Assembly: GCA_045535075.1 (NCBI GenBank)
Contig: JAZSKX010000014.1
Span: 174,373 to 238,372, forward strand
DNA length: 64,000 bases
DNA from: Candidatus Spyradenecus sp.
GTDB lineage: Bacteria > Verrucomicrobiota > Verrucomicrobiia > Opitutales > UBA953
Reading direction: 5' to 3'
Of this stretch, positions 1 through 64,000 are shown one piece after another. Every line of letters begins with the position of its first letter. Positions within the stretch are counted from its first letter, which is position 1. The translations under genes and the position numbers were made by a program. Below the pieces are notes generated by a model, which saw only the letters and a list, made by a program, of their open reading frames with translations, was not told the origin of the DNA and did not search any database.

Positions 1-152
1 TGAAATGCGGCGTGGGGCGCATTCGCAAAAACACGGCGTTCGACAACGGACTTGCGCTCTGGGTTTGCGGCGACCAGCTCTGGAAGGGCGCAGCGCTCAA
101 CGCGATTCAAATCGCCGAAGAAATGGATCGCCAAGGCTTGCTGAAAAAGTAA
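1..152 (+). CDS. asd: aspartate-semialdehyde dehydrogenase, C-terminal fragment (5' end outside window)
   Basis: Frame 3 reads ...[35 protein letters not shown] with the stop at 150-152. The D-x-L-x-KGAALNA-x-QIAE block matches the conserved Asd C-terminus as I recall it. Track ORF 5..199, in another frame, looks spurious. Confidence 0.6.
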
Positions 153-367
153 GCGGACGTGTAACGATTAAAATAATTAAACCGGTTTCAGGGCTTTGAG
201 ACCGGTAATTCTTGGGTTTCCGGACGCGGCGTATCTCGTGCGTGCTTACCGCCGTTTCGCGATTTGCCGTTTCCGGAAAATATTGCCCGTTTTTACATCT
301 CAATCGCTTTTTTGTTTCGTGAATTTTTAAAATCATTAGGATGGAATGAAAATTCCACTTTCTCGAC

Positions 368-2572
368 GTGTTGACCGCTAAACAGCTTGCCCTTGCCGTT
401 GTGCTTCCTGCCCTTATCCTTGCGGGAACGCCTTTCGCTTTTTCCGAAAATATTGAGACCGAACTCGGGGATTCGACGCTTCCTGCCGACGGGCTTCCCG
501 TAACATACACGCGGCTTTCTATCGGGAACGACGGCGTTATTCGCTACGAGGACGCGGAAATCGCGCTCGGTGATATTCACGTGCGTGCGGACGAAGTCGT
601 CTACGATTCGGAAGGAAAAAGCTTTCGCGCAAGCGGCAACGTCCAGCTGAATCTTGAGACGATGCGCGTGCTGACGGATCTTGTCGGTTTGAATCAGGCG
701 ACGGGAGAGATGGAAGCTCAAAATGTTATCGGAGGGGCGGAAATGCTTTTCTTCGATGCGAAGCGGGTTGCCGGCGTTTCTGCTGAGTCGAAGACAATGG
801 AGATTTCCGGCGCGAATGTTTATTTCGCGGAACCGCACTGGAGCTCGGTTTCTTTCAGCACGAATCTCATTTCCTACGATAAGGAGGAAGATTGGCTTCG
901 CCTGGATTCGTCCGTATTTCGTATCGCGGGCGTTCCCGTGCTTCCGTTGCCGCCGCTTTCCACGCCGCGTTTCGAGCGCCCGCCTGTTCGCGTCTGGGCG
1001 AGTTCGGGAAGCAAGTCTTCGACAGGGGTTTATTTCAGCACGACGACGCATCTGACTGTTTTTGATGAGTATGAACCCGGCATTTTGCTGGATTTTTACG
1101 AGCGATCCGGTCCGCTTGTCGGCCCTGCATTAGCGTACGACACGCGTGACGAGGCGAGTACGCGTTGGATGTTCGGCGATTTTCAGTCCGGCTATATCAA
1201 TGATACGGGAACGCGAAACGAAGATATTTACGGGAACGAAATCGGCGGACGCCGAGGCTTCATTAATTGGTTTCATAAACAGCAATTAGATAAGCTTGAA
1301 ATTACGGCTTCGATCCATCGCTGGAGCGATTCGGAAGTCATGGATGATTTCCGTTCGCAAATTTACAACGAAAACCAAAATCCGGATAATTTTGTCGAAC
1401 TCGTCATTCCCGATCGCGCCTACTACATTTCCGCGATTACGCGAATGCACTTGAACGACTATCAAAGCGTTCAGCAGCGGCTTCCGGAAATTCGCTTTGA
1501 TATGATGCCGGACGAAATCGGCAAAACCGGAATTTTTCAGCGTTTCAGCGCTTCGTATGCTTCTCTTGTCGAAGAAAGTTCCGATCAGTATCATCTGACG
1601 CAAACGAATTATCATGGCGATGAATTGAAGAGTTCCCGCGCGGATTTTTATTACGGGTGGGATGCTCCGATTAAGTTCGGTGAAGTTGCAACGCTTACGC
1701 CGGTCGCCGGCGTACGGACGACTTTTTACGGGAGCACGGTACCCGATCGCGATGACACTTATTGGCGCACGCTCGGACAAATCGGCTTTGACTTGCAGTT
1801 TCTGGTGACGGGAACGTCCGGCTACCAAAATAAAACTTGGGGAATTGACGGCTTACGCCACGTCTTGCGCCCGGTTCTCCAATATCGCTACATGCCCGGC
1901 GTCGATTCGCAGAGTTCCCGCATTCCGCAAATCGATCGCGACATTTACCGCGACGCTCCGTCGATTCTCGACCTCGGAGAAAATCGCGCTGTGGATCAGA
2001 TTTACGACGAACATATTTTCCGCTTCGGGCTCGAAAATCTTTTCCAGACACGCGACGAAAAATACGGCTCAAGAGATCTCGCCGAGCTGAATATTTATCA
2101 GGATATCCGGAAGACCGAACGCCCGGTTGACAATCGAAATTGGAGCGACAATTTTGTCGTCCTCAATATTACGCCCGCAAATTGGATTTCTTTCGCCTTT
2201 GCGCATCGGATGGATGTTTACGATTTTAAAACAAAATCGTTTAAATCAAGCGTAACTTTCACCGACGGAGACGTGTGGTCGGCGACGCTCGGCGCGCGCT
2301 TTGTCGCCAACGACGATTTGGCGTATTACGGCTGCGATACGCGAGCCCGGCAATACACGATTCGCGCCGATTATCGTCTGAATTCGTATTTCCAAATTTA
2401 CGGCGATTGGCGTTACGACGACGAAAAAAATTATTTCACGGACCAATATTACGGCTTGCGCCAGCGGCTCGGCAATTCATGGGCAATCGAGTATTACGTT
2501 CGCCATGAACGCGATACGAGCGACGGGTGTGAAGTCTCCGTCGGAATTTCCGCAAGTTTGCTTGCGTATTAA
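368..2572 (+). CDS. LptD/OstA-like outer-membrane LPS-assembly protein
   Basis: 734 aa with a GTG start and a signal-like N-terminus (LALAVVLPALILAGTPFAFS). It has an OstA-like N-terminal region (VRADEVVYDSEGKSFRASGNVQL) and a long aromatic-rich beta-barrel-like C-terminus. The assignment rests on architecture, not on a search. Confidence 0.5.
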   Translation: MLTAKQLALAVVLPALILAGTPFAFSENIETELGDSTLPADGLPVTYTRLSIGNDGVIRYEDAEIALGDIHVRADEVVYDSEGKSFRASGNVQLNLETMRVLTDLVGLNQATGEMEAQNVIGGAEMLFFDAKRVAGVSAESKTMEISGANVYFAEPHWSSVSFSTNLISYDKEEDWLRLDSSVFRIAGVPVLPLPPLSTPRFERPPVRVWASSGSKSSTGVYFSTTTHLTVFDEYEPGILLDFYERSGPLVGPALAYDTRDEASTRWMFGDFQSGYINDTGTRNEDIYGNEIGGRRGFINWFHKQQLDKLEITASIHRWSDSEVMDDFRSQIYNENQNPDNFVELVIPDRAYYISAITRMHLNDYQSVQQRLPEIRFDMMPDEIGKTGIFQRFSASYASLVEESSDQYHLTQTNYHGDELKSSRADFYYGWDAPIKFGEVATLTPVAGVRTTFYGSTVPDRDDTYWRTLGQIGFDLQFLVTGTSGYQNKTWGIDGLRHVLRPVLQYRYMPGVDSQSSRIPQIDRDIYRDAPSILDLGENRAVDQIYDEHIFRFGLENLFQTRDEKYGSRDLAELNIYQDIRKTERPVDNRNWSDNFVVLNITPANWISFAFAHRMDVYDFKTKSFKSSVTFTDGDVWSATLGARFVANDDLAYYGCDTRARQYTIRADYRLNSYFQIYGDWRYDDEKNYFTDQYYGLRQRLGNSWAIEYYVRHERDTSDGCEVSVGISASLLAY

Positions 2573-2581
2573 ACGATCGGA

Positions 2582-3475
2582 ATGAGCGAGGCATCGGCAG
2601 TTTCTTCGCAGAGCGTTCCCGATAAGGAGCTCCGCGTCGGCGCGGTTCGGGACGGGCTCTTTCCGGATGCCGTTCCCGCGGTTCGGCTTTCAAAATTTGA
2701 AGGTCCGCTTGATCTTTTGCTTTTTCTGATTAGAAAAAACGAGATTGATATTTACGACATTCCCATTGCCGAGGTCGCGCGCCAGTACATGGAAATTCTG
2801 CGCAAAAACGAGCAGATGAACATCGATGTTGCGGGAGAATTTTTCGTTATGGCGGCAACGCTCATGTACATCAAGAGCCGGATGCTTTTGCCGACAAGTG
2901 AAATGCCGGCGGACGCGGATGCCGGCGAACACGGTGAAGATGATCTTGACCCGCGCTGGCAACTTGTCCGCCAGCTGATTCAATATCGCCGCCTTAAGGA
3001 ATCTGCGCGCTATATCGCGGATTTGATTGAAAAACAGCAGAATTTTCTTCCGCGGGAAATTGCCAAGCCGGAATCCGACGAAGAGCGTCCGCTCGCTCCG
3101 CTAGGGAAAATGGACCTTTGGAATGTTTTTAATCTCGTCCTCAAACGCCTTTCCGAACGCATCCTTCCCGGCGAAATTCAAGATGACTCCGTTACGATTT
3201 CCGCTCGTATGGAAGTAATTATTGAGCGCTTGAAAACGCAGAAATCATTTACGTTTACCTCGCTACTTCCCGAAAAAATCACGATTCCGATGCTGGCGAC
3301 AACGTTTCTTGCCTGCCTCGAACTCGCGCGCCTCGGGCAAATGACTGTACGACAGGACGACCTTTTCGGCGAAATTTATTGTGATGCACGCGACCCGGGA
3401 GAGGAAATCGCCGCTCCCGCCAACGGAGAGCAAGTTCACGACGATCCTCTTTTTTCGGAGCTTGACCGACAATGA
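2582..3475 (+). CDS. scpA: segregation and condensation protein A (kleisin)
   Basis: FEGPLDLLLFLIRKNEIDIYDIPIAEVARQYMEIL is the canonical ScpA N-terminal block. The length of 297 aa fits the family. Confidence 0.85.
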   Translation: MSEASAVSSQSVPDKELRVGAVRDGLFPDAVPAVRLSKFEGPLDLLLFLIRKNEIDIYDIPIAEVARQYMEILRKNEQMNIDVAGEFFVMAATLMYIKSRMLLPTSEMPADADAGEHGEDDLDPRWQLVRQLIQYRRLKESARYIADLIEKQQNFLPREIAKPESDEERPLAPLGKMDLWNVFNLVLKRLSERILPGEIQDDSVTISARMEVIIERLKTQKSFTFTSLLPEKITIPMLATTFLACLELARLGQMTVRQDDLFGEIYCDARDPGEEIAAPANGEQVHDDPLFSELDRQ

Positions 3476-4062
3476 GAATCACGGGAGGAACAGCGCGGGG
3501 AATTCCGCTTGCGCTCCCGCAACGGGGCGAAATTCGACCGGCGACGGATTACATTCGCGAGGCGGTTTTTTCGTCGCTCGGCGATTTGCCCGAAGACGCG
3601 CGAATCTTGGACGTTTTTGCGGGAACGGGAGCCTATGCGCTTGAAGCGATTTCCCGCGGGGCGCGCTCGGCTTGCCTGATTGATAAAAACGCGGCGGCAA
3701 CGGCAATTCAAAAAAAGAATTTTTCTGCGGTGAAAAAATCTTTGGAAGCAGCAGGCAAGGGCGTTCCCGTGGTCGATTTTTTGTCGTTAGATTTGCTTAA
3801 GGAAAATCCGTTCCCGCAGAATTTTGCGCGTTTCGATTTGATTTTTTGCGATCCTCCGTGGGCGCTGTGGAAAAGTGCGCAAATTAATCGTTTCGTCGAA
3901 TTGCTCGCGGCTTGTGTTGATGATGCAACGCCTTGGGCGCGCCTGATTTTGGAAGCGCCGAGCGGCTTTGAGCCTCCCGTTCCCGTTGCGTGGGAGCTCG
4001 CCAAACGTATCGGGAAAAAAGGCAAAGATCAGCCTGTCGCAGCCGTTTTAAAGCGCGCCTAA
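3472..4062 (+). CDS. rsmD: 16S rRNA (guanine966-N2)-methyltransferase RsmD
   Basis: MRITGGTARG...RPATDYIREAVFSSLG, the SAM motif DVFAGTGAYALEAISRGA and the DPPW motif. Its start overlaps the scpA stop by 4 nt. Confidence 0.8.
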   Translation: MRITGGTARGIPLALPQRGEIRPATDYIREAVFSSLGDLPEDARILDVFAGTGAYALEAISRGARSACLIDKNAAATAIQKKNFSAVKKSLEAAGKGVPVVDFLSLDLLKENPFPQNFARFDLIFCDPPWALWKSAQINRFVELLAACVDDATPWARLILEAPSGFEPPVPVAWELAKRIGKKGKDQPVAAVLKRA

Positions 4063-4793
4063 AATTCTTCGCCGTTGACGAAAAGGCGTTTGATGACGGG
4101 CGTGCCGTCGCTGCGGAGGAAAAGCTCGGCGGAAACGTCCGTCATGCTCCCGCGGTATTTTTTATCAAATTCCTTGGCTTTTTCTTCTGCGAGGTAAAAC
4201 CGGTGGTTCGGGAAAAAAATACGGGGATTTTCAAACGAGAAAAGCAAGTCGCTTTCCGCCAAGGCGGGAACGTTTTCGGGAAGCGTTTTGTTGTCTTGCA
4301 GGAGCGGATTGCTGATGCGAATGTTCCAATATTTCGTTTGCTTGAGCGACAAGGCGATTTTTCCCGCCTGCGGGTTGGCGTTGAAATCAATTTTCGGGTC
4401 AGAAGTCGTTACGCGCTCCACTTCCCAAAGTCCGGTTTCGGGAACGGGCGCGAGCACGAGCCAAAGCTCCGGAACCGGATTGTCGTAACCGTAAGCGTAG
4501 GCAAATTCGTAGGACGTTTTCCCTTTGAGGACATATTCCATTTTAAGCGAAAACTTTCCGCGAATTTGCTTTTGCGCGGCTTCGTCGAATTTTGAAAACG
4601 GAATGTTGTCCAAAATTTTAAAATCGAGCGGCAAATAATGTCCGCGCAAAAAATCGCGCGGGTCGTAAGACGTGCATTGGAGGCGGAAGGTCGGATTGTT
4701 GCGCCATTCGCGTTCCCGCAGAAATGACACAAACGCGATGCCCGCGACTTGCGCGGCGAGAAGAAGGGCGACGAGAAAAATTCTGAACTTCAT
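4059..4793 (-). CDS. GDYXXLXY-domain membrane-anchored protein
   Basis: N-terminal TM anchor. DPRDFLRGHYLPLDF matches the GDYXXLXY signature region. Confidence 0.6.
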   Translation of the reverse strand: MKFRIFLVALLLAAQVAGIAFVSFLREREWRNNPTFRLQCTSYDPRDFLRGHYLPLDFKILDNIPFSKFDEAAQKQIRGKFSLKMEYVLKGKTSYEFAYAYGYDNPVPELWLVLAPVPETGLWEVERVTTSDPKIDFNANPQAGKIALSLKQTKYWNIRISNPLLQDNKTLPENVPALAESDLLFSFENPRIFFPNHRFYLAEEKAKEFDKKYRGSMTDVSAELFLRSDGTPVIKRLFVNGEEF

Positions 4794-4821
4794 AAAAAGA
4801 AAGACTGACGGTTAAGATTTT

Positions 4822-6003
4822 CTAAAGACCGGATTCCGCTTGCTGTTGTTCGCTGTCTTTGATTTTTGCCGTGATTTTGCGGCGACCGCGTTCGAGAAAA
4901 TACCCGAAAACGAGCAAGAACGTTCCCGCCAGAATCAGCGCGAACCCGCTACTCGTGAGCGAGCCGACAACTTCGACGGCGAGCGCGAGCGCGGCGAGCA
5001 AAATCATCAGCGCGCCGAGATTGACGTAGAATTTTCGCGCAACTTGCGCGCCGAGCACCATCGCGGCGCTCCCGCAAACAAAAAGCGTGCCCATCATCGC
5101 GGCGTGGAGAAAATCGTCTCCGGGATTATTTTTGCACGAATCCGCATAACTTAAAGCGAGCGGAACGAGCGGGAGCGCGCCGAGTAAAATCGCGGCAGCA
5201 ACGCCGAGCTTGTTCAGCTTTTCCCAGAAAGAAACGAGGAGCGCGGCGAGCAAAATTGCGGTCGCGGGAACGAGCGCAAAAAGCGAGTTCGGGTAAAAAT
5301 TGACTTCGTCGTAACAAAAAATCTGCGCCATGAAGACGAGTATCGGAAACGCTGTCCACGCCGCGAGCGGACCGTAGCCGCGAAAGCGTTCCCGCGTTTC
5401 TTCCTTCAGGTTGCCGACAAAAATTCCGAGCGCGGAAACGCCCGTGAAAAACGCTAAAAAGTAAAAGTAGGAAACAGCGTCTCTTCCGCCGTCGATTTCA
5501 TCGAGTTTGAGTCCGAGCCAAATGCCTGCCGCGACGAGCGAGAGCACGAAAACGCCGCGCAGGCGCACGAGCCAAGGAATCAGAAAAATCCCGAGAAACC
5601 ACACGCCGATCGCTTTCGACGGTTCCGAGGAAATTTGGTAAATCTGCCCGTAAAGCGCAATGTTCGCAAGCCACGTTCCCGCGCCGACGAGGCAAAGCCC
5701 TTCGCCGAGAATCGGGCGCGGATTTTCTTTCCGGCAAATAAACCGCAGCCCGAAAATCCAAAACGCGAGCATGATTGCGGCGGCGGAAATTTGTTTCGCC
5801 AAAGGCGGAATCGCTTCCCAGTTCGCGGAAATCAGCAGGATAATTCCCGCCAGCACGAGAAGCCCGCCGACGCTCGAAAGCGCAATCAGCAGATAGTTGC
5901 GGGACGCGGAAGGCGTGAGTTTTAATTGTTCGACAATCGCGTCTTTCTGTTCCCGTGAAATTAAACCCAGTTCGAGGAGCTTTTCGGCATCGGAATACTT
6001 CAT
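4822..6003 (-). CDS. polytopic membrane protein (DUF2157/DUF4401-like)
   Basis: 393 aa with about 10 hydrophobic helices. It lies immediately upstream of, and is co-oriented with, the GDYXXLXY gene, which is the usual partner arrangement. Confidence 0.5.
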   Translation of the reverse strand: MKYSDAEKLLELGLISREQKDAIVEQLKLTPSASRNYLLIALSSVGGLLVLAGIILLISANWEAIPPLAKQISAAAIMLAFWIFGLRFICRKENPRPILGEGLCLVGAGTWLANIALYGQIYQISSEPSKAIGVWFLGIFLIPWLVRLRGVFVLSLVAAGIWLGLKLDEIDGGRDAVSYFYFLAFFTGVSALGIFVGNLKEETRERFRGYGPLAAWTAFPILVFMAQIFCYDEVNFYPNSLFALVPATAILLAALLVSFWEKLNKLGVAAAILLGALPLVPLALSYADSCKNNPGDDFLHAAMMGTLFVCGSAAMVLGAQVARKFYVNLGALMILLAALALAVEVVGSLTSSGFALILAGTFLLVFGYFLERGRRKITAKIKDSEQQQAESGL

Positions 6004-6085
6004 GAGGAAATTTTGGCAAATTTAAACCAAAAGAAAAGAGAAACTTACTTTGCGTTTTCGGGAATTCAAATGCTATTATTGAAGT

Positions 6086-6844
6086 ATGAAAAAACTCTCT
6101 AAAATTTTCGCGGGAACACTTTTTTGTATCGCGTCTCTGACGACTCTTTTGGCGGGAACGCTCCCGGGGTCGCTGAAACCCGAGCCGCATCAACGCGACA
6201 CTTACGGTTGGGCGAATCGCCACGCCGCCGTTCTGTTTCGCAACAAGACGGTAAAACCCGCCTATGTTTTTTTCGGCGACAGTATCACGCATTGGTGGGG
6301 CGGCGAACCGAAAAGCACAATGCCCGTTGTGGGTGCCGATTCCTGGGAAAAGCTTTTCGGACGCCATCTCGTGACCAATTGCGGTTTCGGATTTGATTAT
6401 ATTGACAACGCTTACTATCGCGCCGAAAACGGAGAGCTCGACGGCATCGTGCCGCGTGTCATTCTCGTCAATCTCGGAACGAATAACATCGGACATCGCG
6501 GCGATTCCGCCAAAGTTTGCGGAGATAACATGGCGGCGTTTGTTAAATTGCTGCGCAAGAAATCGCCGAGAGCAAAAATTCTTCTGATCGGCGTGTATCC
6601 GCGTCGGGAAGAGCGCCTCGCCGATACGATTGAAGAAACGAACGTGCTTTACGAAAAGATTGCGGATAATAAGCATGTTTTCTTCATCAATCCGGGGACT
6701 CTTTTGCTTGCGGAGGGTAAGAAAACCGCCGAACCGAAATTCATGCGCGATCGTGTTCATTTAAATGCTGCGGGTTACCGCATTATCGGTGCGGAAATTG
6801 CCGAAAAGCTCAAAGAAATCGATCCGCTTTATACCAAGGAATAA
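6086..6844 (+). CDS. secreted SGNH/GDSL hydrolase (acetylesterase-like)
   Basis: Signal peptide, block I FFGDSITHWW, block III LGTNN, and C-terminal DRVHLN (D-x-x-H). Confidence 0.7.
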   Translation: MKKLSKIFAGTLFCIASLTTLLAGTLPGSLKPEPHQRDTYGWANRHAAVLFRNKTVKPAYVFFGDSITHWWGGEPKSTMPVVGADSWEKLFGRHLVTNCGFGFDYIDNAYYRAENGELDGIVPRVILVNLGTNNIGHRGDSAKVCGDNMAAFVKLLRKKSPRAKILLIGVYPRREERLADTIEETNVLYEKIADNKHVFFINPGTLLLAEGKKTAEPKFMRDRVHLNAAGYRIIGAEIAEKLKEIDPLYTKE

Positions 6845-6961
6845 CTTACGGCAGAGGCGTTCCCGCGAAAAGTTTCGTAAATTTTTGAATTTCAAAAAAT
6901 GCGGGGAAAGGTGTATAAATGCGCAATCGTATTTATACTTAACTTTATAGAATCCTAAATT

Positions 6962-7888
6962 ATGATGAAAGTTGCTGTTATCGGCGCCGGCGGGCGCGTA
7001 GGTTCCAATGCCGCATTTGCGCTTCAATGCTCCGGCGTGGTTAGTGAAATCGTTTGCCTCGACGTTAATCAGGCGATGGCGGAAGGCGAAGCGCTCGACC
7101 TTCTGCACGGCGCTCCGCTGTGTGGCGACCAGGTGATTCGCGCGGGAACATACGCCGATTGTGCGGATATGGATTGCATCGTTATTACTGCGGGTTTGCG
7201 CCGCAAACCGGACGAATCGCGCCTTGACCTCATTAACCGCAACGTTTCGCTGTTCAAAACCATTCTCGGCGAAATCAAAAACGCCGGGCTCAAACGCGAT
7301 GCGATTATTCTCGTCGTTTCGAATCCGGTTGATATTTTGACGCAACTTGCCGTCGAATTCCTCGGTCTTCCCGCACAGCAGGTTTTGGGCTTGGGGACCG
7401 TGCTCGATACGTCCCGTTTCAATGCGTTGATTGCGGAATCGCTCGGCGTGGCTCCGACCCAGGTGAATGCGCTGATTCTCGGCGAACACGGCGATTCTAT
7501 GCTTCCGGTCTGGTCGTCCGCGAGTATTGCCGGATTGCCGCTTTCCAAGTTCAAAAATGTTACGCCGAGTTGGCAAAATCAGATTTTTGAGCGCACGAAA
7601 AAATCCGGGGCGGAAGTAATTTCCCGCAAGGGTGGCGCCGGTTGGGCGGTCGGGACTTCGATTCGCGCCGTCGTCGATGCCATCGCGCTTGATCGCAAAT
7701 GTATTATGCCGGTCTCTTCGCTTGTCGACGGCCCGTACGGCATTCGCGGCGTTTGCATCAGCGTGCCGACGGTTGTCGGGCGTTGCGGCGTTGTCAAACA
7801 TGTCGAGCTTGAGCTTTGGCCGAAGGAAATGTCGGCGTTGCAGGCTTCGGCGGCGAATTTGAAAAATACGCGCGCCGGTATTAAATAA
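6962..7888 (+). CDS. mdh: malate dehydrogenase (LDH-like family)
   Basis: MKVAVIGAGGRVG Rossmann motif, ITAGLRRKPDESRLDL, and GEHGDS. An Arg at the position that is Gln in true LDHs (AGLRRKP) argues for malate specificity. Confidence 0.7.
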   Translation: MMKVAVIGAGGRVGSNAAFALQCSGVVSEIVCLDVNQAMAEGEALDLLHGAPLCGDQVIRAGTYADCADMDCIVITAGLRRKPDESRLDLINRNVSLFKTILGEIKNAGLKRDAIILVVSNPVDILTQLAVEFLGLPAQQVLGLGTVLDTSRFNALIAESLGVAPTQVNALILGEHGDSMLPVWSSASIAGLPLSKFKNVTPSWQNQIFERTKKSGAEVISRKGGAGWAVGTSIRAVVDAIALDRKCIMPVSSLVDGPYGIRGVCISVPTVVGRCGVVKHVELELWPKEMSALQASAANLKNTRAGIK

Positions 7889-7905
7889 TTACATTTCCGC
7901 TGATG

Positions 7906-7943
7906 AAAAACGTTCCCGTGAGTGCTTGCGGGAACGTTTTTTT
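7906..7943 (+). terminator. intrinsic terminator built from an inverted CGGGAACG pair
   Basis: AAAAACGTTCCCG-tgagtgcttg-CGGGAACGTTTTTTT, 18 nt after the mdh stop. Confidence 0.75.
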
Positions 7944-7963
7944 GTAAACAAACTTTCCTTACA

Positions 7964-9139
7964 ATGAGGTTTACCGATCGTTTTAATTTTTCGATGACTC
8001 CTAATCGCTGGACCCGCGCGTTGCGCGAGGCTCGGGCGGACGGGCGATCGCTTTTGGATTTGGCGATTTCGAATCCGACAAATGCCGGATTCATGTGGGA
8101 AAAGGAAATTTTGGAAAAAGCGCTTACGGCGGACGGGATCGCAGGCTACAAGCCGAGTTCCCGCGGGAATGTCGAGGCGCGTCGATCCGTCGCAGGTTTT
8201 TACGCCGAAACGCATCGCGCCTGCGTTGCGCCGGAACAAATTCACCTGACGGCGAGTACGAGTGAAGCGTATTCCTGGATTTTGAAATTGCTCTGTAATC
8301 CGGGCGACAACATTGTCATGCCGACTCCGTCATATCCGCTGATTTCCTTTTTGTGTTGTATGGAAAATACGGATACACGCGAGTACAATTTGCGCTATGA
8401 CGGCACGCGTTGGGCGCTCGATTTTGAATCGCTCGAACGGGCAACGGATGAGCGGACGCGGGCGATTTTTTGCGTCAATCCGAACAATCCGACGGGGTCG
8501 AGCTTTTCTCCGGAAGAGCGGAGGCGGCTTGAGGCGTTTGCGCGGGAACGCGATTTGCCCCTGGTTGTCGATGAAGTTTTTCTCGAATATATGCGCGATC
8601 CGGCGGAGAGTTTTGCGAACGCGAATTCCGGCGCGGTTTTTGTTTTGGGCGGGCTTTCCAAAACGGCGGCGCTCCCGCAAATCAAAGCAGGTTGGATTAT
8701 TACTTGCGGAGAAGAAAAATGGCGCGACGAAGCGCTTGCGCGGTTGGATTTTATCGCGGATACGTTTTTGTCGGTGAGTACGCCTGCGCAGCTTGCGGTT
8801 CCGCATTTGTTGCGTGAGGCGTTTAAAATTCGGGAACGCATTTCAAAACGCTTGGAGGAAAATGAGCGGCAGTTGCGCGAATGGTGCGCACGTTCCCGCG
8901 ACCTGGAATTTCTGAATCGCGAAGGCGGCTGGTACGGCATCGTTCGTTTGCCGCGCGGGATTGAAGAAGAATCGCTTGCGACGGATTTGCTTCGTCGCGA
9001 AGGCGTGATTGTGCATCCGGGTTATTTTTACGACTTGGAAGCCGTTCCCGCGCCGCATTTGGTTTTTTCATTGTTGGCGAAAGAAGCGGATTTCCTTGCC
9101 GCGTTCCCGCGGATGGATGCGGCAATTCTGCGTAATTAA
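7964..9139 (+). CDS. PLP-dependent aminotransferase, class I/II
   Basis: NPNNPTGS and GGLSKTAALPQIKAGW (PLP-lysine motif). The ATG at 7964 is preferred because the track start at 7922 lies inside the mdh terminator. Confidence 0.7.
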   Translation: MRFTDRFNFSMTPNRWTRALREARADGRSLLDLAISNPTNAGFMWEKEILEKALTADGIAGYKPSSRGNVEARRSVAGFYAETHRACVAPEQIHLTASTSEAYSWILKLLCNPGDNIVMPTPSYPLISFLCCMENTDTREYNLRYDGTRWALDFESLERATDERTRAIFCVNPNNPTGSSFSPEERRRLEAFARERDLPLVVDEVFLEYMRDPAESFANANSGAVFVLGGLSKTAALPQIKAGWIITCGEEKWRDEALARLDFIADTFLSVSTPAQLAVPHLLREAFKIRERISKRLEENERQLREWCARSRDLEFLNREGGWYGIVRLPRGIEEESLATDLLRREGVIVHPGYFYDLEAVPAPHLVFSLLAKEADFLAAFPRMDAAILRN

Positions 9140-9176
9140 ATTGCCAGCGAAGAAGCTCTCGATTTTTATATTTCTC

Positions 9177-9857
9177 ATGGCTTTATCTTTTATCGTAATT
9201 GCCGTAGACGGCGGTGCGGCTTCCGGAAAATCTTCCACTTCGCGTGCCTTGGCGGCTCGGTTTAACTTGCTTCATGTCGATACCGGTGCGCATTACCGGA
9301 CTGTCGCGCTTTCGCTTTTGAAGCGAGGAGTCGATTCCCCGGAAGCGTTTGAGGCTGCCGAAAGCGATTTGCTTTCTCATCTCGAATTGGGAACGGAAAT
9401 TTGCGGGAACGAAGCGGCAATGAGCATCAGCGGTAGCGTTCCCGCAAGCGAGGAAATTCGCAATGATGCGGTCAACGCCGTTGTCTCCCGTTTTGCCGCA
9501 CTTCCCGCCGTCCGCAAATTCCTTTTCGACTATCAGCGCTCGCAAGCAAAAGTGGCGGAAGAAAACGGATTTTCCGGGCTCATTATGGACGGGCGCGATA
9601 TCGGATCCGTGATTTTCCCTGACGCCGACTTGCGGATTTTCCTGACTGCGGATGTCGCAGCGCGGGAACGCCGCCGCGCGGCGGAAGGAATCGGCGACTC
9701 GATTGCTTCGCGCGATAAGTTGGATGCTTCCCGCAAGACGGCTCCCTTGGCATGCCCGGAAGGTGCGACGCTGATTGATAGCACGTTCTTGAATTTAGAA
9801 CAGGTTGTCGATAAAATCTCCGATATGATTCGGGAAAAAATCGCCCGAAACGCATAA
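9177..9857 (+). CDS. cmk: cytidylate kinase
   Basis: IVIAVDGGAASGKSSTSRALAARFNLLHVDTGAHYR. The start was moved to the ATG at 9177; the track's N-terminal extension overlaps the upstream gene. Confidence 0.85.
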   Translation: MALSFIVIAVDGGAASGKSSTSRALAARFNLLHVDTGAHYRTVALSLLKRGVDSPEAFEAAESDLLSHLELGTEICGNEAAMSISGSVPASEEIRNDAVNAVVSRFAALPAVRKFLFDYQRSQAKVAEENGFSGLIMDGRDIGSVIFPDADLRIFLTADVAARERRRAAEGIGDSIASRDKLDASRKTAPLACPEGATLIDSTFLNLEQVVDKISDMIREKIARNA

Positions 9858-9869
9858 CTCTCTCAACTC

Positions 9870-10514
9870 ATGGAATTATTCACGGAAAAACTGGTCTACT
9901 CGCTGATCTATTACGGCGCACGTGCATTTATGCAGACGTTCGGGCGTCTTGATGTTTACGGCTTGGAAAATATTCCCGCCTGCGGATGTCTGATTGCGAG
10001 CAATCACGTCAGCTTTATCGATCCGCCGTTGATCGGTTCGTGTATTCCCAAAGAAATGTTTTTCCTCGCGCGAAAAACGCTGAACGACAATCCCGTTCTC
10101 GGAAAGGTTTTGCCGCATTGTAATGTTATCCCCGTCGACCGCGACGGCGGATCCGATGTTGCCGCGTTCAAGAAAATGTTCAAGGTCTTGCGGGATGGGC
10201 ACTCGATTTTGCTCTTTCCGGAAGGGACGCGCAGTAAAGACGGAAAATTCGGAAAGGCGCAGGGCGGTGCCGGGCTGATTGCCTGCAAAGCGCGTGTTCC
10301 CGTCGTTCCCGTGCGTCTTTTCGGGACGAATGAAGTTTTACAGCGCGGAACGTTTCTTCCCAAACGCGCAGAAATCAAGGTCTGTTTCGGCAAGCCGATG
10401 TATCCGGAAGAATTTGACCCGGGAAAAGATTTTCCGGATCGCTTCCGCGAGGCTTCCCGCCGCTTTATGGCGCGCATTGCCGAAATGGAAGAACCCGGCG
10501 CGCCGAAATACTAG
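9870..10514 (+). CDS. plsC: 1-acyl-sn-glycerol-3-phosphate acyltransferase
   Basis: NHVSFIDPP (HX4D block) and FPEGTRS block. Confidence 0.8.
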   Translation: MELFTEKLVYSLIYYGARAFMQTFGRLDVYGLENIPACGCLIASNHVSFIDPPLIGSCIPKEMFFLARKTLNDNPVLGKVLPHCNVIPVDRDGGSDVAAFKKMFKVLRDGHSILLFPEGTRSKDGKFGKAQGGAGLIACKARVPVVPVRLFGTNEVLQRGTFLPKRAEIKVCFGKPMYPEEFDPGKDFPDRFREASRRFMARIAEMEEPGAPKY

Positions 10515-10715
10515 GCGCAATATTTTATGGCTCCCTCAAAAAATTCGTTTTTGACGAAATCGATGAAAGTTGAGGGCTGAGAGCTTAGAGGTAAATGCGT
10601 TCCCGCAATCGGGAAAAGGATTTCGAAAGCCTCTTTCGCGAAGCGAGGTGTAAATATCCATCATCTCTCAGCTCTCCTCGCTCATCAGAAACTCTATTTA
10701 TGGAGTTTCCCTTAT

Positions 10716-10750
10716 GCCGCAGATTTGAAAGTCTGCGGCTTTTTTCGTTT
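10716..10750 (+). terminator. intrinsic terminator
   Basis: GCCGCAGA-tttgaaag-TCTGCGGC followed by TTTTTTCGTTTTT. It lies 200 nt after the plsC stop and 46 nt before the next start codon. Confidence 0.7.
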
Positions 10751-10795
10751 TTATTTCCGGTTGCGGGAAGGAAGCGCGTGTTGCAAAATGAGAAA

Positions 10796-12157
10796 ATGCA
10801 AACGCGTCGTGAGTTTTTGAAAATCGGAGCCGTCCTGACCGCCGGGACATTGTTCGCTGGCGGCTGTAGCCATTTTTTCGCCCAGCCTCAAAAACAGGCG
10901 GAAAAACCGTCTGCGGGAACGATTAATTTGGCATTTTTCGGTTTGGGGGTTATGGGAATGGCGGATCTTGAAGCGCTGTCGCATTTGAAAGGCGTCCGCG
11001 TCGTTGCTCTGTGCGATCCTGATTTACGGCGTTGCAATCGCGCTCAAAAACTTTTGAAAAAATCCGGTCATCCGGAAGCGGAAATTTTTTCCGATTACAG
11101 GAAAGTTTTTGACAATGCACGGGAACGCATCGACGGAGCCGTTGTTGCCACACCGGATCATTCGCATTTTGCCGTCGCGATGGAGGCGGTGATACGCAAA
11201 AAACACATTTTCGTGGAAAAGCCGGTTTGCCGCACAATTGACCAAATGCGTCGCTTGGCGCGGGCATCGTCGGAGGCGGGAATCGTTACGCAGGCAGGAA
11301 ATCAGGGTGCGGCGTCGCAGCATATTCGCACCGCAAAGGAGTGGTATGAAGCCGGAATTCTCGGCGAAGTCCGGGAAATTCATGCTTGGACAAATCGCCC
11401 GACGTGGCCGCAGGGCATGACGGAGCCGGCGGTCGCGGATCCGTGCCCGCCGAGTTTGGATTGGAATATTTGGTTGGGAGCTTCACGGGAACGCCCGTAT
11501 TCCAAAGCGATTGCGCCTACAAATTGGCGCGGATGGATCGAGTACGGAACGGGCGCACTCGGCGACATGGCGCAACACATTCTGAATCCTGCGTATTTTA
11601 TTTTTGATTTGGGCGCGCCGGAATCTGTTGAGGCCGAAGCTCCGACCGTGACGCCGCTGGCGTTTCCCGTGTCGTCGAAAGTTACATACAATTTCCCGGG
11701 GAATGAGCAGCGCGGCCCGATAAAATTAGTTTGGTTTGACGGAAACAACGTGCCTCCGCGTCCGGAAGGGCTTTCTGCCGGGATTCCTTTCCCGAACGGT
11801 ATCGGCGGAAGCATTATTTACGGAAGTAAAAATACGATGATGCTCGGGTCGTCGGGCGAAACAATGCGAGTTTTGCGCGATTACAACCGGATTCGCGCGA
11901 ATCCGCCGCCGAAGAAATATCCGCGTGTTCGCGGGAATATTTACCGAAATTGGATAGAAGCAATTACGTCCGGTAAACCGACAGTATCCGGATTTGATTA
12001 CGCGGCGCCGCTGACGGAAATTGTCCTGCTCGGTGTCATTGCCCAACAGCTCAATCGCCGCTTGGAATGGGACGGAGCACGCGGGTTGTTCAAAAATGAT
12101 CCTGAAGCGAATGCTCTTTTGAAGGCCGTTCCCGCGCGCCCGGGGTTTTTGTGCTAA
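10796..12157 (+). CDS. Gfo/Idh/MocA-family oxidoreductase with Tat signal
   Basis: MQTRREFLKIGAVLTAG twin-arginine signal, Rossmann motif INLAFFGLGVMG, and the HIFVEKPV motif. The start was set to the ATG at 10796. Confidence 0.75.
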   Translation: MQTRREFLKIGAVLTAGTLFAGGCSHFFAQPQKQAEKPSAGTINLAFFGLGVMGMADLEALSHLKGVRVVALCDPDLRRCNRAQKLLKKSGHPEAEIFSDYRKVFDNARERIDGAVVATPDHSHFAVAMEAVIRKKHIFVEKPVCRTIDQMRRLARASSEAGIVTQAGNQGAASQHIRTAKEWYEAGILGEVREIHAWTNRPTWPQGMTEPAVADPCPPSLDWNIWLGASRERPYSKAIAPTNWRGWIEYGTGALGDMAQHILNPAYFIFDLGAPESVEAEAPTVTPLAFPVSSKVTYNFPGNEQRGPIKLVWFDGNNVPPRPEGLSAGIPFPNGIGGSIIYGSKNTMMLGSSGETMRVLRDYNRIRANPPPKKYPRVRGNIYRNWIEAITSGKPTVSGFDYAAPLTEIVLLGVIAQQLNRRLEWDGARGLFKNDPEANALLKAVPARPGFLC

Positions 12158-13230
12158 ATACCGGAGAGCGGAAGTTCAAGTTGCTTGGACGTCGGAGGGA
12201 TACGCGCGGCGGGAACGGCGTTTGAAAGCGTGACGCCGAGCAACCGGACGGGCTTGTTGTACGGCAGATGCAGGCGGAGCAGGTCGAGGGCGGTTGAGGC
12301 GATGCGGCTTTTTTCGCTGTAGAATCCGCTTTGCGTACGGGAACGCGTCATTTGGGAAAAATCCGAAAATTTGATTTTCAGGGTTAGTGTGCTTCCCGTG
12401 AAGTCTGCGCGTTCCAAGCGTTGCCACAAGGCGCATACGAGCGGCTCCAAAGCTTCCGCGCAGGCTTGCGTTCCAACTAAATCCTGCGGGAACGTATCCT
12501 CGATGCCGACAGATTTGCGCTCGCGATTCGGTGTAACCGGGCGTTCGTCTTTCCCGCGAACGACATCATAAAGCCAGTCGCCGATTTTCCCGAAATGCGT
12601 CTCCAGATTTTCCCGCGACCATTTTTTCAAATCCGCGCCGACAGAGACACCAAGTTCGTGCATGCGACGCGCCGTTGCCGGGCCGACACCATAAAATGCT
12701 TCAATCGGGAGTTGTTCCAAAAAGCGCTCTGCATCTTTCGGTAAAATGCGGGAAAGCCCGTCGGGTTTTTGCAGATCCGATGCGGTTTTTGCGAGAAATT
12801 TGTTGTAAGAAACGCCGGCGGACGCCGTTAAATTAAGCTCTTTTTTTATGGCGAGCTTAATTTCCTTGGCGATTTGCGTTGCCGTTTTCCCGCTTGGATT
12901 GTCGGTAACATCCAGAAAGGCTTCGTCGATGGAAAGCGGTTCGATGAGTTCCGTGTAGCGCCGGAAGATTGCCTGAATTTGAGCGGAAACTTTTTTGTAA
13001 ACTTCAAAACGCGGCGGCACGAGAACGAGGCGCGGGCAGAGTCGCTTTGCTTTGGCAACGGAAAGTGCCGAGCGCACTCCGTAGCGCCGGGCTTCGTAGC
13101 TCGCCGTCGAAACGACATTGCGCGGCGTATCTCCGGCAACGGCAACGGGAAGCCCGCGCAAAGCCGGATTGTCGCGCTGTTCAACCGCAGCGAAAAATGC
13201 GTCCATATCGATATGGATGATTTTTCGCAT
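12154..13230 (-). CDS. dinB: DNA polymerase IV
   Basis: MRKIIHIDMDAFFAAVEQRDNPALRGLPVAV plus Y-family palm and little-finger length (358 aa). Confidence 0.9.
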   Translation of the reverse strand: MRKIIHIDMDAFFAAVEQRDNPALRGLPVAVAGDTPRNVVSTASYEARRYGVRSALSVAKAKRLCPRLVLVPPRFEVYKKVSAQIQAIFRRYTELIEPLSIDEAFLDVTDNPSGKTATQIAKEIKLAIKKELNLTASAGVSYNKFLAKTASDLQKPDGLSRILPKDAERFLEQLPIEAFYGVGPATARRMHELGVSVGADLKKWSRENLETHFGKIGDWLYDVVRGKDERPVTPNRERKSVGIEDTFPQDLVGTQACAEALEPLVCALWQRLERADFTGSTLTLKIKFSDFSQMTRSRTQSGFYSEKSRIASTALDLLRLHLPYNKPVRLLGVTLSNAVPAARIPPTSKQLELPLSGI

Positions 13231-13251
13231 CGCGGGAACGGTTGGCGGATT

Positions 13252-14079
13252 TTAGACCCAGCGCAGTTTTGTTCTCAGAATTTCGAATTCCGAGAGCGTT
13301 GTCGGTTGGAGAATTTCGACGCGTTCGTCGGCCATTTTAACGGAAAGCGGGAATGCTTTTTTCCCGGGAAGAGGAGCGTTCCCGTCTAACGAAATTCCGA
13401 CGGGAACGTTGTCGGAGACGTTATCGACACGAATTTCCATGTTTCGCGGGAACACGACCGCGCGGTTTGAAAGCGTGTGCGGGCAAAGTGGTGTCAGGGC
13501 AAAGACTTCGGCGTCGGAGTGAATCAGCGGCCCGCCGGCGCCGAGGCTGTAGGCGGTTGAGCCGGTCGGCGTTGTGAAAATCAGCCCGTCGCCGCGGAAG
13601 GTGTTGATGGTGCCGTGTTCGACGGAATCAACGCGCAGTGCCGTCATTTGAAAATTTTCCCAGGCTTTGATGACGATGTCGTTGAGCGCGTAGCGCCGGA
13701 GCTCTTCGGGATCGTCGGCGAATTTACATTCAAGGAGCGTGCGCGAAACCGTTCGGTAATTTCCGTCAAAGATGTCGTCCAAGTCGCGTTCGATATTTTC
13801 GGCGGAATAATTTGCGAGGTAGCCGAGTTTTCCCAGATTGATTCCGAAAATCGGGACGTGATTGCGAACGGCGCTTTCGACGGCGCCGAGAATTGTGCCG
13901 TCGCCCCCGATGACACAACAAATCTGCGTTCCCGCGAGCACGTCTCCGTCAATCGGGTGGTTTTTGGAAATTTGCGTTGCGACGCCGTGTTTTTCCGCGG
14001 CGGCGATAACCGTGTCCAAGCAAGCTTCCGCGCCGGATTTTGCGCTGTTCCAAATAATACCAATGCGGGAAATTTTCAT
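13252..14079 (-). CDS. nadK: NAD+ kinase
   Basis: GGDGTILGA and NDIVI motifs. The start at 14079 (MKISRIG) has a GGAG 5 nt upstream; the track start at 14115 is an alternative. Confidence 0.85.
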   Translation of the reverse strand: MKISRIGIIWNSAKSGAEACLDTVIAAAEKHGVATQISKNHPIDGDVLAGTQICCVIGGDGTILGAVESAVRNHVPIFGINLGKLGYLANYSAENIERDLDDIFDGNYRTVSRTLLECKFADDPEELRRYALNDIVIKAWENFQMTALRVDSVEHGTINTFRGDGLIFTTPTGSTAYSLGAGGPLIHSDAEVFALTPLCPHTLSNRAVVFPRNMEIRVDNVSDNVPVGISLDGNAPLPGKKAFPLSVKMADERVEILQPTTLSEFEILRTKLRWV

Positions 14080-14227
14080 TACTCCGATTTTACGACCAAA
14101 GCTCGAATAAATCATCTATAATTTCTGCCGTTCCCGCGATTTTTTATTATTCCGGCAAAGACTTTTTCCGCGTGAAAAAGAAAAACGGGATTCATTTTTA
14201 TGCGGGAACGTGGTTTAATCTACGCAT

Positions 14228-15208
14228 ATGGACGACCAAAAAATTATCGAAGCAGGGAAACATGTTCTGAAAGCGGAAGCGGATGCGTTGCGCGTTATGG
14301 AAGCCGCGCTCGATGAAAGCTTTGCAAAAGCCGTTGAAATTCTTTACGCGAGCGATCGCAAGGTCGTTATCTCCGGCGTCGGAAAATCCGGGCTTATCGG
14401 ACAAAAAATTGTTGCCACGCTTTGTTCCACGGGAACGCCCGCGATCTTTTTGCACAGCGCGGATGCCGTTCACGGGGATTTGGGAATTTGCCAGCCGGGC
14501 GATCCGGTTGTTCTGATTTCCAAGAGCGGAACGACGGCGGAAACGGTGCGCCTGTTGCCGAGCCTGAAAAAAATGGGCTCGAAAATTATCGCCATTGTCG
14601 CCAATAAAAATTCCCCGCTCGCAGAAAAAGCGGATGTCGTCCTCGATATCGGTGTGAAATCCGAAGCCGATCCGCTTGGCATTGTTCCGACGACGAGCAC
14701 GACGCTTACGCTTGCGATGGGCGATGCGCTTGCTGCCGCGCTGATGCTTAAGCGCAGTTTCGGGGAAAAGGATTTTGCAAAATTCCATCCGGCGGGACAG
14801 CTTGGGCGAAACTTGCTTTTGACGGTCAACGACGTGATGCGTCCTCGCGGAAAAATCGCCGTTGTCTCCGGAGAAACTTCCGTGCGCGACACCGTGATTG
14901 CGATGACGGAGTGCCCGCACGGCGCGGCTTGTGTCATTGATGCGACGGGAAATCTTCTCGGAATTATTACAGACGGCGATTTGCGCCGTGCGCTTCACAA
15001 GCATGAAAATCTCGGCGGAATTACGGCTCTTGAAATTATGACGAAAAATCCGATTTGCGCCTTTGCGGGAATGAGTCTCGGCGAAGCCGCGCGTGTGATG
15101 GAGGATCGTCCGTCTCAGATTTCCGTACTTCCCGTTTTGGATGCGCCGGGCGGTGATCTCGTCGGCTTGCTTCGCATTCACGATATTTATCAGGCCGGAC
15201 TCGTTTGA
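14228..15208 (+). CDS. kdsD: arabinose-5-phosphate isomerase (KpsF/GutQ family)
   Basis: SIS domain (GVGKSGLIGQKI, SKSGTTAE) followed by a tandem CBS pair. Confidence 0.85.
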   Translation: MDDQKIIEAGKHVLKAEADALRVMEAALDESFAKAVEILYASDRKVVISGVGKSGLIGQKIVATLCSTGTPAIFLHSADAVHGDLGICQPGDPVVLISKSGTTAETVRLLPSLKKMGSKIIAIVANKNSPLAEKADVVLDIGVKSEADPLGIVPTTSTTLTLAMGDALAAALMLKRSFGEKDFAKFHPAGQLGRNLLLTVNDVMRPRGKIAVVSGETSVRDTVIAMTECPHGAACVIDATGNLLGIITDGDLRRALHKHENLGGITALEIMTKNPICAFAGMSLGEAARVMEDRPSQISVLPVLDAPGGDLVGLLRIHDIYQAGLV

Positions 15209-16809
15209 GCGCGCACGATTCCAGATTCCGCCGCGGGCTTTCCCGTGACGACGCGGGATTGCCGCAGGAAGTCGGCGAGGATTTTGTCCCGCGTCGGCAG
15301 AAGCTCGTCGCCGGCTTTGCTGTGTTGACTTTGCTTTGGTCGACTTGGGCGCAGACTGCCGCTACGGCGTTTACCGTGCTTGTGGCAACAGGATTGGCGG
15401 CGCTGACTCTAGCGTGGCTTTTTTTGCCTACGGGAGCTTACGATTCTGCGCGATCCGCAAAGCGAAATTTTTTCCGGCTGATGAAATTTCCGCTGTTTTG
15501 GATCGGGATTGCGCTTTGGATTTATATTTGTATCCAGGGTTGCGTTCCCGGGGTAAGTGTCGAATGGCTGGAAAAGTCTTGGCGCATTCATCGCATTGCG
15601 GGAACGCCGGAGTGGCTTCCGACCGGCGTGGATGCCGGATTCGGTTTTGACCCGAAAATGGGAATGAACGCGTGGCGCCAACTTTGTATTTTCGGGGCGC
15701 CGTGGATGATTTTGTGCGCGCTTTGGTGCGGATTGCGTTCCCGCAGAGCATGGAAGTTTTTGCTTTGGACTGTGCTTTTGAATGCGGTTTTACTGGCGTG
15801 CTTCGGCTTGTATCGCAGTTGCTTCGGAATTCATTCTTATCTCGGAGAAACGAAGTATTATTTCTTTTCTGTTTTTTCATACAAGAACCATGCCGGCGAG
15901 TTTTTTGTTCTCGCAATGGCAATTTGCGCCGGGCTGGGCTTGCGTAGCTGGCGAGCTTCCTCGCTCGCCGGAAAGCATGGCGGCGCGTATCTGATTTTGC
16001 TGATTTTCGGATTACTTTTTCTCGGCGCAACTTTCGCGACGAAATCCGTCGGCGCTGTTTTTCTCGGTGTTCTCTGGTTGCCTTTAATTGTCATTCTGAT
16101 TTGCGCTTCGGGGCTGATGACGCGTTCGTCCTGGTTGGCGGCAGGCGTTTTTTTGGCAATGCTTCTTTGTGTCGCGGGAACGTGGTGGGCGACGGCAAAA
16201 ACCGATGTTTTCTTTTCCCGTGTGGACCAAAAAGTTGCCGACGGCGAATTACCTGATATTGAGCGCGTGATTCATCCGGAAGATAAAACTGAAGAGCGCA
16301 GTGAACTGGCGGAAACGTTTTCGCTCGACAAAGGTCCGCGTGCTGACCTTCGGAAGCTTTCCGCCAAAATGTTTCATTATAACACGCATACGGAACTTTT
16401 CGGCTGGGGCGCCGGTTCGTATCGCTGGATCGCGCCGGCGTTTCAGCTTTCGATGCCGGAGTTTACGAAGATTAATAAGCGAACGGGAAAAAAGTATTTG
16501 CCGACGCGAACGTCGTATGCGCATTGCGATCCGTGGCACTTTCTTGTCGAATGGGGCGCTGTAGGCGCGGGAATTTTTGCCGCCGGAGTCTTATGGTTCT
16601 GGGGATTCGCGCTTCGAAATTTTCGTCGTTGGCGTGCGTCTTCGGTGGCATTTTTGGCGGGAATTGCAATTTTTTCGCTCCACGCATGCGTTGAGTTTGT
16701 TTCTTTTAACCCGGCATTAATGCTCTGCGTCGCTCTCCTTGCTGCCGCATTTAAAGCGGATCTTTCACGGGAAAAGCTGCTTGCAAAAAAACAAACGCGG
16801 ACTCTTTAG
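15205..16809 (+). CDS. O-antigen ligase (Wzy_C)-like polytopic membrane protein
   Basis: At least 10 TM helices and a periplasmic loop, then [19 protein letters not shown], which resembles the O-antigen ligase motif. The start codon is uncertain (a TTG in the track). Confidence 0.45.
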
Positions 16810-16850
16810 TCTTTAATCTTTCCTCTTTAATCTTTAAACTCATCAACGCT

Positions 16851-18500
16851 ATGGCAAATATTCCTCCTTTCAAATATCAACACCCGTTCCCGCTCGGTGA
16901 AGACAAAACCGAGTATTATCTTCTGACTAAGGACTATGTTTCCGTCGGCGAATTTGAAGGCGTTCCCGTGCTCAAAGTTGCCAAGGAAGGCTTGACCGCG
17001 ATGGCGAATGCCGCGTTTCGCGATGTTTCTTTCATGCTCCGCCGCGCGCACAATGAGCAGGTCGCCAAAATTCTCCGCGACCCGGAAGCGAGCGAAAACG
17101 ACAAATACGTCGCGCTCACGTTCCTGCGCAACGCGGAAGTCGCCTGCAAGGGGAAGCTCCCGCTCTGCCAAGACACGGGAACGGCGATTATTCACGGCGA
17201 AAAAGGACAGCAGGTTTGGACGGGTTATTGCGACGAAGAAGCGCTTTCGCTCGGCGTTTTCAAAACTTACACGGAGGAAAATCTGCGCTACTCGCAAAAC
17301 GCGCCGCTGAATATGTATGACGAAGTCAACACGCGTTGCAATCTTCCCGCGCAAATCGACCTCGAAGCCACCGAAGGCATGGAATACAAATTCCTGTGCG
17401 TGACCAAGGGCGGCGGGAGCGCGAACAAAACCTATCTTTATCAGGAAACGAAAGCACTTCTGAACCCGAAAACGCTTGTTCCGTTCCTCGTCGAAAAAAT
17501 GAAAACGCTCGGCACCGCAGCTTGCCCGCCGTATCACGTGGCATTCTGCATCGGCGGCACTTCGGCGGAAAAAAATCTTCTCACGGTCAAACTCGCTTCG
17601 ACGCACTACTACGACGAACTTCCGACCAGCGGGAACGAGCACGGACGCGCCTTCCGCGATGTCGAACTCGAAAAACAGGTGCTCGAAGAAGCGCATCGCA
17701 TCGGGCTCGGCGCGCAGTTCGGCGGGAAATACCTCGTGCACGACGTGCGCATCGTCCGCCTCCCGCGCCACGGCGCGAGCTGCCCGGTCGGCATGGGCGT
17801 TTCCTGCTCCGCAGACCGCAACATCAAGTGCAAAATCAATAAAGACGGCATTTGGATTGAAAAACTCGACAACAATCCCGGCGAACTCATTCCGGAAGAA
17901 CTCCGCGAAGCCGGCGAAGGCAACGCCGTTAAAATTGACCTCAATCGCCCGATGCCGGAAATCCTCAAGGAACTTTCCAAATATCCGGTCGCGACACGCC
18001 TTTCGCTCAACGGCACGATTATCGTCGGACGCGATATCGCGCACGCAAAACTGAAAGAACGCCTCGACCGCGGCGAAGCGCTCCCGCAATACATCAAGGA
18101 TCACCCGATTTACTACGCGGGACCGGCAAAAACGCCGGAAGGAATGGCGTGCGGCTCGATGGGACCGACGACGGCGGGACGCATGGACTCTTACGTTGAT
18201 TTGTTCCAAGCCAACGGCGGTTCGCTCATCATGCTTGCCAAGGGCAATCGCAGCCAGCAGGTAACGGATGCGTGTAAAAAACACGGCGGCTTCTACCTCG
18301 GCTCGATCGGCGGCCCGGCGGCAATTCTTGCGCAGAACAACATCAAGTCGATTGAATGCGTCGAATACCCGGAACTCGGCATGGAAGCGATTTGGAAAAT
18401 CGAAGTCGAAAACTTCCCGGCGTTCATTTTGGTCGACGACAAGGGCAACGATTTCTTCAAACAAATCAAACCCGTTTGCCCGTTAGGACAAAAAGCTTAA
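16851..18500 (+). CDS. fumA: class I (Fe-S) fumarate hydratase
   Basis: 549 aa, with the LCQDTGTAI motif and fused alpha and beta domains. Confidence 0.9.
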
Positions 18501-18524
18501 AGTTTAAGGCTTAGAGCTTAAAGG

Positions 18525-18560
18525 GCGTTCCCGTGGCAAGAGTCGCGGGAACGCTTTTTT
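18525..18560 (+). terminator. intrinsic terminator built from an inverted CGGGAACG pair
   Basis: GCGTTCCCG-tggcaagagtcg-CGGGAACGC followed by TTTTTT, 25 nt after the fumarase stop. Confidence 0.75.
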
Positions 18561-18905
18561 ATTCTTCGTTCAATGTCGCGTATCGCTTGAGTTCACATTT
18601 TGACGAATCCGAGTTTTCGGGAAGATCGGATAAAAATCGGAAAGAGCGATGTGTTCCCTCAGGTAAATTTTCGCCAGCGGTATTCTGGTGTACGAAGTAA
18701 AGGAATCACGGAAAAGGAGAACGGTATTGCATCATTCGAATGAATTGGAAGCGGACGTAAATTCGGGTCTTATTTTCGTTGATTCGAGAAAATTCCACTC
18801 GTTTTTAACAGGCTGTTCGGAGACTTTTGCCGCGGGAACGCCGACTCGCGGCGGCTACGGGCTTTTCTTTGGACGGGAATCTGTTAGAATCCGCCTTTTA
18901 AATTT

Positions 18906-20363
18906 ATGGACACCTTTATCATTACCGGCGCAAATGCCGAGCCGGCGCAAAGTATCGCGCGCCGCTTGTGCGAGATGGGCGCCCGCGTTTACGGCATTGC
19001 GGGAACATTTCCCGAAGCCGATTTCGCATTTAACGAATTTTTCCCGATCGCATGCGACGTAACTTCGCCTTCGTCCGTCGCCGAAGCTGTAGAAGAAATA
19101 CTTGCGCGCGAAAAGACGATTTCCGGACTGATTTTCTCGACTCAATATTTTTCGAATGAAGCGTTTGAAGCGATGCCGCTTGAGGAAATCACGCTGTCTG
19201 TCAACGCGCTTGTTACAACGCCGCTGGTGATTGCGCGGCTCGCGTTGCCGTCGCTGATTGCTTCCCGCGGGAGCGTGATTGCTGTTTCGCAAAATACGGT
19301 TACACCGCGCGGACACGTCTTAAATAATATTACAGACGCAGCGATGAAAGTTTTTACGGGAACGCTTTTCGGCGATTTGCGCGACACGGGAGTCAAGACC
19401 TGTCATATTTTTCTTCAAAACAATACGGGAACGCCCGATCCCGGGGCGGCATTTACGAATGCGCCGCAGAGCCGCATTCAGCCGGATATTGTCGCAGAAA
19501 CGGTTGAAACGGTGTTGCGGTTGCGGGAAAATAATGCGCTGACGCAAATTGTTTTGCGCCCGCAGGCGACTCGGGAAACTCCGCATATTCCAGTTTCGTC
19601 GGAGCCGAGAATTCGCACCTTGCAGGTTGTGCGTTTGCCGGAATCTAAAAATTATCCGCCGGCGGAAGAGCCGATTCTTACGCCGAAATACCGCCGTCCG
19701 GAATACGCGCCGCCGCGCGGGCAAAAAGCATTGGAAGCGGCGGAAAACGCTGTTTCGGAAGCGGAGGAATTCGCAGATGATTATGTGGATCCGGAATTGC
19801 GTTATCTTGTTAAAGGAAGCGAAAAAGGCGAGGCTAAGCCGCTCGTTCCCGCAGAAGAAACTGTAAGTCCGCAAACAGAAAGCCGTCCGGAAACGGATGA
19901 GAGCGGCAATCCGCTTCGCCGCAAGCGCAAGCGCCGCCGCAAGAAAAAGAATCGCAACGGGGCAATGATTGTCCAGCCGCCGCAGTTGGGCGGGCAGACG
20001 GATGTCCCGAAAACACCGCAGATTCTGCGGGAAGAGCAGGTCAGAGAAATTCCGAAAGCTTCGCAGAAGGAAAATCGCACGGGAACGGCAGGCGTGCCTG
20101 AGGAAATACCGGTGGGCGAGCCTGTTGCCAAACGCGGGAACGTGCCTGTAAATTCGGGAAAAAACGAAAATCCGGTCGAGTCCGAACCTGCGACGCCGAA
20201 AGAGAAAAAACGCACGAAAACACCGACGGGAAAAAAGACGCCGGGGCGTTCCCGCGCGAAAAAAACAGACGTTTCGGAGCCGGCGAAACCTGTCGAAAAA
20301 GCGAAAAGAAAACCGCGAAAGCCGCGCGGGGAAAAGCAAGCGAAGACGGAAGACGTTTCCTAG
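18906..20363 (+). CDS. SDR-like Rossmann protein fused to a long polybasic low-complexity tail
   Basis: N-terminal ~215 aa are SDR-like (MDTFIITGANAEPAQSIARRL...). The C-terminal ~270 aa are P/E/K/R-rich and include RRKRKRRRKKKNRN. Confidence 0.55.
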   Translation: MDTFIITGANAEPAQSIARRLCEMGARVYGIAGTFPEADFAFNEFFPIACDVTSPSSVAEAVEEILAREKTISGLIFSTQYFSNEAFEAMPLEEITLSVNALVTTPLVIARLALPSLIASRGSVIAVSQNTVTPRGHVLNNITDAAMKVFTGTLFGDLRDTGVKTCHIFLQNNTGTPDPGAAFTNAPQSRIQPDIVAETVETVLRLRENNALTQIVLRPQATRETPHIPVSSEPRIRTLQVVRLPESKNYPPAEEPILTPKYRRPEYAPPRGQKALEAAENAVSEAEEFADDYVDPELRYLVKGSEKGEAKPLVPAEETVSPQTESRPETDESGNPLRRKRKRRRKKKNRNGAMIVQPPQLGGQTDVPKTPQILREEQVREIPKASQKENRTGTAGVPEEIPVGEPVAKRGNVPVNSGKNENPVESEPATPKEKKRTKTPTGKKTPGRSRAKKTDVSEPAKPVEKAKRKPRKPRGEKQAKTEDVS

Positions 20364-20438
20364 GAAATTTTCGGGAATCGTCGTTCGGGTTTCTGTTCCC
20401 GCTCGCAATCGCGGGGCGGCTTTGTTAGCTTTTTCCGC

Positions 20439-22070
20439 ATGTTATCCCGTAATCCATTTTCAGCGCAGACGCTCGGTGCATTCTCCCTGAGTTTGTTGTT
20501 TGCGTTAAGCCCGCTTTGTGCGGACGAGATCAGGATTGATCCGGAGCTCAACGGCGAAAGTCAAATCGGTCGCGAATGGTTGGACGGCAAAGCGACGTTT
20601 AGCGAGCTTGAGCAAAAAATTCTTTCGGCGCTTCCCGCCGACAAAGCGAGAAACGCGAAGGAAGTCGAGGCGTTTCTGAAAGATCCGAAAAACCGCATGA
20701 CACTTGCGCGTTGGTATTTCATGGACGTCGCGGGAACGGATGCGGTCGTCGCTCAAATCGATAAGCTTTCGGATCGCCGTATGTTTTTCCAATTTCTCTC
20801 CGATTTGGATTGGCTTGAAGGTTACCTTTACACGGGAAGACCGGAGCGGGCGGACAAGTTTTTGGAAATGTTTTTGACAATCGCCAGGCGCGAAAAAGAA
20901 ATGCTGAAAGATCCGATGTTGCGCAAGATCGCGATGGCGACAGCCGCCGAGTTTTCCCGCAACGGGTGGAGCTTGGATACGCCTTCCCGCGTCGTGAAAC
21001 GCTACAGATTCTTTTCCGACAGTTGGAAAGAGGGGAAATTGAATGTGCTTTTCGACGATTTGGATTATTGGGATATGCGCGTCGTTTGCGGGTGGAAGGG
21101 AAATAATGATTTCGGCGACGAATATTCCATGCGCTGGGCGCGGGACAACGTTAAGCTCACGGAAGAAGGCTATGCGAGCGGGTATGATATTCACCAGCTT
21201 GATTACCGCTTGTGGAATAAGGCGGGCGACAGCGTTCATAATACCGATTATTACGCGCCGTTTCGCCCGCATTTTACGACGAAAAGAGGCGAAATCAACA
21301 TGTCGGCGATGTCGCTTGAAGTCGGTGCGGTTTGCGGCGGGATTTCGCATTACGGCGTTGCGGGAGCGGTTTCCAACGGCATTCCCGCGATTACAATGGG
21401 CGAGCCGGCTCACTGCGCTTTTGCCGTGCGTGTGAACGGCGTGTGGCGCGATAATAATTCCGTTTCGTACAAGCGCGATTTGCATTGGACGCTTTTGGAG
21501 GGCAGGACGTGGGCGTTTCTTCACCTGATTCAGGATGTTTTTTCCGATAAGAAAAGAACGCAGCAGTCTTTTCGTAAGGCGGCGCTCGCGCGCTTTTATG
21601 CCGACAAAAAACGTGCGGCGGCTCTTTCGCTCTACGGGCAGGCGCTTTCCACACAGCCGAAAAATTATTTGGTTTGGATCGACTACTGTAATTACCTCAA
21701 AGAGCAAAAAGCGCCCCAAAAGCATTGGGTCGTGGCGAACAATAAAATAATCAGCGCGTTTACCGAAAAATATCCGGATGTGACGGCAACCGCTTTGAAA
21801 AACTACGTCTATCCGAATCTTTTTAATTTCGTAAAAAAAGACGAAGACAGACTCAAAATCTATGCAGGCTTCATGGAGAAAATGAATGCCGTCGGTCCCG
21901 CGACTTGGGATATGGAAAGCTTTTGGGATTTCCAGGCGGAGCAGCTTTCTGCCGAAGGGAAACGACAATTCAAGGAACTCGGGAAAAAGCTTTTCAAAGG
22001 GAAAGGCGAGTTTGAAAAGAATTTTAACGATTGGGCAAACGGTAATTCCCGAAACAAAAAGGAAGACTAA
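20439..22070 (+). CDS. secreted transglutaminase-like (Cys-His-Asp fold) protein with TPR-like C-terminus
   Basis: Signal peptide. VCGGISHYGVAGAVSNGIPAITMGEPAHCAFAVRVNGVWRD follows the C-x(~16)-GIPA-x(~8)-H-x(~10)-W-x-D pattern of the transglutaminase-like core. Confidence 0.45.
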   Translation: MLSRNPFSAQTLGAFSLSLLFALSPLCADEIRIDPELNGESQIGREWLDGKATFSELEQKILSALPADKARNAKEVEAFLKDPKNRMTLARWYFMDVAGTDAVVAQIDKLSDRRMFFQFLSDLDWLEGYLYTGRPERADKFLEMFLTIARREKEMLKDPMLRKIAMATAAEFSRNGWSLDTPSRVVKRYRFFSDSWKEGKLNVLFDDLDYWDMRVVCGWKGNNDFGDEYSMRWARDNVKLTEEGYASGYDIHQLDYRLWNKAGDSVHNTDYYAPFRPHFTTKRGEINMSAMSLEVGAVCGGISHYGVAGAVSNGIPAITMGEPAHCAFAVRVNGVWRDNNSVSYKRDLHWTLLEGRTWAFLHLIQDVFSDKKRTQQSFRKAALARFYADKKRAAALSLYGQALSTQPKNYLVWIDYCNYLKEQKAPQKHWVVANNKIISAFTEKYPDVTATALKNYVYPNLFNFVKKDEDRLKIYAGFMEKMNAVGPATWDMESFWDFQAEQLSAEGKRQFKELGKKLFKGKGEFEKNFNDWANGNSRNKKED

Positions 22071-22072
22071 AA

Positions 22073-22972
22073 ATGAAACGTGTAATTTTACTGTGTTGCG
22101 TTTTCTTCGCTTTCGCGGGAACGCTCTTTGCGGGACCGGAACGCAAAACCTACGAGCAGGCAATTAAAGGAAATCCGAACGACGGGATCGTCGTTTTTCT
22201 TTACGGCCCCGGCTGGGAAAAAGAAGGCCCCGAGTTGCTGAAAAAATTGTGGCAAAACCCCAAAATCAAAAATGCCTGCGGCGGAGCTAACCTGGTGGCA
22301 ATTCCGATTTTGCAACGTCCGAACGAAAAGGAAAAAAAAGCCGCCGACGAAAAATCCAAGGGGTACCGACGCACAAAGCGCGTGCGCAGCATTCCCGCGC
22401 TCGTGCTTCAGGATTACGCGGGAAGAGATTACTACGTGATTTATGGAGATGAACTTTCCCAGCCGGCGGAAAAAGTTGCCGAGTTGATGAAGTCAAAATT
22501 CGAACTTTATAAACAGCAGCGGAAATTTCTTCAGCAAATGGAAAAGGCAAAAGGGCGGGCTAAGGCACGTGCGTGCGCGCAGGCGGCAACCATCGAAGGA
22601 ATTTTCCCGCCGAACGATCACGTGAAAATCATCAAAGAAAACGATCCGAAGCTTGAAGAACCGCTTTCCGCGCGTGCCGTCTTTAATATCTACGAACTGC
22701 TGGTCGAAAACACGACTTTTGATAAAGACAATCCCGGAAAGAAAATTCTGAGCGTTGACGAAACTTTGGCGAAATTAACGCAACTGACTGCCGGCGATAC
22801 ATACACGCCGCAACAGAAGCAGGAAATTTATGCCGCCGCCGTCGGGCACCTGCGCCGTAGCGGATATGATAACGCAAAAATAAAAAAGTTTTACCGGGAA
22901 ATGATTGCGCTGGATCCGGATTCGATTTGGGCGGATTACGCCAAAAACGCGATCAAGTTGTGGTGCGATTGA
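22073..22972 (+). CDS. secreted hypothetical protein
   Basis: Signal peptide MKRVILLCCVFFAFAGTLFA. It starts 2 nt after the previous stop, so the two genes look like an operon. I recognise no family. Confidence 0.5.
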   Translation: MKRVILLCCVFFAFAGTLFAGPERKTYEQAIKGNPNDGIVVFLYGPGWEKEGPELLKKLWQNPKIKNACGGANLVAIPILQRPNEKEKKAADEKSKGYRRTKRVRSIPALVLQDYAGRDYYVIYGDELSQPAEKVAELMKSKFELYKQQRKFLQQMEKAKGRAKARACAQAATIEGIFPPNDHVKIIKENDPKLEEPLSARAVFNIYELLVENTTFDKDNPGKKILSVDETLAKLTQLTAGDTYTPQQKQEIYAAAVGHLRRSGYDNAKIKKFYREMIALDPDSIWADYAKNAIKLWCD

Positions 22973-22980
22973 GCGTTCCC

Positions 22981-23265
22981 GTGAAAACGATTCGCCGATT
23001 TTTTACTTGGATTTGTCGTAAGCTCTCCGGACGCTACGACACGAGTGTCGTGCTTTCGCTTCCCGAGGCTTGGAAAGAAACTCAGCCGCCGGCGGGGGAG
23101 CGCTTTGTCCGATATATTTTCGGTGCGCCGTTTTCCGATAAATTTACCGCTAAGTCGTTTTTCTGGCGCTGGGTCGGACGTATTTTACTGATTTGGATTT
23201 ATTTGGGATTTCTATGGATTCTCTACGAAAGTTTGTGGGCATGGAATATTTTCGGAGGTGAATAA
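22981..23265 (+). CDS. small hypothetical membrane protein
   Basis: A GTG start gives 94 aa ending in a W/L/I-rich TM segment (WRWVGRILLIWIYLGFLWILY). It fills an otherwise empty gap. Confidence 0.3.
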   Translation: MKTIRRFFTWICRKLSGRYDTSVVLSLPEAWKETQPPAGERFVRYIFGAPFSDKFTAKSFFWRWVGRILLIWIYLGFLWILYESLWAWNIFGGE

Positions 23266-23269
23266 TTGT

Positions 23270-23920
23270 ATGAAGATTTTAATTACAGCCGGAGCAACAC
23301 GGGAATTTTTCGATCCCGTGCGCTATATTTCAAATCCGTCGAGCGGAAAAATGGGCTACGCCGTCGCCGCTGCCGCACGGGAACGGGCGTGGGACGTTGA
23401 ACTTGTCTCCGCGAACGTTTCGCTTCCGCCGCCGCCGGGCGCGCATCTGACGGAAGTCGTTACCGGAGACGAAATGCTTGCCGCCGCACGCGAATTGTTC
23501 CCGCAGTGCGACATTCTCGTTAAAACTGCCGCCGTTTGCGATTTTCGCCCCAAGCATTACGAAACGCACAAACGTAAGAAAGACGGGAACGGCATGACGG
23601 TTGAATTCGAGCCTACAACCGACATTTTGAAAACGCTTGCGGCGGAAAAAACGCCGAGGCAGACCGTCGTCGGATTCGCCGCGGAAACCCAAGATATCGA
23701 AACTTACGCGAAGAAAAAATTGAGTGAAAAAAACTTGGATTTGATTGTGGCAAATCTCGTCGGTCGCGGGAACGTCGGTGCCTTCGGTTCGGACAACAAT
23801 GCGGTCGTTTTGCTCGGTAACTCCGGTTTCCGGAAAGCATTTCCGCTTGCTCCCAAGACGGAAATCGCGCGTCTGCTTATCGACGAAATCGAGCGTTTTC
23901 ATGCCGGAAAAATCGGCTAA
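23270..23920 (+). CDS. coaB: phosphopantothenate-cysteine ligase (stand-alone CoaB domain)
   Basis: ILITAGATREFFDPVRYISNPSSGKMGYAVAAAA and VVGFAAET...KKLSEKNLDLIVAN align along the whole C-terminal half of E. coli Dfp. There is no CoaC flavoprotein domain. Confidence 0.75.
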   Translation: MKILITAGATREFFDPVRYISNPSSGKMGYAVAAAARERAWDVELVSANVSLPPPPGAHLTEVVTGDEMLAAARELFPQCDILVKTAAVCDFRPKHYETHKRKKDGNGMTVEFEPTTDILKTLAAEKTPRQTVVGFAAETQDIETYAKKKLSEKNLDLIVANLVGRGNVGAFGSDNNAVVLLGNSGFRKAFPLAPKTEIARLLIDEIERFHAGKIG

Positions 23921-23966
23921 AATTGAAACCTTTTTCCCGCGAATGCGTTTATCCGAATTCAGTAAG

Positions 23967-25607
23967 ATGGACTTGAAAAATTTTCTTCATACGACGTTGC
24001 TTGCTCTCAGCTTCTGCGCCGCTATCGGCTTGCTCGCCGAAACGGAACCTTCCGGAACATCGGCGGATGCAGACGAACTTTTCCCGGAGCGCCGCCGGAT
24101 TCGTTTGCGGGAAGTAACGGACGAAGACATCCGAAAAATCGTCCGAGTCGGCAAGACGCTTTCGTTGCGGGAAGCCGTTCCCTTGGCATTGCGGGAAAAT
24201 CTCGGAATCGCCGTTGCGCGAACGGATAAAGCGATCGTTGAAGAAACGCCGGAAATTCAGGAAGCCGCATTTGATACGGAGTTTTCTTTTTCTTCCGTTT
24301 ACGGGAACGCAGGCAATCCGTATTGGGAAGGAAAGAGCGGAACCTCGTCCCAGAGCTGGGCAAATCGGGCGGAACTTTCCAAACGTTTTTCTTACGGAAC
24401 GCAGGCTTCGCTTTACGGGAACTTTAATCGCAATTACAACACGACGGCGGGAGCGTCGCCGGCATCGGGAAGTGCTGTCGGATTGGAAATCGTTCAGCCG
24501 CTTTTGAGCGGATTCGGCGAGGAAATCAATTTGGCGCCGCTTGTGAAAGCTCGCAAAAATGTACTTCAGAGTACATTGAGCTTGCGCAGGGAAACCCTTG
24601 ATTTGATTTATGAAGCGGAGGTTGCTTATTGGAACCTTTCGGCAAGTTATGCGCTCGTGGGCGCGCGCTTGAGTAGCGTGCGTTATGCGGAGTTTCTTCT
24701 GAGTCAGGCGAAAGAACGCCGTGCGCTCAAGGACGCGACAAAGGAAGACGTTTTGCAGGCAGAAGCGGATTTGGCTTCCCGGCGCGTAAATTTGGTGGCG
24801 GCACGTCAGGCGGTCGAAGACCGAGATGACGCATTGCGCAAGCTCTTAGGCGAGTACGGAGAAACGATGGACGGAACTTATAGCGTTGCCAAGTTGTCCG
24901 AAAGCGTTCCCGCAGAAACACTTGAGTTTGCGGATTGGATTGTTCAAGTGCGGGAATTTGATATTGATGCGCAAATTCAGGAGCTGGAACGTGAAAAAGC
25001 CGAGCTGGACTATCGGGTTGCCGAAGATGCTACGCGCCCGTCTTTGGATTTGGTTCTCGGTGCGGAAGCTTCGGGAAGCGAAAGCTCTCCCGCAAAGTCG
25101 GTAACGGGCATCGTTGATCGCACCGGTTATGACCTGTCCGCGGGAATTCAATTTTCGATGCCTATCGGATTTCGACAGGCAAATGCACAGTGGCGGCAAG
25201 CCGCGCTGAAGCGCCGGAACGCGAAACTCGCCGTTGCGCAGGCACTTCAGGATGCGATGTTTGAGGCACGTTCCGCCTGGCGTGCGGCGGAGTCTGCGCG
25301 GGAACGCTTCGACTCGGCAAAGCTTGCCCTCAAAATGCAACAGGAAGCTTACGAAGGGCAAATTGCCCGCTACGGCGTCGGACGCGCAACGATGACGGAT
25401 GTGCTTTCCGCTCAAGATTCTTTGGATTCGGCTCGACTTGATTTGATTCAGGCTGCACTCGATGTCGTTACTTCCCGAGCTAAAATTTTGCGTTTGGACG
25501 GACGAATTTTGTCGGAAAACGGTTTTTCCTGGAACGAAATCGACAACGAAAATCCGGCAAATCCGCACGAATTTGCTTCGCAAGAGAACTCTGCTGTTAA
25601 TCCGTAA
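23967..25607 (+). CDS. TolC-family outer-membrane efflux protein
   Basis: Signal peptide (MDLKNFLHTTLLALSFCAAIGLLA) and two repeated alpha/beta halves with coiled-coil heptads. An ATG at 23943 is an alternative start. Confidence 0.75.
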   Translation: MDLKNFLHTTLLALSFCAAIGLLAETEPSGTSADADELFPERRRIRLREVTDEDIRKIVRVGKTLSLREAVPLALRENLGIAVARTDKAIVEETPEIQEAAFDTEFSFSSVYGNAGNPYWEGKSGTSSQSWANRAELSKRFSYGTQASLYGNFNRNYNTTAGASPASGSAVGLEIVQPLLSGFGEEINLAPLVKARKNVLQSTLSLRRETLDLIYEAEVAYWNLSASYALVGARLSSVRYAEFLLSQAKERRALKDATKEDVLQAEADLASRRVNLVAARQAVEDRDDALRKLLGEYGETMDGTYSVAKLSESVPAETLEFADWIVQVREFDIDAQIQELEREKAELDYRVAEDATRPSLDLVLGAEASGSESSPAKSVTGIVDRTGYDLSAGIQFSMPIGFRQANAQWRQAALKRRNAKLAVAQALQDAMFEARSAWRAAESARERFDSAKLALKMQQEAYEGQIARYGVGRATMTDVLSAQDSLDSARLDLIQAALDVVTSRAKILRLDGRILSENGFSWNEIDNENPANPHEFASQENSAVNP

Positions 25608-25618
25608 TTTTTTTTGAA

Positions 25619-26785
25619 ATGAAATTCTCGAAACGTTTTTTTAACGCTGTCGCCGTCGCAACGGGTTTAGCCGCCGGCGCTTGTTTGTTTTCCGCTTGCG
25701 GCGAAGGAATCGGAGGCTCCGGATCCTCAGCGCTTCCCGCCGTTGCAACGACGCGGGTTACCGAGCGTAATCTCGAAGAACGCATCACCGTTTCCGGGTT
25801 TGTTAAGCCCGAAACCGTTACCGAAATCAAATCTGAAATTAACGGTCGCATCATTCGCATTCTCGTTGAAAACGGGCAAATGGTGAAGCAGGGCGATTTG
25901 CTCCTCGAAATTGATCCGCAGACTTATCAGACGACTGTCGATTCCAACGAGCGTACAACGCGCCAACGCCGACTTGATGTCGAAAAAGCCGAGCGCGACA
26001 TGAAACGCATTGAGCGACTTTTCCGGAGCGACTTCGCCACCGAGCAGGAATATCTTGATTCTGTCACGGATTACGAAAGCAGAAAACTGCAGCTCGAAAT
26101 TGCTCAGGCGGCCCTTGATAATGCCCGCATCGAGCTTGCCAAAACGGCAATCAAAGCACCGCACGACGGTATGGTCTCGGATCTTGACGTTTATGTCGGA
26201 AACGTGATTTCCGGCGCCGGTTCGTTTTCCAACGGAACAACGCTGATGAAAGTCAACGATATGAGCAATCTGCGCGTTGAAGCGGATTTGAACGAAATCG
26301 AAGCAAATAAAATCGTTATCGGAGCGGAAACAACCCTGACGTTCGACTCGCTTCCCAAAACAAGTTTTACGGGAACGGTGAATTATCTTTCGTCGTTTGG
26401 TGTTCAGGATTCGGCAACGTCCACACTCTATAAATTTCCGGTGCGCGTAAATTTTACGACGGGCGGCGTGCTCGTGCGCCCGGGAACGAGTGCGAATCTT
26501 TCGATTCTTGTCGCCGGCGTGAAAAACGCCGTCAGCGTTCCCGCAAGCGCGGTTTTCATTGAAGACGGCCAGCGCTACGTTTTTCTAAAAAAAGGAGAAG
26601 GGCAATTTGAACGACGCAAGGTCGAAATCGGCATCGGGAATCTGAATTTTATTCAAATCGTCCGCGGATTGGATGCGGAAGATGTTATCGCGACCGTGCG
26701 TCCTTCTCAGTCCGAAATTATTTCCGACGGGAACGAGGTTTCTCCGAAGCGCAAAGGTCCGCCTCCGGGAAAAAGCGGCAGATAG
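25619..26785 (+). CDS. efflux periplasmic adaptor (HlyD/MFP family)
   Basis: Lipoprotein-like signal (LFSAC), a lipoyl-like domain (VKQGDLLLEIDP ... APHDGMVSDL), a coiled-coil hairpin and a beta-barrel domain. Confidence 0.8.
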   Translation: MKFSKRFFNAVAVATGLAAGACLFSACGEGIGGSGSSALPAVATTRVTERNLEERITVSGFVKPETVTEIKSEINGRIIRILVENGQMVKQGDLLLEIDPQTYQTTVDSNERTTRQRRLDVEKAERDMKRIERLFRSDFATEQEYLDSVTDYESRKLQLEIAQAALDNARIELAKTAIKAPHDGMVSDLDVYVGNVISGAGSFSNGTTLMKVNDMSNLRVEADLNEIEANKIVIGAETTLTFDSLPKTSFTGTVNYLSSFGVQDSATSTLYKFPVRVNFTTGGVLVRPGTSANLSILVAGVKNAVSVPASAVFIEDGQRYVFLKKGEGQFERRKVEIGIGNLNFIQIVRGLDAEDVIATVRPSQSEIISDGNEVSPKRKGPPPGKSGR

Positions 26786-26908
26786 AGCGGAAACGCTCCC
26801 GCGATTATATTTTCACTGCTTGACAGGGCTCGGGCGTTTCCGCAGTGTTAAGCACATAATAGAAGTGTTCTTTGAAAAAGCTTCATGCCTTTGAACTAAA
26901 TGAATTTC

Positions 26909-27288
26909 GGGGATGTTCCGGATTCGATTTCGGCAAATAGGTTGTGATTGCACGCGGAGGATGATACTTGGCCTCCTAAATCATGTATCGCCACGTTAAA
27001 TGGCAAAAACAATACCATCGCGTTTGAACGCAATGCGTTCGCGCTTGCTGCCTAATAGCTGCAGCACGGTTACGCTCGCCGACGCCTGCTAAGCGCGCGA
27101 GCCGTCAAAAAAGCAGGTAAAACTTCGAGCTTGTCAGCGTTCCCGCGAAGCCAAAAAAGGGAAAGCGGATAGGAATTCCCGGGCGTCGCCGCCCTCAGGA
27201 AAACCGAAATTCAAACGGACGGCTAAGCGTGTAGACGTTGCCTCCGAAAGGTCGAAAGACAGGGGTTCGACTCCCCTCATCTCCACCA
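26909..27288 (+). ncRNA. ssrA: tmRNA (SsrA)
   Basis: The 5' end GGGGATGTTCCGGATTCGA and the 3' end GGTTCGACTCCCCTCATCTCCACCA form a tRNA-Ala-like acceptor and T-arm. The internal tag ORF ends ...AATGCGTTCGCGCTTGCTGCC TAA TAG (..NAFALAA*). Confidence 0.9.
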
Positions 27289-27292
27289 CTTT

Positions 27293-27353
27293 GAAAAGCG
27301 CTCGTAAACTTCGCCGAAGCGGATTTTACGGGCGCTTTTCGTGTTTCTTTTTT
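27293..27353 (+). terminator. extended hairpin terminator after ssrA
   Basis: GAAAAGCGC...(inner CGTAAA/TTTACG and CTTCG/GAAG pairs)...GCGCTTTTC followed by GTGTTTCTTTTTT. Confidence 0.7.
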
Positions 27354-27502
27354 GCTTAAAAATCGATGCGTGTTTTTGTGTGTTTTGAAGGAGTTTTGTT
27401 CGGCGATTAATCGAAAGAATTTCTCGGGAACGCGTCTGAGGTCCTCATTTGCCGGAATCTTTACAAGGCGGCGGCTTTGGCTTAAGATTTTCGGATTATT
27501 TT

Positions 27503-29983
27503 ATGGGTTCTACTTCCAAGAAAAAGCGCCGTGAAGAGGGCGCGTTGATTTATCGGGTTTTTCAGGAACCGCAGGTTTCACTGCGGGAACGCGTTCGACG
27601 TTTGTTTGCGGGAACGTGGGTGCTGTTGCTTTTTGGCGCGTTACTTTCTTTTATCGCGTTTTTCGGGCGTCCGCCGCGCGTTCCGGTGGTTTACGAAGGT
27701 TTGATTCCGAATTATTCGTTTGCTGCGCCGTTTAGCTTCTCTTACACGAGCAAAATTCAGCGAACGGAGCGCGAATACAATGCGCGCCTGCATGTCGGTC
27801 CGGTTTATACGTTGAAATCGGATTCTCAGGAACGCTTGCTGGAATTTTTTTCCCGGGTTGCCGAAAAAAATCTTTCGGAGTTTGAGCGATTGAAAAAGCT
27901 GAAAGTACGCACGACGCGTGATGTCGCGATCGGCGAGAGCTTGCGCGGCGTTTTTGAAGAGCTTCAGATTGCGGAGCTTAATCCTCGCTTGCGCCGGGCG
28001 GATATTTTGCAGGGATTGGCAATGGGGCAGTCGCGACTGATTGAGTACTGCAATAGCGCCAAGGACTACGAGAAGCTTGTTTCGGCTTCGCGGGATGTTT
28101 TTACAAATCTCGCTCGGGAAGGAATTTACGAAGACGGATTCGGGAAAAACAAGATTGCGGGAACGGAGACGACCGGCGTCGGCGACATTGCGGGATACAC
28201 GGAAAGCGAAGTTAGGCGTGTGTTTTCCGAGCGTTTGCAAAATGTCCTTTGGCAACGTGTTTTTACGGACCGGACGCGCGGGAACCTCACAAAAATCGTT
28301 GATGAGGTTGAATACATTTTTCAGCTTTCCGAGTTGTTTCGCACAAATATGTTTTTTGACCGTGATGCGACGATCCGGCAAAAAGATTTGGCGGCACAAA
28401 ATGTCGGAGACACCGTTGTTCATGTTCATGCGGGCGAGCATTTGCTTAGCGAGCGCGTTCCCGTTTCCGCTGAGATGCTTGAGCGTTGGAAGGCGTATCG
28501 CGTTGAGGAAGAAAAAAACAAGAGTCGTGTTTTCGGCGATACGCGCTCGTTTTTTTCCGACACGTTTTACACGTATTGCATTTTGCTGAGCGCTGCGATT
28601 TTTTGTATTATTTTCATTCCGAATGTTTTCAGGGAACGCCGCAACGGTATCGCGCTCGCGGGAACGTTGGTTTTACTGGACACGGTGCTGGTGCGCTTGT
28701 TTGTCAGTATTATTGAATCGTCCCGCTTCGAAGAAATTTTCGCGCATACCGAAAATATTCAGATTTGGCTCTCCGCGCCGACGATTGTCGCCATTCTTGC
28801 TTCCGTCATGCTGGGAACTCCGCTGGCGATTATTACGTCGATGACAGCGGCATCCGTTATTGCGCTGATGCTCGGCGGGAACGTTGAATGCCTGCTCGTT
28901 TCCGCCGTCGCGGTTGTAACGTCGGTTTATATTGCGCGTGATGCCCGCAAACGTTCCGTCCTCCTGCGGGCCGGATTGTACTCCGGAATTACAACGGCGC
29001 TGACTTCGCTGCTCGTGGGCTTTCATGACGGGACAAGCTGGCAGTCCGTCGCGTACAATTTTGCCGCTGCGGTTGCCGTCGGCGGCGCTTCCGGGATTGT
29101 TGCTTCCGGGATGCTTTCCGTTTTTGAAGGTATTTTTAAGACAACGACCAATATTACATTGCTTGAGCTTGCGGATTATGATCACCCGCTTTTGCGACGC
29201 TTGCAGGTTGTTGCTCCGGGAACGTTTTTGCACAGTGTTATGGTTGCGGATTTCGCGGCGAAAGCTGCTCAGGTTGCGGGAGCGAATGCTGCGCTTTGCC
29301 GTTGCGCCGCACTTTATCATGATGTCGGCAAAACGTTGAAACCGGAATTTTTTACGGAAAACCAGAAAGCCGGTATCGAAAATCCTCATGAAGAGCTTAC
29401 GCCTTCAATGTCTGCACTGATTATAAAAAGCCATGTGCGGGAAGGGCTTGAACTTGCGGAAGAATACCACCTCCCGCGGCCGGTTTGCGATCTCATCCGC
29501 CAGCACCACGGACGAAGTCTTGTCGGTTATTTCATTCGTAAGGCTCGACAACTTGCCGTTCTCAACGGTGACGATTCCCTTGTGGACGAATCGAATTATC
29601 GCTACGACGGTCCGCGTCCGCAAACAATGGAAGCCGCAATTCTGATGCTTTGTGACATCGTGGAAGCGTCGTCCCGCTCGCTGAAAAAAGTAACTCAGCA
29701 AGCCGTGGAAGACTTGGTCGAAAAGCTCGTTTATGAACGTGTGAAAGACGGTGAGTTGAGTGATTGTCCGATCACGTTGCGCCAAATCGAAATCGTGCGC
29801 AAAAGCCTTGTAAACTCGGTTTTGATGAGCTATCACAAGCGAATCGCCTATGCGGATGACGAAAAAGAAAAAACGGTTTCCGCAGGCGAAAGAGCCGATG
29901 CCGAGCCGCGTGTGCGTATCCTGAATAAGGAGGCGTTCCTGCAGGAGGAGGACAAAGCCGGAAGCCAACCCGAATCCGCATAA
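27503..29983 (+). CDS. 7TM-HD membrane phosphohydrolase (PgpH-like)
   Basis: Extracellular N-terminal domain, seven TM helices, then an HD domain (HSVMVA ... YHDVGK ... QHHG). It sits in the usual position upstream of ybeY. Confidence 0.8.
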   Translation: MGSTSKKKRREEGALIYRVFQEPQVSLRERVRRLFAGTWVLLLFGALLSFIAFFGRPPRVPVVYEGLIPNYSFAAPFSFSYTSKIQRTEREYNARLHVGPVYTLKSDSQERLLEFFSRVAEKNLSEFERLKKLKVRTTRDVAIGESLRGVFEELQIAELNPRLRRADILQGLAMGQSRLIEYCNSAKDYEKLVSASRDVFTNLAREGIYEDGFGKNKIAGTETTGVGDIAGYTESEVRRVFSERLQNVLWQRVFTDRTRGNLTKIVDEVEYIFQLSELFRTNMFFDRDATIRQKDLAAQNVGDTVVHVHAGEHLLSERVPVSAEMLERWKAYRVEEEKNKSRVFGDTRSFFSDTFYTYCILLSAAIFCIIFIPNVFRERRNGIALAGTLVLLDTVLVRLFVSIIESSRFEEIFAHTENIQIWLSAPTIVAILASVMLGTPLAIITSMTAASVIALMLGGNVECLLVSAVAVVTSVYIARDARKRSVLLRAGLYSGITTALTSLLVGFHDGTSWQSVAYNFAAAVAVGGASGIVASGMLSVFEGIFKTTTNITLLELADYDHPLLRRLQVVAPGTFLHSVMVADFAAKAAQVAGANAALCRCAALYHDVGKTLKPEFFTENQKAGIENPHEELTPSMSALIIKSHVREGLELAEEYHLPRPVCDLIRQHHGRSLVGYFIRKARQLAVLNGDDSLVDESNYRYDGPRPQTMEAAILMLCDIVEASSRSLKKVTQQAVEDLVEKLVYERVKDGELSDCPITLRQIEIVRKSLVNSVLMSYHKRIAYADDEKEKTVSAGERADAEPRVRILNKEAFLQEEDKAGSQPESA

Positions 29984-29985
29984 CC

Positions 29986-30519
29986 GTGAACGACGCTATT
30001 GCCATAGAATGCCGCGGCTTCAAAATCTGTCGCCGCCAAGTCAAAAAAGTTTTGAAAACTCTGCGGGAACGCGCACCTTGGGAGTTTCCCGTCGGATGGC
30101 TTTCCGTCGCGTTTGTCGATGACGGGACAACCTGTAAGCTTCACGAACAGTTTCTCGACGATCCGTCGAAAACCGACGTAATTACTTTTCCGGGAGATGA
30201 CGTTTTTACGGAGCCGAAACGACGGAAGCTTACGGGAACGCCGCGCAAGTCGGATATCGGCGATGCTTCCGGATTTGCCGGCGAAATCGTCGTTTGCGTA
30301 CCGCAGGCTATGCGTGCTGCCGAAGAGGTTGGAACGACGCCTGCAGACGAAATTTTACTTTATCTCGTCCACGGCTGGTTGCATCTTGCGGGTTTGGACG
30401 ATTTGGCGGAAGATACGCGGCGTCAAATGCGCGTTGCCGAGGCTGAAGCCTTGGAAATTCTCCGCCACGCGGGAGCGGCTCCGTTTACGCGTATCTCGTT
30501 CCCGCAGGTCTTCGACTAG
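29986..30519 (+). CDS. ybeY: rRNA maturation endoribonuclease YbeY
   Basis: LVHGWLHLAGLDD (the H-x-x-x-H-x-x-G-x-D zinc motif). GTG start. Confidence 0.85.
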   Translation: MNDAIAIECRGFKICRRQVKKVLKTLRERAPWEFPVGWLSVAFVDDGTTCKLHEQFLDDPSKTDVITFPGDDVFTEPKRRKLTGTPRKSDIGDASGFAGEIVVCVPQAMRAAEEVGTTPADEILLYLVHGWLHLAGLDDLAEDTRRQMRVAEAEALEILRHAGAAPFTRISFPQVFD

Positions 30520-30605
30520 AGCCGTTCCCGGTGAGTGCGAGAAGGGCGATTTTTGCTTTTACGGGAACTTCTTCCCGAAAAAATTAATCATTCAGAGCTG
30601 TTATT

Positions 30606-33152
30606 ATGAATTTTCTTACATCGCTGACGGATTTGCCGGCTCATACCATGCTTCCCAACGGAATTCGTGTTTTTTTTAGAAAAACGTTGCCGTCCGGATT
30701 GGCATCGGTTCAGGTCTGGGTAAAAAGCGGAAGCCTCCACGAGGGCGAATTCCTTGGTAGCGGGATTTCTCATTATCTTGAGCACATGCTTTTCAAGGGA
30801 ACGGAGAAATTTTCGGCTGAAGAAATTTCACGGAAAGTTTCGGCGCTCGGCGGGAGCATGAATGCATATACGACGTTTTCCCGCACGGTTTATCACATTG
30901 ATTTGCCGGCGGAATCGTGTGAGAGCGCGTTCGAGATTCTCGCGCAAATGGTGTTGGCGCCACGGCTCGCCGAGGAAGATGCGCTCAGTGAAAAAGATGT
31001 TATTCTGCGCGAAATCGATATGTGCGATGACGATCCCGACAGCCGGCTTTCCGAGGCAACGCTTGCCGAGGCTTATCGGGTTCACCCGCTTCGTTTCCCG
31101 ATAATCGGAAAACGTGAAATCTTCAGTCGCCTCAACTCTGCGGATTTAAAAACGTATTTTGAAAAAAGATACACAAGCGATACGATAAACCTTGTAGTCG
31201 CCGGAGACTTGGACGAAGCGATTGTTTTTACGCTCGCGGAAAAATATTTCGGCGGCGCAATGACGAAGGCGACCCCGGAAGCGTTCGTTCCCGCCGAACC
31301 GGCCCAACTTGCACCGCGGGAAGTAACGCTCTATGGAGATGTAAAAATTCTTCGCGGGAATCTGATTTGGAAAATTCCCGGATTAACGCATTCGGATGCG
31401 CCGGCGCTTTCCGTGCTTGCCGCCTTGCTCGGCAAAGGAGATTCGGCGTTGCTTTGGAACGAACTTCACGAAAAACGAGGGCTCGTTCATGCGCTTTCCG
31501 CTTCGGTTTGGACTCCGGCAAACGAAGGAATGTTTTGGATTTCCTATGCGGCGGATTTGGATAAACGACAGTCCGTCGAAGATGCTTTGCGCGAAGAAAT
31601 TTCAAAAATTAAGCGAGACGGGATTGCGCCGGCGTTGTTAAAAAAAGCCTCGCGGCAAGCGCTTGTCGGTCTTGTCAATTCGCGCCGCACGGTGGCGTCT
31701 TCGGCTGCGAGCCTCGGCAGAGAAGCCGTTGAAGTCGGCGAACTCGGCGCAACGGCGGTTTTCTTGGAACGCATCCGTGCGTTGACTCCGGATTCGGTTT
31801 GCGAAGCGGCGGAAAAATATTTGCGGGAAGAGTGCAGCACCGTTGCCGCCTACGAAAAGAAACTTTCCCGAAAAACACTTTCGGAATCTTCCGGAAAGAA
31901 TGCTGCATCGCATGCGGGAACGGCGAATTTTGAAAGCGTAAGACTCCCCAACGGAGTACGTATTTTGTTGCAACCGGTAAAGGGATTTCCGAAGTTTTAT
32001 CTTCAGGCAAGCTTACGAGCCGGCGGAATTTTTGAAACACATGCGACAAAGGGCGCAAGCGCGTTACTGGCGACAATGCTCACGCTCGACGCGGGAACGC
32101 GAAAGGCTACGGAAATTGCGGAAGTCGTTGAGAGTGTCGGCGGATCATTCGAAGAAGATGTTGATGCGAACTCGATTTCGCTCGCGATAGAAACGCTTTC
32201 GGACGATTGTTCGCTCGCTTGCGAAATCTTGCGCGATGCATTGCTGGAACCGCATTTTACCGAAGAAAATTTCGAGCGCGAGCGTAGCGCTCAACTTGCC
32301 GCTTTGCGCAGCGAATACGATGAAATTGAATATTTTGCCCGCATCGCGCTGCGGGAACGCTTTTACGGGAAGGAATGTCCGCTCGGAACGCATATTTTCG
32401 GAACCGAAAAAAGCTTGGAAACTCAGACGCTCTCCGACATTCAATCGCTTTACGAGAAAGTGGTCGTACCGGAAAATCTTGTTATTGCGGCGAGCGGAGA
32501 ATTCGATCGCGAGCAGCTTTTGAAAATGCTCACGGATGCATTCGGAAGTTTTTGCGGCAAACGGGAATTTGTCATTCCGAAGATGCCTTCACCGATTGAA
32601 GCCGAGCGCGCAAGAGAAGAACAACTTGCATTTGATGGTGAGCAGGCGATTGTCCAGTTGGCGTTTCCGGATGTCGGGGCTTGTGACGAACGGCGTTTTG
32701 TGTCGGCGCTGACGGCGGGATTGCTCAGCGGAATGTCGAGTCGGCTTTTTCTCGAGGTTCGGGAAAAGCGCGGCTTGGCGTATTTTATCGGCGCTTCTCG
32801 CGGCGGCTCGCCGGAGTTCGGAATGTTTACACTTTGCGCGGGAACGGAAAAATCCAAGACCGAGGCCGTTTTTGCGGAAATGCGCAAAGAAATGGATCGC
32901 TTGCGGCGGGGAGAAATCTCCGACGATGAATTACGGGCGACTAAAATGCGTATGTGTATTTCCCGGCGCAGTGCGCGGCAACGAGCGTCCGTTCGTGCGG
33001 GAACGGTTTTGCGGGAAAGCCTTTATCAGATTCCGATCTTGAGTGAGAACGAATTTGAGCGCCGCATAAATGAAGTTTCTCGCGAGGATATTGCCCGATT
33101 TGCCCGTGAAATACTTGCGCCTGAAAAGTCTTTGGCTCTTATTGTCGCTTAG
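30606..33152 (+). CDS. M16-family zinc peptidase, two fused M16 units
   Basis: The inverted zincin motif HYLEHMLFKGT sits in the first half. The second half is M16-like and lacks HxxEH. Total length 848 aa. Confidence 0.8.
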   Translation: MNFLTSLTDLPAHTMLPNGIRVFFRKTLPSGLASVQVWVKSGSLHEGEFLGSGISHYLEHMLFKGTEKFSAEEISRKVSALGGSMNAYTTFSRTVYHIDLPAESCESAFEILAQMVLAPRLAEEDALSEKDVILREIDMCDDDPDSRLSEATLAEAYRVHPLRFPIIGKREIFSRLNSADLKTYFEKRYTSDTINLVVAGDLDEAIVFTLAEKYFGGAMTKATPEAFVPAEPAQLAPREVTLYGDVKILRGNLIWKIPGLTHSDAPALSVLAALLGKGDSALLWNELHEKRGLVHALSASVWTPANEGMFWISYAADLDKRQSVEDALREEISKIKRDGIAPALLKKASRQALVGLVNSRRTVASSAASLGREAVEVGELGATAVFLERIRALTPDSVCEAAEKYLREECSTVAAYEKKLSRKTLSESSGKNAASHAGTANFESVRLPNGVRILLQPVKGFPKFYLQASLRAGGIFETHATKGASALLATMLTLDAGTRKATEIAEVVESVGGSFEEDVDANSISLAIETLSDDCSLACEILRDALLEPHFTEENFERERSAQLAALRSEYDEIEYFARIALRERFYGKECPLGTHIFGTEKSLETQTLSDIQSLYEKVVVPENLVIAASGEFDREQLLKMLTDAFGSFCGKREFVIPKMPSPIEAERAREEQLAFDGEQAIVQLAFPDVGACDERRFVSALTAGLLSGMSSRLFLEVREKRGLAYFIGASRGGSPEFGMFTLCAGTEKSKTEAVFAEMRKEMDRLRRGEISDDELRATKMRMCISRRSARQRASVRAGTVLRESLYQIPILSENEFERRINEVSREDIARFAREILAPEKSLALIVA

Positions 33153-33170
33153 TCGTTATTTACAAAGAAC

Positions 33171-33208
33171 AAAAAAGCGTTCCCGTGATTTCGCGGGAAC
33201 GCTTTTTT
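33171..33208. terminator. bidirectional terminator built from an inverted CGGGAACG pair
   Basis: AAAAAAGCGTTCCCG-tgatttcg-CGGGAACGCTTTTTT lies between the convergent M16 peptidase and guaA genes. Confidence 0.8.
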
Positions 33209-33229
33209 ATTTCTAAACTCTAATCTCAA

Positions 33230-34216
33230 TTACTCCCATTCGATGGTGCCGATGGGTTTCGGCGTGAGATCGAGCAGAACGCGATTGATGCCTTCGACTT
33301 CGTGCGTGATACGGTCGGTGATGCGGTGCAAGACATCATAGGGAATTTCCTCGATCGTCGCCGTCATCGCATCAACGGTGTTAACGGCGCGAATAATCGC
33401 CGGCCAACCTTCATAACGTTTGTTGTCGCGTACGCCGACGCTTTTGAAATCGGGAACGGCGACAAAGTATTGCCAAACTTTTCCTGCAAGTCCGCATTTG
33501 TCAAATTCTTCGCGCAAAATCGCGTCGGCTTCGCGGAGTGCGTGCAGTCGGTCGCGTGTGATGGCTCCGAGGCAACGCACGCCGAGACCCGGTCCCGGGA
33601 ACGGTTGGCGGAAGACCATTTCGTCGGGAAGCCCGAGCGCTTTGCCGACGACGCGGACTTCGTCTTTGTAAAGCAGCTTGAGCGGTTCAACGAGTTCCAT
33701 TTCCATGTCTTCGGGAAGCCCGCCGACATTGTGGTGGGCTTTTACGCCGTGGCTTTCGAGAATGTCCGGATAGATTGTGCCTTGTGCAAGGAATGAAATT
33801 CCGGAGAGTTTTCCGGCTTCTTCGTCGAAAACTTTAATAAATTCGTTGCCGATGATTTTGCGTTTTTTCTCGGGATCGGCTTCGCCGGCGAGCAGGTCAA
33901 GAAAACGATCCGTCGCATCAACATAAATAAGGTTGGCATCCAAACCGTTGCGAAACACCTCAATGACTTGCTCGCTTTCGCCTTTGCGCATCAGGCCGTG
34001 ATTGACGTGGACGCAAACGAGTTGCTTGCCGATTGCTTTAATCAGGAGAGCGGCGACGACTGAGGAGTCAACCCCGCCGGAAAGTGCGAGAAGCACTTTT
34101 TTGTCTCCGACTTGTGCGCGAACCTCGCGCACCTGTTCTTCGATAAACGCGTCTGCCAAAGCAGCCGTCGTGATTCGTGCCACGGATTCGGGACGAACGT
34201 TGTTTTGTTGCATCAT
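33230..34216 (-). CDS. guaA: GMP synthase, ATP-pyrophosphatase plus dimerisation domains only
   Basis: VLLALSGGVDSSV P-loop, and a C-terminus ...LDLTPKPIGTIEWE. The start MMQQNN at 34216 has AGGAAG upstream. There is no glutamine amidotransferase domain. Confidence 0.85.
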   Translation of the reverse strand: MMQQNNVRPESVARITTAALADAFIEEQVREVRAQVGDKKVLLALSGGVDSSVVAALLIKAIGKQLVCVHVNHGLMRKGESEQVIEVFRNGLDANLIYVDATDRFLDLLAGEADPEKKRKIIGNEFIKVFDEEAGKLSGISFLAQGTIYPDILESHGVKAHHNVGGLPEDMEMELVEPLKLLYKDEVRVVGKALGLPDEMVFRQPFPGPGLGVRCLGAITRDRLHALREADAILREEFDKCGLAGKVWQYFVAVPDFKSVGVRDNKRYEGWPAIIRAVNTVDAMTATIEEIPYDVLHRITDRITHEVEGINRVLLDLTPKPIGTIEWE

Positions 34217-34414
34217 TTTACTTCCTAGTGGATTGTTAGAAAATGTACGCGACATCGTAGCAAAAAGAATCCTAAAAATGCAATAAGCTTGCAAAAAAAA
34301 ATATTTTTCTTAAGCCCGCCCTAAAAGTTTGTTCGAATCGCTTGTGTTTCGTGCGGGAACGCTCGGAATGTGCGCTTGCGGCGGGAAGGTAAAATCTGTT
34401 TCATTAGCACTCAA

Positions 34415-35773
34415 ATGTTTGAAAATCTGACAGACCGTATGGGACAGGCTTTGCGCAATTTGCGCGGCTTGGGGAAAATTTCCGAATCCAATATTGCCGA
34501 AGCGCTTGCGGAAGTGCGCACGGCGCTTTTGTCCGCTGATGTGCATTTTCGGGTCGCGCGGGAATTCTGCGAACGGGTGAAGGAACAATGCTTGGGGCAG
34601 GCGGTTTTGGCATCGGTTTCGCCCGGGCAAATGGCGATTAAAATTATCCACGATGAATTGGAGCGCCTCCTCGGAGAAAACTCGACTCAATTTTCGAATG
34701 TTCGCCCGCTTAAAGTAATGCTCGTCGGTTTGCACGGAAGCGGGAAAACGACTTCCGCCGCGAAGCTCGCGCGTTTGCTTAAAAACCGGGGAAACTACAA
34801 ACCGGCTCTCGTCGCATGCGACGTTTATCGCCCGGCGGCAATTGATCAACTCGAGCTTCTTGCGGGAACGGTTGGGGCAAAATTTTATTGCGAGCGAGAC
34901 TCGAAAGACGTTCCCGCGATTGCGGAAAGCGGCTTAAAATTTGCAACGGAAAACTTTTCGGATCTGATTATTTTCGACACGGCGGGGCGTTTGCAAATTG
35001 ATGAAAATTTGATTGAGGAAATCAAACGTCTGCGGGAACGCGTGCGACCGGACGAAGTGCTGCTCGTCGCCGATGCCGCCCTCGGGCAGGAAGCCGTTAA
35101 CGTTGCAAAACATTTCCACGAAGCCGTCAATCTGACGGGAATTATCCTGACAAAGCTTGACGGGGACGCGCGCGGCGGTGCAGCGCTTTCGATGAAAGCG
35201 ATTACGGGTGTTCCGATTAAATTCATGGGAACCGGAGAAAAGGTGGAAGATTTCGACATTTTCCACGCCGATCGTATGGCTCAACGCATTCTCGGAATGG
35301 GGGATGTTGTTTCTCTCGTCGAAAAAGCGCAGGAAACAATCGACCAAAAAGAAGCCGAACGCATCGCCGCAAAAATGAAAAAGGCGGATTTCGATTTGGA
35401 GGATTTTCTTGCACAGCTCCAACAGATGAAAAAAATGGGTCCGATCGGTAATATCATGAAAATGATGCCGGGAATGAGCGGAATCCAGGTCGGAGAAAAA
35501 GAAGAAAAAAAGATGCGCCAAACCGAAGCGATTATTCAGTCCATGACGAAGCAGGAGCGGGCGCGTCCGGAGATTTTGAACGGTTCCCGCCGTGCGCGTA
35601 TTGCTAAAGGCTCGGGAACGAAGGTGTCTGACGTGAACGCGCTTTTGAAGCAATTTTCACAGATGCGGCAAATGATGAAAATGCTCAAAAGCGGCAAGAT
35701 GAAAGCGCTGATGCGCGGACTCGGCGGGAAGCTTCCCGGGCTTGGCGGTTTGGGCGGAAAGTTCCCGTTCTAA
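34415..35773 (+). CDS. ffh: signal recognition particle protein
   Basis: [38 protein letters not shown] and a Met-rich M domain. Confidence 0.9.
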
Positions 35774-35811
35774 ATTTAAAATGTTTTAATTAGGCGTTTT
35801 CTATTTTTGAT

Positions 35812-36126
35812 ATGAAAAAATTTTTTGCAGTTTGTTCTGTTTTTCTTACGGCGCTTTTGTGCGGGAACGGATGTTCATACTTCATGCTTTGGCAGGTTTC
35901 GAACTATGAGCACGACGAAACACGTGCCGATCGCGAAATGCGTGCGCTTGAAGAAGAGCGCGCATTGCGGATGCAGGCTGATTCCAATTACACCGATGAA
36001 CAAATCCGCGCCGTCAACGCGCGCTCTTCGCTCGGAAATCATCGCTCGTCCAATTCCCGCCCGCTCACAATCGAAGAATTGCGGGAACAACAGGAACGGG
36101 AACGCAAACTTCGCCGCCGGAATTAA
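35812..36126 (+). CDS. small lipoprotein, hypothetical
   Basis: MKKFFAVCSVFLTALLCGNGC lipobox-like signal. The remainder is charged and helical. Confidence 0.5.
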   Translation: MKKFFAVCSVFLTALLCGNGCSYFMLWQVSNYEHDETRADREMRALEEERALRMQADSNYTDEQIRAVNARSSLGNHRSSNSRPLTIEELREQQERERKLRRRN

Positions 36127-36177
36127 AAATTTAAAATAGCGAATTCAGGATTAATTGCTGCGGCTCTTGTTCGGAAT

Positions 36178-37110
36178 TTGCATTTTCCCGTTGTGCTGCG
36201 CTTTATCCTCAGACGCTTGCTCGAAGCCGTTCCCGTGCTCTTTGTCGTGGCAACGGCGACCTTTTTTTTAGCGCGTTTTGCTCCGGGAGGCCCTTTCGAT
36301 GAAGCACGCCCGCTTCCGCCGATTGTCAAAGCGCAAATGGACGCGCATTACGGATTGGATCAGCCGCTTGCTGAGCAATATGTCCGCTTTCTCGGAAATT
36401 TAATTCGCGGCGATTTGGGGCCGTCATACAAATATCACGGCTGGGATGTGAGCGAATTGATCGCGGATCGCATTCCCGTTTCGCTGGCTCTCGGCGGCGG
36501 AGCGCTTGCAATTGCGCTTTTGATCGGTATTCCGCTCGGTTGTATTGCGTCGGTTAAGCCGGATTCGTGGCTTGACCGCATTCCGACAGGAATCGCAACG
36601 CTCGGAATTTGCCTGCCGACTTTCGTCATCGGACCGATTTTAGTTTTGATTTTTTCGGTTTGGCTTGGCTGGTTCAATGCGTCGGGTTGGAATGTTCCTG
36701 CGGATTTTGTTCTGCCGTCGCTGACTCTCGGGCTGGTTTATGCCGCTCCCGTGGCGCGCCTTATGCGCGGATCCATGCTTGAAGTGCGTACTGCCGATTA
36801 TATGAAAACGGCAAAGGCAAAAGGGCTTTCTCCCGTGCGCGTTTATTTTGTCCACGGATTGCGCAACGCGCTGATTCCCGTGGTTTCCTACATTGCGCCG
36901 ACGGCTGCGGGGCTAATCAGCGGTTCCTTCGTTGTCGAGTCGATGTTTAACATTCCCGGATTGGGACAATTTTTTGTCAAAGCTGCGTTTAATCGTGATT
37001 TTACGATGATTGTCGGAACAGTCATGTTTTATGCCGCCGTTTTAGTTTTACTGAATTTGCTTGGCGAAATTCTTCTCGCAAAAATTAATCCTAAGGCGAA
37101 AATCGCTTAG
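36178..37110 (+). CDS. ABC transporter permease (DppB/OppB family)
   Basis: (V)LRFILRRLLEAVPVLFVVATATFFL N-terminus and an EAA-like loop (YMKTAKAKGLS). A GTG at 36193 is a plausible true start. Confidence 0.8.
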   Translation: MHFPVVLRFILRRLLEAVPVLFVVATATFFLARFAPGGPFDEARPLPPIVKAQMDAHYGLDQPLAEQYVRFLGNLIRGDLGPSYKYHGWDVSELIADRIPVSLALGGGALAIALLIGIPLGCIASVKPDSWLDRIPTGIATLGICLPTFVIGPILVLIFSVWLGWFNASGWNVPADFVLPSLTLGLVYAAPVARLMRGSMLEVRTADYMKTAKAKGLSPVRVYFVHGLRNALIPVVSYIAPTAAGLISGSFVVESMFNIPGLGQFFVKAAFNRDFTMIVGTVMFYAAVLVLLNLLGEILLAKINPKAKIA

Positions 37111-37130
37111 CCCCGAAATAAAAAATAACA

Positions 37131-37901
37131 ATGAAAGCTTTAATCACCGGCGCAAGCGGCGGAATCGGTCGCGAAATCGCAAAAGTGCTCGCAGAGCGCG
37201 GCTGTGAGTTGATTTTGTGTTCCCGCGATAAAGCGGCTTTGACCGCGCTTGCGGAAGAACTTCCCGTGCCGTGCAAAGTGGTCGCGACGGATTTATCGGT
37301 CGAAGAAAATTGCAGGAAGCTTTATGAGCAAACTCGCAACGATAATGTGGAAATTCTTGTCAATAACGCCGGATTCGGAGTTTTCGGGGCGTTTGAAAAA
37401 ACGGATTTGGATGCAGAGTTGGAGCTGATTAATCTGAACATCCGTGCAGTGCATGTGCTGACGAAGCTTTTTCTGAAAGACTTTCGAAAGCGCTCTGGGG
37501 CGTGTTATATCTTAAACGTTTCTTCAATGGCGGGATTTTTTGCCGGACCGCTTTTTTCATCTTACTACGCTTCCAAAAATTACGTGACGCGTCTTTCGGA
37601 AGGTATCGCTGAAGAATTGCGGCGGGAACGCGCAAATGTGTCGCTTTCGCTTTTGTGCCCGGGACCGGTTCCGACCGGATTCGGCAAGCGCGCCGGCGTC
37701 TCTTTCGGACTCTCGGGAACGCCCGTGCGGTTCGTCGCCGAATCCGCCGTTCGAGGAATGTTTGCCCGCAAGCTTTATATCGTTCCCGGTGTATCCAATA
37801 AATTATTACGTTGCCTCGGGGCTGTGTTTACTTCCCGATTCTGTGCCCGCATCGTTTATTCCCTGCAAAGCGCAAAGAAAATTGTCCGCGGGAACTCTTA
37901 G
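37131..37901 (+). CDS. SDR-family oxidoreductase
   Basis: MKALITGASGGIGREIA, NNAG, and YYASKNY (YxxxK). Confidence 0.8.
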   Translation: MKALITGASGGIGREIAKVLAERGCELILCSRDKAALTALAEELPVPCKVVATDLSVEENCRKLYEQTRNDNVEILVNNAGFGVFGAFEKTDLDAELELINLNIRAVHVLTKLFLKDFRKRSGACYILNVSSMAGFFAGPLFSSYYASKNYVTRLSEGIAEELRRERANVSLSLLCPGPVPTGFGKRAGVSFGLSGTPVRFVAESAVRGMFARKLYIVPGVSNKLLRCLGAVFTSRFCARIVYSLQSAKKIVRGNS

Positions 37902-38011
37902 TGCCGTTTATCTGTTTGCGCCCGGCGTTCCCGCGTTTTGTTGCCGTTTATAATGTGACAAAAATGGGACACTAAAAACTTGGCACGGGCTTTGCATTAA
38001 ACGAAAGCACT

Positions 38012-39937
38012 ATGAGTAAAATTCTTGGAATCGACCTTGGTACCACCAATTCTTGCATGGCTGTCATGGAAGGCGGCGAACCCGTCGTCATCCCGAACAG
38101 CGAAGGCGCGCGCACGACGCCTTCGGTAGTCGCGTTTGCGAAAAACGGCGAACGCCTCGTCGGCCAGGCGGCAAAACGCCAAGCCGTTACGAACCCGAAA
38201 AACACGATCTTTTCGGCAAAACGCCTGATCGGCCGTAAATTTGCGGAAGTTCAGGAAGAAATCAAATCGTTCCCGTTCACCGTCGTTGAAGGTAAAAACG
38301 GCGACGCCGCAATTCAGGCGGAAGTGAACGGCAAAACGGAAACTTTCGCGCCGGAACAAATCTCCGCGATGGTGCTCGCAAAAATGAAAGCTGACGCCGA
38401 AGCCTATCTCGGCGAAAAAATCACGCAGGCGGTCATCACCGTTCCCGCGTATTTTAACGACGCTCAACGCCAAGCCACAAAGGACGCGGGAACGATCGCA
38501 GGGCTCGAAGTGCTCCGCATCATCAACGAACCGACCGCCGCTTCCCTCGCTTACGGTTTGGATAAAAAATCCGACGAAAAAATCGCGGTTTACGACCTCG
38601 GCGGCGGAACGTATGACGTTTCCATTCTCGAAATCGGCGACGGCGTTTTTGAAGTCAAAGCCACCAACGGCGACACTCAACTCGGCGGCGATAATTTCGA
38701 CGAACGCATCATTTCCTGGCTCGTTGACGGCTTCAAAGCCGAAAACGGAATCGACCTCCGCAACGACCCGATCGCGCTCCAACGCCTGAAAGAAGAAGCG
38801 GAAAAAGCCAAAATCGCGCTTTCGTCCACCAATTCCACCGACATCAATCTGCCCTTCATCACGGCGGACGCAACCGGCCCGAAGCACTTGAACGTCCAGC
38901 TCACGCGCGCCAAGCTCGAACAGCTTTGCGACGACTTGCTCGAACGCACCCGCATTCCGTTTGAAAAATGCTTGCGCGACGCCGAGCTTTCCATGAGCGA
39001 AATTAACGAGCTCGTTCTCGTCGGCGGTATGACGCGTATGCCGAAAGTCGTCGAAGTCGCCCGCAGCCTCGCGGGAAAAGAACCGCACAAGGGCGTGAAC
39101 CCGGACGAAGTCGTCGCTATCGGCGCTTCCATTCAGGGCGGCGTGCTCAAGGGTGATGTTCGCGACGTGCTTCTGCTCGACGTTACGCCGCTCACGCTTT
39201 CCATCGAAACCGCCGGCGGTGTTTCCACGCCGATGATTGAACGCAACTCGACGATTCCGACGAAAAAATCCCAGATTTTCTCGACCTACGCGGACAACCA
39301 GACCGCCGTCGACATCCGCGTTCTCCAAGGCGAACGCCCGATGGCGAAGGACAACAAGCAACTCGGGCTTTTCCGCCTCGACGGAATCAATCCCGCGCCG
39401 CGCGGCACGCCGCAAATCGAAGTTACCTTCGACATCGACGCGAACGGTATTTTGCACGTTTCCGCCATCGACAAAGGCACCGGCAAGAGCCAGGAAATCT
39501 CCATCACGGGATCGTCCGGCTTGAGCAAGGACGAAGTTGAAAAACTCCGCAAGGAAGCCGAACTTCACGCCGCGGAAGACAAAGTCCTTCGCGAAACCGC
39601 CGAAGCGCGCAACAAGCTCGACGCCTACGTTTTCCAAATCGAAAAGCAAATCAAGGAAGCCGGAGACAAAGTTCCCGCCGAACAAAAAGCGGAAATGGAC
39701 AAGCTCCTCGCCGACGCGAAGAAAGTGCTCGAAGACAAATCTTCCACGCTCGACGCGATTAACGAACAGGTTTCCAAAATCGAAAGCATCATGCAGGCGG
39801 CTCAGCAGTTCGCCCAGCAGCAACAGCAAGCCGGCGCGGGAACGCCTCCGCCGCCCCCGCAGAATGACGCTTCATCCGCCAAGAAAGGCGGCAACGGCGC
39901 CGTCGATGCCGACTTCGAAGTCGTCGACGATAAGTAA
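38012..39937 (+). CDS. dnaK: molecular chaperone DnaK
   Basis: [25 protein letters not shown], and full Hsp70 length (641 aa). Confidence 0.95.
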
Positions 39938-40020
39938 GATAGTGGCTGGTAACCGGGAATTAGTAACCGGAAGTTAGCAACCGATAGCTTCCGATTACCG
40001 GCTCCCGGTTCCGAGTTGCC

Positions 40021-40067
40021 AAAAAAAAAGCGTTCCCGTGATTAATTTCGCGGGAACGCTTTTTTTC
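40021..40067. terminator. bidirectional terminator built from an inverted CGGGAACG pair
   Basis: A9-GCGTTCCCG-tgattaatttcg-CGGGAACGC-T7 lies between convergent dnaK and the alcohol dehydrogenase gene. It overlaps the stop codon of the latter. Confidence 0.8.
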
Positions 40068-41253
40068 ATTTATCCGCCAAGCGATAAATGGCGAGAATAT
40101 CGTCCGAATAAAGCTTGCGAAAATTACCTTGCGGGATTTCGCTCCCGTCGCGTGAACGTGAAAGCACGGCTTTCTTTGCCATTTCTTCGAATCGGGAATC
40201 GTCCGGAATGCCGAGTTCCCGCATCGTTGTCGGCAAACCGAGTTCCCGCCAAAAGGCTTCGAGCGCATCAATTCCTGCGATAGCAAGTGCTTTTCCGTCG
40301 GGAGCAGAAATTCCGAAAACCTTTTCTGCGAAGCGGGCAAATCGAGCCGTGTCCGTTTGATGCACGTAGCGCATCCATGCGGGAACGACGGTTGCCAAAC
40401 CGGCGCCGTGTGCGACATCGTAAATCGCACTGATTTCGTGTTCCATACCGTGCGAAGCCCAATCCTGTACGCGCCCGAGCCCGAGCAGATTGTTGTGCGC
40501 GAGCGTTCCCGCGAAACCGATCTCCGCCCACGCGTTATAATCACTCGGGTTTTTCATCAGTTTCCGGGCATTGGCGATAATTGTGCGTAGCGTCGCTTCG
40601 CAGAGTTCGTCGGTGAGTTCGACGTACGGCGTGCGCGTGAAGTAGCGCTCGAAAATATGGCACATCATATCGCAAACGCCGTTGGCGATTTGATTTTTCG
40701 GTAAGGTAAAAAAGAGTTCCGGATTAAGAATGCTGAAAACAGGGCGGAGCAGGTCGCTCCCGTAGCCGAGTTTGAGTTGTGTCGCGTCGTCGGTGATGAC
40801 GGTATTCGGGCTTGCCTCGGAACCGGTTGCGGGAAGAGTCAGAATCGTTGCGACCGGAATGGCTTTTTTTATCTGATCTCGGGAAATAAAATTCCCCCAG
40901 ACATCGCCGTTTTCTTCGGGAACTCCCATTGCAATCGCTTTTGCTGAATCGACAACGCTTCCGCCTCCGACGGCAAGAATAAGCGTAATTTTTTCCCGAC
41001 GGCAAATTTCAATGCCTTCGCGCACGAGATCAAGACGCGGATTCGGAACGACGCCGCCGAGTTCGACAAGCTCGACTCCGTGTTCCCGCAAGGAAGCAAT
41101 GACGGTGTCGTAAAGCCCGCTTCGTTTGATGCTTCCGCCGCCGAAATGGAGTAAAATCTTGTTTGCTATCTTTTTGACTTCCTCCCCGACTCTGTTTTGC
41201 GTGCTACGTCCGTAAATGATTTTCGTGTGATTATGGTAGGTGAAATTTTCCAT
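40066..41253 (-). CDS. iron-containing (group III) alcohol dehydrogenase, YqhD/BdhA-like
   Basis: GGGSVVDSAKAI and HGMEHEISAIYDVAHGAGLA metal-binding blocks. Confidence 0.85.
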   Translation of the reverse strand: MENFTYHNHTKIIYGRSTQNRVGEEVKKIANKILLHFGGGSIKRSGLYDTVIASLREHGVELVELGGVVPNPRLDLVREGIEICRREKITLILAVGGGSVVDSAKAIAMGVPEENGDVWGNFISRDQIKKAIPVATILTLPATGSEASPNTVITDDATQLKLGYGSDLLRPVFSILNPELFFTLPKNQIANGVCDMMCHIFERYFTRTPYVELTDELCEATLRTIIANARKLMKNPSDYNAWAEIGFAGTLAHNNLLGLGRVQDWASHGMEHEISAIYDVAHGAGLATVVPAWMRYVHQTDTARFARFAEKVFGISAPDGKALAIAGIDALEAFWRELGLPTTMRELGIPDDSRFEEMAKKAVLSRSRDGSEIPQGNFRKLYSDDILAIYRLADK

Positions 41254-41269
41254 AAGTGTAATGGCTCGA

Positions 41270-43474
41270 CTATCTCTTCTTAAAAGAAAGTTCGACGGAA
41301 GGATTTTTCGCGTCGGCGGCGCAAACGTATTCGATGCGAATCTTGTGCGTTCCCGCCGCGAGATTCACGCCGCGCATTCCCGTCGGGTTTTCCGTTCCGA
41401 CGTTCGCGTAGGATTTCGCTTCCGTGCCGGGTTTGTAAAGCTTGTCCGCGTCGATGAGCTGAATGTCGTAAAGATGGACGAAGGCTTTGCTTCCCTTGTT
41501 TTTGTCCGTTTTGAGGGAAAAAACATATTCGCCTTCTTCGGGAACGGAAATCGTGCCTTCAATCAAAATGCCGCGCGCGCCGCGCCCGTCGATAAATTTT
41601 TGCGGCAAGAGATTTTTGCCGAGCGGTTTTTCCTCCTTGCCGGAGAGCACGGGCTTTAAGTGCGTTTGGCGAAAATCCGGTACCCACGGGAACGCTTTGT
41701 CCGACGCAAAGGCTTTGTATTCAAATTTTAATTGCGTTGAATCGCCGGATTTTCCGACGGCGGGAACGGGATTTTTTTCAAAGAAAACTTTTTGCGAGAA
41801 ATCGAGTCCGCGCGTGTATTCGTGCGGATGTTTTCCGTCGAAAGCGCGGCGGGAACGCAACGCTTTGTCGCGCAGTTTTTGCTGGAAATCTTCGCCGAAG
41901 CCGGGCTTGCCCGCGAGATTTTTGCTTTCCTGAGGGTCTTTTAGTGTATCGTAAATTTCAAATACAACGGCGCCGTCGCCGGAAAATTTTGTATTTTCAT
42001 TTAAATTACGCGCCAAGCCTTTGTAGCCGTCAACCCAAACGACAAGCTGATTGCGGCGCGACAGCCCGTGGTGTGCGGGAACGAAATCGCCGCGCCGGCT
42101 TGAAGAGCCGCCGACGGAATATTCGCAGTAAATTTGCCCGGGCATTTGCTCGCCGCGCCCCGTCAGCGTCGGCAGAATCGACACGCCGTCCGAGCCTGAC
42201 GGAATTTCTATTCCGGCGGCATCGGCGAAGGTCGCGAGCCAGTCGTGGAATTGCGAGGGTTCGGTGGTCGTTTTTTTCTTCGGAATAAATTTCGGCCAGC
42301 GCACGATGGCGGGAACGCGCAAGCCGCCTTCGAACACGTCACGCTTGATGCCGTCCATCATGCCGTAAGACTTAAAAAACGCGGGATCCTGCGCCGGAGA
42401 GCCGGACGCGAAAAATGCGGTGCGCGCGCTGTCGTTGCCGGGTTCTTCATGCGGACCGTTGTCGGAAGTGAAAACGACCATCGTGTTGTCGTCGATTTTC
42501 AAATCTTTGAGCAGTTTGAAAAGGTCCGCCATCGCGTCGTCTACGCGGCGAATCATTGTCGAGTGGCGGCGGGCGGCATCGGTCGCGAAGTTTTTATTAT
42601 CGGGGTGAATGTAGGAATCGGGCGCGCCGAGTTTCGGGTCGGCAGTGTTGACGGTGCCGTTTTTCGTCCATTGGACGCCGCCTTTGATCCCGCCGCCTGA
42701 GGGATACGCGCAATTCGGCACGCGCAGAGAGCCGTGCGGAGCAGGGAGCGCGAGGTAAACGAAAAACGGCTGGCGCGGGTTGGTTTTTGTGCTTTTGACG
42801 ATCCAGTCTTTGGCGCGCGCGGTAAAAAGGTCTGTCGAATACGCGTTCCCGCTTTTGAGCTTGGGCGTTACATTTGTTTCGTTTTCCCAAACGTAGCGAC
42901 CGCAGTTCGCGGGGTAGTGATAATGCCCGGCGAGATGGTCGAAAATGCCGTAAAAATAATCGAATCCGCGTTCCCGTGCGCGGGCGAATCCGGTGTTTCC
43001 GGTTGAGCCGTTCCCGACGCCGCCGATACCCCATTTGCCGATGGCGGCGGTCGTGTAGCCGGCGGCTTGGAGTACGGATCCAAGTGTGTGGACATCGGCG
43101 ATGGGCGTGTCAAATGTGTTGTCGCGCACTTGTCGCGTGTGCCCTTGGTGCATTCCCGTCATGAGCGACGCGCGGGCGGGAGCGCTTACGGGGCAAGCCG
43201 TGTAATGGCGGGCGAGCAGAATGCCTTCGCTTGCCATTTTGTCGAGCGTCGGTGTTTTGAAGCGATTTGGGCGGGAACGGTTTTTGAATTTTTCGCCGTA
43301 GTTCCAATTGCAATTTAAGTCGCCCCAACCCATGTCGTCCACGAGTACGAAAATGATGTTCGGGCGTGCGCCGGAAGCGTTTTTCGGGGCGGCTCCCAAA
43401 GTTTGCGGGAACACGAACGGAGTGACGGCGGATGCCAGTAGGGCGGAGCGGAAAAATTTTTTTATACAAAGCAT
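41270..43474 (-). CDS. secreted Ser-type sulfatase with C-terminal PA14-like module
   Basis: Signal peptide, NIIFVLVDDMGWGDL, and an active-site block SAPARASLMTGMH, which is the Ser variant of (C/S)xPxR. The C-terminal ~140 aa are PA14-like (EGEYVFSLKTD...). Confidence 0.8.
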   Translation of the reverse strand: MLCIKKFFRSALLASAVTPFVFPQTLGAAPKNASGARPNIIFVLVDDMGWGDLNCNWNYGEKFKNRSRPNRFKTPTLDKMASEGILLARHYTACPVSAPARASLMTGMHQGHTRQVRDNTFDTPIADVHTLGSVLQAAGYTTAAIGKWGIGGVGNGSTGNTGFARARERGFDYFYGIFDHLAGHYHYPANCGRYVWENETNVTPKLKSGNAYSTDLFTARAKDWIVKSTKTNPRQPFFVYLALPAPHGSLRVPNCAYPSGGGIKGGVQWTKNGTVNTADPKLGAPDSYIHPDNKNFATDAARRHSTMIRRVDDAMADLFKLLKDLKIDDNTMVVFTSDNGPHEEPGNDSARTAFFASGSPAQDPAFFKSYGMMDGIKRDVFEGGLRVPAIVRWPKFIPKKKTTTEPSQFHDWLATFADAAGIEIPSGSDGVSILPTLTGRGEQMPGQIYCEYSVGGSSSRRGDFVPAHHGLSRRNQLVVWVDGYKGLARNLNENTKFSGDGAVVFEIYDTLKDPQESKNLAGKPGFGEDFQQKLRDKALRSRRAFDGKHPHEYTRGLDFSQKVFFEKNPVPAVGKSGDSTQLKFEYKAFASDKAFPWVPDFRQTHLKPVLSGKEEKPLGKNLLPQKFIDGRGARGILIEGTISVPEEGEYVFSLKTDKNKGSKAFVHLYDIQLIDADKLYKPGTEAKSYANVGTENPTGMRGVNLAAGTHKIRIEYVCAADAKNPSVELSFKKR

Positions 43475-43543
43475 AAATTATAATTAAAAGATAATTACAA
43501 CGAGGAGGATAATCCGCTTGAGCCGAAAACGATGCGCGACGGC

Positions 43544-44665
43544 TTAGTTTACTTTACGGCACAACCATGCGGCATAAAGAAAAAGAATGATGTTGGGGGC
43601 CCATGCGGCGGCGACGGGCGGGAGCCATTGTTTGGCGCCGAGCGCGTTGAAGATGTTGGTAAGCAAAAAGTAGGCGGCGAAAAGCCCGATGGATTTGGAG
43701 ACGCCGACCATCGGATTGGTTCGTACGCCGGCAACGGCGAAAGGAATTGCGATACCGACGACGATGAGGCAACAGAACGGACTCGCCAGAATCGAATTGT
43801 AATGCACGGAATATTCTGCGACGAGGGCTGCATTTTCTTCTCCGCCCATGGAGTTGAGCAACTCGCGAATTTCGGGAATGGAAAGGTCGTCCGGGTCTTT
43901 ATTGGTTAACGCCATCAGACGCGGATTTTCCGGAAATTCCTCGCGGGAAAGCGTCATGAGGTTCTTTCCTGAAGGCTGAAATTTATCGAATGTTTTTTGG
44001 CTTTTCGGCGGTTTTGCAGGTCCGTTCCCGAAGTCGACAAGGCGTCCGTCATACAGCGTCCACGTTCCCGTGGCTTCATCGTAATATCCGGTTTCTGCGA
44101 CAATTTCCTTTGTAATCTCACCTTTTTTGTTGAAGCAGTAGATGTTTACGTTTTGAGCTTCGCCGGTATAGGACTTAAAATTAGCAATCAGCCAAATATG
44201 CCGCTCTGCAGCGTTGTTGTAAAAGAGGCGTTCACCGCGTTCGCCGGCTTTATCGTATTGCTGAATAATCCGCGCCGTGCATTCCGTGGCGTAGGGTACG
44301 AACGTTGCGTTCAACAGGAGCATCAGGACGGAAAGAAGCGCTCCCGCGACCCAGAGTGAACGTGTGATGCGGAAGATGCCGAGCCCGGCGGCGCGCCACG
44401 CCGTCAGTTCCTGATTTTTGTGAAAATGCCCGAGAATGAAGAGCAGGGAGACGAGTAGGGAGACGGGAATAACGATCGGGAGAAAGCCGACGGCCGTCAT
44501 GCCGAAAAATTCCAGCATTTTCAAGGTCGGGATTTGCCACTCGATTAAGTCTTGGAGGTCGTTATAAACCGAGGAAATAAGCAACATTCCTACCATTGCG
44601 CAAAGCGCCATGAGGAAAATTTTAAACCATTCCTTAAAAACGTGTTTGTCGATAATCGGAAGCAT
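43544..44665 (-). CDS. LptF/LptG-family (YjgP/YjgQ) permease
   Basis: IIDKHVFKEWFKIFLMAL N-terminus and a 3 TM - periplasmic domain - 3 TM layout. Confidence 0.75.
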   Translation of the reverse strand: MLPIIDKHVFKEWFKIFLMALCAMVGMLLISSVYNDLQDLIEWQIPTLKMLEFFGMTAVGFLPIVIPVSLLVSLLFILGHFHKNQELTAWRAAGLGIFRITRSLWVAGALLSVLMLLLNATFVPYATECTARIIQQYDKAGERGERLFYNNAAERHIWLIANFKSYTGEAQNVNIYCFNKKGEITKEIVAETGYYDEATGTWTLYDGRLVDFGNGPAKPPKSQKTFDKFQPSGKNLMTLSREEFPENPRLMALTNKDPDDLSIPEIRELLNSMGGEENAALVAEYSVHYNSILASPFCCLIVVGIAIPFAVAGVRTNPMVGVSKSIGLFAAYFLLTNIFNALGAKQWLPPVAAAWAPNIILFLYAAWLCRKVN

Positions 44666-44710
44666 CAGATTCTTTGAGAAGTGTAAAGGGTTTGTTCGGG
44701 AAGGCGAGAA

Positions 44711-46486
44711 TTAATGCTGTTCGAGAATTTTTTTGGCGCGTTCCCGTCGTTCAATTCTTTCTTGTTCTGCCCGTTCTTTTTTTCGTTTTTCGATGATCGC
44801 CCGGCGCTCCGCCTCTTTTTCTGCTGCGAGGGCGGCTTTTTCTTCCGTGTAAGTCGGAAGTTTGCGCGGGTAGCCTTTACAAGGAGTCCAAATCTTGGAT
44901 TCGCCTTTAAATTTATTGCGGACTTTGTTTTTTGCCTTTTCCGAAACGTCGATTTTCCAGCGTTCGAAATAGGGAACAAGGTTTTTTTCCGTCGCTTCGG
45001 CAAGCGCTACTAAGAAGAAATCCCAACGTTCCTGATTGGTTGTCGAGTTGTTGAACGGCTGTTCTTCGTGGTGGCGCAAAGCGACTTTCCGGAAGGAGTC
45101 GTAGCCGAGCCCGCGCATGAGTTCGACGAAGAAATAAAGTTTCAGGCGTACGTCTTCTTCTTTGTCGAAAGTCGTTTTGTTGTTTTTAGTCAAAAAAGCC
45201 TGGACGCTTGCTTTCATATCTTCGGGCGCGATGGAGGTTCCGTCCCAAGCCTGCTCGTAGGAGGTGCCGATCGCTTGTGTTTGACTGATTGTTGAGAAAA
45301 GATTGACCGTTACTTCCGTGCAGCCGTCAAAGCGGAAAGGTGCCCATTGATGGTTGTGTCCCAATTCGTGCCAAAGTCCCCAACTGCCTTGCTTGACGAG
45401 CATACCGCTTTTGATGCAGTTCCCCCAATCCATGTAGCCCATCGCGGGATAGCCCGAATGCCCGTAGCCGACGGAAATTTGTTCGTCGATGACAAAGCGC
45501 ATCGGCGTCGCAATTTGGTCCGGATATTTGTCCCAACCGACAAGCCAATCCTGAACCGCCATACCGCGTTGCAGGTTTTTGCAGAGCCTGCGCGGAACTT
45601 TCAGCAGGCGCAGATGCTCCGCGGGAACGGTAAAAATCAGGCGCGGAACGGCAATTTCACCCCATGGAGCCTTACATTCCGCAAGCTGCTTTTGCCACTC
45701 TTCCTGCTTAACGACGGCGATGTCGATGCCTTTGTCGTCTTTGTGCCCGAGGACAAAAAGCGGCGAAGCGATTCCGCCGGAAATTTCAACTCGGACGGGT
45801 TTATGCTTCGGGTGAACACCTTTGACATCAAGATAGATTAAGCCTCCGAACGGATTTGCCAGTTCAGCCTTTTTTTCTCCCGCCTTAATGCGGACGGTAT
45901 TCGTCATCTTGGGCGGGCGTTTTTGCGTGTTGTCGTGATGTTGTTCGAGGTGGCTTTTGGTGATGAAATCCGTGTGGCATCCGATACGCAAGTCCATGTC
46001 AAACTTGGTTTTCCCTTTAACCGATACCGTAATTTTGGCTCCCGGCGGCGCGTAAAGTCCCAAGCTGTGCCAACCGCCGACGGCGGGATCAATTTCCACC
46101 GTGCGCTCAATCAGTTCGACTTCGCCTTTGGGAACTCCCGGGAAAAATTCCGCGATGCGCGCCGCTTTGGTCCGTTTCGGGTCGCCGTTGAGAATATCGT
46201 CGATTTTTGCAATCCAAGCGTTGATTTTGGCGTTGTCCTTGCATGGTTTTTTCGGATGCGGTAAATCGTCCAAGGCGGGGTCTTTTTCCGCTGTTTCCCA
46301 GCTCCATTTGCCGATGACTTTATCTTTTTGGCAGGGAATCTTGTCGCGATACGTCGGCGCAAACGCATTGGTATCCAAGGCTTCTTCCATCGTAATTTCG
46401 TCTTTGACGGGAGCGGCAAGTCCGGAAAGCGTGTTTCCGCACAGAACGAACACGAAAAGACAGGTAAAAAAGCGCAAGAAATTCAT
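44711..46486 (-). CDS. secreted M60-like (enhancin/mucinase-type) zinc peptidase
   Basis: Signal peptide MNFLRFFTCLFVFVLCG, the WHELGHNHQ zincin motif, and a K/E/R-rich helical tail. The start was set to the ATG at 46486. Confidence 0.7.
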   Translation of the reverse strand: MNFLRFFTCLFVFVLCGNTLSGLAAPVKDEITMEEALDTNAFAPTYRDKIPCQKDKVIGKWSWETAEKDPALDDLPHPKKPCKDNAKINAWIAKIDDILNGDPKRTKAARIAEFFPGVPKGEVELIERTVEIDPAVGGWHSLGLYAPPGAKITVSVKGKTKFDMDLRIGCHTDFITKSHLEQHHDNTQKRPPKMTNTVRIKAGEKKAELANPFGGLIYLDVKGVHPKHKPVRVEISGGIASPLFVLGHKDDKGIDIAVVKQEEWQKQLAECKAPWGEIAVPRLIFTVPAEHLRLLKVPRRLCKNLQRGMAVQDWLVGWDKYPDQIATPMRFVIDEQISVGYGHSGYPAMGYMDWGNCIKSGMLVKQGSWGLWHELGHNHQWAPFRFDGCTEVTVNLFSTISQTQAIGTSYEQAWDGTSIAPEDMKASVQAFLTKNNKTTFDKEEDVRLKLYFFVELMRGLGYDSFRKVALRHHEEQPFNNSTTNQERWDFFLVALAEATEKNLVPYFERWKIDVSEKAKNKVRNKFKGESKIWTPCKGYPRKLPTYTEEKAALAAEKEAERRAIIEKRKKERAEQERIERRERAKKILEQH

Positions 46487-46614
46487 ACTCTCAGAATAAT
46501 GAAACGCCCGTGCGCCGCTCAAACAAATTCCTACGCGTAAATTTCGGCGGGAACGGGGAGCTTTCCGGTGCTTCCTCGCTTGCGTCGTGCGGCGACGCTT
46601 TTTAGATTGTCGCC

Positions 46615-47613
46615 ATGTATTTTAAGGAAGAATCCGAACGTTTCTCTAAATTGCTTGAAAAGCTTGCCGGCAAGCGCGTCGCCGTTATCGGGCATGTGCG
46701 TCCGGACGGCGATTGTATCGGTGCGCAGGTCGCTCTCTGCCGTATTTTGCGTTCCCGCGGCATTGATGCCGTTTGCGTCAATCACCATCCTGTTCCTTAT
46801 AATTTAAAAAACTTTGTCGGCGATACACCGTTTTTTCATGAGCCGGATTTTGAAAATGACGGGCGAATCGCCGTTGCCGTGGACTGCGGAAATCTTTCCC
46901 GACTCGGAAAATCGCTTCTCGAAAAGGCGTTCCCGCAAGGCGTCTTTGCGGCAATCGATCACCACGAAACCAACGAATTTTTCGCGTCCGAAGAAAACAT
47001 CGTCGTCACGCGTGCCGCGGCAACGTGTCATTTGCTCGCCGCGTTTTGCTTGGATTGCGACATTTCGATCGATCCGGTGTTGGCAAACGCGCTTTATGTC
47101 GGAATCGCGACCGATACCGGGCAATTCCAATATTCTTCGACAACGGCGGAAGTGCTTGAAATTGCGGGAAAACTCATTCGCGCAGGTGCCTCTCCGGAAT
47201 TTGTTTCACGCGAACTTTACGAACAGGAAAAATTTCAAAAACTCGAACTGCTCCAACGTTATCTCGCGACCGCGCAACTCTATGCCGACGGCAAAGTCGC
47301 TGTTGCATGGATTCCCAAAAATGCTTTTGAAGAAACGGGAACGACGCGGGAAGATGCCGACAATTTTGTCAATTATCTGCGCGGGATCGCAGGCGTTCAA
47401 ATCGCGTGTCAACTCGAACAATCGCATACGGGTGTGAAAGGAAGCCTGCGTGCGCCTAACGACCGGATTCGTGTCGATTTGCTCGCAAAAAAGTTTAACG
47501 GCGGCGGGCATATTCGCGCTGCCGGATTCAATCTTGACGGCGCCGATCTCGATCGCGACCGCGAACGAATCATTGCCGTCATTCTCGACCACCTGAACGC
47601 GTCTGCGTTCTGA
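46615..47613 (+). CDS. nrnA: DHH/DHHA1 phosphoesterase (NrnA-like oligoribonuclease/pAp phosphatase)
   Basis: GHVRPDGDCIGA, AIDHHETN and GGGHIRAAGF motifs. Confidence 0.8.
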   Translation: MYFKEESERFSKLLEKLAGKRVAVIGHVRPDGDCIGAQVALCRILRSRGIDAVCVNHHPVPYNLKNFVGDTPFFHEPDFENDGRIAVAVDCGNLSRLGKSLLEKAFPQGVFAAIDHHETNEFFASEENIVVTRAAATCHLLAAFCLDCDISIDPVLANALYVGIATDTGQFQYSSTTAEVLEIAGKLIRAGASPEFVSRELYEQEKFQKLELLQRYLATAQLYADGKVAVAWIPKNAFEETGTTREDADNFVNYLRGIAGVQIACQLEQSHTGVKGSLRAPNDRIRVDLLAKKFNGGGHIRAAGFNLDGADLDRDRERIIAVILDHLNASAF

Positions 47614-47662
47614 CGCTTACAGATTTTAGTCTTGTGTAGGATATGTTGGAGTCGTTGCTGAT

Positions 47663-48853
47663 TTATTTCCCGGGAAAATTCTCGTCGGTAGAAAAAGCTA
47701 CTAAAGCAACTTTAATTTTTCGATGAATGCGCAATAGCGACTTAAGAAGAGCTGCTGACTGGGGCGAAAGTCCCTGTTTTACAAGGAATTCTGCTTGGTA
47801 TTCCAGGGTAACGAGTGCTTGTGTGAGATTCACTTGACATCTCCCATGGTCTCTAAATCCAGGGAAACCTCTATTGATAAAATTGGAGGCAGGACAAGTG
47901 TAGCAAGTGTGTTTAATCGGACACCCTTGGCAGTAGGGGTCGTTGTGATATTCTAGGCGCTCAGGTCTGTAATCAGCAAAAACACGTGCACGTTTCCCTG
48001 CACATACCGGGGAAAACATACTGCATGGATATAGCACCCCATCCACATCATAGCACACCTTTAGCATACCTGCGCCACAGCGCTGGGAGCAGGGAGCGTC
48101 TGAATCTTCTCCACCTTTGAAAAAAGGTTCAAGTAGTGTTGGTATTACTTGTGGAAATTCAATGTAGAATTGTTTGAGCTCTCGCAATTGGGCTTCTAGG
48201 GTAATCGCGTCTTCGTGCGACCACGACACACCATTTGCCAACTGGGCCCGCAAAGAGTACCCTTTTTCTGTTGCAGTACGTATATCTTTTGCCACTGTAG
48301 ATACAGTGGCAGGACTAACAGTCATACGAAAAGACATGTCCGGCCACTCACATCGGCAAAACTCTAGAGCAGATTCAGAAAAGCAACCACGATTTTGGTG
48401 TTGTGCAGAAGTAGAACCGTCATAACTGACAGTAAGAACCACCATATCTTTATTCTGGCGAAACCATTCCTTCATTTCATCATTCAATAGTGTACCATTC
48501 GTGATTACCATAAACATGGTGGGACACACCTGTGCGCGAGGGCGCGCCCACGGAACTAGCTTCTTTATTAACTCAAAATTCAACAACGGTTCTCCTCCAA
48601 ACAGCTCTACCAGCAGCCATGAAAAACGGGGATCCTGCCGCACGAGATTCATCTGCTCACTCACACAACGCTGAGCCGTAACAAAATTCATTGAGTGCTC
48701 CGTTTTAAAATGCTCGTAACAATAGGAACAATTCAGATTGCAACTTCGCGTCAAAATAAGCGTACACGTTTTGTTTTTACGCCTAGTAAGAGGAGGTAAT
48801 TGTTCGATAATCGGGGTTAATGCTAGTTCTTTCATTAGAGTGATATAGAACAT
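47663..48853 (-). CDS. radical SAM/SPASM-domain enzyme (paralog 2)
   Basis: CNLNCSYCYE (CX3CX2C), GGEPLL, and a C-terminal Cys cluster CGAGMLKVCYDVDGVLYPC...CQGCPIKHTCYTC (SPASM pattern). The start is ambiguous among GTG 48862, ATG 48853 and ATG 48835. Confidence 0.8.
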   Translation of the reverse strand: MFYITLMKELALTPIIEQLPPLTRRKNKTCTLILTRSCNLNCSYCYEHFKTEHSMNFVTAQRCVSEQMNLVRQDPRFSWLLVELFGGEPLLNFELIKKLVPWARPRAQVCPTMFMVITNGTLLNDEMKEWFRQNKDMVVLTVSYDGSTSAQHQNRGCFSESALEFCRCEWPDMSFRMTVSPATVSTVAKDIRTATEKGYSLRAQLANGVSWSHEDAITLEAQLRELKQFYIEFPQVIPTLLEPFFKGGEDSDAPCSQRCGAGMLKVCYDVDGVLYPCSMFSPVCAGKRARVFADYRPERLEYHNDPYCQGCPIKHTCYTCPASNFINRGFPGFRDHGRCQVNLTQALVTLEYQAEFLVKQGLSPQSAALLKSLLRIHRKIKVALVAFSTDENFPGK

Positions 48854-48906
48854 CCGGCACACGAAGAGATAATGTCTCGAGTGCCGGATGGAAGCGATTT
48901 TTCTAC

Positions 48907-49050
48907 TCAGTCAGCAAAAGTACATTTGTACCCATCGCAACAACCGATGCAACCGGACTTCATTTCTGTAAGGAAGCCGTCAGCCTCGCTAACGACACCA
49001 AATTCCGTCTCGAACGCATCAAGTACGGCTCTAATCTGTAGTTCTGTCAT
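48907..49050 (-). CDS. 47-aa Cys-rich small ORF, candidate rSAM-modified precursor peptide
   Basis: My manual translation is MTELQIRAVLDAFETEFGVVSEADGFLTEMKSGCIGCCDGYKCTFAD*. It is absent from the track, which only lists ORFs of at least 60 aa. An in-frame TAA lies 9 nt upstream of the ATG. It has the same strand as, and lies between, the two rSAM genes. No clear SD sequence. Confidence 0.55.
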   Translation of the reverse strand: MTELQIRAVLDAFETEFGVVSEADGFLTEMKSGCIGCCDGYKCTFAD

Positions 49051-49112
49051 GATTTTATATTATTTATTTTGTCGTTTTTTCTTTCTTGCCGACACCATAT
49101 CGGCAAAATTTG

Positions 49113-50345
49113 TTATATGGTCGCAAGCTTCCTTTCAATTTTCTTACAAATGCGTAATAAAAATTTGAGTATCGCTGCTGATTCTCGTGTTAGAGGTTCA
49201 CGAATTCTTATTTGTTGTTGAAGTTCTGCCGTAACGAGTGCTTGGGTCAAATACATATGACACATCCCATGATCCCGCAAAGAAGTATGTCCTCTAATCG
49301 CATAGTTCATTCCGTAACATGTAGGACACCAGTGACGTATGGGACATCCTACGCACGTGGGATCTTCACGTGCACTTTCTTGAGTCAAATCAACTTCAGA
49401 AAGGGGCATGTTCTTTTCCCCTACGGTCAACGGCGTAAACATTTGGCAAGCGTAGGTTCGACCATCGACATCGTAGCAAGTGCAACGTGTTCCGCTCCCG
49501 CAAGCTACTACACCGCTTATGTCGGCATCTTCCCCCCCCTTGAAAAACCGATCGAGTAATGTGAGTGGTAGATTCTGATCTGCTAAAAATGCATTTTTTA
49601 ACTTGCGACACTCTTCCAAAAAGAGAGAAGCACATTCTCTTGGCCAGTAAATACCTCCTGCAAGTTCTGCCCGAATACGAAACCCTTGTCGTAATGCGGT
49701 CAAAATCGTTTCAGATAAATTTACAATGGAATCCGGTGGGATTGTCATTCGGAAAGCCTGAGACGGCCAAGTTTTTCGGCAGAAATCAACAGCACTTTCA
49801 TTCCGCATTCCCCGATTACGAAGTTGCGACTCTTTTGAGCCATCATAGCTAACACCATAGAAAACGATGTCCCGATTAGCCAATAACCATACTTTAATCT
49901 CATCTGTCAGCAGAGTTCCGTTCGAGGAGATAGTGAAATGCACATTTACGTCTTTCACATTATCTCGGACCCACTGGACTAAGAGACGTATCACATCGAA
50001 ATTGAGTAGTGGCTCCCCTCCAAACAAATCAACTGATAACCACGTGTATTTGGAACTCTCTCGAACAAAATCAAGTTGCTCGTTTAGACAGCGTAGAGCT
50101 GTCCGGAATGTCATTTTTCGAGATGTTTTGAACTTTTCATAACAATAAATACAACGTAGATTGCAGTTGTGCGTTAAGATTAGCATGCACATTTTAGCAG
50201 TCCGCGCATTGCGTCCTGTTTCAATAGCTACAATACTGGCAACTTCGTGTGGAACGGTCTTTGTGTTTACACAATCGCTTTCTGCTAACATGGGGGCATC
50301 CGTTCTATCTGCACAATTCAAGGCAAGTGTTGTGCGTTGTGCCAT
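49113..50345 (-). CDS. radical SAM/SPASM-domain enzyme (paralog 1)
   Basis: CNLRCIYCYE, GGEPLL, and CGSGTRCTCYDVDGRTYAC...CVGCPIRHWCPTC. It aligns by eye with paralog 2 along its whole length. An internal start at 50291 (MLAESD) is possible. Confidence 0.8.
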   Translation of the reverse strand: MAQRTTLALNCADRTDAPMLAESDCVNTKTVPHEVASIVAIETGRNARTAKMCMLILTHNCNLRCIYCYEKFKTSRKMTFRTALRCLNEQLDFVRESSKYTWLSVDLFGGEPLLNFDVIRLLVQWVRDNVKDVNVHFTISSNGTLLTDEIKVWLLANRDIVFYGVSYDGSKESQLRNRGMRNESAVDFCRKTWPSQAFRMTIPPDSIVNLSETILTALRQGFRIRAELAGGIYWPRECASLFLEECRKLKNAFLADQNLPLTLLDRFFKGGEDADISGVVACGSGTRCTCYDVDGRTYACQMFTPLTVGEKNMPLSEVDLTQESAREDPTCVGCPIRHWCPTCYGMNYAIRGHTSLRDHGMCHMYLTQALVTAELQQQIRIREPLTRESAAILKFLLRICKKIERKLATI

Positions 50346-50347
50346 TT

Positions 50348-52783
50348 CTACCTTTGACGGCGTCTGCGGGAAGCGACGAGTGCTAAAATGCCCCCGCCCG
50401 CCAGCAATCCGAACATCGACGGTTCTGGAATTGCCGACGCTGTGACTGCGTAGCTCGAAAAATCGGCCGTAATGAAGCTGAGCGTTCCCGCAATTTCGTC
50501 ATAGGAAATGTTTCTGACAATATTTGTGTAATCTTCCCATTCGGCATCATCGCTATCTGCTTTGTGGAATATTTTAATCGTTGATGCATCGCGATACTGA
50601 CCGACATTGAGGACAACGAGTACGTCCGACTTCCCTGCGCCTTCACCGTTTTCAACGTCGAAAGACCACGCAGCTAAAGTTTCGTCGTCGAGGTTTCCCG
50701 TATTGATAACCACCGATGATGCATCCAGTTCTTTTGCCGCGTTGATGATAACACTTTCCGCTGCCGCAGAAAGCGTTACTGCCGACGATTTCGCTGAAAT
50801 TTCCAAAGATGTTCCCGCGGAAAGCTCTTGCGGCGCGTCAATATCTCCGACAACAATGTTCGTTGCTCCCGCCGTGAAAACGCCGTCTGCATAAGTTCCG
50901 CCGAAAGCGATAACAGCCCCGGAAGCGTGGATCGCATTTCCCGCACGATTGACAAAAACATTCACGGAATCGCCGGATTCTAAATTTCCTCTCAAGAAGA
51001 CAAGCACACCATCGTTCACAAGCGTTTCTGTAATTTGGGCGCACTTTTTATGATTAACGGTGAATGTAACCTCTGCTCCGTCGGAAATTGTCATCTTGGA
51101 AAATTGATTTGATGAGTTTTCAAAAAATACTTGAGTATTTGGACCTGATATATCGAGGATTGAGCCTGTGTTTATTGCGCCCTCCCTGAAAAATACCGTT
51201 GCGTTGTCCGAAATATAAGTGGTTGCAACAATTCCTCCTCCAAAATCGTATATCCCTTTGCCGCATATTTCTACTATTTTAGCCTGGATATCATTTGAAA
51301 CGCCGCCGGCAGAATTGTTTCTAAAAAACATTTCTCCTGCTAAGAGCCTGATTCTCTGGTCTGCACATATTGCTCCCCCTTTCTCTAATGCGATATTATT
51401 CAAAAAGCGATTTTTCCCCGAAATAGTCGCGATATCGTTGTTTATACTTATTGCTCCTCCGTTTTTACCAGATTTGTTTTGTTCAAATACATTATTGCCG
51501 TCAATTTGGTTGTATTTATTACTAGAAGTTACATGGATCGCCCCTCCATTCCAAGTGGCTGAATTTCCTTTGAATATATTTTTCCCTGAAATGCTGAGAG
51601 AGCCATCGCCAGTCCAAATTCCGGCGGCGATAGCACCTCCACTTTGGGAGGAGAAATTATTTTCGAATGTATTTTCTCCGGAAAGAGAAATATTACCCCA
51701 CGCGAATATAGCACCGCCACCATTATCACCTCTGCAGGAATTGTTTCGAAACGTATTTTTCCCTGATAGAGAAATTTTGAGTCTCGAATGAATTGCACCT
51801 CCGTCTCCGTCTGCGCAGTTGCCAATAAAAATGTTTGTACTGTTGGTATCAGAGGTGATAGATCCTCCATATCCCTCAATAGCACCTCCGCTTGCGGCAG
51901 AGCAATTTTCTTCAAACCAATTCTCCCCTGAAATAGACACCGTTCCACTAATTGCACCTCCGCCTCCGGCTCCGTATCCCTTTGAAGAATTCTTTTTGAA
52001 CACATTTTTTCCTGACAATATTGTTTTTTTCCCACTAATCGCTCCTCCACCTGATTCTGCCGAATTCCCTTCAAATTTATTCTCTCCCAAAATAGTGATA
52101 TTGCCGCCTGAAATAATGGCTCCCCCCTGATACGACGATATATTCTCGGAAAAGTTATTCTTTCCGCTGATTGTCAAATCGTTTTGTACGAATAATGCTC
52201 CTCCAGAATCCTGAGAGGTGTTTTTCGAAAACAAGTTGTTACCATCAATGCTCATTTGTCCGGACGAATAAATGCCCCCCCCTGATCGCTCCGCTGAATT
52301 TTCAGTGAATGTGTTCGACCCAAACAATACGATGTCGTTTCCGTAGATGGCACCTCCTGAATAAGCTGAGTTTTTAGAGAAAATGGTAGATTCTCCGGAA
52401 AAGTTCAATCTCTCCGATCGAATAGCTCCTCCTCCCGACGAAGTCGCTCCGGAGCTAAAAATTACATCCGAAGTTTGAAGATTTAAAATCCCGTCAAACA
52501 ATCTTCCGTTGTCCAATGTGATTTTTCTTTGACTCCCTTGGATATTTGATTGAATTGATAAACTTGAGATGACCTGTTCTGTATTTTCGGTTACATCAGA
52601 CGAAATAGTAACAGTTTTGCCGTTTAGGGTATCCCCGGACTTGATAAGCAGATTGTAAACTTCAGAAATTGTATTACCTACTACCGTGTTTCCGTCATTA
52701 GTTGAAGTGTAAATAGAGGCGACGCTAGAGCTTTGAGCTGCAACCAAAAATAGGAGGGAAATGGAAATAAAAGGAAATTTCAT
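50348..52783 (-). CDS. PEP-CTERM-anchored surface protein with Pmp-type (FxxN/GGAI) repeats
   Basis: Signal peptide, and about 14 units of ~25 aa such as FSKNSAYSGGAIY, FTENSAERSGGGIY and FEGNSAESGGGAI. The C-terminus is IPEPSMFGLLAGGGILALVASRRRRQR. Confidence 0.8.
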   Translation of the reverse strand: MKFPFISISLLFLVAAQSSSVASIYTSTNDGNTVVGNTISEVYNLLIKSGDTLNGKTVTISSDVTENTEQVISSLSIQSNIQGSQRKITLDNGRLFDGILNLQTSDVIFSSGATSSGGGAIRSERLNFSGESTIFSKNSAYSGGAIYGNDIVLFGSNTFTENSAERSGGGIYSSGQMSIDGNNLFSKNTSQDSGGALFVQNDLTISGKNNFSENISSYQGGAIISGGNITILGENKFEGNSAESGGGAISGKKTILSGKNVFKKNSSKGYGAGGGGAISGTVSISGENWFEENCSAASGGAIEGYGGSITSDTNSTNIFIGNCADGDGGAIHSRLKISLSGKNTFRNNSCRGDNGGGAIFAWGNISLSGENTFENNFSSQSGGAIAAGIWTGDGSLSISGKNIFKGNSATWNGGAIHVTSSNKYNQIDGNNVFEQNKSGKNGGAISINNDIATISGKNRFLNNIALEKGGAICADQRIRLLAGEMFFRNNSAGGVSNDIQAKIVEICGKGIYDFGGGIVATTYISDNATVFFREGAINTGSILDISGPNTQVFFENSSNQFSKMTISDGAEVTFTVNHKKCAQITETLVNDGVLVFLRGNLESGDSVNVFVNRAGNAIHASGAVIAFGGTYADGVFTAGATNIVVGDIDAPQELSAGTSLEISAKSSAVTLSAAAESVIINAAKELDASSVVINTGNLDDETLAAWSFDVENGEGAGKSDVLVVLNVGQYRDASTIKIFHKADSDDAEWEDYTNIVRNISYDEIAGTLSFITADFSSYAVTASAIPEPSMFGLLAGGGILALVASRRRRQR

Positions 52784-52819
52784 GATAATCAGTTTTAGAG
52801 GTGATAGAAAAACGGAGTT

Positions 52820-53560
52820 TTACTTCCGGCGACGGCGGGAAGCGACGAAGGCAAGCGTGCCAAGCCCGGCAAGGAGACCGAACATCGACGGTTCCGGGAT
52901 CGAATGCATCGAAACGCTGTGGATGAGCCCGTTTGTGCGGTATTGCGTGTTGAGGTCTCCACCAAGCGCAAACTTGCTAATGGTTCCCGAGAAATTCCCG
53001 ACAAGCGTTCCCGAAGCCGTTTCAACTCCGTTTACTGTAATTGAAACCGCGTTGCCTATTTTCGTGAGGGAGAACGCATAATATTGGTTGGGAGTAACGG
53101 CAATAATACCGGAAGAATTCGTTTGTATGTCTCCGTAGAGGGAAACACGATTCGCATTTTCGGAGTCGGGGCCAAAGCTCAATTTGATGTCGGAGACTTC
53201 TCCGGTTGTTGCGTTGGTTGCGGTCCCGCCGATTTCAGCGAAGAGTGTTTTGGCGTACGAACTTGCATAAATCTTTTCCCCGAGGGTGATATTAACGGTA
53301 AACACAAAATCGTCAGACCAATCGCCGAAATTACCCGTGAAACTCGGACGTTTATTACTTGCGGCAATTGCTCCTCCGATTTGCGCTCCCGTATATTGAT
53401 TGATGGATGCCTTTTCAATTTCAAGGTTTCCTTGGGCGGAGTAGAAATTCTCATATTCGATTCCGAAGTTAATGCTCCAAGCCCAATCGCCGGTAGCGTA
53501 AAGAGGTATGCCGGAAAAGCTTGTCGCAAGAAGTGTAGTAAGAATGATTTGTTTTTTCAT
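52820..53560 (-). CDS. PEP-CTERM-anchored secreted protein (lectin/LamG-like beta-sandwich suspected)
   Basis: Signal peptide MKKQIILTTLLATSFSG. The C-terminus is IPEPSMFGLLAGLGTLAFVASRRRRK. Confidence 0.7.
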   Translation of the reverse strand: MKKQIILTTLLATSFSGIPLYATGDWAWSINFGIEYENFYSAQGNLEIEKASINQYTGAQIGGAIAASNKRPSFTGNFGDWSDDFVFTVNITLGEKIYASSYAKTLFAEIGGTATNATTGEVSDIKLSFGPDSENANRVSLYGDIQTNSSGIIAVTPNQYYAFSLTKIGNAVSITVNGVETASGTLVGNFSGTISKFALGGDLNTQYRTNGLIHSVSMHSIPEPSMFGLLAGLGTLAFVASRRRRK

Positions 53561-53643
53561 AGATGATAGATCTTTTAGTGTTAAAAATATTTCCGTAGAA
53601 CAATCGGTTTACCCGATGTTATAAGAATTTTTCCTAAAAAGTA

Positions 53644-53896
53644 GCGCTTTGGAAAAACGTCGGGCTTTCCTCTCAAGAACCGCGGAATACACGGAAAGCA
53701 CGGAAATCGTTAAGCGCAAAAATTACAAAATTCCTCTCAAAGAACTGCGTAAGAAAAAACTCAAACACAACTCAAAATAAACATTCTTTATCTGTGTTTA
53801 TCTGCGCAATCTGCGTGTTTTTCTTGCTTCCGTGAAATTCCGTGTTTTCCGTGATAAAAAAAGTAATTTTTTGTTGCCGACGCTTTTCCAAACCGC
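53644..53896. repeat. 253-bp inverted-repeat element with internal iteron-like repeats
   Basis: The outer inverted repeat is GCGCTTTGGAAAAACGTCGG (53644-63) against CCGACGCTTTTCCAAACCGC (53877-96). There are 3x C(A/G)CGGAA at 53681, 53690 and 53699, mirrored by 3x TTCCGTG at 53828, 53838 and 53847. There are also 3x ATCTG(T/C)G at 53790, 53800 and 53809. Confidence 0.5.
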
Positions 53897-54060
53897 AGTT
53901 TTTACTTAAAGGTCGTTGCAGTGCAACTGAAAACCGAGCTCAAGAACTCCGAGGAGCTCTTCCTTTCTCGGGTTGTTTTATTCCCTTCATATGATGTCGT
54001 AAGACGGATGTGTTTCTCTGTTTTATTTAACTTTTTCTGGATCGGTGTCTGGTGTAGAGT

Positions 54061-56661
54061 GTGAGCATGAATTTGTTCGTGCTTGTGTTCGTATTGGGGA
54101 TTTACCTCTTCCCGAGCGTTTTGGTTTACCTCATACTCGCGGGGAAAATCAGGAGTTTGGAGGGAACTGTCCGCCTCCTTCTCGAAAATCGTAAGTTGCG
54201 GGAAAAATCACCGGACACTGTTTGCCCGAAGCCAAGTGTAACGCCGCCCGAATCTCCCGAAAACAACGCGCCCCAAACGCCTCGCGGGAACGTTGCTCCG
54301 AAGCCTTCCGCCGTTCCTCCCGGACAGGATTTTCGCGGGAACGAAGTTTCGCCGCCGCCCGTGCCGATTCCCGCGATGAGCGATCCTGCGATTCCGCTTG
54401 TAGAGAAATTGCGGGAATGGAAAATCCTGCCGCCGGAAAACATGTCGCTTGAAATTGCCGTTATGCAGTGGTGGGCTCCGCGCATCGGCGGAGTATTGGC
54501 ATTGCTTGCGCTGATATTTTTCGGTGTTTGGGCGTCGCAGTTTTCGTCTCCGCTGATCAAGGTCTTGGAAATGGCTGCGGTCGCCGTCGGCATTGCCGGC
54601 TTCGGCTTGTATCTGAACCGACATGAGAAAAACTCATTGGGAGATTCGTTGACCGCCACGGGAACGACGATGTTTTATCTGGTTGCGCTCGCGGCGGGGA
54701 CGTTCCCGTCGACAAAAATTTTTGACAGCATTCCGGTCGCGTTACTTGTTCAAATCCTTGCGATTGTGCCGACGATTTTGCTCGGGCGGGGGAAATTTAT
54801 TCCGATGCTCCTGTCGCTTGTTTTTGCGTTCGTGAGCGCACTTTTTGCCGTACTCAACGGCGCGGGAACGGCAGCGCTGGCGACTTCTTTGCTGGCTTAC
54901 ATTGTTGCCGCGTGGTTTTGCGCAAAGAAAAATACACTGGGACTTTTGTTGGCGGGAGCGATCGGTGCTTTTTTGCCGCTTTGGACGATCGTTCACCCGG
55001 AAATCAGTCCGGAAGTTTATGAGTCGCTTATAACAGAAAGTAATGAAACTCATTCGGTTGTCGCAATGCTCCTCGGAGCTACGAGTCTGGGCGTTTATCT
55101 GACTTTTTTTGTGATAGGAATTGTTATTCCCAATTGCGTCCTTCTTAAAACACGAAACACGAGCGTATTCGGAAAATTTATTTATGCGGTCGGCTCGATT
55201 CATGCGTTAGTCGCAACGGCGCTTGTCATGGAAAGATTCCGATTCCTTTTGACCTCGGTTCGGCTTTGCCCGGATTCGCCCGATATCATTTTCGCTTTGT
55301 TTTTTACGGCGGCAACGCTCGTGTTCCTGAGTGCGGCGCGGCTTGCATTTTGTCGTTTTCGAGAGAATAAATTTCTTTTCGAATTCAATTTTGTCGCGGG
55401 AACGCTGGCACTTTCCGCCGCAATTATCGCATGGATTCCGTCTTCCGGGAAAAACGTTCTGTTTTACGCGATGCTCGCTCAGGCGCTTCTCCTCGCTTAT
55501 GCGGGGCGTTCGCTTAATACCAAATGGACTCTGATTTCGCTTATCGCCTGTCTTGGCCTTTCAATCGGAGCGAGCACGGATTGCACACTACTTGAAGCCT
55601 GCTTGCGTGCGGCGGTAACACTAATCGCCGTTGCCTGGTTTTTCGGAAATAAAAAGCAATGGCAGAGCGAATTCCCTCGGATAATTGCGCTTGTCGTTTG
55701 CGCGGGAGCGGGAATTTTATCCGCTTTGACTCTTTATGACGCATCGCTCGCCTTGACGAATTTGACGGTAGTCTGCATCGTTTTCCCTTTGTCTTGCTTG
55801 GCGGTTTTGACGGCGGGAACGCTTTTGCCGCATTTTACGAAAAAACCGTTTTTGTGGAGTGCCGCAACCTGGGGCGCGCTCATTCTTTGCTGTGCCGCCG
55901 GAGACGTTTTTATCGAAAAACTCACGTTTAGTTATTGGCTTGTTGCCGGCGTAATCGTCGTCGTGCTCGCCGTTCCCGCGCTGCGGTATTTTATCAAAAA
56001 CGAAAAAATCGGTTCTGCCGCAGAACTTAGTCTTAGCGTTCCGATTTTGATTTGCCTCACGGGAATTCTATTTTTACGGAATCATTTTCATCTTGCCGGA
56101 TTTGCGTTTCTCCTGCCTTTGGTTGCGTTGTTCGCGGGAACGCCGTGGCGAAAAAATTCCGCGATTCTTCCGCTTGCGCGTCGCGGTGCGGAGGCATCGG
56201 CGTTGCCCTTGCTTGCAGTTATCTTTTTCCTTGTCGACAGCGCGATTCTAAAAGAACAGCTACGTTCTCCGATTGTTCCCGTCGCGTTGGCGCTTTACGT
56301 CTTTCTGCCGTTTTGTTTTTCTGCGATGCGCCAGCTTCTGCGGGAACGCCCGTGGTTTGCGGTTGCGGCGAGTGTCTCGGGAACACTTTGCCTGTTGTAT
56401 TGGGGAGATGTCTCGTTCCCGCGTTTTTTAACGGCGGAAGGAGTAATCATCGCAATCGCTTTGATATTTGCCGGTTTGCTTGCTCGCGTTTCTTCCGTAC
56501 GTATTGTCGGGATAATATTGCTTGCGGGAATGCTTTTACGCCTGTTCCTCTGCGATATCAGCGATACGATTTGGCGCATCGTTGCCTTTGCTTCGGTCGC
56601 TGCGGCGCTCTTCCTAATTGGCTTCCTTTATCAGCGGCTTTCAAAAATTATCGAAAAATAA
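54061..56661 (+). CDS. large polytopic membrane protein (DUF2339-like)
   Basis: One N-terminal TM helix, a short coiled segment, a Pro-rich linker, then more than 20 TM helices. This is the layout I associate with DUF2339. Confidence 0.6.
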   Translation: MSMNLFVLVFVLGIYLFPSVLVYLILAGKIRSLEGTVRLLLENRKLREKSPDTVCPKPSVTPPESPENNAPQTPRGNVAPKPSAVPPGQDFRGNEVSPPPVPIPAMSDPAIPLVEKLREWKILPPENMSLEIAVMQWWAPRIGGVLALLALIFFGVWASQFSSPLIKVLEMAAVAVGIAGFGLYLNRHEKNSLGDSLTATGTTMFYLVALAAGTFPSTKIFDSIPVALLVQILAIVPTILLGRGKFIPMLLSLVFAFVSALFAVLNGAGTAALATSLLAYIVAAWFCAKKNTLGLLLAGAIGAFLPLWTIVHPEISPEVYESLITESNETHSVVAMLLGATSLGVYLTFFVIGIVIPNCVLLKTRNTSVFGKFIYAVGSIHALVATALVMERFRFLLTSVRLCPDSPDIIFALFFTAATLVFLSAARLAFCRFRENKFLFEFNFVAGTLALSAAIIAWIPSSGKNVLFYAMLAQALLLAYAGRSLNTKWTLISLIACLGLSIGASTDCTLLEACLRAAVTLIAVAWFFGNKKQWQSEFPRIIALVVCAGAGILSALTLYDASLALTNLTVVCIVFPLSCLAVLTAGTLLPHFTKKPFLWSAATWGALILCCAAGDVFIEKLTFSYWLVAGVIVVVLAVPALRYFIKNEKIGSAAELSLSVPILICLTGILFLRNHFHLAGFAFLLPLVALFAGTPWRKNSAILPLARRGAEASALPLLAVIFFLVDSAILKEQLRSPIVPVALALYVFLPFCFSAMRQLLRERPWFAVAASVSGTLCLLYWGDVSFPRFLTAEGVIIAIALIFAGLLARVSSVRIVGIILLAGMLLRLFLCDISDTIWRIVAFASVAAALFLIGFLYQRLSKIIEK

Positions 56662-56735
56662 CGCGTTCGTCTTTTTTACGAAAAAACGCGCTCTCTTGCG
56701 GGAGCGCGTTTGTGTTTCGTGAAACGGAATTCGGC

Positions 56736-57686
56736 TTAGTAGCCCTTAATTTTGAAAAGTCCGGTAACCGAGTTGTTGTTGTGAATGCGCGTAATTGCCT
56801 CACCGATAAGTTTCGCGACCGAGAGAATCGTAATCGGCAAACCGCGCGATTCCACGGGAACGGAATTTGTCGTGATAATTTCGTCCAGCGCTCCCGTTGC
56901 GAGGCGTTGGTAAGCAATTTCGTTGAGCATGCAGTGGCTGACAAGCGCACGAACGGATTTTGCACCGTTTTCGCGGAGCAGTTTCGCCGCAGAGCAGAGC
57001 GTTCCCGCAGTTTCCGTCATGTCGTCAACGAGGATAATATTGCGCCCTTCGACTTCGCCGACGAGGTTCGTCGATTGAACCGTTGTCGCGGAAACGCGGC
57101 GCTTGGCGACGAATCCGATCGGAAGGTCGAGCAGATTGGCGACGGCGCTTGCCGCTTTCATACCGCCGATGTCCGGAGAGAACACCGTGGCGTCTTTAAG
57201 GTACGGCTTGTCCTTGATGTAATCATAGAACACCGGCGAAGCAAAAAGATGGTCAACCGGAATGTCAAAAAATCCTTGAATCTGCTGGGCGTGCAGGTCG
57301 AGCGCGAGTACGCGGTTGGCGCCTGCGGCGGTGAGCAGGTTGGCGACGAGTTTTCCGGTGATCGGCACGCGCGGACGGTCTTTTCGGTCTTGGCGAGCGT
57401 AGCCGAAGAACGGAATAACGGCGGTGATACGCTTTGCCGATGCGCGTTTCATCGCGTCAATCATGATGAGCAATTCCATCAGGTGATTGTTGGCGGGGCA
57501 ACAGGTCGGTTGAATCGCAAAGACGTCGCAACCGCGGATGTTTTCCTTAATTTGGACAAACGTTTCGCCGTCCGGGAACGGAGTTACATCAGCTTCGCCG
57601 AGCGGCACACCGATCGTTTCGCAGATTTCCCGCGCGAGAGCCGGGTTCGCATTACCGGTAAAGATTTTCATGGGAGAGTCGGACAT
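56736..57686 (-). CDS. prs: ribose-phosphate pyrophosphokinase
   Basis: GNANPALAREI, DLHAQQIQGFFDIPVDHL and the ILVDDMTETAGTL PRPP loop. Confidence 0.9.
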   Translation of the reverse strand: MSDSPMKIFTGNANPALAREICETIGVPLGEADVTPFPDGETFVQIKENIRGCDVFAIQPTCCPANNHLMELLIMIDAMKRASAKRITAVIPFFGYARQDRKDRPRVPITGKLVANLLTAAGANRVLALDLHAQQIQGFFDIPVDHLFASPVFYDYIKDKPYLKDATVFSPDIGGMKAASAVANLLDLPIGFVAKRRVSATTVQSTNLVGEVEGRNIILVDDMTETAGTLCSAAKLLRENGAKSVRALVSHCMLNEIAYQRLATGALDEIITTNSVPVESRGLPITILSVAKLIGEAITRIHNNNSVTGLFKIKGY

Positions 57687-57781
57687 GGTGTTAAAAGGAA
57701 AGTCTGAATGAGTTAGGAAGTAAAAGCCATTTGCAAATTAAAGAACTGCGGGGAAGTTCCCGCAGCTCTTTATCGAAACGA

Positions 57782-58213
57782 TTACTTCAGGTTTTCCGTA
57801 ATCCCGGCGACGAGAGCCTGAGAGGCTTCGAGGTCGCCCCAAGTTCCGTATACAATCGCCACTTCCGTGTATTCGGGGAGTGTTTGAACTGCGGGATTCT
57901 TGCTGGGTTTCGGAGCGCGGCGCGTGATGTCCACCGTGATTTTCACGAATTTCGGGCCGCAGAAATAGAGTTCGGTTCCGTAGTTGGAGGGAGTGTCGCC
58001 GGCGTAGTAAAGACCGAGGTCGCGTCCGGATTTGATTGCGGCGGCCTTGACGGCTTCAACATCGTGGCTGTAGTAGCGTACGTTTTCAAGCGTACGGCGC
58101 GTCCAGGTGGCTTCGCCGGCATATTTTTCGTCCGGAATATCGACGGTAACCTTCGTGCAACCGGAGAATGCGGCTGCGGCGGCGAGGAGGGAGATTGCGA
58201 GGATTTTTTTCAT
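57782..58213 (-). CDS. small lipoprotein, hypothetical
   Basis: MKKILAISLLAAAAAFSGC lipobox. 143 aa. Confidence 0.55.
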   Translation of the reverse strand: MKKILAISLLAAAAAFSGCTKVTVDIPDEKYAGEATWTRRTLENVRYYSHDVEAVKAAAIKSGRDLGLYYAGDTPSNYGTELYFCGPKFVKITVDITRRAPKPSKNPAVQTLPEYTEVAIVYGTWGDLEASQALVAGITENLK

Positions 58214-58295
58214 AAATCAGATAAAAAACGGTTTCGGATATCAGAATTTCTTTTGTCGGAATTGGCAAATGAAAAAACGATTCGCGTTCCCGCGC

Positions 58296-59984
58296 TTAAT
58301 CTCTTTGCAGAGCGGAACAGATGGAGAGCATTTGCGGAAGCAGTTGCTTTTTTCGGGAGAGCACGCCCGGGAGCGAAAAAATGTTTTCTTCAAGCTTCTC
58401 GTGCGGGAGCGCGCGGATGACGTCGTTGTCTCCGATAATAAGCAATTCCGAAATTTCATGCGTCGCGTCGGTAACAAGCAGACCGAAGAAGGAAAGATTT
58501 TCGACTTCGATCCGGAATCTCATTTGGGCGGCTAGCTCCTGCTTGCGTGTGTGCAGAAGGTTTAAATCGGTTTCTTCAACTTGTGCGAGAGCGAATTTGT
58601 AGCGACCTTCGTGGTAGTCTTTGCGGTCGCCGGAAATAACGGCGGTTGCCGATTTTGTCGTCAGCGCCGATTCGATTTGCATCATTTCCTGCATCAGCGT
58701 TCGCGCATCGACGCCGCAGAGTGATTCGAGCCAAGCGCAGATTTCGCGGTCGATCGGCGAGGTCGTCGGCGATTTAAGCAAAAGCGTGTCGGAGATGAGT
58801 CCGCCGAGCAGTAATCCGGCGGTTTGCGGCGAAAGCTCAATATTTTCGCTACGGAACATCTTTGCGACCAGCGTGCAGGTGCTGCCGACGGTATCGCCCG
58901 TAAAACGAATCGGATTTTCCGAGTAAAACATGCTGATGCGGTGGTGATCCACGACTTCAATTACGGGAAGCTCTTCAATGCCCGGCAGGTATTGCGTCGG
59001 TTCATTGTGATCGACGAGAATCACGCTGTGCGGCGGCGCTTCGGAAAGTTGTTTCTTATAAACAACGCCGAGAAGCGTTCCCGCGGCATCCGTAACGGGA
59101 AAAAGTTCCGTCGGGGCGCGAAGCATCTTTTTGCGGAAATCCCGCAGGCGGTCGTCCGGGGCGAGCACGAGGGTTTCCTCCGAGGCGATTGCCGCATGTT
59201 CGACGGGCATGCTGAATTTGAGGCGCCGCGTGACGCTTGCCGAATCCAAATCGGTTCGGATGACGGAGACGCCCGCGCGCTTTGCCGCTTCCAAAGTGGC
59301 GGGATCAATTTCGTCCGATCCCGTAATGATGAGCAATCGGATTTTATTTTCGACGGCACATGCGTGAATTCGAGGGCGGTCGCCGACGATTATTGCCAGA
59401 TTGGCGTTTTGCGCCACGGGAACGTGTCGGACGAAATTCTCCGGACTCATTGCCGCAACATAAACATCGAAATTCTGCTCCGTTTCCGCATCGTGGATCG
59501 AAAGAATTTCCGCTTCCAAAACACGGCAGATCAGAGAAACGGAACTGTAGATACGCCGCCCGGTGAAGCCGTCGCTTTCACAGTCGCCGATGCTCATCAA
59601 CTGCGAGAGCAGGGCAACGGAACTCAGCATGCCGAGATATTTTCCGTCGGCGTTAACGACGGGAAGCCGCAATGTGGTGGATGTCCGCAAACGGTTGACG
59701 GCATCGAAAAGTGTCGTTCCCGCCTCAATCGCCGGCGGCGGGCGCATCAAATCGCGCATGCGAAGAAAAACATCGTGATGTTCTTCCGGAGCATCCGAGC
59801 CGAAACGCTTAAAAAGAAACGCCGCACGCTCGGGAAGAACGCCCGGACAAATCGGAATAATTTTTGTATCCGGAAAATAATGACGCCGGAGTTCCGCCAA
59901 GGCGTACGCGCTTGCAATGCTGTCCACATCCGGATTGCGATGTCCGGAAACAAAAATACATTTCGGAGCTTTTGGAATTTCCAT
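58296..59984 (-). CDS. CBS-domain-containing family II inorganic pyrophosphatase (DHH-CBS-DRTGG-DHHA2)
   Basis: SGHRNPDVDSIASAYA (DHH N-terminus), an inserted CBS/DRTGG-like region, VVDHHRI, and a C-terminal DHHA2-like region. Confidence 0.7.
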   Translation of the reverse strand: MEIPKAPKCIFVSGHRNPDVDSIASAYALAELRRHYFPDTKIIPICPGVLPERAAFLFKRFGSDAPEEHHDVFLRMRDLMRPPPAIEAGTTLFDAVNRLRTSTTLRLPVVNADGKYLGMLSSVALLSQLMSIGDCESDGFTGRRIYSSVSLICRVLEAEILSIHDAETEQNFDVYVAAMSPENFVRHVPVAQNANLAIIVGDRPRIHACAVENKIRLLIITGSDEIDPATLEAAKRAGVSVIRTDLDSASVTRRLKFSMPVEHAAIASEETLVLAPDDRLRDFRKKMLRAPTELFPVTDAAGTLLGVVYKKQLSEAPPHSVILVDHNEPTQYLPGIEELPVIEVVDHHRISMFYSENPIRFTGDTVGSTCTLVAKMFRSENIELSPQTAGLLLGGLISDTLLLKSPTTSPIDREICAWLESLCGVDARTLMQEMMQIESALTTKSATAVISGDRKDYHEGRYKFALAQVEETDLNLLHTRKQELAAQMRFRIEVENLSFFGLLVTDATHEISELLIIGDNDVIRALPHEKLEENIFSLPGVLSRKKQLLPQMLSICSALQRD

Positions 59985-60025
59985 CGTCGTATCAGCTTAA
60001 TTTTTGTGAAACATGGTTGTCGCTT

Positions 60026-61207
60026 CTATGCTTTGAGAAAAATTTTGGCGCGGAAGCAAATCCAAAGAATCAGAAAGAGAATCACGGCGTTCCCGCAGGC
60101 AAAAAAGATTTCCGGGCGAGCGACGTCAAACGCGCGGAGCAGGCCGCCGAGCAGGGGGCGCGTGATGCCGTTGAAATTAATTAAACCGACTTCCGGACTG
60201 AGCATGTAGGCAAGGATCGAATTCATGCCGATGATTTTCAGCCAAGCGATCCCGCGTTTTTTGCCGAGCCAATCGATAAGTCCGTAAAATACCGCCATCA
60301 GCAAAATACAATACCCCGATGAAACGAGCGTAAACGTTGCCGTCCAAATGCGTTTGATTATCGGCAATCCCGCGGCGTGTCCGAGCCAGCCGAGCGCAAC
60401 GAGCGCCGTTCCCGCGATGACAAGCAAACAGAATTTCCGGGCAGGGGAACGCGTTTTGTCTTTTAGTAAAATCCCCGTGAAAACGCCGCTCATCACGGTA
60501 ACGACAAATGTCAGCGAACACCAAATCCACGCCGTGTCGTAGTATCCCGGGAAAACGATGCTTCCGTCGGCGGCGATACTCGCGCAGTCGCGCCATTTCC
60601 CGAGCAGGATTTTGTCAAGTGTTGCCGGAAAATTGAGTTCCCGCGCCCACGGCGAAGCCCCCGCCGCCTGCCAGTCTCCGAAAAACAGACAACCCGCCGT
60701 GAATATTGCAAGCAGGCTGAGCGCGAGCACGATTTGTTTTTTTTGATTCAGAAAAAGAAACGCCAAAGCCGCTCCCGCGTAGCCGATGGCAATCGCCTGC
60801 AAAGTATTCGTCAGCGGTTTGAAAACGCTTAGGTCAAACGCAAGCAGGTTTCCTTGGGCGATACAACCGAGAATCCACAGGGTAACGACGCGACGAAAAA
60901 TTCTCCAAAGCGCTTGCGTGCGCGGGAACGCGGCGTTTTCGCCGACGTATTTTGCCATGGCAAACGGAATCGAAACACCCGCTACAAACATAAAAAGCGG
61001 CATGACGAGATCCCACGCGAGAAAACCTTCCCAAGTCGCATGCGTCCAATGCGCAATATACCACGCGCCGTTCGGATGGTGCCCGAGCCACGCGTGCATG
61101 ACTGGGCCGAGCATCGTCAGCACGAATAAATCGAAACCGCGCAAAGCGTCGAGCGATTCAAGGCGCTGCGCGGGAACGACAACGGAATTTTCGGAAGTTT
61201 TTTCCAT
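60026..61207 (-). CDS. membrane acyltransferase-like protein (DUF5009/HGSNAT-like)
   Basis: RLESLDALRGFDLFVL N-terminal motif and about 10 TM helices. The start was set to the ATG at 61207, because the track's extension to 61312 runs into the tandem repeat. Confidence 0.6.
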   Translation of the reverse strand: MEKTSENSVVVPAQRLESLDALRGFDLFVLTMLGPVMHAWLGHHPNGAWYIAHWTHATWEGFLAWDLVMPLFMFVAGVSIPFAMAKYVGENAAFPRTQALWRIFRRVVTLWILGCIAQGNLLAFDLSVFKPLTNTLQAIAIGYAGAALAFLFLNQKKQIVLALSLLAIFTAGCLFFGDWQAAGASPWARELNFPATLDKILLGKWRDCASIAADGSIVFPGYYDTAWIWCSLTFVVTVMSGVFTGILLKDKTRSPARKFCLLVIAGTALVALGWLGHAAGLPIIKRIWTATFTLVSSGYCILLMAVFYGLIDWLGKKRGIAWLKIIGMNSILAYMLSPEVGLINFNGITRPLLGGLLRAFDVARPEIFFACGNAVILFLILWICFRAKIFLKA

Positions 61208-61269
61208 AAAAAATACTGTGTTCGCCGCGCTTTGTTCCCGCAAGCCCCAAAACACACTCACCTTCGGGA

Positions 61270-61800
61270 ACGAAATTGCGAGAGATTTTTGATTTAATTT
61301 CTCGCGAAGCACGCTGAGCCCGCCAAGTTTTTAAACGAGAGTGTTTTCTTCTTTTAAAAAAAGAACTCCGCATTCCTCGCGCTCTCTGCGAGAGATTTTA
61401 GTTTCTCGCGAAGCACGCTTGGCTCGCCAAGTTTTTAAACGAGAGTGTTTTCTTCTTTTAAAAAAGAACTTCGCATTCCTCGCGCTCTCTGCGAGAGATT
61501 TTAGTTTCTCGCGAAGCACGCTTAGCTCGCCAAGTTTTTAAACGAGAGTGTTTTCTTCTTTTTTTAAAAAGAACTCTGCGTTCCTCGCGCTCTCTGCGAG
61601 AGGATTTTATTTCTCGCGAAGCACGCTGAGCTCGCCAAGTTTTTAAACGAGAGTGTTTTCTTCTTTAAAAAAAAGAACTCCGCATTCCTCGCGCTCTCTG
61701 CGAGAGGATTTTATTTCTCACGAAGCGCGCTGAGTCCGCCAAGTTTTTTGGGAATGCGGGAACGGTTTTTCCTTTTAAAAAAGATTTTGCGCGCCTCAGA
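61270..61800. repeat. tandem array of a ~104-bp unit (4 near-identical units plus degenerate flanking units)
   Basis: The unit start CTCGCGAAGCACGCT recurs at 61301, 61405, 61508 and 61613, with a degenerate copy at 61717. This gives a period of 103-105 bp. Each unit contains an A/T palindrome (TTCTTTTAAAAAAGAA) and CCTCGCGCTCTCTGCGAGAG. Confidence 0.9.
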
Positions 61801-62245
61801 GTTTTTCGCAAGAGGACTTTTCTTCGTCTAAGCCGTTGACAGTACGGATAAGCGCATTTTTGAAATAAGGGTCTCCAAAATTGATAAGGTAACCTAATTT
61901 TCGCTCGGACAATTTCAAATACGTCAAAAGCTGCTTTTTATGAGCATTATTCAGAAATTCAAGCGATTTTAGTTCGATGATAACTTTGTTTTCCACAAGC
62001 AAGTCAGCCCTAAATCCGGTCTCTATACGAATACCGTCAAACTCTATCGGAACGGGAACTTGTCGCTCGACTTGTAGTCCTCGCTGTCTGAGGCGCTCGC
62101 AAAGAACGATTTCATAAACACTTTCCAAAAGCCCGGTCCCCATGCGTTGATGAATTTCAAAGGCCGTCTCAACGATAATTTTTCCGATGGCATTTTCTGT
62201 TTTTATCATAGGGGAAACTTTGTTTTTATAGACTTTTGTTTTCAA
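61796..62245 (-). CDS. GxxExxY-family protein (PD-(D/E)XK-like)
   Basis: GTGLLESVYE contains the GxxExxY signature, followed by the ADLLVENKVIIELK block. 149 aa, AT-richer than its surroundings. Confidence 0.8.
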   Translation of the reverse strand: MKTKVYKNKVSPMIKTENAIGKIIVETAFEIHQRMGTGLLESVYEIVLCERLRQRGLQVERQVPVPIEFDGIRIETGFRADLLVENKVIIELKSLEFLNNAHKKQLLTYLKLSERKLGYLINFGDPYFKNALIRTVNGLDEEKSSCEKL

Positions 62246-62261
62246 GATTAAATTCCTTCTC

Positions 62262-62340
62262 TTTTTCCGCGAAGCACGCTTAGCCCGTCGAGGTTTTAAA
62301 AGCGGGAGCGGTTTTTCTTCCTCTTAAAAAAAAGAACTGA
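62262..62340. repeat. dispersed partial copy of the 104-bp repeat family
   Basis: TTCCGCGAAGCACGCTTAGCCCGTCGAGGTTTTAAAAGCGGGAGCGGTTTTTCTTCCTCTTAAAAAAAAGAACTG aligns by eye to the array unit. Confidence 0.7.
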
Positions 62341-62846
62341 ATGCAAGCGGAGACACGACGGGCTGGAGTGCCGGAATCTTTGCCGATGCTTCGACAATGT
62401 TTGTCCTTTCCGAGAAAAACAAACTCTACGCGATTCCTTACATCGGTTTTTCGTACATGCACACGCAAGCGGCTGCGTTTGACGAAAGCGGTAGCGACAA
62501 GGCGTTTGATGTTGACGATATTTCCGGCGACAGTTTGCGCCTGCGTGCCGGATACGGTTTGACGTGGAACTTTGAGCTTGCCGGGGATCTGTGGCGAGTC
62601 GGCTTGTCTGCGGCTTATTCGTATGATCTTCTCGGCGATGAAGTTGATACTGATGTAACAACCCGTAGCGGGAAGAAAATTTCGGAAACGGCTCAGGTTT
62701 TGCCGGAAAGTGTTTTGTTGATCAGTCCGAGTGTTAACGTGGATTTGACTTCGACAATGAGTGTTTATGGGGCTTACACGTTCAGCACGGGAACGGATTC
62801 CTATGTAAACCACAGCGCGAATCTCGGTTTCCGTATGCGCTTTTAA
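62341..62846 (+). pseudogene. C-terminal remnant of an autotransporter/OMP beta-barrel gene
   Basis: The frame is open from 62328 and reads ..ASGDTTGWSAGIFADASTMFVLSEKNKLYAIPYIGFSYMH...GAYTFSTGTDSYVNHSANLGFRMRF*. It shows alternating beta-strand patterns and a terminal aromatic residue. There is no passenger or signal sequence, and the 5' end abuts a repeat copy. Confidence 0.55.
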
Positions 62847-62856
62847 CGTCGTGTGT

Positions 62857-62975
62857 GCTTCGCGAGAGATTTTAGTTTTTCGCGAAGCACGCTGAGCTCG
62901 CCGAGTTTTTTGAAAGCGGGAACTGTTTTGTCTTTTTCTAAAAAGAACTTTGCGAATCCTTGAGTTTTCGGCGAT
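62857..62975. repeat. dispersed copy of the 104-bp repeat family, containing a perfect 11-bp hairpin
   Basis: GTGCTTCGCGA-gagattttagttttt-TCGCGAAGCAC followed by GCTGAGCTCGCCGAGTTTTTTGAAAGCGGGAAC...AAAAAGAACTTTGCG. Confidence 0.7.
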
Positions 62976-62993
62976 AAAGGTAGTTTTTTTAGG

Positions 62994-64000
<1,007 letters not shown>

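Follow-up and report, generated by a model that had tools for sequence, protein, structure and literature searches.

A strain-variable genomic island of an uncultured gut Verrucomicrobium carries a radical SAM/SPASM RiPP cassette behind a PEP-CTERM surface-protein gene

Five genes that read head to tail on the minus strand of the window (the whole stretch of 64,000 nucleotides here analysed) set two PEP-CTERM surface proteins directly ahead of two radical SAM (rSAM) enzymes and a small peptide, and raise the question of whether they form a foreign unit in which surface proteins and rSAM peptide chemistry are functionally linked, as an earlier note on this DNA had proposed. The five co-oriented ORFs were confirmed in the arrangement that it had given, its gaps of 36 and 2 nt also being right. 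The features considered are the following.

52820-53560, minus strand: LamG-like PEP-CTERM protein of 246 aa, a conserved core gene lying outside the island
50348-52783, minus strand: ORF of the Pmp-repeat/PEP-CTERM protein (Pmp811)
51047-52783, minus strand: signal peptide and Pmp-repeat passenger of Pmp811, residues 1-579 (Chlam_PMP E = 3e-28, POMP_repeat E = 1e-32)
50348-51046, minus strand: C-terminal anchor module of Pmp811, residues 580-811 (232 aa), containing the PEP-CTERM tail at 50348-50431
49113-50345, minus strand: rSAM-A (rSAM-1 of the earlier note), radical SAM/SPASM enzyme matching Radical_SAM and Fer4_12
49084-49108, minus strand: conserved RNA hairpin in the gap that separates rSAM-A from the precursor gene (-13.2 kcal/mol, z = -4.6)
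48907-49050, minus strand: 47-aa precursor peptide MTELQIRAVLDAFETEFGVVSEADGFLTEMKSGCIGCCDGYKCTFAD, with homologues between the two rSAM genes in loci L083-L087
48851-48890, minus strand: terminator-like hairpin directly 3' of the precursor gene (-25 kcal/mol, z = -6.1)
47663-48862 as ORF, likely 47663-48835, minus strand: rSAM-B (rSAM-2 of the earlier note), radical SAM/SPASM enzyme
47604-52817, no strand: strain-variable island with Pmp811, rSAM-A, the precursor peptide and rSAM-B, bounded by the L094 alignment and supported by composition and identity to L081
47594-47613, plus strand: left junction in the last codons of nrnA, L094 homology stopping at 47603

Taken together, what the region holds is a genomic island of the ordinary kind, which bears an rSAM/SPASM RiPP family. 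With a probability of about 0.78, a replacement hot-spot separates the LamG gene from nrnA and is filled here by cargo (47604-52817) that was acquired recently and varies among strains, including a self-contained RiPP cassette that has no partnership with the adhesin.

Composition was evaluated with the 64-kb window as host reference. GC content amounts to 0.42-0.48 over 47.5-54 kb against ~0.52 elsewhere in the window, while GC3 values of rSAM-B (0.407), rSAM-A (0.375), and Pmp811 (0.404) correspond to z = -3.6 to -4.3 relative to 42 other ORFs (mean 0.574, sd 0.047). Relative to the remaining window, 47604-52817 also departs in dinucleotide delta* (0.211 versus 0.031±0.009, z ~21) and in tetranucleotide correlation (0.708 versus 0.975±0.006). 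On this 64-kb reference, the AT-richness and the preference for A/T-ending codons, which had been judged by eye, are borne out by all these measures. The three alternative cargos found at the same slot are also AT-richer than the core, with GC of 0.44-0.46 versus 0.52, and part of the AT bias of the island may be a property of the slot or of repeat-rich surface genes.

The 8-mer CGGGAACG is present in 168 copies in the window, at 2.9/kb outside the segment, with at least 12 copies in every other 6.4-kb stretch. Between 47641 and 54060 only 2 copies are observed versus 18.5 expected (Poisson P = 1.7e-6), a count that upholds the depletion described in the earlier note. The 5.2-kb island 47604-52817 retains a single copy, at 50483, inside the C-terminal module of Pmp811, and the rSAM genes have none in 2.7 kb. 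Two of the four sites previously listed, 50483 and 53006, are exact, but those at 50810 (TGTTCCCG) and 52982 (GGTTCCCG) bear one mismatch each; similarly, the exact copies do lie near the PEP-CTERM tails, preceding the IPEPS codons by 52 and 106 nt, but none inside the tails themselves. CGGGAACG behaves as a lineage-wide signature, with 2.4-4.2/kb in eight related species, and was not found in more distant relatives nor in the other cassette-bearing loci. Literature searches retrieved nothing relevant on the 8-mer or on uptake sequences in Verrucomicrobia.

Boundaries of the island were revealed by alignment with the sister strain L094, which is collinear with the window on both flanks (98.3% nucleotide identity over 52818-61341 and 96.3% over 41825-47603) and has nothing in common with it in between. 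L094 keeps the LamG PEP-CTERM gene, its LamG-nrnA slot being occupied by one 1305-aa pentapeptide-repeat PEP-CTERM protein without rSAM genes. The right-hand homology break is placed 2 nt past the LamG stop codon, and homology of L088-L093 to the window also stops at 52818. The suspected variable presence of the segment is therefore confirmed by L094, with other cargo between collinear flanks, and by the common break in L088-L093. At the left junction, the C-terminus of NrnA reads ...LNASAF* in the window versus ...LNASEQVSK* in L094, and a 14-nt microhomology (12/14) with the 3' end of Pmp811 (50355-50368) may be due to chance. Of the five-gene island originally envisaged, four genes (47604-52817) are indeed foreign-looking and variable, but relatives without these four still keep the LamG gene. 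When the carrier strains are compared, window and L081 are 99.79% identical along the island versus 96.3% and 98.9% on its flanks, with 11 differences in the 5214 bp of the island and 429 in 15989 bp of flanks, divergence being thus 5- to 17-fold lower in the island. Composition, 8-mer depletion, replacement of the cargo in L094, and low divergence between carriers all agree with a foreign-looking and variably present segment.

Neither a tRNA gene, nor an integrase among the ORFs, nor a clear target-site duplication was detected at the island, and the closest proteins among 5.8 billion searched show 63-67% amino acid identity, with no nearer donor. A scan of IMG/VR with the rSAM alignment yielded nothing beyond rSAM/SPASM relatives of a generic kind (35% identity for one, 21-29% for the others), giving thus no sign of a phage-borne cassette. 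In GTDB species representatives, NrnA neighbourhoods of the eight nearest species (~80% amino acid identity) are rearranged and contain no island genes within 10 kb. No allele having Pmp811 without the cassette was found, and one-step and two-step acquisition are consequently indistinguishable. Genomic islands devoid of DUS are known in Neisseria. Such DUS-lacking, oligomer-anomalous islands share with the one here described the near absence of an abundant lineage oligomer from an atypical, variably present segment; on the contrary, the present case consists of an allelic replacement between fixed flanks rather than of insertion into an empty site, and neither repeats nor genes for mobility functions or tRNAs mark the island. 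Octamer frequencies have also served for gene-level detection of horizontal transfer (PMC3497702).

The LamG protein scores over the Pfam cut-offs for Laminin_G_3 and PEP-CTERM, its 90% cluster comprises 10 variants from many contigs, and its gene is found beside DUF2339, at the same position, in L088-L094, where the rSAM genes are absent. As a whole this gene is no compositional outlier (GC3 0.518, z = -1.2), even though its two ends differ, with GC3 of 0.42 in the first 90 codons and 0.70 in the last 60. Both LamG and Pmp811 share with PEP-CTERM/exosortase substrates the signal peptide, the PEP motif, the hydrophobic span and the C-terminal Arg cluster, their common signature (IPEPSMFGLLAG...VASRRRR) combining PEP motif, hydrophobic helix and basic cluster. 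With PF07589 (cut-off 20.7) LamG reaches 23.7 bits and Pmp811 18.6 bits, and with TIGR02595 (cut-off 16) 18.0 and 16.9 bits, respectively. The DNA encoding the tail of Pmp811 repeats 74 nt of that for the LamG tail (52827-52900) in direct orientation, at 74% identity.

Regarding Pmp811, its passenger (GC3 0.32-0.48) is 100% identical to that of L081 and has no homologue above 42% identity beyond its own species. Searches with the full-length protein were swamped by generic Pmp-repeat similarity, those with the C-terminal module alone being the informative ones. Residues 580-811 share 42-43% amino acid identity with the C-terminal module of the 1305-aa protein of L094 and of a 686-aa protein of L088, matches being otherwise restricted to PEP-CTERM proteins of Opitutales / Ca. 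Spyradosoma; the anchor module is thus specific to this Opitutales lineage. GC3 within the gene climbs from 0.32-0.40 to 0.45-0.57 on reaching this module. The proposal of a foreign passenger fused to a host-like tail holds insofar as only these C-terminal 232 aa are lineage-like and GC3 rises there, but at the DNA level the module is old and diverged, not a recent graft. Pmp811 resembles chlamydial Pmp proteins in its many Pmp repeats, and differs from them in carrying a PEP-CTERM anchor where those have an autotransporter barrel. In L088, an autotransporter domain is found in a further Pmp protein, of 1893 aa.

The two enzymes of the cassette are paralogues, with 45% identity. An alternative start of rSAM-A at 50291, used by gene callers on same-species contigs, yields 392 aa, while ATG 48835 is the likely start of rSAM-B, whose orthologues begin with MKELALTP or MKDFELTP; the candidate starts GTG 48862 and ATG 48853 are hidden in the 48851-48890 hairpin. 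The CX3CX2C motif (CNLRCIYC in rSAM-A and CNLNCSYC in rSAM-B) is followed by seven SPASM cysteines, and both sets (C32, C36 and C39; C253, C271, C302, C305, C311, C314 and C333) are invariant across 36 homologues, although the Pfam SPASM model gives no match to the rSAM proteins. Their best NCBIfam match, over nearly full length, is PapB (NF047865), with 100-113 bits against a cut-off of 340 (rSAM-A, 100 bits), and the SCIFF maturase model TIGR03974 gives 69-82 bits against 425; both proteins are far under every NCBIfam equivalog cut-off, and are not PapB or SCIFF-maturase equivalogs. The AF2 model of rSAM-B (pLDDT 91) finds its best PDB match in CteB (TM 0.65), then ChlB (0.62-0.64) and anSME (0.60), and the thioether-forming CteB is the nearest solved relative by sequence as well as by fold. 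No RRE domain was detected: about 30 residues precede the rSAM core, the alignment takes in CteB only from residue 97 onward, and the AF2 model lacks any extra N-terminal domain.

The 47-aa peptide, 100% identical to that of L081, matches no Pfam or NCBIfam model. Its homologues of 46-49 aa sit between both rSAM genes in L083-L087, five further representatives were found among 1.84 billion proteins, and they share the core SGC-x-G-(C/V)-C-D-x-(Y/G)-K-C. The hairpin at 49084-49108 also occurs in L083, L084, L085, and L087 (98% of cells paired, 4/10 pairs with compensatory changes), and the post-precursor hairpin with its U-rich tract occupies the same position in all orthologous cassettes. Rfam gave no match across 47000-54500, and a scan for sigma-70 promoters and intrinsic terminators returned no more matches than shuffled sequence and missed both conserved hairpins.

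The cassette was surveyed at five or six loci (five other Verrucomicrobia loci, L083-L087) and at Clostridiales loci. L083-L087 all keep the order rSAM-A, peptide(s), rSAM-B, with rSAM-A orthologues (58-68% identity) always in first position and two precursor copies in L083. Neighbours shared by L083 and L085 include a tyrosine integrase and ankyrin-repeat proteins, L087 has a YcaO gene, and L083-L087 are all devoid of homologues of Pmp or LamG and, in whichever reading frame, of PEP-CTERM tails. Clostridiales homologues, at ~40% identity, display rSAM, a 65-aa Cys-rich peptide and rSAM, with a related leader motif and no PEP-CTERM genes. The nearest relatives of the rSAM genes are found in Akkermansia-like MAGs, beside integrases, and across loci the GC content of the cassette (0.40-0.50) does not follow that of the host (0.46-0.57). 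Non-coding DNA ahead of rSAM-A extends over 215-644 nt in other loci versus 2-56 nt here. Searches of the literature on ranthipeptides in Akkermansia or Verrucomicrobia yielded nothing relevant, and the cassette appears to define a rare, undescribed rSAM/SPASM RiPP family of gut Verrucomicrobia, Akkermansia-like genomes included.

Two-rSAM systems are known from the thuricin CD sactipeptide locus (TrnC/TrnD) and from the paired HxsB/HxsC enzymes. They have in common with the present cassette two rSAM/SPASM paralogues encoded with one or two short precursors; nonetheless, no specific sequence relationship was detected (HxsB E ~1e-20, far below cut-off), and the present cassette has only one precursor, transporter and immunity genes being absent. 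Closer similarities are shared with PapB/PapA (freyrasin) and CteB/SCIFF, namely CX3CX2C, a seven-Cys SPASM domain, and an adjoining short Cys-rich precursor. The invariant Cys-Asp pair of the precursor core recalls the Cys-Asp linkage of PapB, which bridges Cys and either Asp or Glu across 0-6 intervening residues (PMC9413430). On the contrary, residues 1-95 of CteB have no counterpart in rSAM-A or rSAM-B, which lack the N-terminal RRE, two paralogous maturases flank the precursor where PapB and CteB act as single enzymes, and none of the NCBIfam precursor models, that for SCIFF included, recognises the peptide.

These observations fit an uncultured animal-gut Opitutales, close to Ca. Spyradosoma, with a cargo slot between a LamG-type PEP-CTERM gene and nrnA. 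The first gene of the slot would always encode a PEP-CTERM surface protein with a passenger depending on the strain (Pmp repeats here, pentapeptide repeats in proteins of 686 or 1305 aa elsewhere) and a lineage-specific C-terminal anchor module of ~230 aa, and cargo would be exchanged by homologous recombination through the flanks. In the present allele the RiPP cassette (rSAM-A, hairpin, 47-aa precursor, terminator-like hairpin, and rSAM-B) would have been set directly behind the surface-protein gene. The leader helix of the precursor, AFExxFGxVxEAxG, may recruit both RRE-less paralogous enzymes, which would then make intramolecular cross-links from the invariant core cysteines (SGCxGCCDxYKC), the post-precursor hairpin presumably setting a high precursor to enzyme transcript ratio. 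By analogy with CteB and PapB, the cross-links are most likely Cys-to-carbon thioethers, which is a guess because scores are far under all NCBIfam equivalog cut-offs and a CteB-type RRE is lacking. Protease, exporter or immunity genes are not found in the island.

As for transcription, no hairpin or other structure was found at the LamG-Pmp811 or Pmp811-rSAM-A junctions. Non-coding DNA ahead of the cassette is lacking here, which makes its co-transcription with Pmp811 plausible; judging from the sequence, its expression probably depends on transcripts that run on out of the surface-protein genes. The functional link that had been proposed between surface proteins and rSAM chemistry is not sustained: every other locus examined has the cassette without PEP-CTERM or Pmp genes, and alternative PEP-CTERM alleles lack rSAM genes. 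Nothing indicates that cassette and adhesin work together, their adjacency reflecting a landing site and not a biochemical partnership. It seems unlikely, though conceivable, that the LamG-nrnA slot is a surface-antigen swapping locus where strains trade whole cargos by homologous recombination in its 8-mer-dense flanks, and where a captured mobile RiPP cassette would be transcribed only by PEP-CTERM read-through and a cross-linked peptide and the Pmp adhesin would be co-regulated as one module for colonisation or competition. On that reading, transformation might be how cargo is exchanged, should CGGGAACG serve as a signal of the DNA-uptake type.

A single functional operon of five genes, with the rSAM enzymes modifying the adhesins or the peptide acting with them at the cell surface, would explain the co-orientation, the tight gaps (36 nt and 2-56 nt), the hairpin-free Pmp811-rSAM-A junction with no non-coding DNA of the cassette's own upstream, and the low GC3 and low between-strain divergence in which Pmp811 and the cassette are alike. 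It is nevertheless improbable, considering that (i) the LamG gene is kept where the other four are absent, (ii) alternative PEP-CTERM alleles have no rSAM genes, (iii) the cassette stands without PEP-CTERM or Pmp genes in 5/5 other Verrucomicrobia loci and in the Clostridiales ones, (iv) it carries its own dedicated, conserved substrate peptide, and (v) a -25 kcal/mol terminator-like hairpin separates the peptide gene from rSAM-B. There is also a slim chance that the locus is native and fast-evolving, its AT-richness and lack of the 8-mer arising from repeat-rich amino acids and relaxed codon usage, in line with all three alternative cargos being AT-richer than the core, the conserved LamG gene being AT-rich in its 5' half, and the C-terminal module of Pmp811 being lineage-specific. 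However, the rSAM genes are not repeat proteins and yet have the lowest GC3 (0.375-0.407) and zero 8-mers in 2.7 kb, their nearest relatives lie beside integrases in Akkermansia-like MAGs, cassette GC does not track host GC, composition-normalised signatures are ~21 SD off the remaining window, and divergence is much lower in the island than in the flanks.

Assignment of the rSAM pair as anaerobic sulfatase-maturating enzymes (anSME) for the sulfatase encoded at 41270-43474, the small ORF being then spurious, is very improbable. Despite the sulfatase gene being only 4 kb away and anSME, likewise devoid of an RRE domain, being counted as the second-best structural match (TM 0.60), TIGR03942 scores 41 bits against a cut-off of 349, below peptide maturases; the sulfatase belongs to the conserved flank and is kept in L094 without rSAM genes there; and the small ORF recurs in every cassette with its sequence, its position and the RNA structures beside it preserved. 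No sulfatase neighbours the other cassette loci, and that role was rejected. Similarly, the abrupt change of composition in a metagenome-assembled genome could suggest a chimeric contig, with junctions produced by assembly or binning, but this has a negligible probability and was rejected: both junctions recur in independent assemblies from different samples (L081 on a 300-kb scaffold, L082, a 275-kb NCBI contig and one from Logan, the whole covering two ENA samples and an NCBI MAG), and the alternative allele of L094 uses exactly the same flanks. Acquired cargo with a self-contained RiPP cassette is thus the reading retained here.

Thus, the idea of rSAM chemistry tied to PEP-CTERM adhesins is removed as unsupported, and the locus provides instead a clean case of allelic replacement of cargo, resolved to single bases, in an uncultured Verrucomicrobium of the gut. 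The hyper-abundant 8-mer of the lineage is usable as a marker of foreign DNA. The RiPP family itself, which lends itself to heterologous expression, is characterised by a pair of paralogous maturases without RRE, a precursor of 46-49 aa with core SGCxGCCDxYKC, and conserved hairpins around the precursor gene.

Five co-oriented minus-strand ORFs were recovered where the earlier note had placed them, their domain assignments being upheld by Pfam and NCBIfam, and the intergenic gaps of 36 and 2 nt that it had read proved correct.

Genes (ORF calls; domains by Pfam/NCBIfam for all but the 47-aa peptide) and predicted hairpins
52820-53560, minus strand: LamG-like PEP-CTERM protein, 246 aa (LamG gene)
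50348-52783, minus strand: Pmp811, Pmp-repeat PEP-CTERM protein, 811 aa
49113-50345, minus strand: rSAM-1
49084-49108, minus strand: upstream hairpin, 10-bp stem, recurring in all cassettes, 4 of 10 pairs with compensatory changes
48907-49050, minus strand: 47-aa peptide
48851-48890, minus strand: downstream terminator-like hairpin, predicted fold, -25 kcal/mol, z = -6
47663-48862, minus strand: rSAM-2; orthologues favour ATG 48835 as its start

The compositional and 8-mer contrast noticed earlier is real and highly significant. The segment is AT-richer than its flanks: GC is 0.42-0.48 at 47.5-54 kb against ~0.52 in other parts of the window, and GC3 is 0.375-0.407 in Pmp811 and both rSAM genes against 0.574±0.047 (n = 42 other ORFs). 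In its composition-normalised signatures, too, 47604-52817 is an extreme outlier (dinucleotide delta* 0.211 versus 0.031±0.009; tetranucleotide correlation 0.708 versus 0.975±0.006). Counting both strands, the octamer CGGGAACG has 168 copies in the 64-kb window (101 on the plus and 67 on the minus strand; 2.6/kb, ~80 times the zero-order expectation; extended consensus yG-CGGGAACG-c), with at least 12 copies in every other 6.4-kb window, while 47641-54060 holds 2 exact copies against 18.5 expected (P = 1.7e-6). Of the four copies noted there earlier, those at 50483 and 53006 are exact and those at 50810 and 52982 carry one mismatch each; the exact ones sit outside the PEP-CTERM tails themselves, with the PEP motifs 52 and 106 nt downstream. 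Since CGGGAACG is found in every codon phase and either orientation, between genes as well as within them, and is the top 8-mer (2.4-4.2/kb) in all eight nearest gut Opitutales species MAGs (L001-L008), it is a lineage signature at the DNA level, and its absence is therefore a legitimate marker of foreign origin, a logic used earlier with over-represented octamers of other kinds (PMC3497702). It was not found in the next, more distant relatives nor in the Akkermansia-like loci; its pattern resembles a DNA-uptake sequence or a HIP1-type signature, and a literature search found no paper on it. Around 61394-61748 and 62868-62910, a second low-GC patch (GC 0.43-0.45) contains a minus-strand ORF at 61796-62245 (149 aa, GC3 0.41, without an 8-mer copy), and several copies of a ~52-bp repeat lie beside it; bases 1-52 of the relative L094 match this repeat too.

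Among GTDB species representatives the nearest are MAGs of animal-gut Opitutales, their NrnA being ~80% identical, and one PEP-CTERM relative carries a Ca. Spyradosoma annotation. Because synteny around nrnA is scrambled in these ~80%-identity species, strains were compared by way of the LamG protein's 90% cluster, which has many more variants than those of Pmp811 or the rSAMs. L094 matches the window collinearly on either flank (52818-61341 at 98.3%, 41825-47603 at 96.3%), carrying between the LamG gene and nrnA one gene for a 1305-aa pentapeptide-repeat PEP-CTERM protein, in 4219 bp where the window has 5214 bp. Homology with relatives L088-L093 (93-95% identity) stops at the same base as with L094, and their cargo consists of two small genes and that protein in a 686-aa version. 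The right breakpoint (52818) falls 2 nt after the LamG stop codon and the left one (47603) cuts into nrnA 10 nt from its 3' end, so that the variable unit comprises four genes, 47604-52817, and the LamG gene is core. Horizontal acquisition and variable presence, as proposed earlier, are thus supported, with the extent corrected from five genes to four. A chimeric contig was ruled out, since the island junctions are identical across independent assemblies. Between the window and L081, another strain carrying the island, 11 of 5214 island positions differ (99.79% identity), while the flanks are 96.3% and 98.9% identical, so the island either postdates the strain divergence or has passed from one strain to another.

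A 14-nt microhomology (12/14; CGCAGACGC, coding strand) links 47594-47607 at the left junction with 50355-50368 at the Pmp811 3' end/rSAM-1 junction, the rSAM cassette lying between; illegitimate recombination may have left it, or it may have arisen by chance. In addition, 41162-43661 (sulfatase gene 41270-43474) is a strain divergence hot-spot, with 29-65 differences per 500 bp against both L081 and L094 where ~7 is typical, suggesting a recombined or diversifying sulfatase allele.

Outside its own species, Pmp811 had no homologue exceeding 42% identity. Its residues 580-811 share 42-43% identity with a C-terminal module of the alternative-allele proteins, a module whose other matches are only Opitutales/Ca. 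Spyradosoma PEP-CTERM proteins; GC3, 0.32-0.40 in the Pmp-repeat passenger, climbs to 0.45-0.57 in the module, which also holds the island's sole 8-mer copy. The idea that a foreign passenger was fused to a host-like tail is thus correct in part, but the module is an old, diverged one rather than a recent graft. Between them, the tail-coding regions of the LamG gene and Pmp811 form a 74-nt direct repeat (74% identity). The alternative cargo proteins (L088 10861-12921, 686 aa; L094 8639-12556, 1305 aa) have a common signal peptide and C-terminal half and differ in pentapeptide-repeat number, so the surface protein in the LamG-nrnA slot itself varies in length between strains.

A functional link between PEP-CTERM adhesins and rSAM chemistry, also suggested earlier, is unsupported because each part occurs without the other elsewhere. 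The two rSAMs are paralogues (45% identical); in a search of 5.8 billion proteins, near-identical copies came from the same species only, and the next matches (63-67% identity) from Akkermansia-like and other MAGs. The order rSAM-A/peptide(s)/rSAM-B (orthologues of rSAM-1 and rSAM-2 around the precursor) is kept in five such loci (L083-L087), with varying neighbours; homologues of Pmp and LamG are absent from them, and none of their reading frames encodes a PEP-CTERM tail. Two Akkermansia-like loci have a common tyrosine integrase (L083 5809-6951, L085 6947-7957; 56% identical) and ankyrin-repeat protein arrays, a YcaO gene (6649-8556) overlaps the rSAM-A start in L087, and in L085 and L086 an rSAM-B orthologue apparently frameshifted near residue 353 is followed by two extra precursor copies. 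Clostridiales homologues (~40% identity) display the same rSAM/65-aa Cys-rich peptide/rSAM architecture and a related leader motif. The precursor family is rare (five further representative clusters among 1.84 billion proteins), with leader consensus M-S/T-E-x-Q-I-x-A-x-L-x-A-F-E-x-x-F-G-x-V-x-E-A-x-G and core consensus S-G-C-x-G-(C/V)-C-D-x-(Y/G)-K-C.

On the coding strand the two hairpins lie on either side of the precursor gene, and neither matched Rfam. The upstream one conserves UUUUUGCCGA-UACGGUU-UCGGCAAAAA; at the downstream position every cassette has a GC-rich stem and then a U-rich tract, the 48851-48890 hairpin burying GTG 48862 and ATG 48853. In RiPP operons a high precursor:enzyme transcript ratio is usually set by a hairpin placed behind the structural gene. 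No RNA structure was predicted at the LamG/Pmp811 and Pmp811/rSAM-1 junctions, and non-coding DNA before rSAM-A spans 2-56 nt in the window versus 215-644 nt in other loci, so the cassette is most likely transcribed by read-through from the surface-protein genes. Such co-transcription, if real, would be a matter of insertion position.

Both rSAM enzymes contain CX3CX2C together with seven invariant SPASM cysteines. Among solved structures their best relative is CteB, a thioether-forming enzyme with an N-terminal RRE domain that both of them lack; in NCBIfam the PapB ranthipeptide maturase scores best (100-113 bits, cut-off 340), and an AlphaFold model (pLDDT 91) gave TM values of 0.65 to CteB, 0.62-0.64 to ChlB and 0.60 to anSME. 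The Cys and the Asp or Glu that PapB joins are separated by 0-6 residues (PMC9413430); given the invariant Cys-Asp pair of the precursor core, the likeliest product would by analogy be a thioether cross-link.

The interest that remains is modest: an undescribed two-maturase, RRE-less rSAM/SPASM RiPP family of gut Verrucomicrobia and a replacement hot-spot for PEP-CTERM surface proteins, together with the side interest of an 8-mer hyper-abundant across the whole lineage.

Follow-up and report, generated by a model that had tools for sequence, protein, structure and literature searches.

We identified a three-gene cassette, encoding two paralogous radical SAM (rSAM)/SPASM enzymes on either side of a 47-aa Cys-rich peptide, in a 64,000-nucleotide stretch of a Candidatus Spyradenecus sp. 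genome (hereafter, the window). The peptide represents a previously undescribed family of probably enzyme-modified (RiPP-type) peptides. By analogy with known maturases, rSAM-1, the precursor and rSAM-2 likely constitute a new three-gene RiPP family whose enzymes install Cys-derived thioether crosslinks.

To our knowledge, gut members of Verrucomicrobiota, the phylum of Akkermansia, have yielded few known natural products. Full-text literature searches returned no paper describing an rSAM RiPP from Akkermansia or Verrucomicrobia, and literature searches on the CXXX-repeat family returned nothing specific. Standard mining would miss the family, since neither enzyme has an RRE and no model recognizes the peptide. 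One compendium of rSAM RiPP enzymes was built solely from RRE-associated rSAMs (PMC10288494), and RRE-anchored compendia cannot see the enzyme family described here. The cassette consists of the following genes.

49113..50345, minus strand: rSAM-1, upstream radical SAM/SPASM paralog without an RRE (long ORF, 410 aa)
48907..49050, minus strand: precursor peptide gene (47 aa), in which the core SGCIGCCDGYKCTFAD comes after an acidic leader (residues 1–31, net charge -5)
47663..48853, minus strand: rSAM-2, downstream radical SAM/SPASM paralog without an RRE (ORF, 396 aa)

Paired radical SAM/SPASM enzymes without an RRE

The initial annotation had described two paralogous minus-strand enzyme genes, and we find that rSAM-1 and rSAM-2 share 45% identity across 363 aa (E 3e-119). 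The probable true start of rSAM-1 is M19 at 50291, which gives a 392-aa protein in agreement with a 392-aa public gene call (locus L086) and with orthologs of 391–392 aa. For rSAM-2, the start is probably M7 at 48835 (390 aa), since the resulting MKELALTP is the N-terminus conserved among orthologs.

Both enzymes carry the described CX3CX2C motif, in the form CNLxCxYC (CNLRCIYC and CNLNCSYC), as well as GGEPLL, and 10 Cys fall in the C-terminal third of each. In an alignment of 21 proteins, comprising orthologs of rSAM-1 and rSAM-2 and six distant relatives, the CX3CX2C motif is invariant. With this motif and Pfam PF04055 (Radical_SAM) scores above the gathering threshold (48.8 bits for rSAM-1 and 35.7 for rSAM-2, threshold 29.5), both belong to the radical SAM superfamily. 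Both also match Fer4_12 (36.7 and 32.1 bits, threshold 22).

rSAM-1 contains 3 + 7(+1) Fe-S Cys, all conserved. The SPASM motif of rSAM-2 (C259-X12-G272-X4-C277, C308-X2-C311-X5-C317-X2-C320, C339) follows the 7-Cys pattern for two auxiliary [4Fe-4S] clusters (CX9-15GX4C...CX2CX5CX3C...C), with one spacing of X2 rather than X3. Both paralog clades and the outgroups share all seven Cys without exception, and the ingroup also conserves an eighth (C267). By fold, rSAM-2 matches the SPASM enzymes CteB and anSME. The SPASM model itself (Pfam accession PF13186) matched neither window enzyme at E <= 1, and precomputed matches to it occur in only a few distant relatives; the PF13186 HMM appears insensitive to this divergent subfamily.

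Only about 30–40 residues precede the SAM cluster in each enzyme. Neither has a Pfam match to RRE/PqqD or a wHTH, and the AF2 model of rSAM-2 (pLDDT 92) begins with two 4-residue helices followed by beta-1 at residue 27.

Phylogenetic analysis recovered a monophyletic position-1 (rSAM-1) clade (bootstrap 176/200, 88%) and a monophyletic position-2 (rSAM-2) clade (199/200, 99.5%), with single-enzyme relatives outside both. Judging from this tree, the duplication that produced the pair is ancient. Both clades retain every Fe-S Cys, which suggests that both enzymes are needed.

A conserved probable precursor peptide

The small ORF between the enzymes translates exactly as previously given. It had been described as unannotated, but NCBI, ENA and Logan assemblies already include a gene call for exactly this peptide (P0121). 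In about 10 other Verrucomicrobiota lineages (loci L081–L085, L088–L098 and others), peptide homologs with 53–66% identity are flanked by orthologs of the two enzymes, and every complete locus from about 10 lineages has the order rSAM-1, peptide, rSAM-2. Enzyme, peptide and enzyme are the sole invariant gene set across these loci. A leader-plus-core precursor is thus linked to modifying enzymes across genomes, as is general for RiPP loci, and the earlier proposal that the peptide is the substrate of one or both flanking enzymes gains support.

Comparison of the homologs points to selection on the encoded peptide. First, dN/dS is 0.1–0.3, and 26 of 44 differences fall at third codon positions. 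Second, frame and length (46–48 aa) are kept even though synonymous sites are at or near saturation between the window and loci L081/L083 (dS 2.4 or not computable). On these sequence grounds, purifying selection maintains the 47-aa ORF as a translated gene.

The peptide matched no Pfam or NCBIfam family, and a word-index search returned the query alone. Homologs were obtained by neighbourhood inspection and by an exhaustive search of a representative library, in which they comprise only 5 small-protein clusters. A metagenome scan with the peptide alignment found at least one locus.

The conserved core reads SGC-x-G-[C/V]-C-D-x-x-K-C-x2-3-COOH, in which three Cys, an Asp and a Lys never vary (invariant columns S32, G33, G36, C38, D39, K42 and C43). 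The Asp follows the second invariant Cys and the Lys precedes the last. The window peptide has four core Cys, one of which is Val in three relatives; Tyr41 is frequent, with Gly or Asn in its place in two relatives. The terminal CX3D emphasized in the initial annotation is present in the window peptide but is not a family invariant, as the C-termini of relatives read CX2E, CTFA or CTIY. Two features are kept: a last Cys 3–4 residues from a variable C-terminal residue (D, E, A or Y), and the internal C-D. The leader, acidic as reported, is conserved as well as the core across homologs. An AF2 model of the peptide alone has low confidence (pLDDT 60) and weakly supports a helical leader.

Genomic neighbourhood and biological role

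Two further genes lie upstream of the cassette.

50348..53560, minus strand: two PEP-CTERM surface-protein genes (Pfam), context only and outside the system

Their products are an 811-aa protein with Chlam_PMP repeats and a 246-aa protein containing a Laminin_G_3 domain. Both genes and the cassette fall within one low-GC island (GC 0.41–0.46 over about 47600–54200, flanks 0.50–0.58). The gap from the PEP-CTERM stop to rSAM-1 is 56 nt with the M19 start and 2 nt with the long start, and the cassette may be co-transcribed with these genes, as had been suggested. The adjacency is lineage-specific, however: it is absent from all related lineages, which have ankyrin, Sel1 or YcaO neighbours instead, and it lends no support to a functional link. 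A Ser-type sulfatase gene (41270–43474) is located 4 kb from the cassette; sulfatases are not conserved neighbours in related loci.

No protease, exporter, transporter or immunity gene is present in the window. The pairing of two maturases with one short core and the lack of an RRE or a neighbouring protease or exporter had been singled out as unusual, and each of these features is borne out. The ankyrin, Sel1, YcaO, M48 and small TM ORFs of related loci have no counterparts in the window (tblastn of all accessory genes). Some relatives carry an extra YcaO beside the cassette, and modifications may therefore vary from lineage to lineage. Also present in relatives are duplicated precursor genes, an M48 peptidase and small 2-TM ORFs of a type common among immunity proteins.

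Instead of being secreted, the modified peptide could act within the cell, for example by binding metal, serving in redox or giving rise to a cofactor, much as in SCIFF, mycofactocin or PQQ systems. This alternative concerns biological role and is compatible with thioether chemistry. It would account for the missing protease and exporter, and it fits with the lack of a transporter or immunity gene in the window and with a gene set reduced to the enzyme-peptide-enzyme core. SCIFF systems usually lack a dedicated protease or exporter. The SCIFF precursor of the thermocellin maturase CteB resembles the window peptide in size (~45 aa), conserved leader and Cys-rich C-terminus, and CteB is the best solved-structure match both by sequence (E 6.5e-13) and by Foldseek with the rSAM-2 model (5why/5wgg; E 9e-15, TM 0.64). 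CteB is, however, a single enzyme with an RRE, whereas the window pair is RRE-less; the SCIFF maturase model (TIGR03974) scores 82.3 bits for rSAM-1 and 68.8 for rSAM-2 against a cutoff of 425, and the peptide matches no SCIFF model. Against an intracellular role, the cassette is rare and, unlike a core gene, is found in islands that are variable, low in GC or next to an integrase, and the 2-TM ORFs, M48 peptidase and duplicated precursors of relatives better suit a competitive or secreted product. An intracellular role is therefore plausible but doubtful.

The matches listed by a genome-collection scan with the enzyme alignment are all distant relatives (<=35% identity) from outside the window's own lineage. 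Those that are 27–35% identical (Bacteroidales, Firmicutes and Synergistales, among the matches listed) adjoin leader-plus-Cys-rich-core ORFs, which are 28-fold enriched beside them. The peptide-family HMM found no sequence homologs beside distant single-enzyme relatives in 85 loci; their precursors are Cys-rich and unrelated to the window peptide, with CXXX-repeat and CxxC-type cores.

Comparison with known maturase families

The best NCBIfam matches of both enzymes are all peptide maturases, with scores far below every curated cutoff (PapB 340, SCIFF 425, CXXX-repeat 350, QhpD 453 and anSME 349 bits). Because of this distance, the chemistry of a known family is not confidently transferable. 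PapB (NF047865) is the best profile match (100.2 bits for rSAM-1 and 112.9 for rSAM-2, below the 340 required for membership), with an alignment that spans the rSAM core and SPASM region (model positions 4–325 of 330). Among 35 aligned family members, the best E-value to this model is 1.5e-54.

PapB acts on PapA to give the ranthipeptide freyrasin, with Cys-Asp thioethers in CX3D motifs. Ranthipeptides have a Cys sulfur joined to a non-alpha carbon of another residue, and sactipeptides to an alpha carbon. The window core similarly has Cys with downstream Asp/Glu, and the family includes CX3D and CX2E C-termini. PapB accepts Cys-Xn-Asp/Glu with n = 0-6 (PMC9413430) and its thioethers connect Cys to the carbon alpha to a carboxylate, whether that of a side chain or of the C-terminus (PMC12373016). 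By analogy, this spacing tolerance and C-terminal linkage would fit every core variant in the window family. The systems also differ. PapB has an N-terminal RRE (residues 1-85; PMC12715619), whereas the window enzymes lack such a wHTH. PapB is one enzyme for six motifs in a Paenibacillus host, whereas the window has two paralogs for one short core with 3–4 Cys in a Verrucomicrobiota host.

Other maturase systems show partial likeness. The CXXX-repeat maturase model (TIGR04115) is the second or third full-length profile match (74.5 bits for rSAM-1 and 86.4 for rSAM-2, cutoff 350), and distant relatives of the window enzymes adjoin CXXX-repeat precursors (loci L007 and L008), but the window core GCIGCCDGYKC is not a CXXX repeat. 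QhpD is an rSAM/SPASM enzyme that makes Cys-to-Asp/Glu thioethers (TIGR03906, 76.8 and 72.7 bits, cutoff 453; 26% identity over 77% of the query by tblastn). Its substrate, QhpC, is an enzyme subunit (quinohemoprotein amine dehydrogenase gamma), whereas the candidate substrate here is a free 47-aa peptide, and no qhp genes are present in the neighbourhood.

In the sactipeptide cluster of thuricin CD, two paralogous rSAM/SPASM enzymes, TrnC and TrnD, are encoded together and act as an obligate complex (PMC12093266), providing a precedent for obligatory retention of both window paralogs. The thuricin CD system differs in having two different precursors, RRE-type recognition, an ABC transporter, S-to-C-alpha links and a Firmicutes host (PMC12093266, PMC3132745). 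The window cassette, by contrast, has one precursor type between the enzymes and no transporter.

The same cassette could perform other chemistry, for example by forming a C-C cyclophane on Tyr41/Lys42, by epimerising residues, or by oxidising or eliminating Cys. With no curated cutoff reached, function cannot be read off the profile matches; Foldseek also matches the cyclophane synthase ChlB (TM 0.64), SuiB, the epimerase EpeE and anSME, and the family keeps Lys42 invariant and Tyr41 frequent. Cys nevertheless dominate the invariant core residues, and Gly or Asn at Tyr41 in two relatives breaks an aromatic-X-X motif. The cyclophane models YhhB (46–48 bits) and AmcB (34 bits), along with other maturase models, score well below PapB (100–113 bits), and distant family members are paired with CXXX-repeat and CxxC-type cores. 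We consider chemistry other than thioether formation unlikely.

It is highly improbable that both enzymes are anaerobic sulfatase maturases for the organism's own sulfatases, with the small ORF incidental. The nearby Ser-type sulfatase, the standing of anSME as second-best structural match (with the same fold, similar length and no RRE) and the label 'AslB' in some JGI annotations of distant relatives would favour such a role. The anSME model (TIGR03942), however, reaches 41.1 bits for rSAM-2 against a cutoff of 349, through an N-terminal match only, and falls outside the best 25 matches of rSAM-1 (all E <= 7.7e-10). The window enzymes also have a dedicated, selected and conserved peptide partner in every lineage, where sulfatases are not conserved neighbours. 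We rejected this assignment on profile scores and synteny.

Proposed mechanism of thioether formation

For the favoured thioether-forming RiPP cassette, we propose that the acidic, helix-prone leader would be bound directly by the enzymes, as inferred from PapB, CteB and QhpD. 5'-Deoxyadenosyl radical chemistry would then form thioethers between core Cys sulfurs and carbons on other residues of the core. The conservation pattern (three invariant Cys, Asp after the second, Lys before the last, and the last Cys 3-4 residues from the C-terminus) suggests two rings as the most economical arrangement: one from an N-terminal Cys to Asp39 and one from Cys43 to the C-terminal residue. The Cys43 ring would attach at the carbon alpha to the carboxylate, as in PapB. 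These acceptor residues are guesses by analogy. Each paralog may form one ring, or both may act as an obligate complex like TrnC/TrnD. Leader removal and export, if any, would rely on unlinked genes of the same genome.

A more ambitious interpretation, which we regard as tentative and somewhat unlikely, is that the cassette defines a new RiPP class confined to gut Verrucomicrobiota. An RRE-less obligate enzyme pair would act on one 16-residue core, with the leader bound through a non-RRE surface, possibly an extra C-terminal helical hairpin. The product would carry two chemically distinct rings, one on the C-terminal residue, with YcaO-dependent backbone/azoline chemistry added in some lineages. 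If so, the recurrent membrane-anchored ankyrin/Sel1 repeat proteins and small 2-TM ORFs would point to a host or competitor interface.

The three-gene cassette offers a compact setting in which to test RRE-less leader recognition and the retention of two paralogs for one short core. PapB-type thioether ligases are under development for peptide macrocyclisation (PMC12373016, PMC12715619). A small RRE-less enzyme pair, possibly with orthogonal ring specificities, could serve the same purpose.

RNA hairpins flanking the precursor gene

Two stem-loops flank the precursor gene.

49086..49106, minus strand: 5' stem-loop, 7 bp (UUGCCGA-N7-UCGGCAA), directly following the stop codon of rSAM-1, with the peptide ATG about 35 nt further downstream
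48851..48890, minus strand: 3' stem-loop between the peptide stop and rSAM-2, with a 10-bp core stem (48881-48890 pairs with 48851-48860)

The 5' stem-loop had been noticed as a TTGCCGA/TCGGCAA hairpin and is present with an N7 loop (-13.2 kcal/mol, z -2.6). Every cell (100%) is paired across 12 loci, with compensatory changes in 4 of 7 pairs and 11 G.U cells, and the covariation score exceeds that of all 500 shuffles. The motif occurs once in the window (0 expected), and in related loci it is found solely upstream of peptide genes.

The 3' stem-loop is the stronger of the two and was absent from the initial annotation. It folds at -27.8 kcal/mol (z -5.33; 0 of 200 shuffles equally stable), with an extended structure over ~48838-48912. 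Its 3' arm covers the ATG at 48853 and lies 15 nt upstream of the likely true rSAM-2 start at 48835. Every related locus has a GC-rich hairpin with a U-tract at the same post-peptide position, and these hairpins are non-homologous. A consensus terminator scan, which found no minus-strand terminator in the region, missed the post-peptide hairpin with its long loop and weak U-tract. An Rfam search over the window returned tmRNA only.

That the small ORF is a chance reading frame in a regulatory spacer, conserved through RNA or DNA elements, might be suggested by these hairpins and by the lack of a visible SD sequence upstream, but is even less credible than a sulfatase-maturase role given the codon-level constraint and maintained frame, length and amino acid identity described above, and other genes of the same genome likewise lack an SD sequence.

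The 5' stem-loop and the terminator-like 3' hairpin would probably yield a stable, abundant precursor mRNA with less read-through into rSAM-2. As a side finding, the hairpins thus offer a clean case of transcript architecture apparently tuned to the precursor-to-enzyme ratio.

A selected peptide gene between two radical SAM paralogs

The cassette comprises a precursor gene under selection, genetically locked between two distinct, cofactor-complete radical SAM/SPASM enzymes (rSAM-1 upstream and rSAM-2 downstream) that lack an RRE, the peptide-recognition domain usual in RiPP maturases. Its three genes in the window are:

49113-50345, minus strand: rSAM-1, a long ORF of 410 aa
48907-49050, minus strand: small peptide ORF of 47 aa, in the gap between rSAM-1 and rSAM-2
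47663-48853, minus strand: rSAM-2, a long ORF of 396 aa

The small ORF translates as MTELQIRAVLDAFETEFGVVSEADGFLTEMKSGCIGCCDGYKCTFAD, exactly as given in the initial annotation. The features that annotation listed for both enzymes (CX3CX2C, GGEPLL and a Cys-rich C-terminus) are all present, with ten Cys in each C-terminal third, and the two proteins align gap-free over 363 residues (45% identity, E 3e-119). Comparison with orthologs indicates that rSAM-1 probably starts at an internal M19 (50291), giving 392 aa, which is also the gene length in a public same-species assembly (L086). The likely rSAM-2 start is M7 (48835), because the resulting MKELALTP is the conserved N-terminus of its orthologs.

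The peptide had been described as unannotated. NCBI, ENA and Logan assemblies already include the exact sequence as a predicted gene (P0121); it had thus been detected but not named. Around enzyme homologs in MAGs labelled ‘Akkermansia sp.’, peptide homologs of 46-48 aa lie between two rSAM genes; the peptide ORF at one of these loci (L082) lacked a gene call. Searched exhaustively with phmmer, 1.84 billion representatives yielded five further small-protein clusters and no more (53-64% identity). The order rSAM, peptide, rSAM recurs at the loci of those five clusters (L088-L097) and at a metagenome locus among the matches listed (L098). Peptide homologs thus accompany homologous enzymes in L081-L085, L088-L097 and L098, as anticipated for a genuine precursor. 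Pairwise dN/dS of the peptide gene is 0.1-0.3, and differences fall mainly at third codon positions, which account for 26 of the 44 that separate the window and L081 sequences. A peptide-family HMM finds exactly one copy within the window. On this evidence the small ORF is a genuine gene.

Peptide anatomy

Peptide homologs have an acidic leader of ~31 aa (net charge -2 to -6) with invariant A-F-E and G-x-V-x-E-A motifs. Single-sequence AF2 modelling places helices at residues 3-16 and 23-32 with low confidence (pLDDT 60). The core follows the pattern S-G-C-x-G-[C/V]-C-D-x-[Y/G/N]-K-C-x2-3-COOH, in which S32, G33, C34, G36, C38, D39, K42 and C43 are invariant or nearly so, while three relatives have Val in place of C37. 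The last Cys always lies 3-4 residues from the C-terminus. Five variants have the terminal C-x3-D arrangement noted initially; the others end in C-x2-E (four), CTFA (one) or CTIY (one), and the CX3D motif is therefore one form of a looser rule.

Enzyme family and fold

Pfam matches in both enzymes are limited to Radical_SAM and Fer4_12. High-ranking NCBIfam matches are peptide maturases throughout, each below its own curated cutoff; they include a nif11-type maturase profile (94 and 98 bits).

Profile scores of the two enzymes in bits (rSAM-1; rSAM-2; curated cutoff)
PapB: 100; 113; 340
CXXX-repeat family: 75; 86; 350
SCIFF maturase: 82; 69; 425
QhpD: 77; 73; 453
Sulfatase maturase: absent from top 25; 41; 349

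The PapB profile thus outscores those of QhpD and sulfatase maturases. Its alignment covers model positions 4-325 of 330, and the best matches over 35 family members are still PapB and CXXX-repeat (best E 1.5e-54). The SPASM pattern CX12GX4C...CX2CX5CX2C...C is invariant in both paralogs, and an eighth Cys is conserved besides.

In the AF2 model of rSAM-2 (pLDDT 92) an N-terminal winged helix is missing, which agrees with the earlier failure to recognise an RRE-like domain, and two extra long C-terminal helices follow the last cluster ligand. Among PDB structures CteB fits this model best (E 9e-15) and also leads by sequence, followed in the structural ranking by anSME, TigE, ChlB and SuiB. 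PapB differs in possessing an RRE, at residues 1-85 (PMC12715619). Membership of the PapB, SCIFF, CXXX-repeat, QhpD and anSME families is ruled out by the curated cutoffs together with the absent RRE.

An old duplication within a wider family

Fifteen cassette enzymes were compared with six distant relatives in a neighbour-joining tree (200 bootstraps). Upstream enzymes form one clade (176/200) and downstream enzymes another (199/200), with single-enzyme relatives outside both; the duplication is therefore older than the divergence of these lineages. Retention of both copies with intact cofactor ligands argues for non-redundant roles, which might take the form of separate ring specificities or of an obligate rSAM-1/rSAM-2 complex, as formed by TrnC/TrnD (PMC12093266).

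Among the matches listed, more remote homologs sharing 27-35% identity come from Bacteroidales, Lachnospiraceae, Oscillospiraceae, Synergistales and other groups, each as a single enzyme without an RRE. In eight of the ten best loci the distant enzyme adjoins a small ORF in the same orientation that encodes a leader and a Cys-rich C-terminus. ORFs of this type are ~28-fold enriched beside the enzyme compared with elsewhere in these loci, and their cores include CxxCxxC and CXXX repeats. The cassette is thus a specialised offshoot, marked by duplication, within a broad, uncurated clade of putative Cys-peptide maturases that lack an RRE. One distant homolog (30% identity, 82% coverage) lies at 122440-123444 of OY725981.1, an unannotated 125-kb Phocaeicola massiliensis record from a plasmid collection.

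Conserved hairpins flank the peptide gene

The hairpin TTGCCGA-N7-TCGGCAA was located at 49086-49106, as first reported. This 5' stem-loop is kept in 12 loci with all positions paired, and shows compensatory changes in four of seven pairs. It includes eleven G.U pairs, which would be A.C mismatches on the opposite strand; the structure is therefore read on the mRNA strand. The window contains a single instance of the motif, against 0 expected, and across 98 fetched loci it is confined to sites upstream of peptide genes.

A strong hairpin also directly follows the peptide stop codon at every locus. The relatives' versions are GC-rich and carry a U-tract, and the window's version pairs 48881-48890 with 48851-48860 in a 10-bp stem (-27.8 kcal/mol, z -5.3), its end lying 15 nt upstream of the probable rSAM-2 start codon. 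These 3' hairpins are non-homologous in sequence between lineages and share structure and position. Hairpin-bounded precursor transcripts occur in other RiPP operons, and the two hairpins here would bound a stable precursor transcript and attenuate read-through into rSAM-2.

Tandem precursor genes are found in L081 (6397-6938), L083/L084 (8238-8779) and L095 (3087-3511), and L085 also has two copies. The ~400-nt repeat unit of L081 and L083/L084 consists of 5' hairpin, ORF, 3' hairpin and a remnant of the rSAM-1 3' end; the second L095 copy has no 5' hairpin.

Proposed chemistry

By analogy, the cassette would work like a ranthipeptide or sactipeptide system, and we infer radical-mediated Cys-to-carbon thioether formation. 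The thioethers made by PapB run from Cys to the carbon in the alpha position relative to an Asp/Glu side-chain carboxylate; the enzyme accepts spacings of n = 0-6 in Cys-Xn-Asp, and the C-terminal carboxylate can stand in for that of the side chain (PMC9413430, PMC12373016). These properties would fit every natural core variant seen here. One ring would link an upstream Cys to Asp39, and a second would link Cys43 to the C-terminal residue (D, E, A or Y). The simplest assignment would give each paralog one ring; alternatively, a TrnC/TrnD-like complex may act.

Searches of the accessible literature found no paper describing the cassette, and RRE-based compendia would not contain it (PMC10288494). 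Points of interest are the putative RRE-independent recognition, the apparently obligate paralog pair and the occurrence in gut Verrucomicrobiota.

Genomic neighbourhood

The cassette lies in a low-GC island (~47600-54200; GC 0.41-0.46 versus 0.50-0.58 in the flanks), suggesting a horizontally acquired or variable region. The island also holds two PEP-CTERM genes (811 aa with Chlam_PMP repeats; 246 aa with a Laminin_G_3 domain), an adjacency not seen at related loci. Neighbours in relatives are instead ankyrin-repeat or Sel1-repeat proteins, small 2-TM ORFs, an M48 peptidase, an integrase or YcaO, and we found no homologs of these accessory neighbours in the window.

The ankyrin (several TM-anchored) and 11-repeat Sel1 proteins are eukaryote-like (L081 9229-10437; L082 9244-10788; L098 9-566 and 3683-5494; L092 5125-6654). 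Small hydrophobic 2-TM-type ORFs of 46-102 aa, absent from the window, adjoin the cassette in relatives (L098 597-740 and 797-937; L095 1662-1805; L081 10468-10617 and 10633-10941; L088 3755-3940) and are possible immunity or membrane partner proteins. A YcaO-domain protein of 600-623 aa abuts rSAM-1 upstream in L087 (2157-3965), L092 (623-2494), L093 and L094. It occurs in two peptide sub-lineages (P0125 and P0127), a hint that these variants may have added backbone or azoline chemistry.

Other features of the window include:

23745-26785, plus strand: TolC-family outer-membrane protein, then HlyD-type membrane-fusion protein, ~21 kb from the cassette
26909-27288, plus strand: full-length tmRNA (Rfam RF00023, 146 bits)
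38012-39937, plus strand: DnaK
41270-43474, minus strand: Ser-type sulfatase with SAPAR motif
44711-46522, minus strand: M60-like peptidase

DnaK is 89-95% identical to metagenome proteins and, among named relatives, closest to Puniceicoccales/Opitutales MAGs (75-82%). The source is thus a verrucomicrobial organism that cannot clearly be assigned to Akkermansia, although the nearest relatives of the cassette (63-68%) carry the label Akkermansia sp. Lateral transfer between gut Verrucomicrobiota, or imprecise MAG taxonomy, could explain this mismatch. The TolC/HlyD pair is a possible export route, unlinked to the cassette. The sulfatase and M60-like peptidase are a mucin-degrader toolkit, typical of mucin-degrading gut Verrucomicrobiota, and the window also encodes LptF/G and DHH phosphoesterases.
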